A DNA stretch of 59,507 nucleotides from Burkholderiales bacterium (GTDB lineage: Bacteria; Pseudomonadota; Gammaproteobacteria; Burkholderiales; SG8-41). Below the pieces are notes generated by a model. The model did not search any database. It saw only the letters and a program-made list of their open reading frames with translations, and had not been told where the DNA came from. Below are positions 1-59,507 of the stretch, piece after piece (within the stretch, counting starts at the first letter, position 1; each line of letters opens with the position of its first letter). The position numbers and the translations under genes are program-made. The DNA is taken from NCBI GenBank assembly GCA_046597455.1, contig JBKJKJ010000400.1, forward strand, positions 1-59,507. The letters run 5' to 3'.

Positions 1-543
1 CGTCACACCGAGCGGCTCGAGCTTGTCGAACGCGCTCCCGACCGTCGGATTCGACCCGCAGCCGGAAGTCGTGTCGGACTCGCCGCATTTCGTGGACACC
101 CACAGCTCGCCGATCGGGCAGTCCTCGGTGCGCAGCTCGGAGGCCCACTGGACATATTCCTTGGCGACTTTCGAAGCGCGCATGATGGTGTCGTGGTCGC
201 CGTGCATTTCGATGCCGAAACCGGTCACGGGCTTGCCCGTCGTGGCGATCGCGTCGACGATTTTCTTGGTCCATCCTTCCTCGATGCCGATCACGATTAC
301 TGCGGCGACGTTCGGATTGGAGCCGGCACCGATGAGCGTGCGGAAATGGAGATCGAGGTCGGCGCCGAACTGCAGGCGTCCGTACGGATGCGGAACCGCC
401 ATCACGCCTTTGATGTTGTGCGCGACCGCTTCGCAGGCGGCATTGGAGAGATCGTCGACGGGCAGGACGAGGACATGGTTGCGTATGCCCACACGGCCGT
501 TTTCACGCCGATACCCGCGGAAGGTCGTTTTGCTGTTGATCAT
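1..543 (-). CDS. UxaA-family (altronate/galactarate-type) dehydratase, large catalytic subunit; 5' part only, gene runs off the left edge
   Basis: My own minus-strand translation from ATG 543 (AAGGA 8 nt upstream; alternative in-frame ATG at 552) gives [31 protein letters not shown]...[17 protein letters not shown], open to position 1. It is absent from the ORF track because it is open-ended. It directly follows the SAF-domain small subunit. Confidence 0.7.
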
Positions 544-560
544 GGCAGTCATCCTTTCGC

Positions 561-842
561 TTACCAGCGCTTGGTCTTGATGTTGTGAACGTGGGCATGC
601 TCGCCCAGCTTGATGTCCGAAACGGCTTTGCCGATGTCGAAACCGTACTTGATGATCGTGTCGCCCTTCTTGATTTCGCGAGTCGCGACCTTGTGCCCGA
701 TCGGGACTTCGGTCAGCGCTTTGACCTTGATGGTGGAATCGTCTTCCATCACCCAGCCGGTGAGGTCCTGCCCGGCCTTGATGCCTTCGATCACGGCCAC
801 GCCGACCGAGTCCTTCTTGTCGTGTACGAGTATGTGGATCAT
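561..842 (-). CDS. UxaA-family dehydratase small subunit (SAF domain)
   Basis: Track ORF 561..941. The internal ATG at 842 has AAGGAG 6 nt upstream. The product [25 protein letters not shown]...[21 protein letters not shown] is the typical SAF-domain N-terminal piece of split altronate/galactarate dehydratases. Confidence 0.7.
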
Positions 843-1015
843 GTGCGTCTCCTTGATGGCACTGGAAATCGAGCAGCGGATTGGTGTGGACGATCTGTAC
901 TGGCTGGGCGACATCGTATCGGCGATTGCCGCCAAAGTCAACTATATGACCTATATGAATTCGGGCCTGAGTGCTAGAATGAGCGCACTTCAACGCACAG
1001 ACGGAAAAACGCCGG

Positions 1016-1777
1016 ATGGCCGACACACTTGCTGCGGGTGGTGTCACTTTCAACCCGCTTTACAAGGAAGTCAAGATTAGGCTCACGCGCGGGCTCGTCG
1101 CCGGCGAGTGGAAAGCGGGCGAGGCAATCCCGAGCGAGTCACGACTCGCGGCGCGCTTCGACGTTTCCATCGGAACCGTGCGCAAAGCGATCGACGAGCT
1201 CGTCGCAGAGCGCATCCTGCTGCGTCAGCAGGGCCGCGGGACCTTCGTCGCAACTCACACCGAAGACCGCACGCTATTCTATTTCTTCCACATCGTCGGA
1301 AAGGACGGCGCCCGGGAGCTCCCCGTGACGGAACTGCTGTCGTTTCGTGAGGCGCGCGCCGGCAAATCAGAGGAAGAGCATATGGGTCTGGCGCGCGGCG
1401 CGGCGATTTTCCGCATCCAGAATGTTTTGAAGCTCGGCGGCGAGCCCGTGATCTTCGACGAGATCAGCGTTCCCGTCGCGCTTTATCCTGACCTCGACGA
1501 GGGCGCTTTCGGCGGACGCGAAGGCACGATTTATGGCCTCTACCAGGCGCGCTACGGGATCAACGTGGTGCGCATCAGCGAGCGCCTTGCCGCGGCACAT
1601 CCGCCCGCGCGCGCCGCATCGCTGCTCGGGATCACGACCGAGACCCCGGCGCTTGCCATCAAGCGCGTCGCCTACACCTACGACGACACGCCGGTCGAAT
1701 ACCGCGTGAGCTGGGTTAACACCGAGCGGCACGAATATCTGAGCGACCTGTGGAAGAGCGATTCGGGGATGCCGTGA
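1016..1777 (+). CDS. GntR-family transcriptional regulator (HutC/FarR-type, UTRA effector domain)
   Basis: 253 aa. The N-terminal winged helix reads [29 protein letters not shown], followed by a UTRA-like C-terminal half. It is divergent from the dehydratase genes. Confidence 0.85.
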
Positions 1778-1885
1778 TTGCGGTGATGGGGTGATGCGGT
1801 GATGGGGTGATGCGGTGACGCGGTGATGGGGTGATGCCGTGATGCCGTGATGCCGTGATGCGGTGATGCCTTGATGCGGTGATGG
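1774..1885. repeat. Tandem array of about 14 copies of an 8-bp unit (GGTGATGS)
   Basis: Read directly: gtgattgc ggtgatgg ggtgatgc ggtgatgg ggtgatgc ggtgacgc ggtgatgg ggtgatgc cgtgatgc x3 ggtgatgc cttgatgc ggtgatgg. The first unit overlaps the GntR stop codon. Confidence 0.9.
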
Positions 1886-1950
1886 CGACTTGTTCTCAAC
1901 CCGCACACTGCCGTCGCGGATTCCACCCCGGGCTTGAGTCGACCCGGCTG

Positions 1951-2038
1951 CATCACTTCGTCACTGCGTGGCTGCATCACTTCATCACTGCATCACTTCA
2001 TCACCGCATCACTTCGTCACTGCGTGGCTGCGTCACAC
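1951..2038. repeat. Tandem array of about 11 copies of an 8-bp unit (CATCACTK), inverse orientation to the 1774..1885 array
   Basis: Read directly: catcactt cgtcactg cgtggctg catcactt catcactg catcactt catcaccg catcactt cgtcactg cgtggctg cgtcacac. CATCAC is the reverse complement of the GTGATG core of the first array. Confidence 0.9.
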
Positions 2039-2065
2039 AGCGCTCCCGCCCGCAGCAGCGAATGC

Positions 2066-3772
2066 CTACAGCCGGGCGAGCCCCCGCTTCGCCGCCTCGG
2101 TCAAAGCCGGATCCTTGGAGTTTTTAACCAGCCATTCGAACTGCGAGCGGGCGTCGTCTTTCAGACCGGCGCGCATGAGATTCAGCGCAGCGAGCAGGCG
2201 CGCCTGAAACGCCAGCGCATCGGGCGCCGCCGCCTGCACGAGGAGAGCAGAACGCAGGAATGCTGCAGCAGCAGCACTCGCTTCGGCTCTGAGCTCGTGG
2301 ACGCGGCCCAGGCCGAATAGCGCTTCGCGCGCGCGGCTGTCGCCGGCCAGGGGCGCGACCGTCTCGTAAACGCTCTGCGCCGCATCGAGCGTGCGCATGT
2401 CCAGCATCTCCTGCGCGAGCTCGAGCGCACTGGAGGCCAGCTCCTGCGAAATGGTGGCCCGTCCGGCGAGCAGTCGACTCAGCGTTTCCGCGCTCACTGC
2501 GGGCTGCCCCGCTTGCAGCGCCGTGCGCGCGAGCGCGAGTTGCCACTCGATCGCGTTGACACCTGCCGGGGTAAGCAGCCCGTCCCACAGCTTGAGTGCG
2601 AGCGTGGCCTCGCCGCGCTTCGCCGCGAGGTTACCCAGCAGGTAGCGCGTCGGACCATCGAGTGCATCGGGTTCGAAACCCATGCTTTGCATGAGGCGCA
2701 GCGCCGTCTGGTCGAGATTTGCCGACGAGAGCGAAAACACCAGCTGCAGCTGGGCGCTGCGCCGGATGTCAGGGTTCTGTGCGCGCTGAGCGAGATAGCC
2801 GTAAAACGCGCGCGCGAGCACCGCGTTGGCGCCGAGCCGCCGGGCCGCGTAATCCGCCCAGGCGCCGTCGTCGCCCATCAGCAACTGCTCGCGATTGCCC
2901 AGCTCGTTTGCTGTCGCGAGATAGGCCTCCTGGAGCTGCCGCGCCGCGGCGGCAACCGCCGGAGGATTGCGCGCATCGGCATGCTGCAGCAGACGCTCCA
3001 GCGCTTCGACCTGCAGTGGGCCGTTGCCACTGCGCACGGCCGCTTCATGGATGGCACGCCAATAGCCTGCGTCGGGATTGCGCGCGAGCGCGGCACGCGC
3101 CTGGGTGATCACCGCTTCGGGGGCCAGCATTGCGCCGCGAAGCTGCAGTCGCAGAAGCACGGGACTCAACTGATCGGTGCGCCCGAGCCAGTTCAGCGCG
3201 TCGCGATCGCGTCCCAGCTCGAGCAATGCTTCGGCAAACCGGTCGGCGGTCGCGCGCTCCAAAGGCTGGTAATCCTGCTGGAAGCGCAACATGCTGCGAA
3301 AGGCATCGTCACCGCGACGCTCGGCCACGTAGCTCTCGATCACCGCAAGACGCACCGTTTTCTCTTCCGCCGGCGTCGACGCGCGCTGCCACAGCACCTG
3401 GGCGGCGCGGCTGCGAGTGGCCGGCGGGTCATTCAGGGCAAGCGCCGCCTGTGCGGCCGCAACGAGACAGCTGCCGAGTGCTGCAGGGGCCGTATCGGCA
3501 GGCAGCGCCTGGACTCGCGCCAGCACCGCAGCGTGGCGGTTGAGCCTTCCGAGCACGTCGCAGCGCACGCTTTCCCATTCGGCCCAGCGCGGTCCGCTGG
3601 TATCACGCGGCTGCAGCGCCTCGACACGCGACAGTGCCAGCTCCAGCGCTCCGGCACTGACCATCGCCCGCACCGATGTCGGGTCCTCAGGCCCGGTCGC
3701 CTGTGCGTTGAATGCAAGCGCGAGGACGAGGGTCCCCAGGCTGCGCGACACGAGCGCGATATTCCAGGTCAC
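2066..3772 (-). CDS. Secreted Ala/Leu-rich all-alpha (TPR-like) protein of unknown function
   Basis: 568-aa ORF with a GTG start. The signal-peptide-like N-terminus is MTWNIALVSRSLGTLVLALAFNAQA|TG. It has high GC3 and a long helical-repeat-like composition, with no motif I recognise. Confidence 0.55.
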   Translation of the reverse strand: MTWNIALVSRSLGTLVLALAFNAQATGPEDPTSVRAMVSAGALELALSRVEALQPRDTSGPRWAEWESVRCDVLGRLNRHAAVLARVQALPADTAPAALGSCLVAAAQAALALNDPPATRSRAAQVLWQRASTPAEEKTVRLAVIESYVAERRGDDAFRSMLRFQQDYQPLERATADRFAEALLELGRDRDALNWLGRTDQLSPVLLRLQLRGAMLAPEAVITQARAALARNPDAGYWRAIHEAAVRSGNGPLQVEALERLLQHADARNPPAVAAAARQLQEAYLATANELGNREQLLMGDDGAWADYAARRLGANAVLARAFYGYLAQRAQNPDIRRSAQLQLVFSLSSANLDQTALRLMQSMGFEPDALDGPTRYLLGNLAAKRGEATLALKLWDGLLTPAGVNAIEWQLALARTALQAGQPAVSAETLSRLLAGRATISQELASSALELAQEMLDMRTLDAAQSVYETVAPLAGDSRAREALFGLGRVHELRAEASAAAAAFLRSALLVQAAAPDALAFQARLLAALNLMRAGLKDDARSQFEWLVKNSKDPALTEAAKRGLARL

Positions 3773-3812
3773 GGGGTCAGTGGGTCACTTTTTTCAGACG
3801 TCAGGCGCAACG

Positions 3813-3841
3813 AAAAAGGCGGCTCGCGAGCCGCCTTTTTC
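3813..3841 (-). terminator. Rho-independent terminator after rplS (symmetric hairpin with A/T runs on both sides)
   Basis: aaaaaGGCGGCTCgcgaGCCGCCttttt, 17 nt downstream of the rplS stop. Confidence 0.7.
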
Positions 3842-3857
3842 CTGATCCGCTCGCGCG

Positions 3858-4280
3858 TTACTGCGGCGCTGCTTCGGGGGCCGCAGGGGCCTCGGGCGCT
3901 GCTGCAGGCTCGGTGACAGTGGCACGGAACTTGAGCTTTTCCTTGATGCGTGCAGCTTTGCCTGAACGCTCGCGCAGATAGTAGAGCTTCGCACGGCCGA
4001 CGTCGCCGCGGCGCTTCACATCGACGCTCGCGATGAGCGGTGAGTAGGTCTGGAACGTCCGCTCGACGCCTTCGCCCGACGAAATCTTGCGCACGATGAA
4101 CGAGGAGTTCAGGCCCCGGTTGCGCTTGGCGATCACCACGCCTTCGTAAGCCTGGACGCGCTTGCGCTCGCCTTCGACGACGTTGACGTTGACGATCACG
4201 GTGTCCCCGGGATTGAACTCCGGTATTTTCTTGGCGAGCCGCTGGATTTCTTCCTGCTCGAGCTGCTTGATGATGTCCAT
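3858..4280 (-). CDS. rplS: 50S ribosomal protein L19
   Basis: Internal ATG of track ORF 3858..4403. The product [61 protein letters not shown]... is L19 with an Ala/Pro-rich C-terminal tail. It sits in the rpsP-rimM-trmD-rplS context. Confidence 0.92.
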
Positions 4281-4282
4281 GT

Positions 4283-5035
4283 TCACGATCCTTCTTTCTT
4301 GAATTCTTCCAGCAGCGAGCTTTCCGCTGCGCTGAGAGTACGTTTCGCCAACAAATCCGGCCGCCGCTGCCATGTCCGGCCCAGCGCCTGTTTCAACCGC
4401 CACTTCGCGATTTCCGCATGATTGCCCGAAAGCAAAATCGGCGGCACCGCGACACCTTCATACACTTCAGGCCGCGTGTAATGCGGGTGGTCGAGAAGCC
4501 CGCCCACGAACGAGTCCTGGCTCGCCGATTCGGCATCGCCCAACGCACCGGGCAACTGCCGAACCACCGCATCGATCACCACCATCGCAGCCAGCTCACC
4601 GCCCGACAGCACGTAGTCACCGATCGAGACCTCGTCGTCGACAACACGGCTGGCGAGGCGCTCGTCAACGCCTTCGTAGCGTCCCGCGAGCATCACGATG
4701 CCCTGTGCCTGCTTCAATTCCGTCACCAGCGCGTGATCGAGCAGCCGGCCCTGCGGCGTCAGATGCACGATCCGCGGCTTTGCCACACCGCTGCTTTTCT
4801 GCCGCTGGCGCGCCGCGCCGATCGCCTTGTCCAGCGGATCGGACATCATCACCATGCCCGGCCCGCCGCCGTACGGCCTGTCATCGACCGTGCGGTAGCT
4901 ATTGGTCGCGAAATCCCGCGGATTCCACAGCACCAGCTCGTACAGCCTGCGCTCTCGCGCCCGACCCGTAACGCCGCTCCCGGTCACCGCATCGAACATC
5001 TGCGGAAAAAGAGTGACGACATCGATCTGCAACAT
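4283..5035 (-). CDS. trmD: tRNA (guanine37-N1)-methyltransferase
   Basis: 250 aa, [26 protein letters not shown]...[11 protein letters not shown]...[16 protein letters not shown]. Canonical operon position; its start overlaps the rimM stop (TGATG). Confidence 0.95.
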
Positions 5036-5514
5036 CAGTAATCCGAACCCCAGTCGACACGAATCGAACGCGCTTCGATGTCGACCTGTTTCACGACCTG
5101 CTCGGTAAACGGGATCAGCCGCTCCCGGTCGCCTTCCACCACCAGCACGTCGTTCGCACCGGTCTCGAAAACCTCGGCCACCGTGCCAAAGTCTTCGGCC
5201 TGCATGTTCACTACTCTGAGACCGATCAGATCGGCCCAGTAATATTCGTTCGCGCCGGCTTTGGGAAACGCCTCGCGCGGTATCGCGACCTGCTTTCCCC
5301 GGAAAAGCGCTGCGGCGTCGCGATCATCGCACCCCGCAAGCTTTACGACGATCGCGTTGCTGTGCACCTCGGACTTCTCGATACGGCATTCGCGCCATCC
5401 TGCATCGCTTCCGATCCACCACGAAGGGTAAGCCAGCAGGTTTTCGGGCGCTTCGGTAAAGGTCTGCACCTTGACCCAGCCTTTGATGCCGAAAGCGCCG
5501 GCTATCCGCGCCAT
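5035..5514 (-). CDS. rimM: Ribosome maturation factor RimM
   Basis: First ATG downstream of the rpsP stop in track ORF 5035..5814. The product is [30 protein letters not shown]... The true start could be a few codons upstream at a non-ATG codon. Confidence 0.85.
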
Positions 5515-5578
5515 GACGACCAGACCGGCAGGCGACGTGCTGTCTGCCGCGCCGCGCCTGATCGGTGTCTGGCCCTGC

Positions 5579-5842
5579 TCAGGCGGCTGCGGGTTGCTGC
5601 TGCTTGGCAAGTTGCTTGACGAGGCGCGCAGCCGTGTCGGAAAGAATGGCGCCCTGCGATTGCCAATGGGCAAGCCGCGCCTGATCGATGCGCAGCGACT
5701 CCTGGCCTTTGGACGCTTTAGGGTTGTAGAAACCCAGGCGTTCGATGAATCGGCCGTCGCGTGCGCGGCGCGAGTCGGCCACAACGACGTTGAAGAACGG
5801 CCGCTTCTTGGCACCGCCGCGAGCTAAGCGAATCACAACCAT
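5579..5842 (-). CDS. rpsP: 30S ribosomal protein S16
   Basis: 87 aa, [41 protein letters not shown]. Confidence 0.95.
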
Positions 5843-6020
5843 GGTTTTGTCTGCCCGTATGGGAATTCTTGAAAGGCGGTGATTTTACGACACTTTTTGA
5901 CCGCGGCGCAACAAAAACCCCGGCTCGGCCAAGACCGCCATGTATTTGTAAGTCTTTGATTTTCTTCCAAAGGGTATCACGGCACGGCACAATCAGCGCT
6001 TTTATAGCGAGTACTCACTC

Positions 6021-6872
6021 ATGATGCCGCCCGACACCGTGCCCACCACCCGTATCGAAGCCGCGTTAGCGGAAAGATTCGGAAGTCCTATTGCCGTGCC
6101 TGCGGGAGTGCCGGGGCAGGACGAGCTTGCGCGGATGGCCGAGCATCGATCTCATCGCGATTATGAGAGCACCCCGGTCGATCCGGCGCTGCTTCGACTC
6201 CTTTTCGCTTGCGCCCTGTCGGCGCCCTCGAAATCCGATTTGCAGCAGGCCGATATCGTTCACGTGGCCGACCGCGGAAAAGTCGAGGCGATCGCCGCGC
6301 TCATTCCCGATATGCCGTGGATCGCACGGGCGCCGGTACTGCTCGTGTTCTGCGGCGACAACCGCCGCGCGCGGCAGATGGGCGAGTGGCGCGACAAGCC
6401 GTTCGCCAACGACCACCTCGACCACTTCATGAATGCCGCAGTCGACGCCGGCATCGTGATGGCGACGTTCATCCACGCAGCAGAGGCGGCGGGCCTCGGC
6501 TGCTGCCCGATCAGCGCGATCCGCAACCGCCCGCACGAGGTAAGCCGGCTGCTCGAGTTCCCCGATTGGGTTTTCCCGGTCGCCGGATTGACCGTCGGTT
6601 ATCCGGCGCAGAGCGGGCGCATCACGCCGCGCCTGCCGCTCGACGTGACGGTGCACGTCGACCGCTACGACGACTCGGCCGTGCAGGAAAAAATCGACGG
6701 CTACGACCGCCGGCGGCACGACCTCCTGCCATACCGCAAACAGCGCCGCGTCAAACTCCACGGTGTCGCGCCGTTCTACGGCTGGTCCGAAGACAAAGCG
6801 CGCCAGTATTCAGTCCCGGAGCGGGCCGACTGGGGCGCTTTCATCCGCGCCAAAGGCTTCAGCCTGGACTGA
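6021..6872 (+). CDS. Nitroreductase-family NAD(P)H-dependent oxidoreductase (NfsA/Frp-like)
   Basis: 283 aa. It carries HRSHRDY...SAPSKSDLQQ...LLVFCGD and GLGCCPISAIRN motifs typical of the nitroreductase fold. Confidence 0.75.
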   Translation: MMPPDTVPTTRIEAALAERFGSPIAVPAGVPGQDELARMAEHRSHRDYESTPVDPALLRLLFACALSAPSKSDLQQADIVHVADRGKVEAIAALIPDMPWIARAPVLLVFCGDNRRARQMGEWRDKPFANDHLDHFMNAAVDAGIVMATFIHAAEAAGLGCCPISAIRNRPHEVSRLLEFPDWVFPVAGLTVGYPAQSGRITPRLPLDVTVHVDRYDDSAVQEKIDGYDRRRHDLLPYRKQRRVKLHGVAPFYGWSEDKARQYSVPERADWGAFIRAKGFSLD

Positions 6873-6975
6873 GCTCGCCGGACTCGGGCGCCGCAAGTGC
6901 ACCACAGAGTCGCGGAGTCGCTGAGTAGTCACCGAGTCGCGGCGCCGAAGCGAGCACAGTGAGCCGAAGGAAAGG

Positions 6976-7100
6976 AGGTCTCGGAGGGAAACCTTGGTTT
7001 CCCTCCGAGTCGTGACTGGGCCCGACCTGGCGGTGCCAGGTCTCGGAGGGAAACCTTGGTTTCCTTCCGAGTCGTGACCGGGCCCGACCTGGCGGTGCCC
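6976..7100. repeat. 62-bp unit repeated twice in tandem; each unit contains two hairpins (REP-like intergenic element)
   Basis: aggtCTCGGAGGGAAACCttGGTTTCCCTCCGAGtcgtgactgggcccGACCTGGcggtgCCAGGTC, then a second copy with 3-4 substitutions. It lies between the convergent nitroreductase and ffh stops. Confidence 0.85.
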
Positions 7101-7109
7101 GGTCGGACG

Positions 7110-8462
7110 TCAGCGCATGCCCGGGAACATGCCTTTCATGCTGCGCATCATTTTGGCCATGCCGCCTTTGGCCATCATCTTCATCATTTTCTGTGTCTGC
7201 TCGAACTGGTTAAGCAGCCGGTTCACTTCCTGCACCGACACGCCCGCGCCGGTCGCGATGCGGCGCTTGCGCGAAGCCTTGATGAGCTCCGGCTTCGAGC
7301 GTTCCTTGCGCGTCATCGAATTGATGATGCCTTCGATCCGCCGAACCGCGTTGTCGTCGACCTGCGGTGCGCCCTGGGCCATCTGGGCGAGATTCCCGGG
7401 TAGCTTGTCAACGAGCGCTGAAAGTCCGCCCATTTTTTTCATCTGAACGATCTGCTGCTTGAAATCCTCGAGATCGAAGCCTTTCCCGGACTTGACCTTC
7501 TGCGCGAGCTTTTCGGCCTCCTGGCGATCGACGCCTTTCTGCACGTCCTCGATCAGGGTGAGCACATCACCCATGCCGAGGATGCGCGAGGCCATACGCT
7601 CGGGATGGAAAGGCTCGAGCCCGTTCAGCTTCTCGCCGACACCCGCGAACTTGATCGGCTTGCCGGTGACGTGACGCACCGACAAGGCCGCGCCGCCTCG
7701 CGCATCGCCGTCGAGCTTGGTGAGCACGACACCGGTGAGCGGCAGCGCCTCGGAAAAGGCGCGCGCCGTATTCACTGCGTCCTGCCCCTGCATCGCATCG
7801 ACGACGAAAAGCGTCTCGATCGGCCGCACCGCGGCATGCAGCTCGCGAATCTCCTGCATCATCGCTTCGTCGATCGCCGTGCGGCCCGCAGTGTCGACGA
7901 TGAGCACGTCGTGATAATGGCGGCGTGCGTGGTCGAGCGCCCGCGTGGCGATATCGACCGGCTTCTCTCCGGTCGCAGAGGGAAAGAAATCCGCCTGCAC
8001 CTGGGATGCGAGCATCTGCAATTGCTCGATCGCCGCCGGGCGGTACACGTCCGCGCTCACCAGCAGCACTTTCTTCTTGTGCTGCTCCTTGAGCCACTTG
8101 GCAAGCTTGCCGCTGGTCGTCGTCTTGCCGCTGCCTTGCAGTCCCGCCATCAGCACGACAGCCGGCGGCGTCGTGGCGAGATTCAACGCGTCGTTGCTCT
8201 CGCCCATCAGCGCCGTAAGCTCGCGGTGCACGATGCCGACGATGGCCTGACCCGGGGTCAGGCTGCCGATGACGTCCTGGCCCAGCGCTTTTTCGCGAAC
8301 GGCCGCGACGAAATCGCGCACCACCGGAAGCGCGACGTCGGCTTCGAGCAGCGCCATGCGCACTTCGCGAAGCGCCTCCTTGACGTTGTCTTCGGTGATT
8401 CGCGCTTCGCCGCGCAGCGTCTTCAGAACGCGCGACAGTCGTGTCGTGAGAGTATCGAACAT
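7110..8462 (-). CDS. ffh: Signal recognition particle protein Ffh
   Basis: Internal ATG of track ORF 7110..8645. The product is MFDTLTTRLSRVLKTLRGEARITEDNVKEALREVRMALLEADV..., with GLQGSGKTTT and DTAGR GTPase motifs and a Met-rich C-terminal M domain. Confidence 0.95.
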   Translation of the reverse strand: MFDTLTTRLSRVLKTLRGEARITEDNVKEALREVRMALLEADVALPVVRDFVAAVREKALGQDVIGSLTPGQAIVGIVHRELTALMGESNDALNLATTPPAVVLMAGLQGSGKTTTSGKLAKWLKEQHKKKVLLVSADVYRPAAIEQLQMLASQVQADFFPSATGEKPVDIATRALDHARRHYHDVLIVDTAGRTAIDEAMMQEIRELHAAVRPIETLFVVDAMQGQDAVNTARAFSEALPLTGVVLTKLDGDARGGAALSVRHVTGKPIKFAGVGEKLNGLEPFHPERMASRILGMGDVLTLIEDVQKGVDRQEAEKLAQKVKSGKGFDLEDFKQQIVQMKKMGGLSALVDKLPGNLAQMAQGAPQVDDNAVRRIEGIINSMTRKERSKPELIKASRKRRIATGAGVSVQEVNRLLNQFEQTQKMMKMMAKGGMAKMMRSMKGMFPGMR

Positions 8463-8486
8463 GGGGAGAATGGTATGCTTTGAAGG

Positions 8487-9311
8487 ATGGAAATTGTAGC
8501 GTATCTGGTCTGCGCGCTTCTCTATGGCGCGCTCGCGGTTTACTTTTGGAGAACCCGCTGGGCGTCGGCAGGCGCGAATGCGCTTAATCCCGGACTGTCG
8601 CCGGCTGTCGAACATTACGCAGTTCTGGCGCCGCTCGCGTTGCACGCGTTGCTTCTCGGGCGCTCATTGTTCGCCTCGGACGGGCTGCATCTGGGCCTGG
8701 GCAATGCACTTTCAGCCATACTCTGGCTCACCGTGCTGATTTACTGGGCCGGCAATTTTGTCTACCGGCTCGACGGGCTCCAGGCGCTCGTGCTGCCCCT
8801 CGCAGCAGTCGCCGTGCTCCTGCCCGCCGTGATGGCGCCGGCGCAGGCGCTGCCCAACACCGACCTCACCGCATTCAAGTTCCACCTGCTCATCGCGATG
8901 CTCGCGTACAGCCTGCTCACGATCGCCTCGTTGCACGTCCTGCTGATGGCACTGATCGAAAGACGACTGCACGACGGAACCGTGACTCAGGTGCTGCAGA
9001 AGCTGCCGCCGCTGCTCACGATGGAAGCCCTGCTATTTCGCATCATCTGGGCCGGCTTCGTGCTGCTCACGCTGACGCTGGCCAGCGGCGTCGTATTTTC
9101 CGAGGCGCTATTCGGCAAAGCGGCACAGTTCAATCACAAAACGGTCTTCGGGGTCCTGTCGTGGCTCATTTTTGCGGCCCTGCTCGCCGGCCGCCAGATC
9201 TATGGCTGGCGCGGACGCGTGGCCGTGCGCTGGACACTGGCCGGTTTCATCACCCTGGTGCTGGCGTATATCGGCAGCAGGTTCGTGGTCGAGATCATCC
9301 TTGGCCGATGA
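8487..9311 (+). CDS. Cytochrome c assembly (CcsA)-family inner membrane protein, YpjD-like
   Basis: 274-aa polytopic membrane protein divergent from ffh, the same arrangement as E. coli ffh/ypjD. Confidence 0.75.
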   Translation: MEIVAYLVCALLYGALAVYFWRTRWASAGANALNPGLSPAVEHYAVLAPLALHALLLGRSLFASDGLHLGLGNALSAILWLTVLIYWAGNFVYRLDGLQALVLPLAAVAVLLPAVMAPAQALPNTDLTAFKFHLLIAMLAYSLLTIASLHVLLMALIERRLHDGTVTQVLQKLPPLLTMEALLFRIIWAGFVLLTLTLASGVVFSEALFGKAAQFNHKTVFGVLSWLIFAALLAGRQIYGWRGRVAVRWTLAGFITLVLAYIGSRFVVEIILGR

Positions 9312-9391
9312 TCATGCCCCGCGCTGTGTCGGGCGTCGGGCCACACCCGATGCGCGCAGCTCACTAAGCACTCGAGACTGAAAACGAAACT

Positions 9392-10675
9392 ATGGAAGAC
9401 ATTCCATTATCGACGCTGTTTGCGGCGCTCTTCGTTCTCCTGATCGCATCCGGATTTTTTTCCATTTCCGAAACCAGCATGATGGCGCTCAACCGGTACC
9501 GGCTGCGCCATCTGGTGCAGCACAAGCACCGCGGCGCGAAGCTGGCATCCGATCTGCTCGCCCGGACTGACAAATTTCTCGGCGTCGTACTGCTCGGAAA
9601 CAACGTGATCAACGCGGCGGCGGCGCTGCTCGTGGGCGAGATCACCCGCCGCTACCTCGGCGACAGCGAATTCGCCCTTGTGATCGCTACGGGCGCGGCG
9701 GCATTCGCGATACTCGTATTCAGCGAGATCACGCCGAAAGTGATCGGCGCGACCTATCCGGAGCGCATTGCGTTTGCCGCGAGCTATCTGCTCACCCCCC
9801 TGCTGAAGGTAACGCAGCCTTTCGTCTGGTTCGTCAATCTCTTCGTGCAGGGGCTGCTGCGCCTCATGCGTCTGAATCCGGCTCGCGACGCAGCCGAGCA
9901 AAAGCCGTCGGTGGAAGAGCTGCGAACGCTCGTGCTCGAAACCGGCTATCTGCCCAAGAAGCATCAAAGCATTCTGCTCAACCTCTTCGATCTGCAGGCG
10001 AGCACGGTGGACGACGTGATGGTGCCGCGCAATCAGATCGAGACGGTCGATATCGAAGCGCCGCTCGAGCAGATCGCGCAGCACGCCGGCACCGCGTACC
10101 ATCGCCGGCTCCTGGCGTATTCCGGTGAGCCCGACGAAATCACGGGTACGCTGCGCTCCCGGCACGTGCTGAACCTGGTGCAACAGGGTGTCCTCACGCG
10201 GGAGCGATTGAAAAAACTGGTGCGCGAACCCTATTTCGTGCCTTCGGGCACGCCGCTGTTCTCCCAGCTTCAGAACTTCCAGGAGCAGCAGGACCGCATC
10301 GCCCTCATCGTGGACGAGTACGGGGACTTGAAAGGCCTGGTCACGCTCGAAGACATACTGGAAGAGATCATCGGGGAATTCACGACCAACTCACCGCTGC
10401 GCAGTGGCAATTTTCACCCGCAGCCGGACGGAAGCTTTCTCGTAGAGGGCAGCACCCCGCTTCGCGACCTCAATCGCAAGCTCGGTTTCGGCTTTCCGCT
10501 CGACGGTCCGAAAACGGTGAACGGCCTCATACTCGAACATCTGCAGGAGATCCCCGAGCCGAGCACGAGCATGAAAATCGCGGATCATGCGATCGAGATC
10601 GTCCAGACCCAGGACCGCACGGTGAAAGCCGTGCGCATTTATCCCGCGCGGGGCGTACAAACGGCCGAAGAGTGA
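9392..10675 (+). CDS. CNNM/HlyC/CorC-family transporter (DUF21 + CBS pair + CorC_HlyC domain), YfjD-like
   Basis: 427 aa. It has an N-terminal 4-TM DUF21-like region, a CBS-like middle and a C-terminal ...GLVTLEDILEEIIGEF... motif. It follows ypjD as in enterics. Confidence 0.85.
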   Translation: MEDIPLSTLFAALFVLLIASGFFSISETSMMALNRYRLRHLVQHKHRGAKLASDLLARTDKFLGVVLLGNNVINAAAALLVGEITRRYLGDSEFALVIATGAAAFAILVFSEITPKVIGATYPERIAFAASYLLTPLLKVTQPFVWFVNLFVQGLLRLMRLNPARDAAEQKPSVEELRTLVLETGYLPKKHQSILLNLFDLQASTVDDVMVPRNQIETVDIEAPLEQIAQHAGTAYHRRLLAYSGEPDEITGTLRSRHVLNLVQQGVLTRERLKKLVREPYFVPSGTPLFSQLQNFQEQQDRIALIVDEYGDLKGLVTLEDILEEIIGEFTTNSPLRSGNFHPQPDGSFLVEGSTPLRDLNRKLGFGFPLDGPKTVNGLILEHLQEIPEPSTSMKIADHAIEIVQTQDRTVKAVRIYPARGVQTAEE

Positions 10676-10793
10676 CGCGCGAAAGTGAGTCGTGAACGTG
10701 GGCCCCGTCCTTTACAAAGCGGGGTGGCACGGGCATCATCTGTGGCTGGTTTCTCTAACCTATTGGTTAATCACGGCAATCAGGGGATTCACG

Positions 10794-12023
10794 ATGGCGA
10801 GCGCAACGGCTGCAACCCGCAAGCCGGAGATCAAGGATTTCAATTTCACCTGGGTCGGACAGGACCGCGGGGGCAAGACCGTGCGCGGAGAACTGCGCGC
10901 GACGGGCGAAGCGCAGGCCAACGCACTGCTGCGCCGCCAGGGCATCAAGGTCGCCGAGCTCAAGAGGCAAAGGCGGGGACGCGGCGGCAAGATCACCGAA
11001 AAAGACGTCACGCTGTTCACGCGCCAGCTCGCCACGATGCTCAAATCCGGCGTGCCCCTGCTGCAGGCGTTCGACATCGTCGCCAAAGGACACTCCAACC
11101 CGGCGATGGCCAAGCTCATCTATTCGATCCGCACCGACGTCGAGACCGGATCGAGTCTCAAACAGGCATTCGAAAGGCAACCGCTGTATTTCGAGCCGCT
11201 CTACGTGAACCTCATCGGCGCGGGCGAACAGGCCGGGATACTCGACAACGTGCTCGAGCGGCTCGCCCAGTACAAAGAGAAGATCATCGCGATCAAGGGC
11301 AAGATCAAAGCGGCGCTCTTCTATCCGCTGGCGATCGTCGTGGTGGCCTTCGTCATCACTGCGGTCATCATGCTTTTCGTCATCCCGGCGTTCAAGCAGG
11401 TGTTCTCCAGTTTCGGCGCCGATCTGCCGGCTTTGACGCTGGTCGTCATCGCCGTCTCCGACTTCTTCGTCCAGTGGTGGTGGGCCATCTTCGGCGCGAT
11501 AGGCTTCGGGGTGTGGTTCTTCTTCTACACCTGGAAGCGCTCCGAGAAAATGCAGCACGCGATGGACCGCATACTCTTGCGCGTACCGGTGTTCGGCGCG
11601 CTGGTGCGCAAGTCGTCCATCGCGCGCTGGACCCGAACGCTCTCGACGACTTTCGCGGCCGGCGTACCGCTGGTCGAGGCGCTCGATTCGGTCGCGGGCG
11701 CGGCCGGCAACTACGAGTATTACGTCGCGACCAAGCGTGTCCAGGGTGAAGTGGCTACGGGCTCGAGCCTGAACAGCGCCATGCAGGGCACCGACGTATT
11801 TCCCAACATGGTGATCCAGATGGTCGCGATCGGCGAGGAAGCGGGCTCGCTCGACGGCATGCTCTCCAAAGTCGCGGATTACTACGAGCAGGAAGTCGAC
11901 GACGCCGTGGCGGCGTTGTCGAGCCTGATGGAGCCGATCATCATGGTGGTTCTGGGCGTGCTGATCGGCGGTCTCGTCATTGCCATGTATCTTCCCATCT
12001 TCAAGCTCGGCGCGGTCGTCTGA
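10794..12023 (+). CDS. pilC: Type IV pilus assembly platform protein PilC (GspF family)
   Basis: Internal ATG of track ORF 10692..12023 gives 409 aa. It has duplicated GspF-like halves (...FTRQLATMLKSGVPLLQAF... and ...WTRTLSTTFAAGVPLVEAL...) and ends PIFKLGAVV. Confidence 0.85.
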   Translation: MASATAATRKPEIKDFNFTWVGQDRGGKTVRGELRATGEAQANALLRRQGIKVAELKRQRRGRGGKITEKDVTLFTRQLATMLKSGVPLLQAFDIVAKGHSNPAMAKLIYSIRTDVETGSSLKQAFERQPLYFEPLYVNLIGAGEQAGILDNVLERLAQYKEKIIAIKGKIKAALFYPLAIVVVAFVITAVIMLFVIPAFKQVFSSFGADLPALTLVVIAVSDFFVQWWWAIFGAIGFGVWFFFYTWKRSEKMQHAMDRILLRVPVFGALVRKSSIARWTRTLSTTFAAGVPLVEALDSVAGAAGNYEYYVATKRVQGEVATGSSLNSAMQGTDVFPNMVIQMVAIGEEAGSLDGMLSKVADYYEQEVDDAVAALSSLMEPIIMVVLGVLIGGLVIAMYLPIFKLGAVV

Positions 12024-12081
12024 TGTGCAAGCCCCGCGCGGCGCCTGCGTCAGCGGGCGCGTCAGGGGCTGCACGCGCTTG

Positions 12082-12942
12082 ATGTCCGCGGTCGCCCTGC
12101 TCCAGAGCTCTCCTGCAGTTCTGATAACGACCTGTGTGCTGCTCGGGCTGTGTACCGGCAGCTTTCTGAACGTCGTCATCCACCGCATGCCTCGCATGAT
12201 GGAAAGGCGCTGGCGGGCGGAATGCGCGGAGTTGAACGGTCAGGAAGCGCCGACCGCCGAGCGCTACGACCTCGTCGCGCCGCGATCGAGCTGTCCTGCC
12301 TGCGGTCATCGCATCACCGCGGCAGAGAACATCCCGCTACTGAGCTACCTCGCGTTGCGCGGGAAATGCTCCGCCTGCGGCGTCGCGATATCGCCGCGGT
12401 ATCCCATGGTCGAAGCGCTCACGGGGTTGCTTTCCGGCTACGCGGCGTGGCAACTGGGATTCACGTTCGCCACGGCGGGCGCGCTCGTTTTCATCTGGGC
12501 CATGATCGCGCTGGCGTTCATCGACCTCGACACGTTTTATCTGCCTGATGACATCACGCTCCCGCTGCTGTGGGCCGGGTTGCTTTTCAATTTGTCCGGC
12601 GGGTTCACCGATCTCGCATCAGCCGTGACCGCCACCGTCGCGGGCTATCTGACGCTGTGGCTCGTCTACTGGGCTTTCAAGCTGGCGACGGGCAAGGAAG
12701 GGATGGGGTACGGCGACTTCAAGCTGCTCGCTGCGATCGGCGCGTGGCTGGGATGGAAGGTGCTTCCCCTCGTCGTGGTGCTCTCATCGTTCGTCGGTGC
12801 CGTGGTCGGCGTGCTGCTCATCGTCATCGCACGGCGGGGGCGCAACGTGCCGATTCCGTTCGGCCCGTATCTCGCCGTCGCAGGCATCATCGCGCTCTTC
12901 CATGGTGAAGCGCTGACCCGCCGCTACCTCGATCTGTTCTGA
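12082..12942 (+). CDS. pilD: Prepilin peptidase / N-methyltransferase (A24 family)
   Basis: Internal ATG of track ORF 11980..12942. It carries CxxC...CxxC (SSCPACGHRI...GKCSACG), GMGYGDFKL and PFGPYL motifs. Confidence 0.9.
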   Translation: MSAVALLQSSPAVLITTCVLLGLCTGSFLNVVIHRMPRMMERRWRAECAELNGQEAPTAERYDLVAPRSSCPACGHRITAAENIPLLSYLALRGKCSACGVAISPRYPMVEALTGLLSGYAAWQLGFTFATAGALVFIWAMIALAFIDLDTFYLPDDITLPLLWAGLLFNLSGGFTDLASAVTATVAGYLTLWLVYWAFKLATGKEGMGYGDFKLLAAIGAWLGWKVLPLVVVLSSFVGAVVGVLLIVIARRGRNVPIPFGPYLAVAGIIALFHGEALTRRYLDLF

Positions 12943-13238
12943 GGTCGTTCTGCGTCGGCTTCACCGCAGGCGCAGGCTGCGGAAACATTCCGGGCCCTCT
13001 GACACACGCACCTGTTCGCCGCGCCCGGCGCGGGGGTCGTCGGCACCGCTGCGATATCACTCGAGCTTAAGGCTCTGCGTAATGACACCGACATAAATAC
13101 GCTGTGCGTCCGAGTCGAGCGCCAGCATGCGACAACCCCGGATTAAGCGCGGGCTCTCCCCTGATATACCCCGAACAAAGCTTTATTTTTGCCCACTTTT
13201 GGTGAATACTTGCCGCAATTCAACCGCCGGGGCCGTGC

Positions 13239-13994
13239 GTGATCAGTTATGAGTATCCGCTGAGTGAGCGCATCCGGACGCTGTTGCGCCTGGAGGACCT
13301 GTACGAGCGGCTCGATTACTTCCTCGGCAAGAACGATGCGCTGGAGCATCACGTTTCCCTGCTGCTGATTTTCGAAATTTTCGAAGTGGCGAGCCGCGCC
13401 GACCTCAAATCGGATCTTTTGCAGGAGCTCGAGCGGCAGAAACAGTCGCTCGACGCGTTACGGGGCAACCCCGAGATTTCCGAGCAGGCGCTGGAGAACG
13501 TAATCCAGCAGATCGACCAGTCCGCATCCCGGCTATACCAGGCATCGGGGAAAATCGGCCAGGAGCTGCGGGAAAACGAGTGGCTCATGAGCATCAAGCA
13601 GCGCACCAATATCCCGGGCGGGATCTGCGAGTTCGATTTGCCCTCGTACCATTACTGGCTGCACCAGAAACCCGAGCAGCAGCGCCAGGATCTGGAGCAG
13701 TGGCTGGCGCCGTTTCTGCCGGTACGGGATGCGGTCGACATCGTGCTGCGCCTCCTGCGCGCGAGCGGCAAGAGCAGCGTGCAGATCGCACAGCAGGGCA
13801 TGTACCAGCAGATGATGACCGGGCGCGTCGCCCAGATGGTGCGGGTGCGCCTTGCCCGCACTTACCCCTGCGTGCCCGAAATCAGCGCGAACAAATACGC
13901 GCTCAATATACGGTTCATGACCCAGGAAGGCATGCAGCGGCCCAAGGCCGCCGAAACTGATGTCGAATTCGAGCTCACGTTCTGCAACCTCTAG
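13239..13994 (+). CDS. zapD: Cell division protein ZapD
   Basis: 251 aa with a GTG start. The [19 protein letters not shown]... N-terminus is typical of ZapD/YacF, and yacG follows. Confidence 0.85.
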
Positions 13995-14202
13995 CTCGCC
14001 CAAGGCGAAAGTCGTCGCCTGCCCACAGTGTGGTGCGAGTGTCGTCTGGGAACCGGCAAACCGCTTCCGACCGTTCTGCTCCGAGCGCTGCAAGATGATC
14101 GATCTCGGCGCGTGGGCGACCGAGTCGTACAGGATTCCGGTCGAAGAAGAGAACGACTCGCTGGACGAAGACCCTGCCGGCGACGGCGTCCCCCGCAACT
14201 GA
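13960..14202 (+). CDS. yacG: DNA gyrase inhibitor YacG (zinc finger)
   Basis: [32 protein letters not shown]. The only ATG gives a 35-nt overlap with zapD, so the start is uncertain. Confidence 0.8.
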
Positions 14203-14220
14203 GTACGCAGTGGCGTAGCC

Positions 14221-14289
14221 GGCGCGCTTGAGCGCGCCCGTTGTGTCGATAGCTGTCGCGACGTACGCGCGGCGGCTTCGGGCGCCGCG
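14221..14289. terminator. Two GC-rich hairpins between convergent yacG and the Nudix gene (no U-tracts)
   Basis: GGCGCGCttgaGCGCGCC (14221..14238) and CGCGGCGgcttcgggCGCCGCG (14268..14289). Confidence 0.35.
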
Positions 14290-14295
14290 TCGAGG

Positions 14296-15234
14296 TCATT
14301 CCCCCCACGCACCCCGGATGGCGGCAATGCCGTGGGCGCCCGCGTTCCATGCGGTCTGCAAGTCGCCGCGTTGCAGGCCGCCTATGGCGTACACGGGCAG
14401 CGGGTAGCCGTTGGCAAGCGCACTGAAGCGCTCCCAGCCGAGCACTACCGCGCCGGGATGACTCGCGGTATCCGCAACCGGTCCCAGCACGACAAAATCC
14501 AGTCCCAGCCCGGCTGCCCGGGCGAGCTCACCCTCGTCATGACACGACGCCCCGACCAGCTCGAATTCCGGACGAGCCTGGAGTGCCATCAGGCTCGAGG
14601 CGCTTAGGTGCAAACCCGGGACACCCGCTCGCGCCGCGAGTCCCGCGTCGCCGTTGAGGAGAACTGTCGCCCCGTGAGCGCGCGCGAGAACCATGGCCCG
14701 CCCTGCGAGCGCCGACAGCGCATCTGCCGGCAGCGTTTTTTCCCGAATCTGTATGAGGCGTAACCCGCGCGCCAGCGCAAGCTGGAGGCGCTGGAGGAAT
14801 ACCTCGATTCCGACCTGCGCGGCATTGCTGATCCCATACATCGTGGGCATCGCGAGTGCGCGCAGGATGGGGCCGTTGGCCGGCAACAGCGGCGCCACGT
14901 TCAGCGCCTCGTTACGCTGCCAGGCAAACTGCTGGTTCTCCTTGCCGTGCAGGTCTCCCGACCACTGCGTCACCCGATAGAACCGCAGGCTCACCGCAGC
15001 GTGCGCGTAATCGTAGTCGCGCGTGATCCACGGGTACGCTCGCTCAACGTCGATGCCGAGCTCTTCGTGAAGCTCGCGCGCGAGCGCTTGCGGGGCCGAT
15101 TCACCGGCTTCGACTTTACCGCCGGGGAATTCCCAGTAACCTGCGTAGACTTTGCCCAAGGGGCGCTGGGCGAGAAGAAAACTGCCGTCGGGGCGCTGCA
15201 GAACGGCTGCGACAACCTCGATGCGCCTGCGCAT
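14296..15234 (-). CDS. Nudix hydrolase (MutT-like) fused to a thiamine-phosphate-synthase-like (TMP-TENI) domain
   Basis: 312 aa. The N-terminal Nudix box is GYWEFPGGKVEAGESAPQALARELHEELGI. The C-terminal half is a ThiE-like barrel (...IQIREK...ASCHD...VVLGPV...). This is a common betaproteobacterial fusion. Confidence 0.8.
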   Translation of the reverse strand: MRRRIEVVAAVLQRPDGSFLLAQRPLGKVYAGYWEFPGGKVEAGESAPQALARELHEELGIDVERAYPWITRDYDYAHAAVSLRFYRVTQWSGDLHGKENQQFAWQRNEALNVAPLLPANGPILRALAMPTMYGISNAAQVGIEVFLQRLQLALARGLRLIQIREKTLPADALSALAGRAMVLARAHGATVLLNGDAGLAARAGVPGLHLSASSLMALQARPEFELVGASCHDEGELARAAGLGLDFVVLGPVADTASHPGAVVLGWERFSALANGYPLPVYAIGGLQRGDLQTAWNAGAHGIAAIRGAWGE

Positions 15235-15304
15235 CTGCGACTCGGAGACGCCGGATGTCAGCCGTCAGATGGCAGAGGCGAACCAGCGGTGCCGGTGAGC
15301 TCTG

Positions 15305-16231
15305 TCATTTTCGGGCTGATTTGCGCGCTGACTTGCGAGCGCCGGCGTCTGCGTTCTGGAGCATCTGCTGCTTCCCGGCCCAATCGCGGGCAAACTGCCA
15401 GGCGACGCGCCCGCTGCGCGAGCCGCGGGACAGCGACCATTGCAAAGCGGCTTTGTGCGCGGCTTCGGTGCCTGCGCCCTCGACGCCGAAGTGCGCAATC
15501 CAGACGTCTACGATTTTCAGGTATTCGCCCTGATCGAACGGATAGAACGACGCCCACAGCCCGAAGCGCTCGGAGAGCGAAATCTTCTCCTCCGAAGTCT
15601 CGCCCGGGTGGATCTCCTCTCCGACGTGCCGGTACTCGAGATTTTCCTGCATGTACTCGGGCATGAGATGCCGGCGGTTGGATGTGGCGTAAATCAGGCA
15701 ATTATCGGACGCCGCCGCAATCGAGCCATCGAGCACCACCTTGAGCGCCTTGTAACCGGGCTCATCGGCTTCGAACGAGAGGTCGTCGCAGTACAGAATG
15801 AATCGCTCGGCACGATCGGCGATGAGATCGACGATGTCCGGCAGGTCGACGAGGTCCTGCTTCTCCACTTCGATGAGTCGCAGGCCGCGCCGCGCGTATT
15901 TGTTGAGCAGCGCCTTGATCAAAGAGGACTTGCCCGTGCCCCGGGCGCCGGTCAGGAGCACGTTGTTCGCGGGATAGCCTTCGACGAACTGCCGCGTGTT
16001 CTGCTCGACCAGCCGTTTCTGCACGTCGATACCGAAAAGCTCGCGCAGCTCGATGCGATGGACATGCGCGACAGCCTCGATTCCGGAGCGGTTTGCCTTT
16101 CTGCGCCAGCGAAACGCAATGGAGGCTTTCCAGTCGGTCGGGCCCATCCGGGCCGGCAATACCTGCTCCAGCCGCTCGAGCAGCGACTCGGCGCGCGCGA
16201 TCAGTTTGCTCGTTTCGTCTTTTTCTTTCAT
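15305..16231 (-). CDS. DUF815-family AAA-type ATPase
   Basis: Internal ATG of track ORF 15305..16393, placed after the argJ stop. The product begins MKEKDETSKLIARAESLLERLEQVLP and carries a Walker A motif, LLTGARGTGKSSLIKA. Confidence 0.75.
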   Translation of the reverse strand: MKEKDETSKLIARAESLLERLEQVLPARMGPTDWKASIAFRWRRKANRSGIEAVAHVHRIELRELFGIDVQKRLVEQNTRQFVEGYPANNVLLTGARGTGKSSLIKALLNKYARRGLRLIEVEKQDLVDLPDIVDLIADRAERFILYCDDLSFEADEPGYKALKVVLDGSIAAASDNCLIYATSNRRHLMPEYMQENLEYRHVGEEIHPGETSEEKISLSERFGLWASFYPFDQGEYLKIVDVWIAHFGVEGAGTEAAHKAALQWSLSRGSRSGRVAWQFARDWAGKQQMLQNADAGARKSARKSARK

Positions 16232-16298
16232 GTGGTCACTCAGGGGCGCTTGCGGCTCGCGCACGACCCGCCGATACGCGCGCCGCAGGCAAGGGTCG

Positions 16299-17540
16299 CT
16301 AGCTGCGGTAATCCGCGTTGATGCTGACGTAGTCGTGCGACAGGTCGCACGTCCACACGTTCGCACTCGCCGAGCCGCGGCCGAGCACGACACGCACGGT
16401 GATTTCGCTCTGTTTCATCACGCGCTGCCCGTCCGCCTCCTGGTAGGCCTCGTATCGCGCGCCGCCTTTGGCGACCAGCACGTCATCGAGATAGAGGTCG
16501 ACTTTGGCGACGTCGAGGTCGGCGATTCCGGCGTAGCCGACAGCCGCGAGGATACGGCCGAGATTGGGATCGGACGCGAAAAAAGCGGTCTTCACCAGGG
16601 GCGAGTGGGCAACGGCGTACGCGACCTGGCGGCATTCGACCTCGTCGCGCCCGGCCTCGACCTGCACGGTGATGAACTTCGTCGCACCTTCGCCGTCACG
16701 CACGATCGCGTGCGCGAGACGCAACGCGATGTCGCTGAGCGCATCACGGAATGCGCGGTACTCGTCGCTTTCAGCGTCTCTGATCTCCGGCATGTCCATG
16801 CGGCCGGTGGCGATCACGACGAACGAATCGTTGGTCGAGGTATCGCCGTCGATGGTAATGCAGTTGAACGACCGGTCTGCAGCGTGGGTCACGGCCGCCT
16901 GCAGCAGCGCCGCGCTCACCCGGGCATCGGTGGCGACATACCCGAGCATCGTCGCCATGTTGGGCCGGATCATGCCGGCACCTTTGGATATGCCGGTGAT
17001 GGTGATCTGCGCGGCGCCGACCTGGAACCGCCCCGAAGCGGCTTTCGCCACGGTATCGGTCGTCATGATCGCTTCCGCCGCGCCCGCCCAGTCGTCGGGC
17101 TTCAGGTTATCGAGGCACCGCGGCAGCCCTGCGACGATGCGATCGACCGGCAGCGGCTCCATGATGACGCCGGTCGAGAATGGAAGCACCTCTTCGGGCG
17201 TGCAGTCGAGCAGCCTGGCTGCCGCTTCGCACGTCGCGCGAGCGGCCGCGATGCCCGCGGCTCCGGTGCCGGCGTTCGCGTTACCGGTATTGACGACGAG
17301 CGCTCTCACCGAGCGCCCTTTGCCGGCCAGCGCTGCAAGGTGCTCACGGCCGACGATCACGGGTGCGGCGCAAAAACGGTTACGCGTGAAAACCGCGGCG
17401 ACCCGTGCGCCCGGCGCCAGTGCGATGAGCAGCAAATCCTTGCGGTTCGCCTTGCGGATCGCGGCCTCGGCGATTCCCAGCTCGACGCCTGCGATCCGAT
17501 GCAGGGTCTGCGGATCCGGTGCGATCAGATTGACGGGCAT
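16299..17540 (-). CDS. argJ: Bifunctional glutamate N-acetyltransferase / amino-acid acetyltransferase
   Basis: 413 aa, with ...[11 protein letters not shown]..., the [11 protein letters not shown] autoprocessing site, and an ending of INADYRS. Confidence 0.95.
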
Positions 17541-17658
17541 CTCGTCAGCCCTCGGCGGCCCCTCACCGAAGACGGGCGTATCACGTTTTCGACAGACACC
17601 GCCATGGCCGCATCTTCGCCCACGGGTGACCTACCGTCGGCTCGGCGATCGCGCGTCA

Positions 17659-20496
<2,838 letters not shown>

Positions 20497-20530
20497 GGCT
20501 AGGCTGGAACCCGCGTGAAAACAGGTTCAT

Positions 20531-20558
20531 AAAAAAAGGGCGGGGAAACACCCCACCC
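20531..20558 (-). terminator. Rho-independent terminator after the M23 peptidase gene
   Basis: The minus strand reads GGGTGGGGtgtttCCCCGCCC followed by TTTTTTT, 28 nt after the stop at 20586. Confidence 0.7.
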
Positions 20559-20585
20559 TATGTTCGTTGAGCTGTCCAGGCTTGG

Positions 20586-21500
20586 TCAGGGCGACCGCAG
20601 AAACAGCTTGGGATTCTGCGGTACACCGCGTTGCCGGACCTCGAAATGCAGATGTGTTCCCGTCGAGCGCCCCGTTCTGCCGACTTCGGCGATCTTGGCG
20701 CCACTCAAAACTACGTCTCCCGCCTTGACCAGCCGCTTCGAAGCGTGCGCGTAACGCGACACCAGCTCGTTGCCGTGGTCTATCTCGACCATATTACCAT
20801 ATTGCGGATGCAAGTCGGAGTAGACCACGACCCCGCCGGCCGCGGCATGGATCACCGTCCCCAGGTCGGCCATGAAGTCGATGCCTTCGTGGAAAGCGCG
20901 CTGCCCGGTGAACGGGTCGATGCGCCAGCCGTAGTCCGACGAATGCCATGCCGCCTGCAACGGCAGCATGGTCGGAACGAGCTTTTTGCGGGCGCTGTCC
21001 AGGGTGTAGAGGGATTCGAGCACGCCGAGCTTGTCGCCGCGGTCCTCTACCTGGCGGGTCAGCGCATTGAGTTGCCCGGTCAGGTCGCCGAACGAGAGGT
21101 CCTGGCTCGGCAGCGACGAGACCGCCCCGCCCTGCCCGGGCGCCTGACCGAACATCAGGTCCTGGGGCCGGAAACCCGCCAGTTTCGCAAGGCGTTCGCC
21201 CAGATGGTCGAGGCGCAAAAGTTGCGCCTGCATCTGCCCGAGCCGCACCGCCATCGCGTTCAGGTTATCGCGCTGATAGGATTCGTCCGTCGCCGAGCGT
21301 TCCGCCTGCCCCGAGCCCAGCACGCGGTGCAGATAAGGCAGCTTCGAGTCTGCGGCATAGCGTAGCAGCGCGAAATTGACGGTACTGGTCAGCGCGACGA
21401 TCGTTCCCAGCGCAGCCAGAGCCAGAATGGCGCCCTGCGGCAGGCTGATCGAGATCGTTCTGGCTTTGGCGAGTTTCCGGGAGACTAAAATGATGTCCAT
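20586..21500 (-). CDS. M23-family peptidoglycan metalloendopeptidase
   Basis: 304 aa with an N-terminal TM anchor, a coiled-coil middle, and C-terminal HEGIDF...HASKRLVKAGD...GRTGRSTGTHLHFEV LytM motifs. Confidence 0.85.
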   Translation of the reverse strand: MDIILVSRKLAKARTISISLPQGAILALAALGTIVALTSTVNFALLRYAADSKLPYLHRVLGSGQAERSATDESYQRDNLNAMAVRLGQMQAQLLRLDHLGERLAKLAGFRPQDLMFGQAPGQGGAVSSLPSQDLSFGDLTGQLNALTRQVEDRGDKLGVLESLYTLDSARKKLVPTMLPLQAAWHSSDYGWRIDPFTGQRAFHEGIDFMADLGTVIHAAAGGVVVYSDLHPQYGNMVEIDHGNELVSRYAHASKRLVKAGDVVLSGAKIAEVGRTGRSTGTHLHFEVRQRGVPQNPKLFLRSP

Positions 21501-21533
21501 TGGCTCGCTTCCCTGGTTACAGTCCGGATTCCC

Positions 21534-22127
21534 ATGCCGCTATACAACCTGCTCGATTTGCTCGGCACTACGGAAGAGCTGAAAGCCCTGCAGGCGCGGG
21601 TGCGCCGGCTCCGGGACCTGCAAATGCTGTATTTCAGATCCGCCCCCCGGGAACTCGCTGGCTCGAGCCGGGTGAAAAGCTATCGGGCGGGAACGCTCGT
21701 TGTAAGTGCTGACAGCGCGGCGGTTGCGGCAAAGCTGAAGCAACTGGCACCGCGCCTATTGACTTCGATACGACAGACCGAAGCGGAGATTACTAAAGTA
21801 CGTATCGAGGTGCAAGTCGGCGGACGCGCCGCGGAGCGCGTCTACAAGGTCAAAAAAACGGCCCTGACGACCGAAACCATCCGGAAATTCGACGAGCTCG
21901 CGGCTCGGGTCGCGGACGGCGGCCTGAAGTCGGCGCTCGCCCGCCTGGCGCGCCACCAGCGCGGCCGTCGCGCGCGACTAGATCAGGACCAGGCGCTCGA
22001 TCACATACAAGACCATCACGATGATCACCACCACGAACGCGAACTGAAAAGTGCGCCATCCCCAGGTGAGGTAGCGCCGGTTGCGGGTGTAGAGAAAAAG
22101 CCCGAACGAAACGACGATCGAGAGTAA
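21534..22127 (+). CDS. DUF721 / DciA-like protein
   Basis: The N-terminal 150 aa (…SRVKSYRAGTLVVSADSAAVAAKLKQLAPRLLTSI…) resemble DUF721, and the lpxC-secA neighbourhood is conserved. The last 50 codons have poor GC3 and overlap a convergent small gene. Confidence 0.55.
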   Translation: MPLYNLLDLLGTTEELKALQARVRRLRDLQMLYFRSAPRELAGSSRVKSYRAGTLVVSADSAAVAAKLKQLAPRLLTSIRQTEAEITKVRIEVQVGGRAAERVYKVKKTALTTETIRKFDELAARVADGGLKSALARLARHQRGRRARLDQDQALDHIQDHHDDHHHERELKSAPSPGEVAPVAGVEKKPERNDDRE

Positions 22128-22160
22128 CGAGAGGACGGCGATCAGGCGCAGCACGACCAC
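21978..22160 (-). CDS. Small (60 aa) two-TM membrane protein, unknown function
   Basis: MVVLRLIAVLSLLSIVVSFGLFLYTRNRRYLTWGWRTFQFAFVVVIIVMVLYVIERLVLI. It has two clean hydrophobic helices joined by a basic loop, and strong G/C preference at third codon positions. Confidence 0.5.
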   Translation of the reverse strand: MVVLRLIAVLSLLSIVVSFGLFLYTRNRRYLTWGWRTFQFAFVVVIIVMVLYVIERLVLI

Positions 22161-22188
22161 GGTCAGACACTGCCCTTAAAGCGGGGCG

Positions 22189-23100
22189 CTACGCCGCCTG
22201 TGCCTGCCAGGGCAGGAAAGCAGGGGCGTCTTCCACACGCTCGAAGCGCACATACTCCCAGGCTTCGCGCGCCTCCATCAGCCGGCGCAGAAGAAGGTTG
22301 TTCAGGGCGTGGCCCGACTTGTGGCCGCTGAATGCGCCGATCAGCGGATGGCCGAGCAGATACAGGTCGCCGATCGCGTCGAGGACCTTGTGTTTCACGA
22401 ATTCATCCTCGTAGCGCAGCCCGTCGCTGTTCAGGACGCGATATTCGTCCATCACGATGGCGTTATCGAGGCTGCCGCCCAGCGCAAGGCCCTGCTCGCG
22501 CATCCATTCGACTTCCTGCATGAATCCGAACGTGCGGGCGCGGCTCACTTCTTTCACATACGAGGTCGTCGAGAAGTCGACGCACACCGACTGGCTCGAA
22601 CGCTCGAGGACCGGGTGATCGAAGTCGATCGACAGATCGAGCTTGAAACCCCGGTGGGGGTCGAAACGCACCCATTTGTCGCCATCGCGCACTTCCACGC
22701 TGCGCAGCACGCGAATGAACGTCTTGAGCGCTTTCTGCTCCTCGATTCCGGCCGACTGCAACAGAAAAACGAAAGGCCCGGCGCTGCCGTCCATGATCGG
22801 CACTTCGGCGGCGGTGAGCTCGATATACACGTTGTCCACCCCCAGGCCGGCCAGCGCCGACATGAGGTGCTCGACGGTTTGCACGCGAACACCATCCTTC
22901 TGCAGGCACGACGACAGACGCGTGTCGCCCACCGCATAAGGCTCCGCCTTGATCTCGACCGGGGGGTTGAGATCGATGCGGCGAAACACGATGCCCGTGT
23001 CGGGTGCCGCCGGCCGCAACGTGAGATAGACCTTCTCTCCCGTATGCAGACCAACGCCCGTGGCGCGTATCATGTTCTTCAGCGTGCGCTGCCGGATCAC
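22189..23100 (-). CDS. lpxC: UDP-3-O-acyl-N-acetylglucosamine deacetylase
   Basis: 303 aa with a GTG start and AGAGG upstream. The product begins [31 protein letters not shown] and contains ...HKSGHALNN. Confidence 0.95.
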
Positions 23101-23320
23101 GAAAATGCCTCTATATTCAGGTTTTTAGCGCATCCATTTTAGCACGGCGCAATTCCGCCGCGAGTCCTGCCGCCTGCCATACAGCCGCCATCGAGTTGCC
23201 TGTGCGCGCAGACACCAAGCGCCTGCGAGCGATCGCCATGCGCGAGACGTGCCCATTCCGGCACCCCACGCAAAACCGTGACGCCTGTCGAGCCCTGCTT
23301 TGCATTACTTCGAACTGCAT

Positions 23321-23342
23321 GCGCCGCCCCTGAAGGCGGCGC
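23321..23342. other. GC hairpin just downstream of the ftsZ stop
   Basis: GCGCCGCCcctgaaGGCGGCGC. The T-run lies on the plus side only, so it is not a canonical minus-strand terminator. Confidence 0.3.
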
Positions 23343-23346
23343 GCTT

Positions 23347-24513
23347 TTAGTCCGCCTGCTTACGCAAAAACGCCGGTATATCCAGCATGTCGACGCCGGA
23401 TTGCCGCATGGCTTCGACCGTCGCATCGCGATTGCGGCGGCGAATCACCGCAGGCTGCTCGAGCGCTTCGTAGTCGACCTCGATCGGGTGGTTGTCGGTC
23501 CCGGTCCGCTGGGCGACGACGCTCAACGCCTGGGGCTTGGGCTGCTGGCGGACTGCGGGCTTGCCGAGGCCGGTCGCCACGATCGTCACGCGAAGCTGAT
23601 CTTCGAGCGATTCGTCGTACACCGTTCCGACGATGACGGTCGCCGACTCTGCGGCAAACGCCTTGATCGTCTCCATGACGTCGTACATTTCCTGGAGCTG
23701 GAAACTGGTGCGGTTTGCCGAAATGTTGACCAGCACGCCGCGGGCATCGGAAATATTGATGTCTTCGAGCAGCGGGCACGCCACAGCCTGCTCGGCGGCA
23801 ACGCGCGCGCGATCCGGCCCGCCTGCCTTGGCGGAACCCATCATCGCCATGCCCATTTCGGCCATGACGGTTCGCACGTCGGCGAAGTCGACGTTGATCA
23901 TGCCGGGGCAGCTGATGATTTCCGCTATACCGGCGACCGCACCGTGCAGCACGTCATTGGCAGATCTGAACGCTTCGTCGAGCGTGACCTGGGTGCCCAG
24001 AACCTGCATCAGCTTGTCGTTGGGAATGACGATCAGCGAATCGACGTGCTGGGAGAGCGCGTCCAGTCCTTCCTGTGCGATGCGCTGGCGCTTGCCTTCG
24101 AAGGCGAAAGGCTTGGTGACCACGGCTACGGTGAGGATGCCGAGCTCCTTCGCCACTTCGGCCACGACGGGTGCTGCGCCCGTTCCGGTGCCGCCGCCCA
24201 TGCCTGCGGTCAGGAAGAGCATATCGGCGCCGCCGATGAGCTCCGCAATGCGCTCGCGATCTTCCATGGCCGCCTGCCGGCCGATCTCGGGATTGGCGCC
24301 GGCGCCCAGCCCTTTGGTCACGCTGGTGCCCAGTTGAAGCTGGATTTTCGCCGCATTGCGCTTGAGCGCCTGGGCATCGGTGTTCGCAACCACGAACTCC
24401 ACGCCCTGCACGCCTTGCGCGATCATGTGATCGACTGCGTTGCCGCCGCAGCCACCCACACCGATCACCTTGATGACGGCTTCCTGGGACAGTGCATCGA
24501 TGAGCTCTATCAT
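23347..24513 (-). CDS. ftsZ: Cell division GTPase FtsZ
   Basis: The start is set at ATG 24513, which has AAGGAG 7 nt upstream (the track ORF extends to 24606). The product begins MIELIDALSQEAVIKVIGVGGCGGNAV, contains GGGTGTGAAP, and ends with the C-terminal DIPAFLRKQAD. Confidence 0.95.
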   Translation of the reverse strand: MIELIDALSQEAVIKVIGVGGCGGNAVDHMIAQGVQGVEFVVANTDAQALKRNAAKIQLQLGTSVTKGLGAGANPEIGRQAAMEDRERIAELIGGADMLFLTAGMGGGTGTGAAPVVAEVAKELGILTVAVVTKPFAFEGKRQRIAQEGLDALSQHVDSLIVIPNDKLMQVLGTQVTLDEAFRSANDVLHGAVAGIAEIISCPGMINVDFADVRTVMAEMGMAMMGSAKAGGPDRARVAAEQAVACPLLEDINISDARGVLVNISANRTSFQLQEMYDVMETIKAFAAESATVIVGTVYDESLEDQLRVTIVATGLGKPAVRQQPKPQALSVVAQRTGTDNHPIEVDYEALEQPAVIRRRNRDATVEAMRQSGVDMLDIPAFLRKQAD

Positions 24514-24610
24514 TTGATTCTCCTTTTCCGGCTTTGTCATGGACTTGTCTGTACTGCTGCTTTCTGGCTGCTTTTCACTGCTTGTCTTCACTCGAGGCTC
24601 TTTCATTTCG

Positions 24611-25849
24611 TCAAAAGTTACCGGTAAACCAGGCCTTCATGCGGTCGAGCAACTGCTGAAACGAATTGATGTGCATGTGCGCGATTTCACGCTGGCGATG
24701 CTGCTGCATTCCGGCGACCAGCAATCCCACCGCGGTCGAGTACCGGGGATGCCTGACGACTTCAGCAAGACCGCCGTTGTACTGAGGAACACCGACCCGC
24801 ACCGGCATGTGAAAGATCTCTTCACCGAGCTCGACCATGCCCTGCATCAGGGCCGAGCCGCCGGTAATCACGATGCCTGAGGACAACAGCTCTTCGTAAC
24901 CGCTGCGTCGCAGCTCCGCCTGGGCCAGCGAGTAGAGCTCCTCGACCCGGGGCTCGATCACCTCAGCCAGGGTTTTGCGCGAAAGCTCGCGCGACCCGCG
25001 CTCCCCGATGCCGGGCACTTCGATCATTTGCGCCGGATCGGCGAGCTGTGACAGGGCGCAGCCGTAACGCTGCTTCAGGTCCTCGGCGTCCTTGGTGGGT
25101 GTGCGAAGCGCCATCGCGATATCGTTGGTGATCTGGTCGCCCGCGATCGGGATCACCGCGGTGTGCCGGATGGCGCCGTGCGTAAAAATCGCCAGATCGG
25201 TGGTGCCGCCGCCGATGTCGATCAGCGCCACACCCAGGTCTTTTTCGTCGTCGGAGACCACTGCCATCGCCGAGGCGAGCGGCTGCAGGATCAGGTCACT
25301 CACTTCGAGCCCGCAGCGGCGCACGCATTTGATGATGTTCTGCGCCGCGGACACCGCACCGGTCACGATGTGTACTTTGACTTCCAGGCGCACGCCGGAC
25401 ATGCCGAGCGGCTCGCGCACGTCCTCCTGCCCGTCGATGATGAATTCCTGGTTGAGGATGTGCAGGATTTGCTGGTCGTTCGGGATCTGAACCGCCTTGG
25501 CGGTCTCGATCACGCGATCGATGTCCATCTGACCGACTTCCTTGTCCTTGATCGCGACCATCCCCTGCGAGTTGAAGCTCTTGATGTGGCTGCCCGCGAT
25601 TCCGGTGTACACGTCGCGGATCTTGCAGTCCGCCATGAGCTCGGCTTCTTCGAGCGCGCGCTGAATGGCGTTCACGGTCGTCTCGATGTTCACGACGACG
25701 CCTTTCTTCAGCCCGCGCGCAGGGCAGTTGCCCATGCCGATGATCTCGAAACCGCCTTCGGGCTTGATCTCCGCGACGATGGCGGCGATCTTTGAAGTCC
25801 CGATGTCGAGGCCGACGACCAGCTTCTTGTTGTCCCGGTTTTTACTCAT
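24611..25849 (-). CDS. ftsA: Cell division protein FtsA
   Basis: 412 aa, with LVVGLDIGTSKIAAIVAE... and IDIGGGTTD actin-fold motifs. Confidence 0.95.
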   Translation of the reverse strand: MSKNRDNKKLVVGLDIGTSKIAAIVAEIKPEGGFEIIGMGNCPARGLKKGVVVNIETTVNAIQRALEEAELMADCKIRDVYTGIAGSHIKSFNSQGMVAIKDKEVGQMDIDRVIETAKAVQIPNDQQILHILNQEFIIDGQEDVREPLGMSGVRLEVKVHIVTGAVSAAQNIIKCVRRCGLEVSDLILQPLASAMAVVSDDEKDLGVALIDIGGGTTDLAIFTHGAIRHTAVIPIAGDQITNDIAMALRTPTKDAEDLKQRYGCALSQLADPAQMIEVPGIGERGSRELSRKTLAEVIEPRVEELYSLAQAELRRSGYEELLSSGIVITGGSALMQGMVELGEEIFHMPVRVGVPQYNGGLAEVVRHPRYSTAVGLLVAGMQQHRQREIAHMHINSFQQLLDRMKAWFTGNF

Positions 25850-25855
25850 GAAAAC

Positions 25856-26665
25856 CTACGCCGCTCCTGCGGGCGCTAGAGCCCGCTTGGGCGCCTTGCG
25901 GCGCTCTGTTTCATTGGTCTTTCGCTTCGCGCCTGCTGCGGCGCGCCCGGCCTCGGCCGGCTCCCCTTTGAGCTCCGTTATGCGCACAGCAAATCCGTTC
26001 GCATAGCGCAGGTCGACATACTCGATGTGTCGCTTCAACGCACCGACGGTGCGCGCGTGCACCTGCAGGAAGCGCGCGAGCCGCGCTTCGATGTCTTCGC
26101 GCCCGAGCTCGAGCGTCGGCCCCTCGTCGAGCCGCACCTGCCAGGCACGGCGCGGTGTCACCTGAACCATCGCCGGCGTGCGGCCGATGGATGCGAGCTG
26201 CCGGCGAAAAAAGTCGAACTGGATCGCGATTTCCTTCGCTGTCCCCTGAGGCCCGACGAATGTCGGAAGCTTGCCGTCGTATGCGGCCTGGAACACTTCG
26301 CCGTGCGTATTGACGAGCGCGGCAGTACCCCATCGCGCGAGCGGCACGTGCTCGATGAGGCTCACATCGAGGCGCGCCGGCCAGCGGCGGCGCAGATTGA
26401 CTTCGCGCACCCACGGCAGCGTCTCGAAAGCCGCTCGCAGCCGCGGCAGGTTCAGCGTGAAGAACGTCCCTTTGAGCTCGTTCTGCACGATGGCTTCGAC
26501 CTGCGAACGCGTAACGTGTTGCGCGGCACCGCTGACGTAGACCTCACGCAGCGCGAACACCGGCATGCGCACCACCGTCCATATCGCGCCATACGCCACG
26601 AGCAATGCGGCAAGCGCGAACATCGCATTCGCGATACGGCGGAGGATATCGGGCCTATCCCACAT
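25856..26665 (-). CDS. ftsQ: Cell division protein FtsQ
   Basis: ATG 26665 has GGAGG 7 nt upstream and overlaps the ddl end by 11 nt. The product begins [26 protein letters not shown] and has POTRA-like domains plus a basic C-terminal tail. Confidence 0.85.
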
Positions 26666-27581
26666 GCGCCGCCTCCAGGATCGCCAGGCACAGGTCATCG
26701 AATTCGATTCCGCGCGCGCGGGCGGCCATGGGCACGAGACTATGATCGGTCATGCCCGGGATCGTGTTCACCTCGAGCAGATACGGCCGACCCGCCCGGT
26801 CGACCATGACATCGACCCGTCCCCAGCCGCTGCAGCCCACGAGGTTGAAAGCGCGCAGCGCCTCATCCTGGATCGCCCGCTCCTGTGCCGGAGGCAAACC
26901 CGACGGGCAGATATAGCGGGTGTCGTCGGCAAAATACTTCGCCTGGTAGTCGTAGAACACGCGCGGCGTCTCGAGGCGTATCAGCGGCAGCGCTTCGCCG
27001 TTCAGAATGGCGGCCGTGACTTCGACGCCTTCGATGAAGCGCTCGGCGATGATCACGTCGTCGTACTCGGCGGCGAGCTCGTACGCCGCTTCGACTTTCT
27101 CGACCGAGGTCACTTTGCTCATGCCGATGCTCGATCCTTCGCGCGCGGGCTTGACCATCAGCGGGATACCGAGACGGCCAGCGACCGCCACAAACTCGCT
27201 GTCGCCGGACAGCACCTCATACGGCGGCGTCGACACGCCGGCCGCCTGCCACAGGAGCTTGGTGCGCCACTTGTCCATCGCGAGCGCGCTCGCCATCACG
27301 CCGCTGCCGGTGTAGGGCAACCCGAGATACTCCAGTGCGCCCTGCAGGGTGCCGTCTTCTCCGAAGCGGCCGTGCAATGCAATGAACACGCGCTCGAAGC
27401 GCTGCGCGATGAGCTGCTCGAGCCCCGCGTCCTTCGGATCGAACGCGTGCGCATCCACGCCTTTGCGCTTGAGCGCGCCGAGCACCATGTGGCCGCTGCG
27501 CAGCGATATCTCGCGCTCGGCGCTCTTGCCGCCGAGCAGGACGGCGACTTTGCCGAAATGGGTCGCGGAAACCGCTGTCAT
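26655..27581 (-). CDS. ddl: D-alanine--D-alanine ligase
   Basis: The internal ATG forms an ATGA overlap with the murB stop. The product is [30 protein letters not shown]... EVNTIPGMT. Confidence 0.95.
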
Positions 27582-28624
27582 GTTGGATCTCCCGCGCACG
27601 CCTGCCCCCGTTCTGTTCCGTCGCCGCCCGGCTCTCCGACGATGCGCACTTCGCGCTCCAGCTCGATCCCGAACCGCTCCCGCACGCTGGCTTGCGCGAG
27701 CTCGATCAGCGACTCGATATCGGCGGCACACGCACCACCCGTATTCACGATGAAATTCGCGTGCTTGGGCGAAATCACGGCGCCGCCGATACCGCGCCCT
27801 TTGAGCCCGCAGTCTTCGATGAGCTTCGCCGCATAGGTCCCGGGAGGATTGCGGAATACCGAGCCCGCGTTCGGCTGTCCCAGCGGCTGGCTCGCGATCC
27901 GTCGCGTAAGCAGCTCTTTCACTTTGGCGCGCGATTCCCCGCCGTCTCCGCGCGGCAACGCCAGGACCGTCGACACGAACCATTCGTCGATACCGCTGCG
28001 GCGCCTCAGGGCTGCAGCCGGTGAAACGCTGGCAATCTGGTTACACCGCTTCACGACGGTCCGGTAACCGATACGGTATTGCACAGGCGTGCGCTCGTGG
28101 AGCTCACCCGAGTGATCGATCGTGATCACTTTACGCACGATGTTCCACGTCTCGCCGCCGTAGCAACCGGCGTTCATCGCGAGCGCGCCACCCATCGTAC
28201 CGGGGATGCCTGCGAGAAATTCAGCGCCGACGAGGTCGTGCATCGCAGCGAAACGCGCGACTTTCGGGCTCGCCACACCGGCGTCGACTCGGACTTCGCC
28301 TTCGACGCCGGTGCCCGCGCCGAGCGCAAGATTGCGCAGCGCCCAATGGGTGAAGACGACTGTGCCGCGCAGGCCTGCGTCGCGCACGAGCAGGTTGCTG
28401 CCCAGACCGATGAAATGCACCGGCTCCTCGGGCGAAAGAGCGCGCAGAAAAGCGCGTAGATCGTCGATATCGGCAGGCCGGTACGCGCGATCGACCGCGC
28501 CGCCTGCGCGCCAGCTGACGTGCCGCGCCATCGGCTCGTCGTAGCTCAACTGGCCGCGAAGCGCGGGCGGCGTGTGGCGTGAGGCGTGAGGCGCGCCGGA
28601 TTCGCCGAATTCGTCCTTGATCAT
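27578..28624 (-). CDS. murB: UDP-N-acetylenolpyruvoylglucosamine reductase
   Basis: ATG 28624 has GAGGAG 7 nt upstream (the track ORF begins at GTG 28639). The product contains ...[10 protein letters not shown]...[18 protein letters not shown].... Confidence 0.9.
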
Positions 28625-28635
28625 GACATTACTCC

Positions 28636-30036
28636 TCACCCCTCACCCCGCATCAGCGCCGCCGGGACACCCCCCACCGACCCCGCACCCATCGTCAGAA
28701 CCACGTCGCCGTCGCGCGCCGCGGCGCGTATCGCTTCCGGCATCTGTGCAATCGCTTCCACGAAAATCGGCTCCACTTTCCCGTGCACACGTACGGCGCG
28801 CGCCAGCGCGCGGCCGTCGGCCGCCACTATCGGCGCTTCGCCCGCCGGATAGACGTCCGCGAGCACCAATGCATCCGTTGTCGAAAGCACCTTCACGAAG
28901 TCCTCGAAACAATCGCGCGTGCGCGTATACCGATGCGGCTGGAAAGCGAGCAGCAGGCGGCGTCCGGGAAACGCGCCGCGGGCAGCGTCGAGCGTGGCTG
29001 CCATTTCCACCGGGTGGTGACCATAGTCGTCGACGAGCGTATAGCGTCCGCCGCCGGCGAGCGCGATCTCGCCATAGCGCTGGAAGCGGCGACCCACACC
29101 TTTGAACCCGGCCAGCGCCGTGGCTATTTGCTCAGGCGCAACGCCGAGCTCGAGGCCGGCGGCGATCGCGGCCAGCGCGTTCTGCACGTTGTGCAGGCCG
29201 GGAAGATTGAGCGTCACGTCGAACGTCGTCGCCGGCGCGCCATTCGCGGCGCAAACCGCGCGAAAGAACATCGTCCCGGCGCGCGCTTCGATATCGACTG
29301 CCCGTATCTGCGCATCGGGCGACAGCCCATATGTCACGAGCGTCTTGCTCACGCGGGACGCGATCTCGCGCACCCCGGGGTCGTCGATGCACACCACCGC
29401 GACACCATAAAAAGGCAGGCGCTGCAGAAAATCGATAAAAGCCTGCCGCAGCTTCTCGATCGAGTGGTCGTAAGTCTCCATGTGATCGGCGTCGATATTC
29501 GTGACCACCGCCAGACACGGCTGCAGATACAGGAACGACGCGTCCGACTCGTCGGCTTCGACGACGATGAAATCGCCTTTGCCGAGTCTCGCGTTGGAAC
29601 CGAACGCTTCGACCCGGCCGCCGATCACGAAAGTCGGATCGAGACCGCCTTCGGCCAGGACGCTGGCGGTGAGGCTCGTGGTCGTCGTTTTGCCATGGGT
29701 TCCCGCGATGGCCACACCCTGCTTCAATCGCATCAGCTCGGCGAGCATCAGCGCGCGCGGAACGACGGGAACCTTCTTCGCGCGAGCGGCCTGCACTTCA
29801 GGATTGTCTTCGGCAACCGCGCTCGATATCACTACGACATCGGCGCCGGCGATGTGCGCCCCCGAATGCCCCTTGACGACGGTGGCACCCAGGCTCTGCA
29901 GATGACGGGTTGCGGCACTCTGCGCCACGTCCGAACCGCTCACCTGATAGTCGAGATTGAGCAGCACTTCGGCGATGCCGCTCATGCCGATGCCCCCAAT
30001 CCCAACGAAGTGCACGTGTTTGACTTTGTGCTTCAT
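28636..30036 (-). CDS. murC: UDP-N-acetylmuramate--L-alanine ligase
   Basis: The start forms an ATGA overlap with the murG stop. The product begins [25 protein letters not shown] and contains GTHGKTTTT. Confidence 0.95.
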
Positions 30037-31175
30037 GCCGCAAGCCCCATGCACGCTTCGGCCACCACGCGGGTCGCCTCGGGTTTGCCGGCGCTGCGCG
30101 CCGCTTGCGCAATGGCGAGCAGCTTGTCGCGCGTGAGCTCGCCGAGGAGCTGTGCAAGGCGTTCAGGCGTGAGCTCATGCTGCGGGATGAACACGGCACC
30201 GCCGCGCTCGGCGAGGAATCTCGCGTTGCGGGTTTGGTGATCGTCCACCGCATAAGGAAACGGTACGAGTACCGCCGCCACACCCGCCGCCGCCAGCTCC
30301 GCGATCGTCGAAGCGCCGGCACGGCAGATCATCACGTCGGCCGCGGCGTAGCTCGCGGCCATGTCGTCGATGAACGCAACGACCGTGGCAGCAACACCCA
30401 CCTCCGCGTAGTTCGTGCGCACGGCCTCCAGGTGGGCGGCCCCCGACTGGTGGATGACATCCGGCAGCGCGCCTTCCGGCATCCGGGCGAGCGCCTGCGG
30501 CACCGTGTCGTTCAGTGCTTTCGCCCCCTGGCTGCCGCCGAGGACGAGCACGCGCAGCGGGCCGGTGCGTCCGGCAAAACGCTGTTCCGGCGGTGCGATC
30601 AGTGCAATCTGCGCGCGCACCGGGTTGCCGGTCCACTCTGCCCGGGCACGCTTTTCGAAAGCCCCGGGAAATCCGGCCAGGACTTTGTCTGCAACGTGGC
30701 CGAGCACCCGATTTGCGAGTCCGGCAACGGCGTTCTGCTCGTGTATGACCAGCGGACGGTTGAGAAGGCTCGCCATCATGCCGCCGGGGAACGCGACATA
30801 GCCGCCCATGCCGAGGATGACGTCGGGCCGATGCGCGAAGATCGCGCGCGCGCTTTGCCAGAAGGCGATCAGAAGATTGAGCGGCAGCATGGCCACCGGT
30901 ATCAGCCCTTTGCGGCGCAAGCCCGAGAACCGCAACCACGCCATCGGAAACCCTCGGGCGGGGATCAGGCGCGCTTCCATGCCCGCGCGCGAGCCGAGCC
31001 ACACCACGTTCCAGCCCGCGGCACGCACGTGCTCCGCCACCGACAGCGCCGGGAAGATGTGCCCACCGGTCCCCCCCGCCATGATCATCAAAGTACGTGA
31101 GGCGCGAGGGGTGAGGGGGGAGGCGTCCCGCGCTGGGCAGTCTTGCGTCTCAGGCCTCGCGTTCATGGAGGTCAT
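30033..31175 (-). CDS. murG: Undecaprenyldiphospho-muramoylpentapeptide beta-N-acetylglucosaminyltransferase
   Basis: This is the C-terminal 380 codons of the artefactual 884-aa track ORF, with the start set at the ATGA overlap with the ftsW stop. It contains ...[19 protein letters not shown]... A later Met (M30/M32) is possible. Confidence 0.9.
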
Positions 31176-32344
31176 ACCGTGAGCCCCCGCGCCAATTGCC
31201 TGTTCTCCCAGTCGATCCGCAGCAGGATGGCGATCGCGGCACACGTGACAGCGAGCGCACTGCCGCCGAACGACAGCAGCGGCAGGGTCAGGCCTTTGGT
31301 GGGCAATATGCCCATGTTCACGCCCATGTTGATGATCGCCTGAATGCCGATCCACAAGCCGATGCCCTGGGCGACCAGCGACGCAAAATAGCGCTCGAGA
31401 ATCGCCGCACGCCGGCCGATCGCGAACGCTCGCGCCACGATCCAGCAAAAGAGCAGGATGATCACCGCGACACCGATGAAGCCGAGCTCTTCGGCGATCA
31501 CCGCCAGCAGGAAATCGGTATGCGCTTCGGGCAGATAGAAGAGTTTCTCGACGCTGCCGCCCAGGCCCACGCCGAGCCACTCGCCGCGTCCGAACGCGAT
31601 GAGGGCGTGCGAGAGCTGATAGCCTTTGCCGTACGGATCGGCCCACGGGTCCATGAATCCGACCACCCGTTGCATGCGGTAGGGCGAAATCCAGATGAGC
31701 AGCAGAAAGCCCGCGATCAGCATGACGATCAGCCCGGCGAAAAGGCGCCAGTTCATGCCGCCGAGAAACAGGATGCCCATCGCAATGACCGTGATGACCG
31801 CGAACGCACCGAAGTCGGGCTCGCGCAGGAGCAGGCCGCCGGTCAGCAGCATCACGAAAAACATCGGCAGGAAACCGCGCTTCAGGCTGTGCATGAACGC
31901 AGCCTTGCGCACGGTGTAGTCCGCCGCATAAAGGACGACGAAGACTTTGACGACTTCGGACGGCTGCAGGTTTGCAAAGCCCAGCGAAATCCAGCGACGG
32001 CTGCCGTTCACCTCGCGCCCGATCCCGGGAACCAGGACGAGCGCAAGCATCAGCAAACCCACGATGAACAGGTAAGGCGCGGCTTGCTGCCACAGGCGCA
32101 GCGGAATCTGGAAGACGACCACCGCCCCGACGATGCCGATGGCGACGAACAAAGCGTGGCGCACGAGGTAATAGGTGGGCTGATATCCCGTGCCGCGCCC
32201 GCCTTCGGCGATTGCGATCGAGGCCGAGTAGACCATGACCACACCGAGCGCGAGCAGGAGGATCGTGCACCAGACGAGCACGCGATCGTATTCGGCAACC
32301 GCACCGCGCTTGCGAGTCTCGCTGTAATACATTGCGGCACTCAC
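31172..32344 (-). CDS. ftsW: Peptidoglycan glycosyltransferase FtsW (SEDS family)
   Basis: 390-aa polytopic protein containing ...[15 protein letters not shown]...PEAHTDF... The start forms an ATGA overlap with the murD stop. Confidence 0.95.
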
Positions 32345-33768
32345 TGGGCGCCACCCTGCTTGTGGTTCGGCGCGGTTGCGCGCGGCCGGGCTTCGCGAGC
32401 CGCCAGCGCGCTGACTGCTTTGACGAACATCTGTCCACGGTGCACGTAGCTCCTGAACATGTCGTAGCTCGCGCAGGCGGGTGAAAGCAGTACGGCATCG
32501 CCGGGCGCACTCGCGGCGTAGGCGAGGTCGACGGCGTCTTCGAGCGTCGTCGCACGCAGCACCGGAACTCCGCAGCGGGCGATCGCAAGGGCGATCGGCT
32601 CCGCATCGCGCCCGATGAGCACGACTGCGCGAGCACGGGCCGCCACTGCGGGCGCCAGGGGCGAGAAATCCTGCCCTTTGCCGTCACCGCCCGCGATCAG
32701 CACGACCGGCGCCGCCATCCCGTTGAGGGCGGCGACCGTTGCGCCGACATTCGTGCCTTTGGAATCGTCGTAGAAGGTCACGCCGCCGATATCTGTGATT
32801 TTCTCGAGTCGGTGCGGCAGTCCGCTGAAGCGCCGCAATCCATCGAGCATTCCCGCGACCGGCATTCCGATCGCGTCGCCCAGCGCGAGGGCCGCGAGCG
32901 CATTGAGGGCATTGTGCAAGCCTGCGACGGGAAGATCGGCGGCGGGCATGAGGGGGCCCGTGCCCTGCGCCAGCATCGAGTCCGCGAGTCCCCACTCACG
33001 TGCGCTGTGGGGGACGTCGAGCCCGAAAGTGACGGCAACGCGTCCCGGACGCACCATCTGCATCGTGCGCGAATCGAGGCGGTTCAGAACCTGGATGCCG
33101 TCGCCTTCGAAAATGCGTGCCTTGGCGGCCGCGTAATCGTCCATGCTGTCGTAACGATCGAGATGATCCTCGGTGACGTTCAGCACGGTCGCCGCATCCG
33201 CAGCCAGGCTCGAAGTGCTTTCGAGCTGAAAGCTTGAAAGCTCGAGCACGAACACGTCGGGCAACGGGTTCCCATTCTCGATTTCCGCGAGCGCGTCGAG
33301 TACCGGCAAGCCGATGTTGCCTGCGACGAGCGCCGCTTTGCCTGCGGCCCGCGCCGCGTCCCCGGTCATCGCGGTCACCGTGCTCTTGCCGTTGGAGCCG
33401 GTGATGGCGATCACTTTCGGCCTCGCCACTGCGCGTGCCGTGGTGAGGCCGCTCAACGCATGGGCGAAGATTTCGATGTCGCCGAGCGTCGGGACGCCGC
33501 GGCGCAGGGCGCCGGCAATCGCCGGTTCGCGCCGATCGACTCCGGGGCTGATGGCGATCATGTCGGTCGCTTCGAAAAGCGCATCCCGGAATGGCCCCGC
33601 GGCGATGCGCACGTCGGTGAGCTCTGCGGCGACTCGAGTCGCATGAGGCGGTTGCGCACGCGTGTCGGCAACGGTCACCCGCGCGCCGTGGCGCGAGAGC
33701 CAACGCGTCATCGACAATCCGCTGTCACCGAGACCGAGCACCAGTATTTTCCTTCCGTTCCAGTCCAT
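32341..33768 (-). CDS. murD: UDP-N-acetylmuramoylalanine--D-glutamate ligase
   Basis: ATG 33768 gives [37 protein letters not shown], with ITGSNGKST further in. There is no SD directly upstream. The track ORF extends to a TTG at 33846 through low-complexity sequence. Confidence 0.9.
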
Positions 33769-33777
33769 TGCCACGAG

Positions 33778-33879
33778 TGAGAGAAGAGAAGAGAAGAGAT
33801 AGGGAGAGGAGAAACGGGTAAGCCCTGCGCCATGCCGTCTGTCCAATAGACCTTTCCTCTTTCTCCTCTCTCCTTTCGC
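33778..33879. repeat. Polypurine (GA) tract and polypyrimidine (CT) tract in inverted arrangement within the mraY-murD spacer
   Basis: The plus strand reads gtgagagaagagaagagaagagatagggagaggagaaacggg ...35 nt... cctttcctctttctcctctctcctttcgcc. Confidence 0.85.
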
Positions 33880-34965
33880 CTATCTGAGCTTCAGTGTCGA
33901 CAGCCCGATGAGCACCAGCATCATCGAGATGATCCAGAAGCGAACGACGACCTGATTTTCTTTCCAGCCCTTGAGCTCGTAATGATGGTGCAGCGGCGCC
34001 ATTCGGAAAATGCGTTTCCCGGTCAGCTTGAACGAAGCCACCTGCAGCACGACCGACAAGGTTTCCACGACGAAAACGCCGCCCATGATGAAAAGAACGA
34101 TCTCCTGCCGGACGATGACCGCCATCGTGCCCAGCGCGGCGCCCAGCGCCAGCGCGCCCACATCGCCCATGAAAACTTCCGCGGGGTAAGCGTTGAACCA
34201 GAGAAAAGCGAGCCCTGCACCGGCGAGCGCACCGCTGATCACGGTGAGCTCGCCCGCTCCCGGTATATAGGGAAAACCCAGGTATTTCGAGAAGACCGCA
34301 TGCCCGGCGACGTACGCGAAGATGCCCAGCGCACTGCCGATCATGACCGTGGGCATGATCGCGAGGCCATCGAGACCATCGGTCAGATTGACGGCGTTGC
34401 TGGTGCCGACGATGACGAAAAAGGTCATCACGATGAAACCGATGGCGCCGAGCGGATACGCCACCTGCTTGAAGAACGGAACGATGATCTCGGTCTGGGC
34501 GGGAAGATTGGTATAGGACGCGAGATAGATTGCGGCGCCCAGCCCGCACACCGACTGCCAGAAGAATTTCGCTCTTGCCGAGAGGCCTTTCGGATTGCGA
34601 TGGACGACTTTGCGATAGTCGTCGATCCAGCCGATGGTGCCGAACGCCATGGTGACGCCCAGCACGACCCACACCAGCCGATTCGAAAGATCTGCCCACA
34701 GCAGGGTCGTGACCACGACCGAGACCAGGATCAGCGCGCCGCCCATCGTGGGCGTGCCCGCCTTCACGAGATGCGACTGCGGGCCGTCGTCCCGCACCGA
34801 CTGCCCGATCTTGTACGCGGTGAGCTTGCGGATCATCGCGGGACCGACGACGAACGACAGCACGAGCGAAGTCAGACACGCGAGCACCGCACGCAGCGTG
34901 ATGTAGTTGAACACGTTGAACGCCCGGATGTCCTTGGCGAGCCATTGGGCGAGCTCTAGCAGCAT
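33880..34965 (-). CDS. mraY: Phospho-N-acetylmuramoyl-pentapeptide transferase
   Basis: Internal ATG of track ORF 33880..35085. The product begins [27 protein letters not shown] and contains [22 protein letters not shown] and ...[13 protein letters not shown]. Confidence 0.95.
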
Positions 34966-35026
34966 GGCCGCATCCCCTGCACGAGCGAAACGTGAGGCGT
35001 AAGGCATAAGTCGCGTGCGCTCATGA

Positions 35027-36451
35027 TCACGGCTTTCCCTCCGGGCCCGAGAGCGCGCTCGTCTCGCGCTTGAGATCTGCGGCAAGCGCCTCGACCACTC
35101 TTTCCATCCTCATGAACCTCGAACCTTTCACCAGCACCGTGACATCGCGCGCGAGCGCGCCTGCGAGGTCCGCCAGCAGATCCTCGATCCGGTGGTAGTG
35201 GATCGCACCGGCACCGAAAGCGTTGGCCGCACGCGCCGAGAGCGCGCCGAGCGTCATGATGCGATCGATGCCGGCGTCACGGGCATACGCGCCGGCATCG
35301 GCGTGGAGCTGCGGCGCGCCGGGGCCGAGCTCGCCCATGTCTCCGAAGACCAGTATCCTGCACCCCGGCGCGCGCGCCAGCACGTCGATCGCAGCGCGCA
35401 CCGACTCGGGATTGGCGTTGTAGGTGTCGTCGATGAGCGCGGCGCCATTGCAGCCGTCTTTTCTCTGCAGGCGTCCCTTGATTCCGGTAAAGCGCCCGAG
35501 CCCCTCGGCGATGACACCGACCGGAATCTCGAGCGCAACCGCAGCCGCAGCCGCAGCCAGCGCATTGCGCACGTTGTGCACGCCTGGGGCGCTCAACCGC
35601 GTTGTCGCCTCGCCGCCCGGCGTCTTGAGCACGATCTCGCTTTCGAAATCCAGCAACTGGTACGAACCCGTGACGGCGGCAGGCTGCTCGAGACCGAATT
35701 CGACGCGCCGCCTGTCTTTCGTGAGACCGCGCCACAGCGGTGCGAACGCGTCGTCGGCGTTGACCACGGCGGCTCCGTCAGGCCGCAGCCCCTCGAAAAT
35801 CTCGCCTTTCGCACGCGCTATCGCCTCCTCGGAGCCGAGGAATTCGACGTGGGCGCGCCCCGCGTTGGTGACGAGCGCGACTTCGGGCTCGGCCAGCCGG
35901 GTCAGATAGGCGATCTCGCCCGCGTGATTCATTCCCATCTCCAGGACCGCATAACGATGCTGGGGGCCCAACTCGAGCAGCATGAGCGGCATGCCGATAT
36001 CGTTGTTGAGGTTGCCGCGGGTCGCGAGCACCCTGTCTTCCGGCGTAGTGTTCGCATCCGTCGCCGTGACCGCTGCACGCAGGATCGACGCGAGCATTTC
36101 CTTGACCGTCGTCTTGCCGCTGCTGCCGGTCAGGCCTACGAGCGGTATCGCGAAACGGCTGCGCCAGTGCGCCGCGAGGCGCCCGAGCGCAAGACGCGTG
36201 TCTTCGACGACCAGCAGCGCGAGACCCGGCGGCGCACCCTCAATGCCGGGTGCGTCGACGATCGCCGCCGCAGCGCCCGACGCCGCGGCCGCCGCAAGAA
36301 AGCGATGCCCGTCGTAGCGCTCGCCGCGCAGCGCGACGAACAGATCGCCTTGCCCGAGCGCACGCGTATCGGTGCTGACGCCGGTGAATTCGACGTCCGG
36401 ATTGCCGGCTTCTACGCCGAGGGCGGCAGCCGCATCGGACAGCCGCATCAT
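35027..36451 (-). CDS. murF: UDP-N-acetylmuramoyl-tripeptide--D-alanyl-D-alanine ligase
   Basis: The start forms an ATGA overlap with the murE stop. The product begins [12 protein letters not shown]... and contains [14 protein letters not shown]. Confidence 0.93.
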
Positions 36452-37998
36452 GGGCGCTGCCTCGCGAGGGTCGCGCGTACGACAGCGGCGTCGCTGTAGG
36501 GATGCTTCACGCCGCCGATCTCCTGATACTGCTCGTGACCTTTGCCTGCGACCAGTACCAGGTCGCCCGGGCGGGCACGGCGCACAGCGCAATCGATTGC
36601 CCGCGTGCGATCGGCCACCACGGCGCATTCCCGAGTCACGCCCTCCAGTATGTCCGTGATGATGGCCTGCGGATCTTCGGTGCGCGGATTGTCACTCGTC
36701 ACGATGACGTCGTCGGCAAGCTCGCTGGCGATGCGCCCCATGAGCGGACGTTTGCCGCGGTCGCGATCACCGCCACACCCGAAAACGCAAACCAGTCTGC
36801 CTTTACGCGCTGCGGACGCCTGGATCAGCTCGCGCATCGCGCGCAGCACGTTCTCCAGGGCGTCGGGCGTGTGAGCGTAATCGACGACGACGAGCGGCCG
36901 GCGTCCGCCGCCGTAGCGTTCGGTGCGCCCGGGGACCGGGCGGACTTTCTGCAGGACGGCGATCGAATCTTCCAGTGAATGATCACTCGCGAGCAGCACT
37001 GCCAGCGTCCCCAGGAGATTCGCCGCGTTGAAGCGGCCGATGAGCGGGCTTTCGAGCGAGCCGATTCCCCACGGCGTCGCGACGTCGAAAGCCAGACCGC
37101 CGGATCCCATGCGCAGATTGCGGCCGGTGACACGCGGAATGCGCCGCCCGCGAAGCGTTGGCGGCAGCGCGCGACCGAAGCCGTAGCCTAGGGGCTGCAC
37201 GCCGCGCGCTTGCGTCGTCTCGACAAGCTCGGCACCGAAGGTGTCGTCGAGATTGAGCACCGCATACTTCAGGCCCGGAAACCTGAACAGGCGCGCTTTC
37301 GCCGCACGATAATTGCGCATCGTCCGGTGATAATCGAGATGGTCCCGCGTGAGGTTGGTGAAGAGCGCGACGTCGAACTCGACACCCGACACCCGGTCCT
37401 GCGCAAGGCCGTGAGACGAGACTTCCATGCTCACCGCCCGCGCCCGCTGCCGCACGAAGTCGCGCAGCCGCGCTTGCAGCCACACCGCGTCCGGCGTCGT
37501 ATTCCCGATCGGTTCGAGCTTCCCGGGCCAACCGCTGCCGAGGGTGCCAACGACACCGCATTTGCGCCGCAATCGCGTGAGCGCCTGCGCGACCCAGTGG
37601 CTGCACGAGGTCTTGCCGTTGGTGCCCGTAACGCCGACCATCCACAACCGCGAGCTCGGCCGCCCGTAGACTTCGCTCGCGATGGTGCCCGCGTGCTTCT
37701 TGAGATCCTCGACAGGCGCGTTTCTGACCGTCCAGGCGGCGCGCCAGCGGAAATGCCGACGTTCCCAAAGCACCGACGCCGCGCCGCGCTCGATCGCCTG
37801 CGCAATGAACGTGCGGCCGTCGAGCGCTTCTCCAGGGTAGGCGACAAAGGTATCTCCCGGCAGCACGTGCCGGCTGTCGGAGACGAGGTGTGACATGCCG
37901 AGCGACTCGAGCGCGCGCGTATCCACGGCGCGCAGTCCCGCACGCACACTCGCCGGACGCCGGATACCGGCTGCCCGAATGCTCCCCGCGGCGCTCAC
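36448..37998 (-). CDS. murE: UDP-N-acetylmuramoyl-L-alanyl-D-glutamate--2,6-diaminopimelate ligase
   Basis: 516 aa, with a GTG start in a GTGA overlap with the ftsI stop. It contains VTGTNGKTS and a DNPR motif (TSDNPRTED). Confidence 0.93.
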   Translation of the reverse strand: MSAAGSIRAAGIRRPASVRAGLRAVDTRALESLGMSHLVSDSRHVLPGDTFVAYPGEALDGRTFIAQAIERGAASVLWERRHFRWRAAWTVRNAPVEDLKKHAGTIASEVYGRPSSRLWMVGVTGTNGKTSCSHWVAQALTRLRRKCGVVGTLGSGWPGKLEPIGNTTPDAVWLQARLRDFVRQRARAVSMEVSSHGLAQDRVSGVEFDVALFTNLTRDHLDYHRTMRNYRAAKARLFRFPGLKYAVLNLDDTFGAELVETTQARGVQPLGYGFGRALPPTLRGRRIPRVTGRNLRMGSGGLAFDVATPWGIGSLESPLIGRFNAANLLGTLAVLLASDHSLEDSIAVLQKVRPVPGRTERYGGGRRPLVVVDYAHTPDALENVLRAMRELIQASAARKGRLVCVFGCGGDRDRGKRPLMGRIASELADDVIVTSDNPRTEDPQAIITDILEGVTRECAVVADRTRAIDCAVRRARPGDLVLVAGKGHEQYQEIGGVKHPYSDAAVVRATLARQRP

Positions 37999-39725
37999 AC
38001 TTCCTCCTTCACTTCAGGCGCGTTCGGCGGCGGCAGCACGACGTTGTCTACGGGCGCATCCGGCGCCACTCCCATCAGACGTAACGCGCCCGCCATCACC
38101 TGGCTGAATACAGGTGCAGCCACGGCCCCGCCGTAATACTGACCGGCGGAAGGCTCGTCGATCATCACGGCGACGATCAGACGCGGATGCGAGGCCGGCG
38201 CGAGTCCGATGAATGAGGAGACGTATTTGTTCGTATATCCGCGACCTTCGAGCTTGTGCGCGGTTCCGGTCTTGCCGCCGACACGGTAGCCGGCGATTTG
38301 CGCTTTCGGGGCCGTGCCGCCGGGCTGCACGGCGAGCTCGAGCATGGCGCGCAGCGATCGCGCCGTCTGGGGTTTCAACACACGCGACACCTCGGGCGGC
38401 GCGTCGCGCTTCACGAGCGTGAGCGGAACCAGGTCGCCGTCGGTCGCGAATATGGTGTAAGCCCGGGCGAGCTGAAGTAATGAAACGGAGATGCCGTGAC
38501 CGTAGGACATGGTCGCCTGCTCGATCGGCTTCCACGTCGCAAACGCACGAAGCTTGCCCGCGACTTCTCCCGGAAAACCCGAATCCGGCGGCGTGCCGAA
38601 ACCGACCGCGCGAAAAAGCTTCCACATCGTCTCGGGAGGCAGCGCGAGCGCCATTTTGGCGGCGCCGACGTTCGAAGACTTCTGGATGACCTGCATCACG
38701 CTCAGCGCACCGTATGCGTGAGCGTCGTGTATGGTGCGATTGCCGATGGTCAGCGAGCCCGGCGCGGTTTGAATCACCGTTTCGGGCTTCACGACTCCCG
38801 CTTCTATGGCAGTCGCCACGGTGAAAGGCTTGAGCGTGGAGCCCGGCTCGAAGAGATCGGTGACCGCGCGGTTACGCGTGCGCTTCGGATCGAACTTGCC
38901 CCGATTGTTGGGGTTGTAAGTCGGCAGGTTCGCCATGGCGAGAATTTCGCCGGTCTGCGCATCGAGCACGACGATGCCGCCCGCTTTGGCGCGATGCTCG
39001 GCAACGGCGGACTTGAGCTCCCGGAAAGCCAGATGCTGAATGCGGGCGTTGATCGACAACGCAAGCTTGGCGCCGTCCTGCGGCTTGCGGATGCTCTCGA
39101 CGTCTTCGATGATGTGCCCGCGGCGATCCTTGATCACCCGGCGGCTGCCCGGTCTTCCCGTCAGGTCCGAGTCGAATGCGAGCTCGAGCGCTTCCTGGCC
39201 TTTTTCGTCGATGTCGGTAAAGCCGATGAGATGCGCCATCATTTCGCCGGCCGGGTAATAGCGCCGGTATTCGCGCTGCAGGAACACCCCGGGGATGTTC
39301 AGCTCGACGATCTTCGCCGCCTCCTCGGGCGGGAGCTGGCGTTTCAGATAAACGAAGTCGCGTTTGCTGTCGGCCAGACGTCGAGTCACTTCTTTGGGGT
39401 CCATCTCGAGCAATCGCGCGAGCTTGGCGAGCTGAGCGGATGACATTGCCGTGTCCGACGGGCTCGCCGCGACCGACTCTACCGGCGTCGAGATGGCAAG
39501 CGGCTCGCTGTTGCGATCGACGATCATCCCGCGCGTCGCGCTCAGCGAGAGCACGCGCGAATAGCGCGACTCCCCTTTGGCCTGGAGAAAATCGTTGTGC
39601 AGGCCCTGCAGATAGACCGCGCGAAGGGTGAGCGCGATGAACCAGCCTATGAGCCCGATCAGGAGCAGGCGCGAACGCCAGGGCGAAAACTTCAGCGCCA
39701 GCGCCGGAGAAGCGGCCGCTCTCAC
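37995..39725 (-). CDS. ftsI: Peptidoglycan D,D-transpeptidase FtsI (PBP3)
   Basis: The start is set at GTG 39725 (GTGA overlap with the ftsL stop; the track ORF extends to 39962). It has a TM segment LLLIGLIGWFIALTL and STLKP, SSN and KTGT motifs. Confidence 0.9.
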   Translation of the reverse strand: MRAAASPALALKFSPWRSRLLLIGLIGWFIALTLRAVYLQGLHNDFLQAKGESRYSRVLSLSATRGMIVDRNSEPLAISTPVESVAASPSDTAMSSAQLAKLARLLEMDPKEVTRRLADSKRDFVYLKRQLPPEEAAKIVELNIPGVFLQREYRRYYPAGEMMAHLIGFTDIDEKGQEALELAFDSDLTGRPGSRRVIKDRRGHIIEDVESIRKPQDGAKLALSINARIQHLAFRELKSAVAEHRAKAGGIVVLDAQTGEILAMANLPTYNPNNRGKFDPKRTRNRAVTDLFEPGSTLKPFTVATAIEAGVVKPETVIQTAPGSLTIGNRTIHDAHAYGALSVMQVIQKSSNVGAAKMALALPPETMWKLFRAVGFGTPPDSGFPGEVAGKLRAFATWKPIEQATMSYGHGISVSLLQLARAYTIFATDGDLVPLTLVKRDAPPEVSRVLKPQTARSLRAMLELAVQPGGTAPKAQIAGYRVGGKTGTAHKLEGRGYTNKYVSSFIGLAPASHPRLIVAVMIDEPSAGQYYGGAVAAPVFSQVMAGALRLMGVAPDAPVDNVVLPPPNAPEVKEEV

Positions 39726-40003
39726 CGCGGCCCCGGTCCGGCGGCCGGCCCGACGAGCTGTACCCGCGAGGGCGGCGGAACACGCATCCCGAGGCTGCGC
39801 GCGGCGATTTTCTCGATCCGGGAGTGCATGGCCCAGGTGCTTTGCTCGAGCTGCAGCTGCCCCCACTCGATTTCGAACTGCTTCGCGTAGTCCTGCTCTT
39901 TCTGCAGCTCGACGTAGAGCTTGCGCGCCTGGTGCTGCGACGTGACCAGCATGAGACCACACGCGATCACGATCCCGAGCAGGATGAGATTGAGCCTGAT
40001 CAT
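39722..40003 (-). CDS. ftsL: Cell division protein FtsL
   Basis: 93 aa, MIRLNLILLGIVIACGLMLVTSQHQARKLYVELQKEQ..., a bitopic coiled-coil protein located between rsmH and ftsI. Confidence 0.85.
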   Translation of the reverse strand: MIRLNLILLGIVIACGLMLVTSQHQARKLYVELQKEQDYAKQFEIEWGQLQLEQSTWAMHSRIEKIAARSLGMRVPPPSRVQLVGPAAGPGPR

Positions 40004-40007
40004 GAGC

Positions 40008-40940
40008 TCAGGCCGCGGCTTTCGTTTTTTCCGCGACGCGCATGATGGCACTGCGCGCCCGCGGATTCGCAGCGACCTCCGCTTCAGAGGGCCGGCGCGC
40101 CTTGCCCACGATGCGCATCCTGGGCTCGGGCAGATCGCGCGCACGCACCGCCAGGCGAGGCGGCAGGGAGTCGGCGCGCGAATGTTCGCGCAGGAACCGT
40201 TTGACGATACGGTCCTCGAGCGAATGGAAGCTGATCACGACCAGCCTGCCCCCGGGCTCGAGGAGCTCCAGGCATTGCGGCAGGACTAGCGAGAGCTCTT
40301 CAAGCTCCTGATTGACGTGAATCCGTACAGCCTGGAAGGTGCGCGTCGCCGGGTCCTGACGTGGCTCGCGCGTGGGAACGGCTTCTGCCACGAGCGCGGC
40401 AAGTTGTCGTGTGGTGCCCAGAGGTCCCCGCGCTCGAGCCGCAACAATCGCTGCTGCAATCTGTTTAGCAAACCGTTCTTCGCCATAATTTCTGATTACC
40501 TCCCGAATTTCAGATTCAGCCGCAGCAGAGAGCCACTCGGCCGCAGTCGATCCTGTTGTTGTGTCCATGCGCATATCGAGCGGCGCATCCTGTCTGAAGC
40601 TGAATCCGCGCGCCCCCTGGTCGAGCTGCGGCGAGGAGAGCCCCAGGTCGAGAAGGATGCCGTGCACGCGCGGGATGCCGAGCCTGGAGAGCAGCTCGCA
40701 CAGCCGCCCGAATGCGCCGTGCACGATCGTGAATCGGGAATCGGTGATCTGCGCCGCCGCGCTCACCGCTGCGGGATCGCGGTCGAGCGCGATGAGCCGC
40801 CCCCGCGGGCCCAGCTGCTCGAGAATGAGCCGGCTGTGACCGCCCCGCCCGAACGTGCAGTCGACGTAGACACCCGCTTGCCCGACTGCGAGATCGTCCA
40901 CGGCTTCGCGCAGGAGGACCGGCGCGTGTGCGTCGCTCAC
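40008..40940 (-). CDS. rsmH: 16S rRNA (cytosine1402-N4)-methyltransferase
   Basis: GTG start in a GTGA overlap with the mraZ stop. The product contains ...[13 protein letters not shown]...[13 protein letters not shown]...[10 protein letters not shown]. Confidence 0.93.
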
Positions 40941-41383
40941 AGCGAAAAACCCTCGAGCTCCGGCGGCAGGCTGCCGGCGGTCAAAGCGCCCGCCTTCGCA
41001 ATCGTCTGCTCCCAATGCTCTTTGTGCCACAGCTCGAATTTTTTACCTTGCCCCACCAGCACGACGGCTTTATCGAGCTCCGCGTACTCGCGCAGCGCCG
41101 GCGAAATGAGCACGCGCCCGGCCCCATCCATATCCACGTCGACGGCAAAACCGATTAACCGCCGCTGCAGCTCGCGAACGCGGGGATCCAGATTCGAGAG
41201 CCCTTCGAGCTTCTGCTGGATCAACTCCCAGTCAGGCAGCGGATAGACGAGCAGGCAGCGGTCGGCATCGGCGGTGATCACCAAATGGCCGGCACAGCGC
41301 TCCAGGAGGGCGTCGCGATGCCTTGCCGGCACCGCAAGCCTGCCTTTAACGTCCAGATTTAATTGTGAAATGCCGCGAAACAC
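40937..41383 (-). CDS. mraZ: Transcriptional regulator MraZ
   Basis: GTG 41383 has GAGGGAG upstream. The product is [27 protein letters not shown]... with a second DxxGR repeat ([19 protein letters not shown]). Confidence 0.9.
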
Positions 41384-41440
41384 GAGCTCCCTCACCCAGG
41401 GGATACGGCGGCGCGTCCCAGACACTGGGGTCGACGCTTC

Positions 41441-41466
41441 TCCCACTTTCTACCACTTCGTCCCAC
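41441..41466 (-). promoter_or_regulatory. Putative MraZ operator: three direct GTGG(G/T)A repeats at exactly 10-bp spacing
   Basis: The minus strand reads AGTGGGACGA AGTGGTAGAA AGTGGGAGAA, immediately downstream of the -10 box. This matches the TGGGN-N5 direct-repeat operator described for E. coli MraZ. Confidence 0.6.
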
Positions 41467-41493
41467 TATATTGAAACTGCAAGGGAGGGTCAA
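41465..41493 (-). promoter_or_regulatory. Sigma70-type promoter of the dcw operon (Pmra)
   Basis: The minus strand reads TTGACC (41493..41488), a 17-nt spacer, then TATAGT (41470..41465), about 80 nt upstream of the mraZ start. Confidence 0.6.
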
Positions 41494-41713
41494 GCGCTAT
41501 TTGGGCTTTTTCTGGTTTTCCGACAATGACTTATGGGATCTTGCTTGCCTGATTTCACAAACCGAAAAAAGAAAAATCTCTTTTGTCCATGCCGGGCAAA
41601 CCGCTAAGGGCCGTACTTAAAGTAGAACCTTAAGTACCGAGAGGTGGGAAATTCAGATGGCACAGGAAAACGCCGCCGGACGCCGCCGGAAGACGAAGAA
41701 CAAGAATAAAAAG

Positions 41714-42211
41714 AAACGAAGCCGGCCGATAAGCCGGGTTCTGTCGTGGACAGTCATTCCTCTGGGCCCTGGATTACTCCAAAGGCTCAAGCCACCTACC
41801 CGCGAGCTCGGCGGGTCGCGTCATCGCTCGCCTATTTGGTGTTGCTCCCGGTGGAGGTTGCCGCGTTTCACCCTTACTCCGATCCGCTTTGCAGCAAACC
41901 CGAGCAAGACTCGTCTCTGTGGCCCTGTTCCTCACCTTCGTCGCACAACTCGCTCGCATCGAGCCCGAGCGCGTCACCGCGCCCTTCCCGAATACGAGAC
42001 TTGGCTGCTTGCGGCAGTCCTCGGGCCGGATGATCCGCGTTACCGCGCCCATCCATATGAGTAATGCCGTTGCGCAGCAAAGCCCATGCGCCTTATAGCG
42101 GGCGGGAGTTACCCGCCACCGTACCCTGCGGAGCCCGGACTTTCCTCTACGCACGGAGCGGCGTGAACAACGCCGGTTAAACCCGTGCGCAGCGACTGTC
42201 TAGCCAGCTTC
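41714..42211 (-). ncRNA. rnpB: RNase P RNA, bacterial type A (unusually long, about 500 nt)
   Basis: The minus strand reads GAAGCTGGCTAGACAGTCGC...GAGGAAAGTCCGGGCTCC...ACAGAGA...GTAAGGGTGAAA...CCAAATAGG...GGTAGGTGGCTTGAGCC...GAATGACTGTCCACGACAGAACCCGGCTTATCGGCCGGCTTC. These conserved blocks are co-linear with E. coli M1 RNA. The ends are approximate (+/-5 nt). Confidence 0.9.
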
Positions 42212-42319
42212 GCAACGCTATTGTACGCGTCAGGCGCACCAAAGGGTTTCGGGTTGCGCCCAGCAGGTTTAGAGTGGCAACCATCAGCCGGCACTCAGGC
42301 CGGCCAGACGGAGGATTCC

Positions 42320-42838
42320 ATGCTGATGCGGCGTAGGCTCTACTTCGTTCTTCCGGATGCCGATAGCGCGCGCGCGATGCTCAACGAATGCCTGCTCGCG
42401 CGCATCGAGTGCAGACACATCCACTTCCTGTCGAAACGCGATTCGCTTCCTGATGACCTTCCCCAGGCGAACGTCCTGCAAAAGACGGATATCGTCCACG
42501 GGGCGCAATTGGGCATCGGGATCGGCGGGATCGTCGGCGCGGTTGCCGGGGTGTTCCTGGTGTTCTTTCCGCCGGAAGGCATCACGCTCAAGTTCGTCAC
42601 CATACTCATCATCGCCCTCGGCGGCGCGCTGTTCGGCGCGTGGGCTTCGAGCATGGTCGCAAGCTCGGTGCCGAACTCGAGGCTCAAAGGCTTCGAGCGC
42701 GATATGGAAGACGGCAAAGTGCTGATGATGGTGGACGTGCCGATGCGGCGCGTTCAGGACATCCGCGATCTCATCGCGCGACGGCACCCGGAAGCACTGT
42801 CTGGGGGCGTCGAGCCGACGATCCCCGCTTTTCCGTAA
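42320..42838 (+). CDS. Hypothetical inner-membrane protein (two Gly-rich TM helices between small soluble domains)
   Basis: The internal ATG of track ORF 42185..42838 has GGAGG upstream; the upstream part of that ORF overlaps rnpB. The product contains ...GAQLGIGIGGIVGAVAGVFLVFF...FVTILIIALGGALFGAWASSMVA.... Confidence 0.6.
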   Translation: MLMRRRLYFVLPDADSARAMLNECLLARIECRHIHFLSKRDSLPDDLPQANVLQKTDIVHGAQLGIGIGGIVGAVAGVFLVFFPPEGITLKFVTILIIALGGALFGAWASSMVASSVPNSRLKGFERDMEDGKVLMMVDVPMRRVQDIRDLIARRHPEALSGGVEPTIPAFP

Positions 42839-42853
42839 GGGTGTCAGGCGTTA

Positions 42854-43450
42854 TCAGCGTCTCGGCAGCTGGAGCGCCTGCACTGCGTGCCGTAGCGCGT
42901 CGAGCCGGCGCTCACGGATGCCGATCGCGTCGAGGTGGCGCAGGGTGTTGAAGAGATAGTCCGCGTTCGGTCCACGCGCGCCGCTGCAGTCCGCGATCGT
43001 TCGCGCGACTTCAGGCAGCTCGAGCCGTCCGGCGTAACTCTCGTGCGCGCGATCGGCGACGAACGTGAGCGCGCTGACTTTTTCTCCACCCAGATCGACG
43101 TTCACGACTCGCGGGCTGTAGGCCAGCTCGGGCATCTCGCGCTCCCACAAATTCTGCAGCACGCAATCGACTTGTGCATCGGCCACCAGGAAGGCGATGC
43201 CGCGACAGCCCCCGCCGCGATCGAGGCCGAGCACGAGCCCCGGCAGCTCGGGCGTGCCGCGATATCGCGTGGAGAGCACACAGAACGAACGATGGTAGCC
43301 CCGCAGCCGCGCGGGCGCCGCGCGCAGGTATTCGAATCCCGGGTTCCACATGAGCGAGCCGTAACCGAAAATCCACAAGTCGCCGTGCGGTAACGGCGGG
43401 CAGCACGCATGCTCGACCTGGCGTGACTGCGGCTCGGAAAGATCGTTCAT
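42854..43450 (-). CDS. ChaC-family gamma-glutamylcyclotransferase
   Basis: 198 aa, LWIFGYGSLMWNPGFEY...RGYHRSFCV...GTPELPGLVLGLDRGGGCRGIAF. Confidence 0.85.
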   Translation of the reverse strand: MNDLSEPQSRQVEHACCPPLPHGDLWIFGYGSLMWNPGFEYLRAAPARLRGYHRSFCVLSTRYRGTPELPGLVLGLDRGGGCRGIAFLVADAQVDCVLQNLWEREMPELAYSPRVVNVDLGGEKVSALTFVADRAHESYAGRLELPEVARTIADCSGARGPNADYLFNTLRHLDAIGIRERRLDALRHAVQALQLPRR

Positions 43451-43495
43451 AGATCGTTCATACGGTCGATTTAACGCTCCGCGGACCGCGGCGGC

Positions 43496-44527
43496 TTACA
43501 CGAGGCGCCATGCGACGTCCTCTCCGGCGCGAAACGGCACCAGGCGCTCGCCTCCGAACTCGAGTTCTTCAGGTATGCGCAGCGGCTGCTTCACGAGGGT
43601 GATGCGGGCCTCGTTGCGAGGCAGCCCGTAGAAATCGGCACCGAAGCCGCTGGCGAAGTTCTCCAGTTTGTCCAGCGCGCCCGCATTATCGAAGGCCTCG
43701 GCGTAGAGCTCGATGCCCGCACAGGCGGTGTAAATCCCGGCGCAGCCGCAGCTCGTTTCCTTGGTGTGACGCGCGTGCGGCGCGCTGTCAGTGCCGAGGA
43801 AAAACTTGCGGTTGCCGCTCGTCGCCGCCGCAACCAGCGCATCGCGGTGGGTTTCACGCTTGATCACCGGAAGACAATAGTAGTGCGGACGTATGCCACC
43901 GACGAGCATCGCATTGCGATTGAGGAGCAGGTGATGCGCGGTAATCGTCGCGGCGACGTTGTCCGGCGCCTCGCGCACGAAATCGGCGGCTTCGCGCGTG
44001 GTGATGTGCTCGACCACGATTTTCAGCGCTGGAAAGCGCGCTGCGAGCGGCTCCAGAACGCGTTCCAGGAAAACGCGTTCGCGATCGAAGATGTCGACCG
44101 CGGCATCGGTCACTTCGCCATGGACCAGCAGCGGCATGCCGTGCTCGGCCATCGCTTCGAATACCGGATAGCGGCCCACGAGGTCGGTGACACCCGAATC
44201 GGAGTTGGTGGTCGCCCCGGCCGGATAGTATTTCACCGCATGCACGGCGCCACTCGCTTTCGCGCGACCGATTTCCGCTGGTTGCGTCTTATCGGTCAGA
44301 TACAGCGTCATGAGCGGCTCGAAGCGCGCGCCCGCCGGCAGTGCCGCAACGATGCGCTCCCGGTAGGCCAGTGCGGCCTGCGTCGTGGCCACCGGCGGGC
44401 GCAGATTGGGCATGACGATGGCGCGGGCAAAACGCGTCGCCGTGTCGTGCAACACGGCGCGCATGTGCTCTGCATCCCGCAGGTGCAGGTGCCAGTCGTC
44501 GGGGCGGATAATGGTGATGCGTTGCAT
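43496..44527 (-). CDS. pyrC: Dihydroorotase (homodimeric type)
   Basis: 343 aa, [18 protein letters not shown]...[11 protein letters not shown]...[11 protein letters not shown]...LGTDSAPH. Confidence 0.93.
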
Positions 44528-44649
44528 GATCGTAAGCGGTGAGGCGCGTCACTGCGACGCCAATGCCGAATGTTAATCGCGAATGTCAGTTTCTCCGGCG
44601 CTTTTTTTCGTCGCGTGTTTCATCGCACCGCCCGACTTCAAACGCAGAT

Positions 44650-45528
44650 CTACACCTCGCCGCTGACGGCCTTCAGTTCCAGTGCGAGCGCATATAACTC
44701 ATTTTTGCGCGCCCCCGTGATTCGTGCGGCCAGCGCCGCCGCCTGCTTCACCGGCAGCTCCTGCAGCAGAATCTCGAGCGTGCGCCGGGCGTGCGCCTTC
44801 GCCGCGTCCTCGTCGCGTTGCGCGCCTTCCACGATGAGCACGAACTCGCCTTTCATCCGGTCAGGATCGGCGCCGAGCCACGCTGCGGCTTCGTTCAGAT
44901 CGCAGGTGTGTATCGACTCGAAGAGCTTCGTCATCTCGCGCGCGATGACCAGACGGCGGGCGCCGAGCACGGCGGCGAGATCGCCCACGCTCTCCAGTAC
45001 GCGGTGCGGCGCCTCGTAGAAAACCAGCAAATACGGTAACCCCGCGATGGCTTCGAGCTCTTTGCGGCGCTCCGAGGCTTTCGATGAAAGAAATCCATAG
45101 AAAAGATGCGGCCCCGCGAGCCCGCTCGCCGAAAGTGCGGCGGCGGCCGCATTGGCACCGGGTATGGGCACGACCGTGTGACCCGCCTCTCGCACCGCCG
45201 CGACGAGGCGCGCGCCGGGATCCGAAAATGCGGGCGTCCCCGCATCGCTTACCAGTGCCACGGAGCGGCCGGCTTCGAGCTGCGCCACGATCCGTGGCGC
45301 CGTACGCTGCTCGTTGTGCTCGTGCAGCGCCGTCAGCTTTGTCTGGATGGCGTACCGGTCGAGCAGCTTCGACGTGACCCGGGTGTCTTCGGCGGCGATG
45401 ACATCGACCCCCTTGAGGATTTCGAGCGCGCGCAGCGTGACATCCTTGAGGTTACCAATGGGCGTGGCGACTACATATAATGTCGCCTTTGCTCTTTCGG
45501 AATTCTCATGCCCATCCGCGCGCTCCAT
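44650..45528 (-). CDS. rsmI: 16S rRNA (cytidine1402-2'-O)-methyltransferase
   Basis: 292 aa, LYVVATPIGNLKDVTLRALEILKGVDVIAAEDTR...SDAGTPAFSDPG. Confidence 0.93.
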   Translation of the reverse strand: MERADGHENSERAKATLYVVATPIGNLKDVTLRALEILKGVDVIAAEDTRVTSKLLDRYAIQTKLTALHEHNEQRTAPRIVAQLEAGRSVALVSDAGTPAFSDPGARLVAAVREAGHTVVPIPGANAAAAALSASGLAGPHLFYGFLSSKASERRKELEAIAGLPYLLVFYEAPHRVLESVGDLAAVLGARRLVIAREMTKLFESIHTCDLNEAAAWLGADPDRMKGEFVLIVEGAQRDEDAAKAHARRTLEILLQELPVKQAAALAARITGARKNELYALALELKAVSGEV

Positions 45529-46614
45529 CGGTGGTCGTTCTCGCTGTGGGTTGTCGCTCTACTATACGGGGGCGTAGCCGCGGGCGCCACTGACGCGCCG
45601 TATACCAGTGTGGGACAGGCGAGCGCCGATCCTACGATTTCGCCGCACGTCGCACTGCTCCTCCCCACCGGCTCGGACGTCTTCGCAAAACCGGCCGAAG
45701 CCGTACGCGCGGGATTCCTCGAAGCGGCGAAAAAGCAGACGGGCGCACCGATCGCGGTGCGGTTGTATGCCGCCACTGAAGACCCTAAAGACGTCGTGCA
45801 GGCCTACCGCAACGCGGTCGCTGCCGGCGCGCGCATCGTGGTGGGGCCGCTCACTCGCAATGGTGTGACGGCAATCGCGACCACGCTCAACCTGCTCAGC
45901 GTGCCCACGCTCGCCCTCAACGCACCCGAAGGCGTCGCCGCGAATCCGTCCAACCTCTACTCGCTCAGTCTTCAGGTCGAAGGCGAAGCACGCCAGATGG
46001 CGCAACTCGCGCTGAAAGAAGGGCGCCGCAGAGCGCTGACCGTCTCAGAGCCCACTGCGCTGGGCAAGCGCTCGCGCGAGGCTTTCATCAACGAGTTCGA
46101 GCGCGGGGGCGGATACCATATCGCCGACTATCTCTTCGCCACCGACAGCATGAGTCTCGATGGCATGCGGCGGGCAGGCAGCCTCGGAGTTGCCGACATG
46201 GTTTTTCTCGCGGTCGAAGCGCCACACGCGCGGCTCGTCAGACCACAGTTCGCAGGCCTGCAGGCCTACGGCACTTCGCAGATCAACCCCGGCTCCGCCC
46301 CACCTACCGGTTTCATCGACCTCAACGATTTGCGCTTCGTCGACATGCCCTGGCTGCTGCAGCCCGATCACCCCGCAGTGATGGTGTATGCCATTCGCGC
46401 AACGCGCGAGCCTGACGATTTCGAACGCCTGCGCGCCCTGGGCATCGACGCATTCCGGGTCGCCGTGGAATTGCGCGAAGGCAAGCGCAGTTTCGACATC
46501 GATGGGGTCACCGGCCGCCTGACGCTGGCGCCGGACGGCCAGATCAGGCGCGCCCTGCCGGTCGCTCGAATCGTCGGTGGGCAGCTTAGCGTCGTGAGCG
46601 ATCCGAAGCCGTGA
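45508..46614 (+). CDS. Penicillin-binding protein activator LpoA-like periplasmic protein
   Basis: 368 aa with a signal peptide and a type-I periplasmic-binding-fold-like body. It is divergent from rsmI and followed by yraN-diaA-dolP, as in the E. coli rsmI/lpoA locus. It lacks the long N-terminal TPR domain of E. coli LpoA. Confidence 0.7.
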   Translation: MPIRALHRWSFSLWVVALLYGGVAAGATDAPYTSVGQASADPTISPHVALLLPTGSDVFAKPAEAVRAGFLEAAKKQTGAPIAVRLYAATEDPKDVVQAYRNAVAAGARIVVGPLTRNGVTAIATTLNLLSVPTLALNAPEGVAANPSNLYSLSLQVEGEARQMAQLALKEGRRRALTVSEPTALGKRSREAFINEFERGGGYHIADYLFATDSMSLDGMRRAGSLGVADMVFLAVEAPHARLVRPQFAGLQAYGTSQINPGSAPPTGFIDLNDLRFVDMPWLLQPDHPAVMVYAIRATREPDDFERLRALGIDAFRVAVELREGKRSFDIDGVTGRLTLAPDGQIRRALPVARIVGGQLSVVSDPKP

Positions 46615-46949
46615 TACGCGGCGCCGAAGCCGAAACCATGGCGGCGGCTTTTCTGGAACGCGCGGGACTCAGGGTAATCGAACGCAACTATCGCTGCCGC
46701 CTGGGCGAAATCGATCTCGTGGCGCGGGACGGCGCGACCACGGTGTTCGTGGAAGTGAGGCAGCGCGCCTCGTCCGCATTCGGCGGTGCGGCGGCAAGCA
46801 TTACCGCGGCCAAACGCCAGCGGCTGATCAAGGCCGCGCGGCATTACCTTTCGAGGCTGCGCACGTTACCGCAATGCCGCTTCGATGCGCTGCTCATCGA
46901 AGGTGACCCGCCGCGCATCGATTGGGTCAAAAACGCCTTCGGGGAGTAG
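46611..46949 (+). CDS. yraN: YraN-family (UPF0102) endonuclease-like protein
   Basis: 112 aa, GAEAETMAAAFLERAGLRVIERNYRCRLGEIDLVARDGATTVFVEVRQR. Confidence 0.85.
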   Translation: MIRGAEAETMAAAFLERAGLRVIERNYRCRLGEIDLVARDGATTVFVEVRQRASSAFGGAAASITAAKRQRLIKAARHYLSRLRTLPQCRFDALLIEGDPPRIDWVKNAFGE

Positions 46950-46963
46950 CTCCTGTACAATAG

Positions 46964-47560
<597 letters not shown>

Positions 47561-48130
47561 ATGCGCCTATTCATCACCGTGCTCGCGATTGCTCTCCTTC
47601 CTGCCCTGAACGGCTGCGCCTTGGTCGCCCTGGGCGGCGCCGCCGCAGCGGGCGGCTATCTCGTCGGTGAGGATCGCCGCGCAGGTCCGGTGATGGCCGA
47701 GGATCAGTCGATCGAGATCAAAGCGAGCAATCGTCTGAATGACAAGTATCCCAATGCGCACATCAGCTCGACGTCGTACAACAGGCACGTGCTGCTGGCG
47801 GGCGAAGTTCCCGACGCCGCGGCGAAAGCGGAAGCCGAGCAGATCGTGCGCGGCATAGAAGGGGTCCGCGGCACGTTCAACGAGCTGCAGATCGGCCCCG
47901 TGAGCGCGCTTTCCGCGCGCGCCAACGATTCGTACATCACGTCCAAAGTGAAAGCACGCTTTGTCGACAGCCGACGATTCAATGTGGTGCACGTCAAAGT
48001 CGTGACCGACGCGAGCACGGTATATCTCATGGGTATCGTCAAAAAGCAGGAAGCGAACGACGCCACCGAACTCGCCCGCACGACGAGCGGCGTGACCCGG
48101 GTCGTGCGCCTTTTCGAATACCAGGACTGA
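47561..48130 (+). CDS. BON-domain outer-membrane lipoprotein (DolP/YraP-like)
   Basis: 189 aa with a lipobox (LPALNGC) and two BON-like repeats (…VLLAGEVPDAAAKAEAEQIVRGIEGV… and …VYLMGIVKKQEANDATELARTTSGV…). Confidence 0.8.
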   Translation: MRLFITVLAIALLPALNGCALVALGGAAAAGGYLVGEDRRAGPVMAEDQSIEIKASNRLNDKYPNAHISSTSYNRHVLLAGEVPDAAAKAEAEQIVRGIEGVRGTFNELQIGPVSALSARANDSYITSKVKARFVDSRRFNVVHVKVVTDASTVYLMGIVKKQEANDATELARTTSGVTRVVRLFEYQD

Positions 48131-48154
48131 CGCACCCCGCGTGAGGCGTACCGC

Positions 48155-48664
48155 GTGAGCCCCGACGCGAAAGCCGACGTTTACGCCACGCCTGCTTTCG
48201 AAAGCAAGATCTGTCCGCTCGCCGATCTCGCCGGACGCGCCGCCACACTACCTCGACCGGTGGTATTCACGAACGGCGTCTTCGACATACTCCACCGCGG
48301 CCATGTCACCTACCTCGCGCAGGCACGCGGGCTGGGGGCGAGCCTCATCGTCGCGCTTAACACCGACGCATCGGTGCGGCGCCTGGGCAAAGGTGGCGAT
48401 CGCCCACTCAATACGCAGGCCGACCGCGCAGCCGTGATCGCCGCGCTGGAGCCGGTGAGCCTCGTCACCTGGTTCGACGAGGACACGCCGCTCGAGCTCA
48501 TCCTCGGACTCAAGCCGGATATTCTCGTCAAAGGCGGCGACTGGCGTGCGCAGGACATCGTCGGCGCCTCGGCGGTGCAAGGCTGGGGCGGAACCGTGCA
48601 TTCGATCCCGTTCGAGCATCAGCGCTCGACCACTGCGCTGCTCGAAAAAATCCGCCGGCCGTAA
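48155..48664 (+). CDS. D-glycero-beta-D-manno-heptose 1-phosphate adenylyltransferase (RfaE domain II type)
   Basis: 169 aa with a cytidylyltransferase signature, VFTNGVFDILHRGHVTYL...ALNTDASVRRLGKGGDRPLN...DILVKGGDW. Confidence 0.85.
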   Translation: MSPDAKADVYATPAFESKICPLADLAGRAATLPRPVVFTNGVFDILHRGHVTYLAQARGLGASLIVALNTDASVRRLGKGGDRPLNTQADRAAVIAALEPVSLVTWFDEDTPLELILGLKPDILVKGGDWRAQDIVGASAVQGWGGTVHSIPFEHQRSTTALLEKIRRP

Positions 48665-48736
48665 AGCCGGCGCAGTCGTTTCAAACTCGAGGATTTTCGC
48701 GCGTAAGGGCGGGATCCGGTTTTGCGGCGCCCTCGC

Positions 48737-49177
48737 CTAGATCGGGCACGCGCCGGCCTTGATCTGCGTCGATGGAAAACCGCGCTGCAATTCCGCGATC
48801 CGCGCCACGGTCGCCGCGTCCGGCTCGCGCACGTAGTACGCGTAGCGTTTGGCGCCGGCGCTTTCCCCCAGCGTGCGCTGCATCGGCGGCCGCGGCAACT
48901 CCAGCCGGCCCAGTGCCACTTCGGCTTTACCCGCTTCGATCACCCCAAACGGACCCCATTCGAGGCATGCCGACTTCGCCGCCTGCCCGCCCGGACCGCG
49001 TGTGGCCGCGTTCATGAGCTTGATCCGGGCCGGATTGATCTGAAGGTCCTCGATTCGCGACGCAGCCGCGGCGCGGTTCCCGAGGCTGAGGCGCGCGTAT
49101 GCAAAAAAAAGCACGTTCGCGAGCAGAAGCACGAAAAACACCAGCCTCGCGTTGATTTTGCGCCGTTCAGACATCAC
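48737..49177 (-). CDS. Bitopic membrane protein with a SPOR-like C-terminal domain
   Basis: 146 aa with an N-terminal TM segment (LVFFVLLLANVLFFAYA) and a C-terminal CLEWGPFGVIEAGKAEVALGRL... resembling SPOR. A SPOR gene downstream of birA-coaX is usual in betaproteobacteria. Confidence 0.5.
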   Translation of the reverse strand: MMSERRKINARLVFFVLLLANVLFFAYARLSLGNRAAAASRIEDLQINPARIKLMNAATRGPGGQAAKSACLEWGPFGVIEAGKAEVALGRLELPRPPMQRTLGESAGAKRYAYYVREPDAATVARIAELQRGFPSTQIKAGACPI

Positions 49178-49898
49178 TCGTTCCTATGCATATCAGTCCT
49201 TCGAGCACCAGATTATCCACGACTTGAACACGTAAGGTCAGCAGGGGCTCGAGCATGGCAGCGCTCCCCCCGGACAGCAGCGTCGCCGCATCGCCTTCGC
49301 CGGTCTGCGTCATGTAGCGGATCATGCGGTCGATCGCCCCGGCCAGCGCGTTGGCTGCGCCGCTGGAAATGGCATCGCCCGTATTGTCCGGAAAGAACCT
49401 GAAGCTGCCGTCCTGCGATTTCAGCAGCGCGGTGTTGCGGGCGAGCGACTGGCGCATCAGGTCGTAGCCCGGCACGATAAAGCCGCCGAGAAAAATGCCT
49501 TCAGCGGAAAGCGCATCGACCGTCATCGTGGTGCCCGCATTCACCACGGCGCACGGGCCGTCGTGAAGCGCGCGCGCGCCGATGAGCGCCGCCCATCGAT
49601 CGGGACCGAGCTGATCCGGCCGGGCATAGCTGCTGCGCACCCCGCACTGCTCGATGCGGCTGACGATCCACAACGGTGGGGGCTCGAACACGCCGAGCGC
49701 TTCGGCGATCCGCGCTGCGGCCTCATCACCCGCGACGTTCGCGACCACGATGCGATCCGGCGGGGTCAGTCGCCAAACGGCACCGGCCAGCTCGTCGGCC
49801 TGCGCCGTTTCGACCGCGCCACGCTCCAGCCATCGGCCGCTTTCGTGCAGGCCCCATTTGATGCGGCTGTTTCCGGAATCGATTGCCAGGATTTTCAT
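49167..49898 (-). CDS. coaX: Type III pantothenate kinase
   Basis: The internal ATG forms an ATGA overlap with the birA stop. The product is MKILAIDSGNSRIKWGL...VVNAGTTMTVD.... Confidence 0.93.
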   Translation of the reverse strand: MKILAIDSGNSRIKWGLHESGRWLERGAVETAQADELAGAVWRLTPPDRIVVANVAGDEAAARIAEALGVFEPPPLWIVSRIEQCGVRSSYARPDQLGPDRWAALIGARALHDGPCAVVNAGTTMTVDALSAEGIFLGGFIVPGYDLMRQSLARNTALLKSQDGSFRFFPDNTGDAISSGAANALAGAIDRMIRYMTQTGEGDAATLLSGGSAAMLEPLLTLRVQVVDNLVLEGLICIGTSDV

Positions 49899-50914
49899 GC
49901 GCCGCTCTTGGCGCGGGCGCCCGGTCCGCGCAACGCCGGCGCGGTCCGTCGCAGACTGATTTCGCCGCTGTGCAGCCGGCGCACCGCCGTGCCCGACTGA
50001 AAAAGCAGCGCGCCGTCGTCCGCCACGCCGAGCGCGATACCCTCTTCGGTGCGTCCGGTGGGCAGTTTCACCGCGACACGCTGACCCTGATGCGCGTGAT
50101 GGCGCTCCCACTCTTGCCGCAGCGGCGCGAAGCCGCGCTCTGCAAAATCATCGAGAACACGCGTGAGCTCGACCAGGACGGTCGCCAGGACCGCGCTTCG
50201 GTCGAGCGCGTGCCCGCATGCGCTTTGCAGATCGATGCAGGGCTGGTCGATGCGGCTGCGCATCGCCGGCGACAGGCGCACATTGAGACCCAGTCCGATG
50301 ACGACTGCGCTCGGACCCAGCGCGTCGCCGTGCATCTCGATCAGCATTCCGGCGAGCTTTTGTGCGCGCCACAGCACGTCGTTGGGCCACTTGAGCTGCG
50401 CCCCTTCGACACCCAGCGCGTTCAGTGCGCGGATGACCGCGACACCGACGGAGAGACTCAGCCCGCCCATCGCACCGGCGCCCTGGGCGTAGCGCCAGAG
50501 GATCGAGAACGTCAGCGAGCGCCCGACACCGGCCTGCCATACCCGTCCCATTCGTCCGCGCCCGCTGCGCTGCCATTCCGCGGCCATGACGCTGCCACTG
50601 GGCGCCCCGCTTCCGGCTCGCTCCATCAACAGGGTGTTGGTCGAGTCCGCGATGTCCACGACTTCGATCGACAGGCTCGATGCGTGCGTCCCTGCGCAGC
50701 GCGCGACTTCCCGGGCATCGAGCAGCGACACCGGCTCGGAGAGCTTGTAGCCGCGCCCGCGAACCTTGTAGACCTCGAGCTCCGCGCTTTCGAGCGCGCG
50801 CACCGCATTCCACACCGTGCCGCGAGATACGCCGAGCGTGCGCGCAAGCCGGGCGCCGGAGTGGAATTCGCCGTTTGCGAGTAGCCGCAGGAGCCTGAAG
50901 GAGAGGTCCGTCAT
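49895..50914 (-). CDS. birA: Bifunctional biotin--[acetyl-CoA-carboxylase] ligase / biotin operon repressor
   Basis: The internal ATG gives MTDLSFRLLRLLANGEFHSGARLARTLGVSRGTVWNAVRAL (HTH), followed by ...QRSGRGRMGRVW.... Confidence 0.93.
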   Translation of the reverse strand: MTDLSFRLLRLLANGEFHSGARLARTLGVSRGTVWNAVRALESAELEVYKVRGRGYKLSEPVSLLDAREVARCAGTHASSLSIEVVDIADSTNTLLMERAGSGAPSGSVMAAEWQRSGRGRMGRVWQAGVGRSLTFSILWRYAQGAGAMGGLSLSVGVAVIRALNALGVEGAQLKWPNDVLWRAQKLAGMLIEMHGDALGPSAVVIGLGLNVRLSPAMRSRIDQPCIDLQSACGHALDRSAVLATVLVELTRVLDDFAERGFAPLRQEWERHHAHQGQRVAVKLPTGRTEEGIALGVADDGALLFQSGTAVRRLHSGEISLRRTAPALRGPGARAKSGA

Positions 50915-50962
50915 GGGGCGTATAGAATATCCGATACCCGATCCCACAGCGGAGGACGATTG

Positions 50963-51940
50963 ATGAGCACGCGTTCACTTGTAGTCGCCTCACTCGGTGC
51001 GGCGTTGCTGTTGCCGCTGCTCACCCACGCGGCTGAACAGTCCCGCTACCCGTCGCGCCCCATCCGGGTGATCGTGCCTTACACCCCTGGTGGAATTACC
51101 GACGTGACGACACGCATGGTGACGCAGGAGCTCGTCAAGAGCTTCAGCCAGAACGTGATCGTCGACAACCGGCCCGGCGCGAACAGCATCATCGGTGTGG
51201 ACCTGGTGGCCAAGTCGAGCCCCGACGGCTACACGCTCGCTTCGGTGATCGCAGCCCACGCCGCCAACCAGACGCTCTATCCGAAGCTGCCTTACGACTC
51301 GATCAAGAGCTTCGCGCCGGTGTCGCTGCTCGCGACTGCGCCGCTGATTCTTTGCGTGACGAATTCCCTGCCGGTCAAAACGGTCAAGGATCTCGTGGAC
51401 CTCGCAAAAGCCAAACCCGGGACACTTACGTTTGCTTCGAGCGGCATCGGCGCCGCGGCCCATCTCACCACCGAGCTCCTGATGCTGACCACCGGCACGA
51501 AATTGATACACGTGCCCTACAAAGGCACCGCGCCGGCGCTGCTGGATCTCTCGGGCGGCCAGGTGACGATGATGATGGACACGCCCGGATCGATGCTTCC
51601 GCACTCGCGGGCCGGGAGGATCCGTGCGCTCGCGATGGCGTCGGAAAAGCGGGTCGCCGTCGCGCCCGAACTTCCGACGTTCATCGAATCCGGCGTTCAG
51701 GTGGTCGGCGGTACCTGGGTCGGCATCCTGGCGCCCGCGGGCACGCCGCGCGATGTTGTCAACACACTGAGCCGCGAAATGCAGCAGGTCCTCAAACGTC
51801 AGGACCTGAAAGACCGCTTTCTTCAGCTCGGCATCGATCCGGTCGGCAACACACCGGAGGAGTTCACCCACTTTCTGAAGGATGAAGTTGCGAAGTGGGG
51901 GAAAGTCATCCGTGCAGCCAACGTGAAAGTGGAATCGTAA
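50963..51940 (+). CDS. Bug-family (TctC-like) tripartite tricarboxylate transporter substrate-binding protein
   Basis: ATG has GGAGGA 6 nt upstream. After a signal peptide the product reads YPSRPIRVIVPYTPGGITDVTTRMVTQEL...VDNRPGANSIIG. Confidence 0.9.
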   Translation: MSTRSLVVASLGAALLLPLLTHAAEQSRYPSRPIRVIVPYTPGGITDVTTRMVTQELVKSFSQNVIVDNRPGANSIIGVDLVAKSSPDGYTLASVIAAHAANQTLYPKLPYDSIKSFAPVSLLATAPLILCVTNSLPVKTVKDLVDLAKAKPGTLTFASSGIGAAAHLTTELLMLTTGTKLIHVPYKGTAPALLDLSGGQVTMMMDTPGSMLPHSRAGRIRALAMASEKRVAVAPELPTFIESGVQVVGGTWVGILAPAGTPRDVVNTLSREMQQVLKRQDLKDRFLQLGIDPVGNTPEEFTHFLKDEVAKWGKVIRAANVKVES

Positions 51941-51951
51941 CGTTGAGGAAA

Positions 51952-52662
51952 GTGAAGACGCACATCGTCGCCATGGGCGGCATGGCACTGCCGCCCGAGC
52001 TCGACAATCTTCTGCTCATCCAGTATTTCCTTCGGCAGACCGGCCGCAAAAAACCGAAAGTCGCCTTCATCGGCACCGCGCACGGCGATTCCGAAATCGG
52101 ACGGCTGCGCTTTTACGCCGGTTTCAGCCAGTTCGACTGCAAGCCTACGCATTTGCCCCTGTTCGCGCGCACGCCGCGTGACCTCGAGTCCTTCGTGCTC
52201 GAGCAGGACGCGATTTACGTCGGCGGCGGCAACACCCGCAGCCTGCTCGCCGTATGGCGCGACTGGGGTCTGGACCGGCATCTGCGAGCCGCGTGGGAGC
52301 GCGGCGTCGTGCTCGGCGGCGCGAGCGCAGGCTCGATCTGCTGGTTCGAGCACGGCGTCACGGACTCGATCGCGGGCCCCCTGACCGCGTTGTCGTGCCT
52401 GGGTTTTCTGGAGGGCAGCAATTGTCCGCACTACGACAGCGAACTTAAGCGCCGGCCGACGTTCCAAAAGCTGGTTGCCCGCGGCACGATTCCCCACGGC
52501 TACTCGGCCGACGACGGCGCAGCGCTGCATTTTGTCGACGGCACATTTGCGCGCGCCGTGTCGTCCATCCGCGGAAAAAAGGCCTATCGCGTGACGCGAG
52601 CAGGCAGAAATGCCGCGGAACGTATATTGCCTACTCAGTTCCTGGGTGGCGCCTCCGTATAA
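51952..52662 (+). CDS. Peptidase S51 (dipeptidase E-like) family protein
   Basis: Track ORF 51895..52662 overlaps the Bug gene, so the start is placed at GTG 51952 (ATG 51973 is also possible). The product contains ...IYVGGGNTRSLLAVW...VLGGASAGSICWFEHGVTDS.... Confidence 0.7.
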   Translation: MKTHIVAMGGMALPPELDNLLLIQYFLRQTGRKKPKVAFIGTAHGDSEIGRLRFYAGFSQFDCKPTHLPLFARTPRDLESFVLEQDAIYVGGGNTRSLLAVWRDWGLDRHLRAAWERGVVLGGASAGSICWFEHGVTDSIAGPLTALSCLGFLEGSNCPHYDSELKRRPTFQKLVARGTIPHGYSADDGAALHFVDGTFARAVSSIRGKKAYRVTRAGRNAAERILPTQFLGGASV

Positions 52663-52755
52663 TTCAGGTTCATCAGTAATTCATGTCATAGCCGCACTCC
52701 TTCGCGGGCCGCCGACATTGATGGCATTGATTCATGCATCGGTAAGGAATTTATT

Positions 52756-55700
52756 TTGTCTGCAAAAACCACGTCATTGATCAGGAACGAGGCACTTTCC
52801 GCATTTGATAGCGCCCAGGCTGCGGTTCGTGCCTTCGTGAGCGGCACGATGCTGGACGGTGCGGCCGCGAGCGCTTTCGGTGCCGATGTCACCGGCGCCG
52901 CGGTCGCTGCCGCAGTGCACGATTTCGATCGAGACGGATGGCCTGCACTGCGCGTGGCGGACGCGGCGACGCTGCACGGCGCGCGCGCTGCATACGATCG
53001 CCTGAGCGACACGATTTATCTCTCCCAGGATTTCATTGCCGCTTCCCGCGGCGCACCCTCCGCCGTCGTGAACGTGCTGGTAGAAGAAATCGGGCACGCC
53101 CTCGATGCGCGGGTCAATGGCACCGACGCGGCGGGCGACGAAGGCGCCATTTTCGCCCAGTTCGTGACCGGGCACGTGCCGGACGCCCAGGAGCTCGCTG
53201 CTTTGAAGACCGTAAACGATCACGGGACGATCACTGTCGGCGGCGCAACGCTCGACGTGGAATTCGCAGCCCCGATCGTCGGCTCGATCACGCTCGACGG
53301 CAGCCTCGCCGACTGGACTACAGCTGACGAGATCGACAAGACCCTCAGTGTGTCGGGTTACGACATCTTCGCCAAAGGCACCGGCGGCTCGTATGTCTTC
53401 GCGCTGAGAGCGCCCGTCGCCATCGGCGCCAATACCACCGCCTGGCTCAACACCGACCAGAACACCGCAACCGGCTACAAGATCTGGGGTTTCGCCGGCG
53501 GCGCCGAATACAACATCAACTTCGACGCCACCGGCACGCCGCATCTCTATACCGGAGATGCAGGCCAGACGCTGGTGTCGGGCGCTACCGTCTCGTTCGC
53601 CTACTCGGCCGACCACAAGACCGTCGAGTTCTCGATTCCCACCAGCGCGATCGGTTCGCCGAAAGCGATCAACACCCTGTGGGACATCAACAACAATACG
53701 TTCCTGCCGACCGATTACTCGCTCACGCAGTTCCAGGTGGTCGATACCGGCACCGGACCTACACCCGCACCGACGCCGACACCTACGCCGACACCGACAC
53801 CGACACCTACGCCTACGCCCACCCCGACGCCGACGCCTACCCCGACACCCGTCGCACGGATCACGCTCGACGGCAACCTCGCCGACTGGACCGCAGCTGA
53901 CGAGATCGACAAGACCCTCAGTGTTTCGGGTTACGACATCTTCGCCAAAGGCACGGGCGACTCGTATGTCTTCGCGCTGAAAGCGCCTGTCGCCATCGGC
54001 GCCAATACCACCGCCTGGCTCAACACCGACCAGAACACCGCAACCGGTTTCAAGATCTGGGGTTTTGCCGGCGGCGCCGAATACAACATCAATTTCGACG
54101 CCACGGGCACGCCGCATCTCTATACCGGAGATGCAGGCCAGACGCTGGTGTCGGGCGCTACCGTCTCGTTCGCCTACTCGGCCGACCACAAGATCGTCGA
54201 GTTCTCGATTCCCACCAGCGCCATCGGTTCGCCGAAAGCGATCAACACCCTGTGGGACATCAACAACAATACGTTCCTGCCGACCGATTACTCGCTCACG
54301 CAGTTCCAGGTGGCCAATACCGCCCCTTCGCCTGCACCCACTCCGACACCGACACCCACGCCGACTCCGACACCCACGCCGACACCCACGCCAACGCCGC
54401 CATCCGCCGATCTCGTGAAGAAAATCGGCATCGTCTACTCGGAGACGTCCGCGAACCAGTATTTCGACAAGATGGCTTACTCCCAACTCTTCATGACCGC
54501 GCAAAGCCAGGCGACCATGGCGGGTGTGCGTTACGACATTCTGAACGAGGCGGACCTCACCAACCTCGCCAAGCTGTCGAATTACAGTGCGCTGGTGTTC
54601 CCCGGTTTTGCCCACGTCGCTGCGGGCCAGGTCGCGGCGATCGAAAGCACGCTCAAGGCCGCGGCCCAGCAGTATCACGTCGGCCTCATCGCCGCGGGCG
54701 AATTCATGGTTTACAACGCTGCGGGGACCGCCCTCCCCGGCGATCCATACGCACGCATGAAGACGCTCCTCGACCTGCAACTCGTGAACGGCGGCTTCCC
54801 CGCCAACCTGACGGTCAATGCCGCGGACGTCGCTCACCCGATGATGGCGGATTACGGCTCGAAGGAGCTCATCCACAGCTATACCGGCGCCGGCTGGCTC
54901 GCCTTCGCGCCGGTGACGACGGCAGGCACGAGCGTGCTCGCGACCCAGACCGTCGGCGGGCAGACGTATGATGCTGTGGTCGCGACCAATACCGGGGGGC
55001 GCAACGTCCATTTCTCGACCGACGAAGTGATGGGCGACAACAACCTGCTGTGGCAGGCGATCGACTATGCCGTCAATGGCGGCGGCGTGTCAGCCGGTCT
55101 TCAGCTCTCCCGCAGCACCAGCATCGTCGCGTCGCGCACCGACATGGACCAGGCGCAGGAGATGCTGGACGTGAAGCCGGAAAACGGCGGTCCCGGCGTT
55201 TACGACAAGCTGCTCCCCATACTTCAGCAATGGAAGAGCGCATATAACTTCGTGGGTTCGTACTACATCGACATCGGGGCCAAGGCCCCGGATCAGCAGA
55301 CCGACTGGGTGAAATCAGGCGCGTACTACAAGCAGCTCCTCGCGATGGGAAACGAGCTCGGATCGCATTCGATCACGCATCCGGATAACACCAACACGCT
55401 CACTGCGGCAAAGATACAAAGCGAGTTCCAGGGCTCCCGCCAGATCATCGAACAGCAGATGAGCCAGATCCTCGGCCAGCCGTTCAAGGTGGATGGCGCC
55501 GCGGTGCCGGGCGCGCCGGAATCGCTCGCGACCGCACTGTCGATCATCCAGTACTACGACTATCTCTCTGGTGGCTTCTCCGGCGTCGGCGCCGGATTTC
55601 CAGGCGCCTTCGGCTATCTCAACCCGGCAATGGCAGCTCTGGACAAGGTCTACCTCGCACCCAACGTCGAGTTCGATTTCTCCCTGGTCGAATTCAAGAA

Positions 55701-57189
55701 GATGACGGCGACGCAGGCCGCCGCAGAGTGGCAACGCGAATGGAGCGCCCTTACCGCGCACGCCGATGTGCCGGTGCTGATCTGGCCGTGGCACGACTAC
55801 GGTCCGACAGCGTGGTCGACCAGCCCGCCGGCAGCATCCCCTTACAACACCGCGATGTTCACCGACTTCATTTCGCACGCGTACAAGGCGGGCGCTGAAT
55901 TTGTCACGCTTTCGGATCTTGCCGATCGCATTTCGGCTTTTCACAAATCGACGCTCGCAACGACGGTGTCCGGCAACACCATCACCGCGACCGTGAGCTC
56001 ACCCGACGCGGGCAAGTTTGCGCTCGACCTGGACCACCTGGGCACGCAGAAAATCGCCAATGTCACGGGATGGTATGCGTACGACAGCGACAGCGTCTTC
56101 CTCCCGCGCAACGGCGGCTCGTACACCATACACCTCGGTGCCACGGCCGATGACGTCACGCACATTACCAGCCTGCCGATGCGCGCCGAGCTGCTGTCGG
56201 TGAATGGCAATGGGACGGATCTGAGCTTCTCGCTCATCGGCGAAGGAAACGTCGTCATCGACCTCGTGAATCCGGCCGGCCGCACGCCGGTGGTTACAGG
56301 CGCCACGATAACGAGTCTTGCGGGCGATCTTCTCACTCTCGGTGTCGGGGCTTTCGGGCAGCACGATGTCGCGGTGGTGCTCGACCACGCGCCGACGATC
56401 ACCTCGAACGGCGGCGGCGCCGCGGCGGCGATTTCGATCGCCGAGAACGCGACTGCGGTCACCAAGGTCGTCGCGAGCGACCTGGATGCCGGTCAGACCC
56501 TGACCTACTCGATCGCGGGCGGCGCCGACGCGGCGAAGTTCGCCATCAACGCGCAATCGGGATTGCTCGCTTTCCTGACTGCGCCGGACTTCGAAAATCC
56601 GCTCGACCAGGGCGTCAACAACGTCTACGACGTGACCGTCGCTGCGCGCGACAACCTGGGTGTCGCGGCCACGCAGGCGCTCGCCGTTACGATCCTCAAC
56701 GTCCCGGGAGTCACACGCGTCGGGAACGACGCGGCGGACACGCTGACCGGCACCAACGAGGAAGACTCACTCTCCGGCCTCGGCGGAAACGACATCCTTT
56801 ACGGTCTGGCGGGAAACGATATCCTGATCGGCGGCTCAGGCAACGACACGCTGGTCGGCGGCCCGGGCAACGACACCCTGACCGGCGGCGCAGGCTCGGA
56901 CCGCTTCGTTTACACCTCGATCAATGACGGGCTCGACACGATCATCGATTTCACCACCGGAAGCGCCGGCGACAAGCTCGACATCAAGGATGTACTCATC
57001 GGTTACAGCGTTGCGTCGTCGCGGATCAGCGACTTCGTACACCTCACGGGCGGCAGCAGCACGGTGGTCTCGGTCAATGCCGACGGTATCGGCTCCGACT
57101 TCGTCGCGCTGGCCACCTTGCAGGGTGTGTCCAATTCAGCGAGTCTGCTCAACGATTTGATGAGTCAGGGCAATCTCATCGTCGTGTAA
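52756..57189 (+). CDS. Large multidomain RTX protein, predicted type I secretion substrate: N-terminal EEIGH module, 2x beta-rich module with (TP)n linkers, NodB/CE4-like deacetylase core, cadherin-like repeat, GGxGxD repeats, T1SS C-terminal domain
   Basis: 1477-aa ORF with a TTG start and AAGGA 7 nt upstream. The motifs read directly are VLVEEIGHALDARVNGTDAAGDEGAIF; duplicated ITLDG(S/N)LADWT...TQFQV; IVASRTDMD and GSHSITHP; APTITSNGGG...YSIAGGADAAKFAINAQSGLL...VYDVTVAARD; GGNDILYGLAGNDILIGGSGNDTLVGGPGNDTLTGGAGSDRFVY; and DKLDIKDVL...VVSVNADG...FVALATLQGV. Confidence 0.9.
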   Translation: MSAKTTSLIRNEALSAFDSAQAAVRAFVSGTMLDGAAASAFGADVTGAAVAAAVHDFDRDGWPALRVADAATLHGARAAYDRLSDTIYLSQDFIAASRGAPSAVVNVLVEEIGHALDARVNGTDAAGDEGAIFAQFVTGHVPDAQELAALKTVNDHGTITVGGATLDVEFAAPIVGSITLDGSLADWTTADEIDKTLSVSGYDIFAKGTGGSYVFALRAPVAIGANTTAWLNTDQNTATGYKIWGFAGGAEYNINFDATGTPHLYTGDAGQTLVSGATVSFAYSADHKTVEFSIPTSAIGSPKAINTLWDINNNTFLPTDYSLTQFQVVDTGTGPTPAPTPTPTPTPTPTPTPTPTPTPTPTPTPVARITLDGNLADWTAADEIDKTLSVSGYDIFAKGTGDSYVFALKAPVAIGANTTAWLNTDQNTATGFKIWGFAGGAEYNINFDATGTPHLYTGDAGQTLVSGATVSFAYSADHKIVEFSIPTSAIGSPKAINTLWDINNNTFLPTDYSLTQFQVANTAPSPAPTPTPTPTPTPTPTPTPTPTPPSADLVKKIGIVYSETSANQYFDKMAYSQLFMTAQSQATMAGVRYDILNEADLTNLAKLSNYSALVFPGFAHVAAGQVAAIESTLKAAAQQYHVGLIAAGEFMVYNAAGTALPGDPYARMKTLLDLQLVNGGFPANLTVNAADVAHPMMADYGSKELIHSYTGAGWLAFAPVTTAGTSVLATQTVGGQTYDAVVATNTGGRNVHFSTDEVMGDNNLLWQAIDYAVNGGGVSAGLQLSRSTSIVASRTDMDQAQEMLDVKPENGGPGVYDKLLPILQQWKSAYNFVGSYYIDIGAKAPDQQTDWVKSGAYYKQLLAMGNELGSHSITHPDNTNTLTAAKIQSEFQGSRQIIEQQMSQILGQPFKVDGAAVPGAPESLATALSIIQYYDYLSGGFSGVGAGFPGAFGYLNPAMAALDKVYLAPNVEFDFSLVEFKKMTATQAAAEWQREWSALTAHADVPVLIWPWHDYGPTAWSTSPPAASPYNTAMFTDFISHAYKAGAEFVTLSDLADRISAFHKSTLATTVSGNTITATVSSPDAGKFALDLDHLGTQKIANVTGWYAYDSDSVFLPRNGGSYTIHLGATADDVTHITSLPMRAELLSVNGNGTDLSFSLIGEGNVVIDLVNPAGRTPVVTGATITSLAGDLLTLGVGAFGQHDVAVVLDHAPTITSNGGGAAAAISIAENATAVTKVVASDLDAGQTLTYSIAGGADAAKFAINAQSGLLAFLTAPDFENPLDQGVNNVYDVTVAARDNLGVAATQALAVTILNVPGVTRVGNDAADTLTGTNEEDSLSGLGGNDILYGLAGNDILIGGSGNDTLVGGPGNDTLTGGAGSDRFVYTSINDGLDTIIDFTTGSAGDKLDIKDVLIGYSVASSRISDFVHLTGGSSTVVSVNADGIGSDFVALATLQGVSNSASLLNDLMSQGNLIVV
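53287..54405 (+). repeat. 573-bp tandem duplication inside the RTX gene (two 459-bp modules, each followed by an ACN-CCN hexanucleotide (Thr-Pro) microsatellite)
   Basis: Module 1 is 53287..53745 with linker 53746..53859. Module 2 is 53860..54318 with linker 54319..54405. I count about 15 mismatches between the modules by eye, almost all in the first half. Confidence 0.9.
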
Positions 57190-57258
57190 AGGCCGCCGCC
57201 GGTTCCATGCAAGTCCTGCGTGTCACCGGCGCCGCGGCGGACCCATCATGCCAGGAGG

Positions 57259-57984
57259 CTAGATGCGCCGAACCGAGCCTGAGAGCGGCGTTTCAGGACC
57301 GTGAAGTTGCGGCGAGCTTCCGCGTCCGAGCGACTGCCGGTCGATCACGATCAGCTTGCGCTTGTGGCGGCGCACGACGCCCCGCCTGATCATGTCCTTG
57401 ATCACCCGGCTCACCATTTCGCGGGACGCACCGACCATCGATGCGATCTGTTCCGAGCCCGGCTGCACCTGCCACTCTCCGTTTGCTTCGCGGCTCGACT
57501 CCAGAAGAACGCGCGTGACGCGCTCGTAGACGTCGGTCAGCGCGAGGCTCGCCATCTTCCGATGCGCTTCGTCGAGACGCTCGAGGACGGTGCGCAACAT
57601 CGCCGTGGCCGCGCCGGCATTGCTTTTCATGCACTCGAGCACGGCCCGGCTCGGAATGTAGAGGACTTCGCATGGCCCTTCGGACTCGAAGTTCGACGAG
57701 ACCGGTCGGCCATCGATGATGCCCGCTTCGCCAAAGAACTCGTTCGGTCCGATCGAAGCCGCGATGAGCGCGTGACCGTCGCCATCCTCGAAAAGGACCC
57801 TGACGACACCGGAAACGACTACGTAGAGCGCGTCCGCCAGCTCGCCCGCGTGGAGAATGCGCGTGCGGGCCGGATAACTTCGATGCTGCGTCGCCGATAA
57901 CACCTCGCCGAACTGCGCATCGGTAAGCGAGGCGAAAAACGGGAGGCTTTTCAGTACGCTGGGGTTTCCTGCAAGACGCAACAT
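57259..57984 (-). CDS. Crp/Fnr-family transcriptional regulator (cNMP-binding domain + HTH)
   Basis: 241 aa, ...LPFFASLTDAQFGEVL...FFGEAGIIDG... with a C-terminal HTH (SEQIASMVGASREMVSRVIKDM). It lacks the N-terminal Cys cluster of true Fnr. Confidence 0.88.
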   Translation of the reverse strand: MLRLAGNPSVLKSLPFFASLTDAQFGEVLSATQHRSYPARTRILHAGELADALYVVVSGVVRVLFEDGDGHALIAASIGPNEFFGEAGIIDGRPVSSNFESEGPCEVLYIPSRAVLECMKSNAGAATAMLRTVLERLDEAHRKMASLALTDVYERVTRVLLESSREANGEWQVQPGSEQIASMVGASREMVSRVIKDMIRRGVVRRHKRKLIVIDRQSLGRGSSPQLHGPETPLSGSVRRI

Positions 57985-58089
57985 ACTGAACGCTCATCTT
58001 ATTGATAGAGTGAGCGAATTTAGACTACCGAGGCGTGTAAGGTTGTGATAAACGGCACCTTTTTTGTAAAAGATTGTTACCCGTTTTGG

Positions 58090-59070
58090 TTATTCAGCGC
58101 GCATGCCAGTCACCGCGACGACCTTCGCCCACTTTTCGACTTCCTTCTTCTGGAAAGCGGTGAACTCATCGGTTCCCAGCGGTGACGGCTCGGCGCCCTG
58201 TGCGTGGAAGCGCGAAACGGTCTCCGGCTGGCGCAGGATACGGTTCACTTCGGTACTCAGCCTGTCGACTACCGCCCGAGGCGTGCCGGCCGGTGCGAAC
58301 AGCCCCAGCCAGTTGAGCATCTGGTAGCCGGGCAGACCGGCTTCAGCGATCGTAGGCAGATCGGGGAGCACCGCCGAGCGCTGTCCCGAGGTGACCGCCA
58401 GCCCTCGCAGGCGTCCGGATTTGGTATGGGGAGAGACTGAAGCCGCTGTCCCGAAAGTAACGGGCACTTCACCCGCAACGAGCGCCACCATGGCCGGGCC
58501 GCCGCCTTTGTACGGCACGTGTACGAGCTTCACGCGCCCGAGATGCTCGAACAGCACTGCCGCGAGATGGGTCGAAGTCCCCGCACCCGCCGACGCGTAG
58601 TTGATCTGTCCGGGCTTCGCGCGAGCCAGGGCGACGAGATCCTTCACGCTGCGCGCCGGCAGCGACGGGTGCACCGCGAGGATACTCGGCGCGTCCGATA
58701 GCCGCGCGACGGCCTGGAAATCGCGCAGAACGTGATAAGGCAGCTTCGGATAAAGCGCCTGGTTCACCGCGTGTGTGCCGACGCTGCCGACCGTGAGCGT
58801 GTGGCCGTCAGGCGCCGACCGCGCCGTCACTTCGGTCCCGACGATACCCCCCGCCCCGGCGCGATTCTCAACGATGACCTGCTGCCCGAGCGCAGCGCCG
58901 AGCGGACCGGCCACCACCCGGGCGGTGAAATCGACGAATCCACCGGGCGAGAATGCTGCGATGAGGCGCACGGGCCGCGCCGGATACACGTCCACGCCGG
59001 CAGCATGCCCCTCGATTGCGACTGCGGCACTGGCCAGCAGGATCCATCGGGTCGGGTCGGATATGTTCAT
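58090..59070 (-). CDS. Bug-family (TctC-like) substrate-binding protein, second copy
   Basis: 326 aa. After a signal peptide the product reads YPARPVRLIAAFSPGGFVDFTARVVAGPL...VENRAGAGGIVG. Confidence 0.9.
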   Translation of the reverse strand: MNISDPTRWILLASAAVAIEGHAAGVDVYPARPVRLIAAFSPGGFVDFTARVVAGPLGAALGQQVIVENRAGAGGIVGTEVTARSAPDGHTLTVGSVGTHAVNQALYPKLPYHVLRDFQAVARLSDAPSILAVHPSLPARSVKDLVALARAKPGQINYASAGAGTSTHLAAVLFEHLGRVKLVHVPYKGGGPAMVALVAGEVPVTFGTAASVSPHTKSGRLRGLAVTSGQRSAVLPDLPTIAEAGLPGYQMLNWLGLFAPAGTPRAVVDRLSTEVNRILRQPETVSRFHAQGAEPSPLGTDEFTAFQKKEVEKWAKVVAVTGMRAE

Positions 59071-59139
59071 AACGCCTCTCTCCTCGCTGCATTGTTATAC
59101 GATGCGCTGAAGCTTATCAGCGCGAAAGCGGCCGAACGT

Positions 59140-59427
59140 GGCATCGGCGCGCACCCGCCGATGCCCGACCAGACGCCCGCAGCGGTGCGCCCGGCGAGCC
59201 GAGTGCCGCATCGCGCGTCCGACGCGAAGAAGCGTAACGGGTCACCTGCTGTCGGCAAACCGCTAGCAGCCTGTCGGACTTACCAGTCGGGACAGGCTGC
59301 TAAAGCAAAACCGGACGGATTTTCGCAAAATATGATTTCAAAAAGCCTCAAAAGCGTGTTTTCCATGTCAATTCGGCTGTCCGGTTTTGCATAAGGAGCT
59401 TGTCGCATCGCAAGTCCGACAAGCTCC
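59140..59427. repeat. Cluster of three strong hairpins plus a 12-bp inverted repeat bracketing an AT-rich 62-bp core
   Basis: GGCATCGGCGcgcaccCGCCGATGCC (59140..59165); AGCAGCCTGTC...GACAGGCTGCT (59265..59301); GCAAAACCGGAC (59305..59316) / GTCCGGTTTTGC (59379..59390); GGAGCTTGTCG...CGACAAGCTCC (59395..59427). Confidence 0.8.
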
Positions 59428-59507
59428 TACGCGGCGCCCTGCGCTGCCCGGGTCACGCCGGCCCGGTCATACCTGCGCGGCAAGCCGCTGAACGTCGAAA
59501 GCGCCCG

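What the first reader, a model, noticed from the sequence alone, without database searches (positions are those of the whole stretch)
52756..57189. 1477-aa RTX mosaic that would export a NodB/CE4-like deacetylase core with lectin-like and cadherin-like modules
Seen: a single uninterrupted ORF with a plausible TTG start and SD. In order it contains (i) a 170-aa N-terminal module; (ii) two near-identical 153-aa modules beginning ITLDG(S/N)LADW, each followed by a (Thr-Pro)n linker; (iii) about 240 aa unassigned (KKIGIVYSETSANQYF...); (iv) a region with IVASRTDMD (D796/D798), GSHSITHP (H871/H875) and WPWHDYG; (v) about 150 aa of beta-rich sequence; (vi) a cadherin-like repeat (56383..56703); (vii) five or six GGxGxD nonapeptides (56722..56913); and (viii) a DKLDIKDVL...VSVNADG...LATLQGV C-terminus. 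Established: D-x-D plus H-(S/T)-x-x-H is the metal-binding signature of the NodB-homology (carbohydrate esterase 4) fold. GGxGxD repeats plus that C-terminal block mark type I secretion substrates (the VCA0849-type target domain). Modules starting I-x-x-DG-x-L-x-x-W are typical of CBM9/DOMON-like carbohydrate-binding folds. Inference: this is a secreted, Ca2+-dependent, polysaccharide-binding and de-N/O-acetylating enzyme or adhesin acting on the cell's own exopolysaccharide or on an external glycan. I do not know of a characterised T1SS-exported CE4 enzyme with this architecture. The CE4 assignment rests on short motifs only.
Basis: partly seen in the sequence, partly recalled or inferred. 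Interest (0 to 1): 0.7.

Follow-up and report, generated by a model that had tools for sequence, protein, structure and literature searches.

The report
Secreted RTX deacetylase linked to Pel biofilm sugar
This gene encodes a large calcium-binding protein that is probably exported straight out of the cell and carries an enzyme for removing acetyl groups from a sticky biofilm sugar polymer; relatives of it sit inside Pel-type biofilm gene clusters that have lost their usual version of that enzyme.

Summary
Profile and structure tests confirm RTX repeats, a type I secretion (T1SS) C-terminal domain, a borderline cadherin domain and a NodB/CE4-fold domain whose D-x-D, H-S-x-x-H and H-D-Y residues are invariant in 65 relatives. 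The CBM9/DOMON assignment failed.

New findings:
- The "unassigned" 240 aa is a ThuA/GATase1-like alpha/beta domain. With the CE and beta-sandwich domains it reproduces the three-domain plan of the alpha-1,4-GalNAc deacetylases Agd3 (CE18) and PelA (CE21).
- There is no detectable sequence membership in either family.
- The core occurs in 338 species genomes.
- Within 10 kb of the gene, 55 of 79 fetched loci have GH114, about 48 have PelF and 50 have PelG.
- Only 3 of the 79 loci carry a PelA-type deacetylase, and two of those have lost their catalytic residues.
- The extra N-terminal module is a widespread zincin-like head domain with no Pfam model.

Best reading: a T1SS-exported, extracellular deacetylase for a Pel-like polymer. 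In this window the gene is an orphan, with no pel or T1SS genes in 59.5 kb. This is a new variant of a known kind and is uncharacterised experimentally.

The parts
52744..52748 (+). Shine-Dalgarno-like AAGGA, 7 nt upstream of the TTG start
   Evidence: Read directly from the sequence. The intergenic region 52663-52755 is AT-rich, GC 0.46.
52756..57189 (+). Complete CDS, 1477 aa: RTX-type mosaic deacetylase
   Evidence: GC3 0.80. GC is 0.630 against 0.639 for the window.
52756..53271 (+). N-terminal zincin-like head module (aa 1-172) with an E110-E111-x-G113-H114-x-x-D117 helix and a G127-D-E-G130 loop
   Evidence: The AF2 model has pLDDT 93.6. There are 2766 representative clusters at E<=1e-3, found on RTX mosaics with unrelated cargoes. 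Invariant residues were identified, and two members carry canonical HEIGHAID. Weak per-member Pfam hits are almost all zincin families. No PDB match was found.
53272..53745 (+). ITLDG beta-sandwich module 1 (aa 173-330)
   Evidence: All-beta in the model. A single copy forms the N-terminus of most family members. No Pfam or PDB match.
53746..53859 (+). (Thr-Pro)n linker 1
   Evidence: pLDDT is low in the equivalent linker.
53860..54318 (+). ITLDG beta-sandwich module 2 (aa 369-521), a recent tandem duplicate of module 1
   Evidence: 145/153 aa identical. 94% nt identity with a 573-nt period.
54319..54411 (+). (Thr-Pro)n linker 2
   Evidence: pLDDT 49-63.
54412..55110 (+). ThuA / class-I glutamine-amidotransferase-like alpha/beta/alpha domain (aa 553-785). 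Same fold class as Agd3 CBM87 and the PelA mixed alpha/beta domain.
55111..55935 (+). NodB-fold (beta/alpha)7 carbohydrate-esterase domain (aa 786-1060). Proposed roles: R794 helper, D796 base, D798/H871/H875 metal triad, H1013 acid.
   Evidence: PF01522 28.2 bits for the domain alone. Foldseek hits: 3qbu 1.3e-7, 6h8l 3e-6, 2w3z and 2c1i. The residues are invariant. The roles are inferred by analogy with the PelA and CE4 motifs.
55936..56370 (+). Beta-sandwich domain (aa 1061-1205)
   Evidence: DSSP shows all-beta structure at pLDDT >90. A weak CBM_6 hit scores E=0.004. Its position matches the beta-rich C-terminal domains of Agd3 and PelA.
56371..56715 (+). Cadherin-like domain (aa 1206-1320)
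   Evidence: PF00028 E=2.2e-6, 28.4 bits against a cut-off of 28.8. PF00028 is precomputed on most homologues.
56716..56934 (+). RTX Ca2+-binding nonapeptide block (five canonical GGxGxD plus one degenerate)
   Evidence: PF00353 E=1.3e-15. Motif positions. PDB matches to CyaA, lipase, serralysin and AlgE R-modules.
56935..57189 (+). Type I secretion C-terminal target domain (VCA0849 type) and stop codon
   Evidence: TIGR03661 E=3.5e-11, 44.1 bits against a cut-off of 17.6, aa 1394-1475.

Best explanation
The gene encodes a type I secretion substrate whose cargo is a metal-dependent, NodB-fold polysaccharide de-N-acetylase. The cargo is built on the same three-domain plan as the alpha-1,4-GalNAc-polymer deacetylases Agd3 and PelA: a ThuA-like alpha/beta module, a (beta/alpha)7 esterase and a beta-sandwich.

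Proposed mechanism:
1. The protein has no Sec signal. Its C-terminal VCA0849-type signal is recognised by an ABC/MFP/TolC-type exporter, and it leaves the cell unfolded, C-terminus first.
2. Extracellular Ca2+ folds the RTX beta-roll, and then the cadherin-like and catalytic domains.
3. Outside the cell, the alpha/beta module, the two ITLDG beta-sandwiches on flexible Thr-Pro linkers and the cadherin-like domain hold a Pel-like, GalNAc-rich exopolysaccharide.
4. The active site removes N-acetyl groups. D798/H871/H875 bind the metal, D796 is the base (assisted by R794) and H1013 is the acid. The polymer becomes cationic and adhesive.

In most alphaproteobacterial relatives this secreted enzyme appears to stand in for the periplasmic PelA deacetylase. 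The N-terminal zincin-like head module is a generic add-on of RTX proteins and its role is unknown.

Shown here: domain identities, residue conservation and genomic linkage. Inferred: export, activity, substrate and site of action.
For: - Secretion signature: PF00353 and TIGR03661 match. Family members start directly with the ITLDG module and have no signal peptide. A complete ABC-MFP-OEP set lies immediately upstream on the same strand in Sphingobium. ABC and MFP genes lie within 10 kb in 7 of 79 loci.
- Fold: the model has pLDDT 92.6. Foldseek hits CE4 enzymes and ThuA-like/GH42 alpha/beta domains. The same structures, 3QBU and 4JQS, are the reported top neighbours of the Agd3 domains, and ThuA-like proteins are the top neighbours of the PelA alpha/beta domain.
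- Active site: R794-x-D796-x-D798, H871-S-x-x-H875 and H1013-D-Y are invariant. The MT1-MT2 spacing of 73 aa compares with 70 in PelA (H526-x-D528-x-D530, H600, H604).
- Substrate: within 10 kb of the gene, GH114 (endo-alpha-1,4-polygalactosaminidase family) occurs in 55 of 79 loci, PelG in 50 and robust PelF in about 48. This holds across Sphingomonadales, Hyphomicrobiales, Caulobacterales, Acetobacterales/Rhodospirillales and a betaproteobacterium whose locus has canonical pelA-pelB. Some loci also carry GlmS, GlmM and 4-epimerase genes.
- Replacement logic: a CE21 HMM finds a PelA-type deacetylase in only 3 of the 79 loci. Two of those have lost their catalytic residues (HxDGD to QMAGD or LISSD; SH[ST]YSHP to SATATRP or TRPGKHP). 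An Azospirillum orthologue, with no RTX gene in the 25-kb stretch fetched, keeps them.
Against: - The window has no pel, GH114 or T1SS gene in 59.5 kb. The neighbours are housekeeping genes (dcw cluster, secA, birA, TctC, peptidase S51, Crp/Fnr).
- The closest relatives (L005-L009) show no linkage either, although their contigs are short.
- The linkage statistics are dominated by Sphingomonadaceae, so the loci are not phylogenetically independent.
- There is no sequence-level relation to PelA, Agd3 or any GalNAc deacetylase. A profile search of the PDB finds only CE4 members, on the H-S-x-x-H motif. The hhalign score against a PelA profile survives block-shuffling of that profile, so it is motif-only.
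- Neither Agd3 nor PelA appears in the Foldseek top 50.
- In Sterolibacterium an intact PelA sits next to the RTX gene, so the RTX enzyme is not always a replacement.
- I could not inspect model coordinates, so the clustering of the proposed catalytic residues in 3D is unverified.
- No biochemical data exist for any family member.
Confidence: 0.58

Rival explanations
1. It is a secreted NodB-fold deacetylase acting on a different glycan, such as PNAG, chitin or chito-oligosaccharides, acetylxylan, or the peptidoglycan or EPS of other organisms. The Pel linkage seen in alphaproteobacteria would then not apply to this orphan betaproteobacterial copy.
For: The only sequence-detectable relatives with structures are classic CE4 enzymes: peptidoglycan, xylan and chitin deacetylases (6hpa, 7ax7, PdaC, ArCE4A). 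There are no pel genes in the window or in the closest relatives' contigs. The added N-terminal module and the duplicated ITLDG module set this sub-clade apart.
Against: The catalytic core is 46-73% identical over all 658 aa to the Pel-linked members, with every invariant residue retained, which argues for the same substrate. A betaproteobacterial member sits directly upstream of pelA-pelB. The three-domain plan is so far known only from alpha-1,4-GalNAc deacetylases.
Confidence: 0.2
2. It is mainly a Ca2+-dependent matrix adhesin or scaffold. The esterase-like core would serve as a polysaccharide-binding module rather than as an enzyme, as in LapA/Rap-type RTX adhesins.
For: The protein has a cadherin-like domain, duplicated beta-sandwich modules on Thr-Pro linkers and RTX repeats. 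Cadherin-like CHDL domains of T1SS-secreted Rhizobium Rap proteins bind EPS (PMC9298526). Catalytically dead CE modules do exist in these loci.
Against: All putative metal-binding and acid/base residues are invariant across 65 sequences spanning proteobacteria and cyanobacteria. That is the signature of a working active site. It contrasts with the dead CE21 proteins, in which exactly these residues decay.
Confidence: 0.1
3. It is simply a divergent member of an already defined family, either PelA/CE21 or Agd3/CE18, so nothing here is new beyond the fusion partners.
For: It has the same domain order. Its x-D-x-D MT1 and about 70-aa MT1-MT2 spacing resemble PelA. It shares the top structural neighbours of Agd3. 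It shares the genomic company of GH114, PelF and PelG. Bacterial Agd3 homologues next to GH114 and Pel outer-membrane genes were already noted in 2020.
Against: An HMMER profile search of the PDB at E<=10 returns neither 9CGY nor 6NWZ. A CE21 HMM does not hit any RTX-family protein at E<=1e-3. The hhalign signal is motif-only, as the shuffle control shows. Agd3's adjacent DD and its 64-aa insertion are absent. It has no GH166 domain and no signal peptide.
Confidence: 0.1

Closest known systems
PelA deacetylase region of Pseudomonas (CE21; PDB 9CGY; PMC12022489)
   Same: Both have a mixed ThuA-like alpha/beta domain, a (beta/alpha)7 metal-dependent esterase and a beta-rich domain, in that order. 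Both have an x-D-x-D MT1 and H-x-x-x-H MT2 about 70 aa apart, and neither has an Arg in MT3. Both are encoded beside pelF, pelG and a GH114/GH166-type hydrolase.
   Different: There is no detectable sequence similarity beyond the H-S-x-x-H-P motif. Arg794 takes the place of PelA His526. The window protein has no fused hydrolase domain and no signal peptide. PelA is periplasmic and works on PelB before export. This protein carries RTX, T1SS, cadherin and ITLDG modules and should act outside the cell.
Agd3 of Aspergillus fumigatus (CE18 + CBM87; PDB 6NWZ; PMC7229062)
   Same: Both are secreted enzymes that would act extracellularly on an alpha-1,4-GalNAc polymer. Both have the GATase1/ThuA-like module + CE + beta-sandwich plan. 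They share nearest PDB neighbours (4JQS, 3QBU). Both are clustered with a GH114 gene.
   Different: Agd3 has adjacent D377-D378 and a 64-aa insertion that puts more than 120 aa between CM1 and CM2, compared with 73 aa here. There is no sequence hit. Agd3 uses the eukaryotic secretory pathway. It has no RTX, cadherin or ITLDG modules.
PelA-DA of Bacillus cereus (CE26 + CBM114; PMC13254593)
   Same: [quoted passage not shown] It is encoded separately from the hydrolase, and an acidic residue follows the MT5 His (H1013-D1014 here).
   Different: PelA-DA is anchored by a single transmembrane helix in a Gram-positive envelope. It belongs to a different CE family.
AlgE1-7 mannuronan C5-epimerases of Azotobacter vinelandii
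   Same: They are RTX-module enzymes, exported without a signal peptide, that remodel the cell's own exopolysaccharide outside the cell in a Ca2+-dependent way, alongside a periplasmic counterpart (own knowledge). Their R-modules match this protein's RTX block (2ml1, 2ml3, 2agm).
   Different: Their catalytic module is a beta-helix epimerase acting on alginate, not a NodB-fold deacetylase. They have no cadherin or ITLDG modules.
Rhizobium leguminosarum PrsDE substrates (PlyA/PlyB glycanases, Rap proteins; PMC9298526)
   Same: They are T1SS-secreted, Ca2+-binding proteins with cadherin-like (CHDL) domains that bind or cleave the producer's own EPS in the biofilm matrix.
   Different: They are glycanases or lectins, not esterases. 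They act on an acidic EPS rather than a GalNAc polymer, and their catalytic folds are unrelated.

Membership tests
RTX / type I secretion substrates | Tandem Gly/Asp-rich nonapeptides (GGxGxDxUx) | tested here: met
   PF00353 E=1.3e-15. Five canonical copies at aa 1341-1382.
RTX / type I secretion substrates | Uncleaved C-terminal secretion domain | tested here: met
   TIGR03661 T1SS_VCA0849, 44.1 bits against a cut-off of 17.6, aa 1394-1475.
RTX / type I secretion substrates | No N-terminal Sec/Tat signal peptide | tested here: met
   The N-terminus is polar and modelled as helices of a folded domain. No dedicated signal-peptide predictor was available.
RTX / type I secretion substrates | Cognate ABC transporter, MFP and outer-membrane protein encoded nearby | tested here: not met
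   None are present in the 59.5-kb window. They are present next to homologues in Sphingobium and in 7 of 79 loci. T1SS genes are often unlinked, so this does not exclude export.
RTX / type I secretion substrates | Demonstrated T1SS-dependent export | not testable with these tools
   This needs a secretome comparison with and without the transporter.
CE4 / NodB homology (PF01522) | Profile match above the curated threshold | tested here: met
   24.4 bits for the whole protein and 28.2 bits for the domain alone, against a cut-off of 23.1. Only profile positions 18-94 of 124 are covered. The match is marginal.
CE4 / NodB homology (PF01522) | Distorted (beta/alpha)7-8 NodB fold | tested here: met
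   The model has pLDDT 92.6. Foldseek probability is 1.0 to 3qbu, 6h8l, 2w3z, 2c1i, 4ny2 and 3s6o, with TMt 0.58-0.66.
CE4 / NodB homology (PF01522) | MT1 T-F-D-D (adjacent catalytic base and metal Asp) | tested here: not met
   The sequence is R794-T-D796-M-D798, a D-x-D variant that is invariant in the family. PelA shows the same variant.
CE4 / NodB homology (PF01522) | MT2 H-(S/T)-x-x-H metal ligands | tested here: met
   H871-S-I-T-H875 is invariant and aligns to MT2 of solved CE4 enzymes.
CE4 / NodB homology (PF01522) | MT3 R-x-P-Y arginine and MT4 D-x-x-D-W aspartate | tested here: inconclusive
   The invariant G914-A-A-V-P918-G919 keeps the Pro but has no Arg. Invariant D974 and W992 are candidates for MT4. 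The assignment needs a 3D superposition, which I could not do.
CE4 / NodB homology (PF01522) | MT5 catalytic His | tested here: inconclusive
   Invariant W-P-W-H1013-D-Y lies at the end of a beta-strand in the expected order. The role is assigned by position only.
CE21 (PelA deacetylase) | Sequence similarity to PelA | tested here: not met
   The profile search of the PDB does not return 9CGY at E<=10. A CE21 HMM gives no hit on any RTX-family ORF at E<=1e-3.
CE21 (PelA deacetylase) | Domain order: mixed alpha/beta, then CE, then beta-rich | tested here: met
   compared with the description of PtPelA.
CE21 (PelA deacetylase) | H-x-D-x-D with the His activating the base | tested here: not met
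   The first position is an invariant Arg (R794), not His (one search compared).
CE21 (PelA deacetylase) | Fused N-terminal GH166 hydrolase and periplasmic location | tested here: not met
   No GH114/GH166 match occurs in the protein, there is no signal peptide, and T1SS features are present instead.
CE18 / CBM87 (Agd3) | Sequence similarity to Agd3 | tested here: not met
   6NWZ/6NWC do not appear in the PDB profile search at E<=10.
CE18 / CBM87 (Agd3) | CM1 D-D and more than 120 aa between CM1 and CM2 (64-aa beta2 insertion) | tested here: not met
   The motif is D-x-D and the spacing is 73 aa (searches compared).
CE18 / CBM87 (Agd3) | GATase1/ThuA-like module + CE + beta-sandwich | tested here: met
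   4jqs and 3qbu are among the top Foldseek hits. These are the neighbours reported for Agd3.
   No such Pfam hit occurs in the window modules or in 20 diverse members at E<=1. There is no PDB sequence hit. The Foldseek top 50 are VH/nanobody domains at E>=1.7e-3, with no CBM9.
Cadherin (PF00028) | Profile match above the curated threshold | tested here: inconclusive
   28.4 bits against a cut-off of 28.8, E=2.2e-6. Most homologues carry a precomputed PF00028 hit.

The most novel reading that the evidence does not exclude
The core defines a previously unclassified carbohydrate-esterase family. This family matures Pel-type (alpha-1,4-GalNAc) exopolysaccharide outside Gram-negative cells after delivery by type I secretion. 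It would replace the periplasmic PelA deacetylase, which is absent or has decayed to a pseudoenzyme in the same loci. If so, deacetylation of a synthase-dependent polysaccharide need not happen in the periplasm before export. The added zincin-like head module might process or release the enzyme.
Probability: 0.4. Interest if true: 0.8.

Novelty: new variant of a known kind. Interest (0 to 1): 0.62.

Why it matters
In Pseudomonas, Pel must be deacetylated by periplasmic PelA before it can be exported and before biofilm can form. That step is being pursued as an anti-biofilm target.

This work finds a widespread enzyme family, present in 338 species genomes, that has the same three-domain plan but is delivered by type I secretion. 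It sits in Pel-type loci where the PelA deacetylase is missing or catalytically dead. This suggests a second route in which the polymer is matured after export.

The consequences are practical:
- The question "where and when is Pel deacetylated?" becomes directly testable in tractable leaf and soil bacteria such as Sphingomonas and Methylobacterium.
- The family is a candidate new CAZy esterase family.
- Hundreds of database names such as "M10 metallopeptidase C-terminal domain", "serralysin" and "cadherin" are shown to be misleading.
- A large zincin-like head module of RTX proteins, with no Pfam model, is flagged for study.

Tried and rejected
1. CBM9/DOMON identity of the ITLDG modules was rejected. 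Pfam searches on the window modules and on 20 members, a PDB profile search and Foldseek all failed to support it.

2. CE21 membership was rejected. An initial hhalign result (53% probability, 540 collinear columns starting exactly at PelA's hydrolase | alpha/beta junction) looked persuasive. After block-shuffling the PelA profile the score stayed at 44-46 bits, so the signal comes only from the H-S-x-x-H-P block.

3. 'The RTX enzyme always replaces a missing PelA deacetylase' was rejected as a universal rule. Sterolibacterium has an intact full-length PelA next to the RTX gene.

4. PelF linkage in the cyanobacterial loci and in L053 was discarded. Those tblastn hits are only 24-29% identical, so they are generic GT4 enzymes.

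5. 'The N-terminal domain is rare' was overturned. The word-indexed search gave 9 hits, but the exhaustive HMMER search gave 2766 clusters.

6. Attempts to extend beyond the window edge failed. Exact-protein look-ups with the RTX protein and with the Crp neighbour found nothing on record.

7. Recent horizontal acquisition has no compositional support. The gene's GC is 0.630 against 0.639 for the window.

8. Promoter and terminator scans around the gene found no more sites than expected by chance.

9. A word-indexed search with the ITLDG profile returned only short fragments and no new architectures.

Full report
**1. Observation**

The ORF at 52756..57189 (+) is uninterrupted and encodes 1477 aa from a TTG start. 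An AAGGA Shine-Dalgarno sequence lies 7 nt upstream of the start, inside an AT-rich intergenic gap. Its third-codon-position GC is 0.80, typical of the window's genes, and its overall GC is 0.630 against 0.639 for the window, so it does not look recently acquired.

- The two ITLDG modules are 145/153 aa identical, and 94% identical at the DNA level with a 573-nt period.
- Each module is followed by a (Thr/Ala-Pro)n linker.
- IVASRTDMD, GSHSITHP and WPWHDYG start at aa 790, 869 and 1010.
- There are five canonical GGxGxD nonapeptides at aa 1341-1382.

**2. Domain identities**

Pfam on the whole protein gives three matches:
- HemolysinCabind, E=1.3e-15.
- Cadherin, E=2.2e-6, at 28.4 bits just under the 28.8 cut-off.
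- Polysacc_deac_1 (PF01522), 24.4 bits against a cut-off of 23.1. The domain scanned alone scores 28.2 bits.

NCBIfam gives the T1SS C-terminal target domain TIGR03661 at 44.1 bits against a cut-off of 17.6.

An AlphaFold model of aa 369-1205, built on 65 homologues, is very confident (pLDDT 92.6, pTM 0.87). Foldseek against the PDB splits the core into two recognisable folds:
- A ThuA / class-I glutamine-amidotransferase-like alpha/beta domain (GH42 'trimerisation' domains, E=1e-8; ThuA-like protein 4jqs, E=6.7e-7).
- A NodB/CE4 (beta/alpha)7 domain (HP0310 3qbu E=1.3e-7; PdaC 6h8l; Vibrio COD; S. mutans CE4 2w3z; SpPgdA 2c1i; TM-score to target 0.58-0.66).

Residues 1061-1205 are an all-beta sandwich.

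In the 65-sequence alignment (47-69% identity), R794, D796, D798, H871, S872, H875, G914, P918, G919, D974, W992, H1013, D1014 and Y1015 are invariant.

The CBM9/DOMON assignment for the ITLDG modules does not survive:
- No Pfam family matches the window modules or any of 20 diverse members.
- There is no PDB sequence match.
- A second confident model (pLDDT 93.6) gives only weak VH/nanobody-type beta-sandwich hits, with E >= 1.7e-3.

**3. What the core resembles**

The literature describes three alpha-1,4-GalNAc-polymer de-N-acetylases that share a three-domain plan.
- B. cereus PelA-DA (CE26) is described as reminiscent of Agd3.

The window protein's core has the same domain order and the same nearest PDB neighbours (4jqs, 3qbu). 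Its MT1 is PelA-like (R794-x-D796-x-D798), and its MT1-MT2 spacing is PelA-like too: 73 aa, against 70 in PelA and more than 120 in Agd3.

Membership by sequence fails, however:
- A core-only profile search of the PDB at E<=10 returns only classic CE4 enzymes, on the H-S-x-x-H motif. It returns neither 9CGY nor 6NWZ.
- A CE21 HMM built from seven PelA-type sequences hits no RTX-family ORF at E<=1e-3.
- hhalign against a four-sequence PelA profile gave 53% probability over 540 apparently collinear columns. Block-shuffling the PelA profile left the score unchanged at 44-46 bits. The signal therefore comes from the short MT2 block alone.
- Agd3 and PelA are not in the Foldseek top 50. That list is crowded with redundant GH42 chains, and I could not see below rank 50.

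Conclusion: the core works like Agd3 and PelA in fold and architecture, but it is not demonstrably a member of CE18 or CE21. It is a marginal, atypical member of the NodB/CE4 superfamily.

**4. Distribution and architecture**

The core finds more than 368 protein clusters at 46-73% identity over its full 658 aa. Relatives occur in 338 of 185,579 species-representative genomes. These are mainly Sphingomonadaceae and Methylobacterium, with other Alphaproteobacteria, some Betaproteobacteria and Nostocales cyanobacteria.

The canonical protein is about 1100 aa and has this order:
1. One ITLDG module at the very N-terminus, with no signal peptide.
2. A linker.
3. The core.
4. A cadherin-like domain.
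5. RTX repeats.

Of 104 near-full-length members, 76 carry at least three RTX nonapeptides.

The names given by the sources are generic or misleading: 'M10 family metallopeptidase C-terminal domain-containing protein', 'serralysin', 'cadherin' and 'polysaccharide deacetylase family protein'.

The window protein belongs to a sub-clade that has gained the 170-aa N-terminal module. Several of its members also carry a second ITLDG module. The sub-clade includes a Betaproteobacteria MAG, Ca. Odyssella and a Rhodocyclaceae MAG. I found no paper describing a T1SS/RTX-borne deacetylase.

**5. Genomic company**

Individual loci:
- In Sphingobium sufflavum the homologue lies between a complete T1SS (ABC, AprE-type MFP, OEP) and, on the same strand, PelG, a stand-alone GH114 hydrolase, four ORFs without confident Pfam matches (two with weak, sub-threshold TPR hits) and PelF (DUF3492+GT4).
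- In Methylobacterium it sits among genes for a nucleotidyl-transferase, a 4-epimerase, GlmS, GlmM, two GH114 proteins, Wza, a TPR protein and PelG.
- In Aureimonas it sits between PelF-PelG-Wza and GH114.

Across 79 fetched loci, counting genes within 10 kb:

| Gene | Loci of 79 |
|---|---|
| GH114 | 55 |
| PelG | 50 |
| PelF (robust hits) | about 48 |
| T1SS ABC + MFP | 7 |

The linkage spans Sphingomonadales, Hyphomicrobiales, Caulobacterales and Acetobacterales/Rhodospirillales. It also includes the betaproteobacterium Sterolibacterium. There the RTX gene directly precedes a canonical full-length pelA (E=2e-178 to 9CGY) and pelB (PelB C-terminal beta-barrel, E=3e-61). GH114 is the endo-alpha-1,4-polygalactosaminidase family, and Pel is a partially deacetylated alpha-1,4-GalNAc polymer.

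**6. Replacement signal**

A CE21 HMM finds a PelA-type deacetylase in only 3 of the 79 RTX-bearing loci:
- One is the intact Sterolibacterium PelA.
- The other two are hydrolase-less, PelA-C-terminal-like proteins: Aureimonas, 749 aa, and MAG L050, 637 aa.

In both of these the catalytic residues have decayed:

| Motif | Canonical | Aureimonas | L050 |
|---|---|---|---|
| MT1 | H-x-D-G-D | QMAGD | LISSD |
| MT2 | SH[ST]YSHP | SATATRP | TRPGKHP |
| MT5 | YYH | GFH (His kept) | NFR (His lost) |

Their orthologue on an Azospirillum plasmid keeps all the motifs, and no RTX gene is visible in the 25 kb fetched there. The numbers are small. Still, the pattern is what one expects if the secreted RTX enzyme has taken over deacetylation in these loci.

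**7. The window itself**

Here the gene is an orphan. The 59.5-kb window is core chromosome:
- ffh, secA and the dcw cluster lie further upstream.
- lppC-like, SIS, BON and birA genes lie nearer the ORF.
- TctC/Bug receptors flank the ORF, peptidase S51 lies just upstream and a convergent Crp/Fnr regulator lies downstream.

No pel, GH114 or T1SS gene is detectable. The closest relatives' contigs show none either, but they are short. Exact-protein look-ups could not extend the contig beyond the window. The substrate assignment for this particular protein therefore rests on homology: 46-73% identity across the whole catalytic core, with all invariant residues retained.

**8. N-terminal module (side finding)**

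The exhaustive HMMER search shows that the 170-aa head is common: 2766 representative clusters at E<=1e-3 and 1508 at E<=1e-10. It usually lies near the N-terminus of RTX mosaics with unrelated cargoes, including lipases, an EEP-family domain, Calx-beta, cadherin-like domains, a C-type lectin and DUF11.

- Its invariant residues are E111, G113, H114, D117, G127-D-E-G130, F133 and D155.
- Two members have a canonical HEIGHAID where the others have EEIGHxxD.
- Weak per-member Pfam hits are almost all zincin families: SprT-like, M90, Tox-MPTase3, DUF6782, M48, Zn_peptidase_2 and DUF2268.

It looks like a minimal zincin-like module in which the first His is usually Glu. It has no Pfam model and no solved relative. 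Its function is unknown.

**9. Verdict**

It is now sharper: the protein is a T1SS/RTX-delivered, NodB-fold, Agd3/PelA-style three-domain deacetylase whose family is genetically wedded to Pel-type exopolysaccharide loci.

Domain identities, residue conservation and linkage are shown here. Export, catalysis, substrate and extracellular site of action are inferred.

The closest mechanistic precedents are:
- PelA, Agd3 and PelA-DA for the chemistry.
- The AlgE epimerases and the Rhizobium PlyA/B-Rap proteins for RTX/T1SS-delivered remodelling of the producer's own exopolysaccharide.

I rate it a new variant of a known kind, with interest 0.62.

Noticed in passing
window 52756-53271 (aa 1-172): The N-terminal module is a widespread head domain of RTX mosaics with no Pfam model (2766 representative clusters). 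Its (H/E)-E-x-G-H-x-x-D helix and G-D-E-G loop look like a minimal zincin in which the first His is usually Glu. It has no solved structural relative.
   Followed up: partly
L004:486-2735 (Aureimonas endophytica) and L050:18954-20864 (alphaproteobacterial MAG): These are stand-alone proteins homologous to PelA's C-terminal three domains. They have lost the CE21 catalytic residues (QMAGD or LISSD for HxDGD; SATATRP or TRPGKHP for SH[ST]YSHP). They appear to be pseudo-deacetylases, and both sit in loci that also encode the RTX deacetylase.
   Followed up: partly
L085:989-4134 (Azospirillum thermophilum plasmid NZ_CP029356.1): This pel locus has a split PelA: a separate 293-aa GH114 'endo alpha-1,4 polygalactosaminidase' followed by a 755-aa 'hypothetical protein'. 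The latter is a PelA-C-terminal-like deacetylase with intact HIDGD and SHTWTHP motifs.
   Followed up: partly
L086:3343-6087 and L087:2972-5860 (Burkholderia thailandensis and Paraburkholderia graminis plasmids): Full-length PelA (CE21 HMM about 1000 bits), at the head of canonical pel operons, is annotated 'sugar ABC transporter' in RefSeq. This is probably an annotation error.
   Followed up: no
L060:4286-15510 (Sterolibacterium MAG): The RTX deacetylase gene lies immediately upstream of an intact canonical pelA and pelB. This organism would therefore have both a periplasmic and a secreted Pel-type deacetylase.
   Followed up: partly
Proteins P0130, P0131, P0133: These are short ORFs of 280-300 aa on long contigs (26-68 kb). 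They score about twice the single-module bit score against the ITLDG profile, so they seem to consist of two ITLDG modules only. They could be stand-alone proteins or frameshift fragments at the Thr-Pro repeat.
   Followed up: no
window 53277-54149: The near-identical 573-nt tandem duplication (module + Thr-Pro linker), together with the simple ACN-CCN repeats, is the kind of region that mis-assembles. Two-module relatives exist (L007-L009, L022, P0068, P0116, P0118), so it is probably real, but read-level support was not checked.
   Followed up: no
window 7110-40000 and 45500-52662, 57259-59070: The rest of the window is core chromosome. It contains ffh, secA and the dcw cluster (ftsI, murE, murF, mraY, murD, ftsW, murC). 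Nearer the ORF are LppC-like, SIS, BON, cytidylyltransferase and birA genes. Two TctC/Bug receptors, peptidase S51 and a convergent Crp/Fnr regulator flank the RTX gene. This fits a Burkholderiales-type betaproteobacterium.
   Followed up: partly
window 2066-3772 (-): A 568-aa ORF with coding-like GC3 has no Pfam match at E<=1e-5.
   Followed up: no
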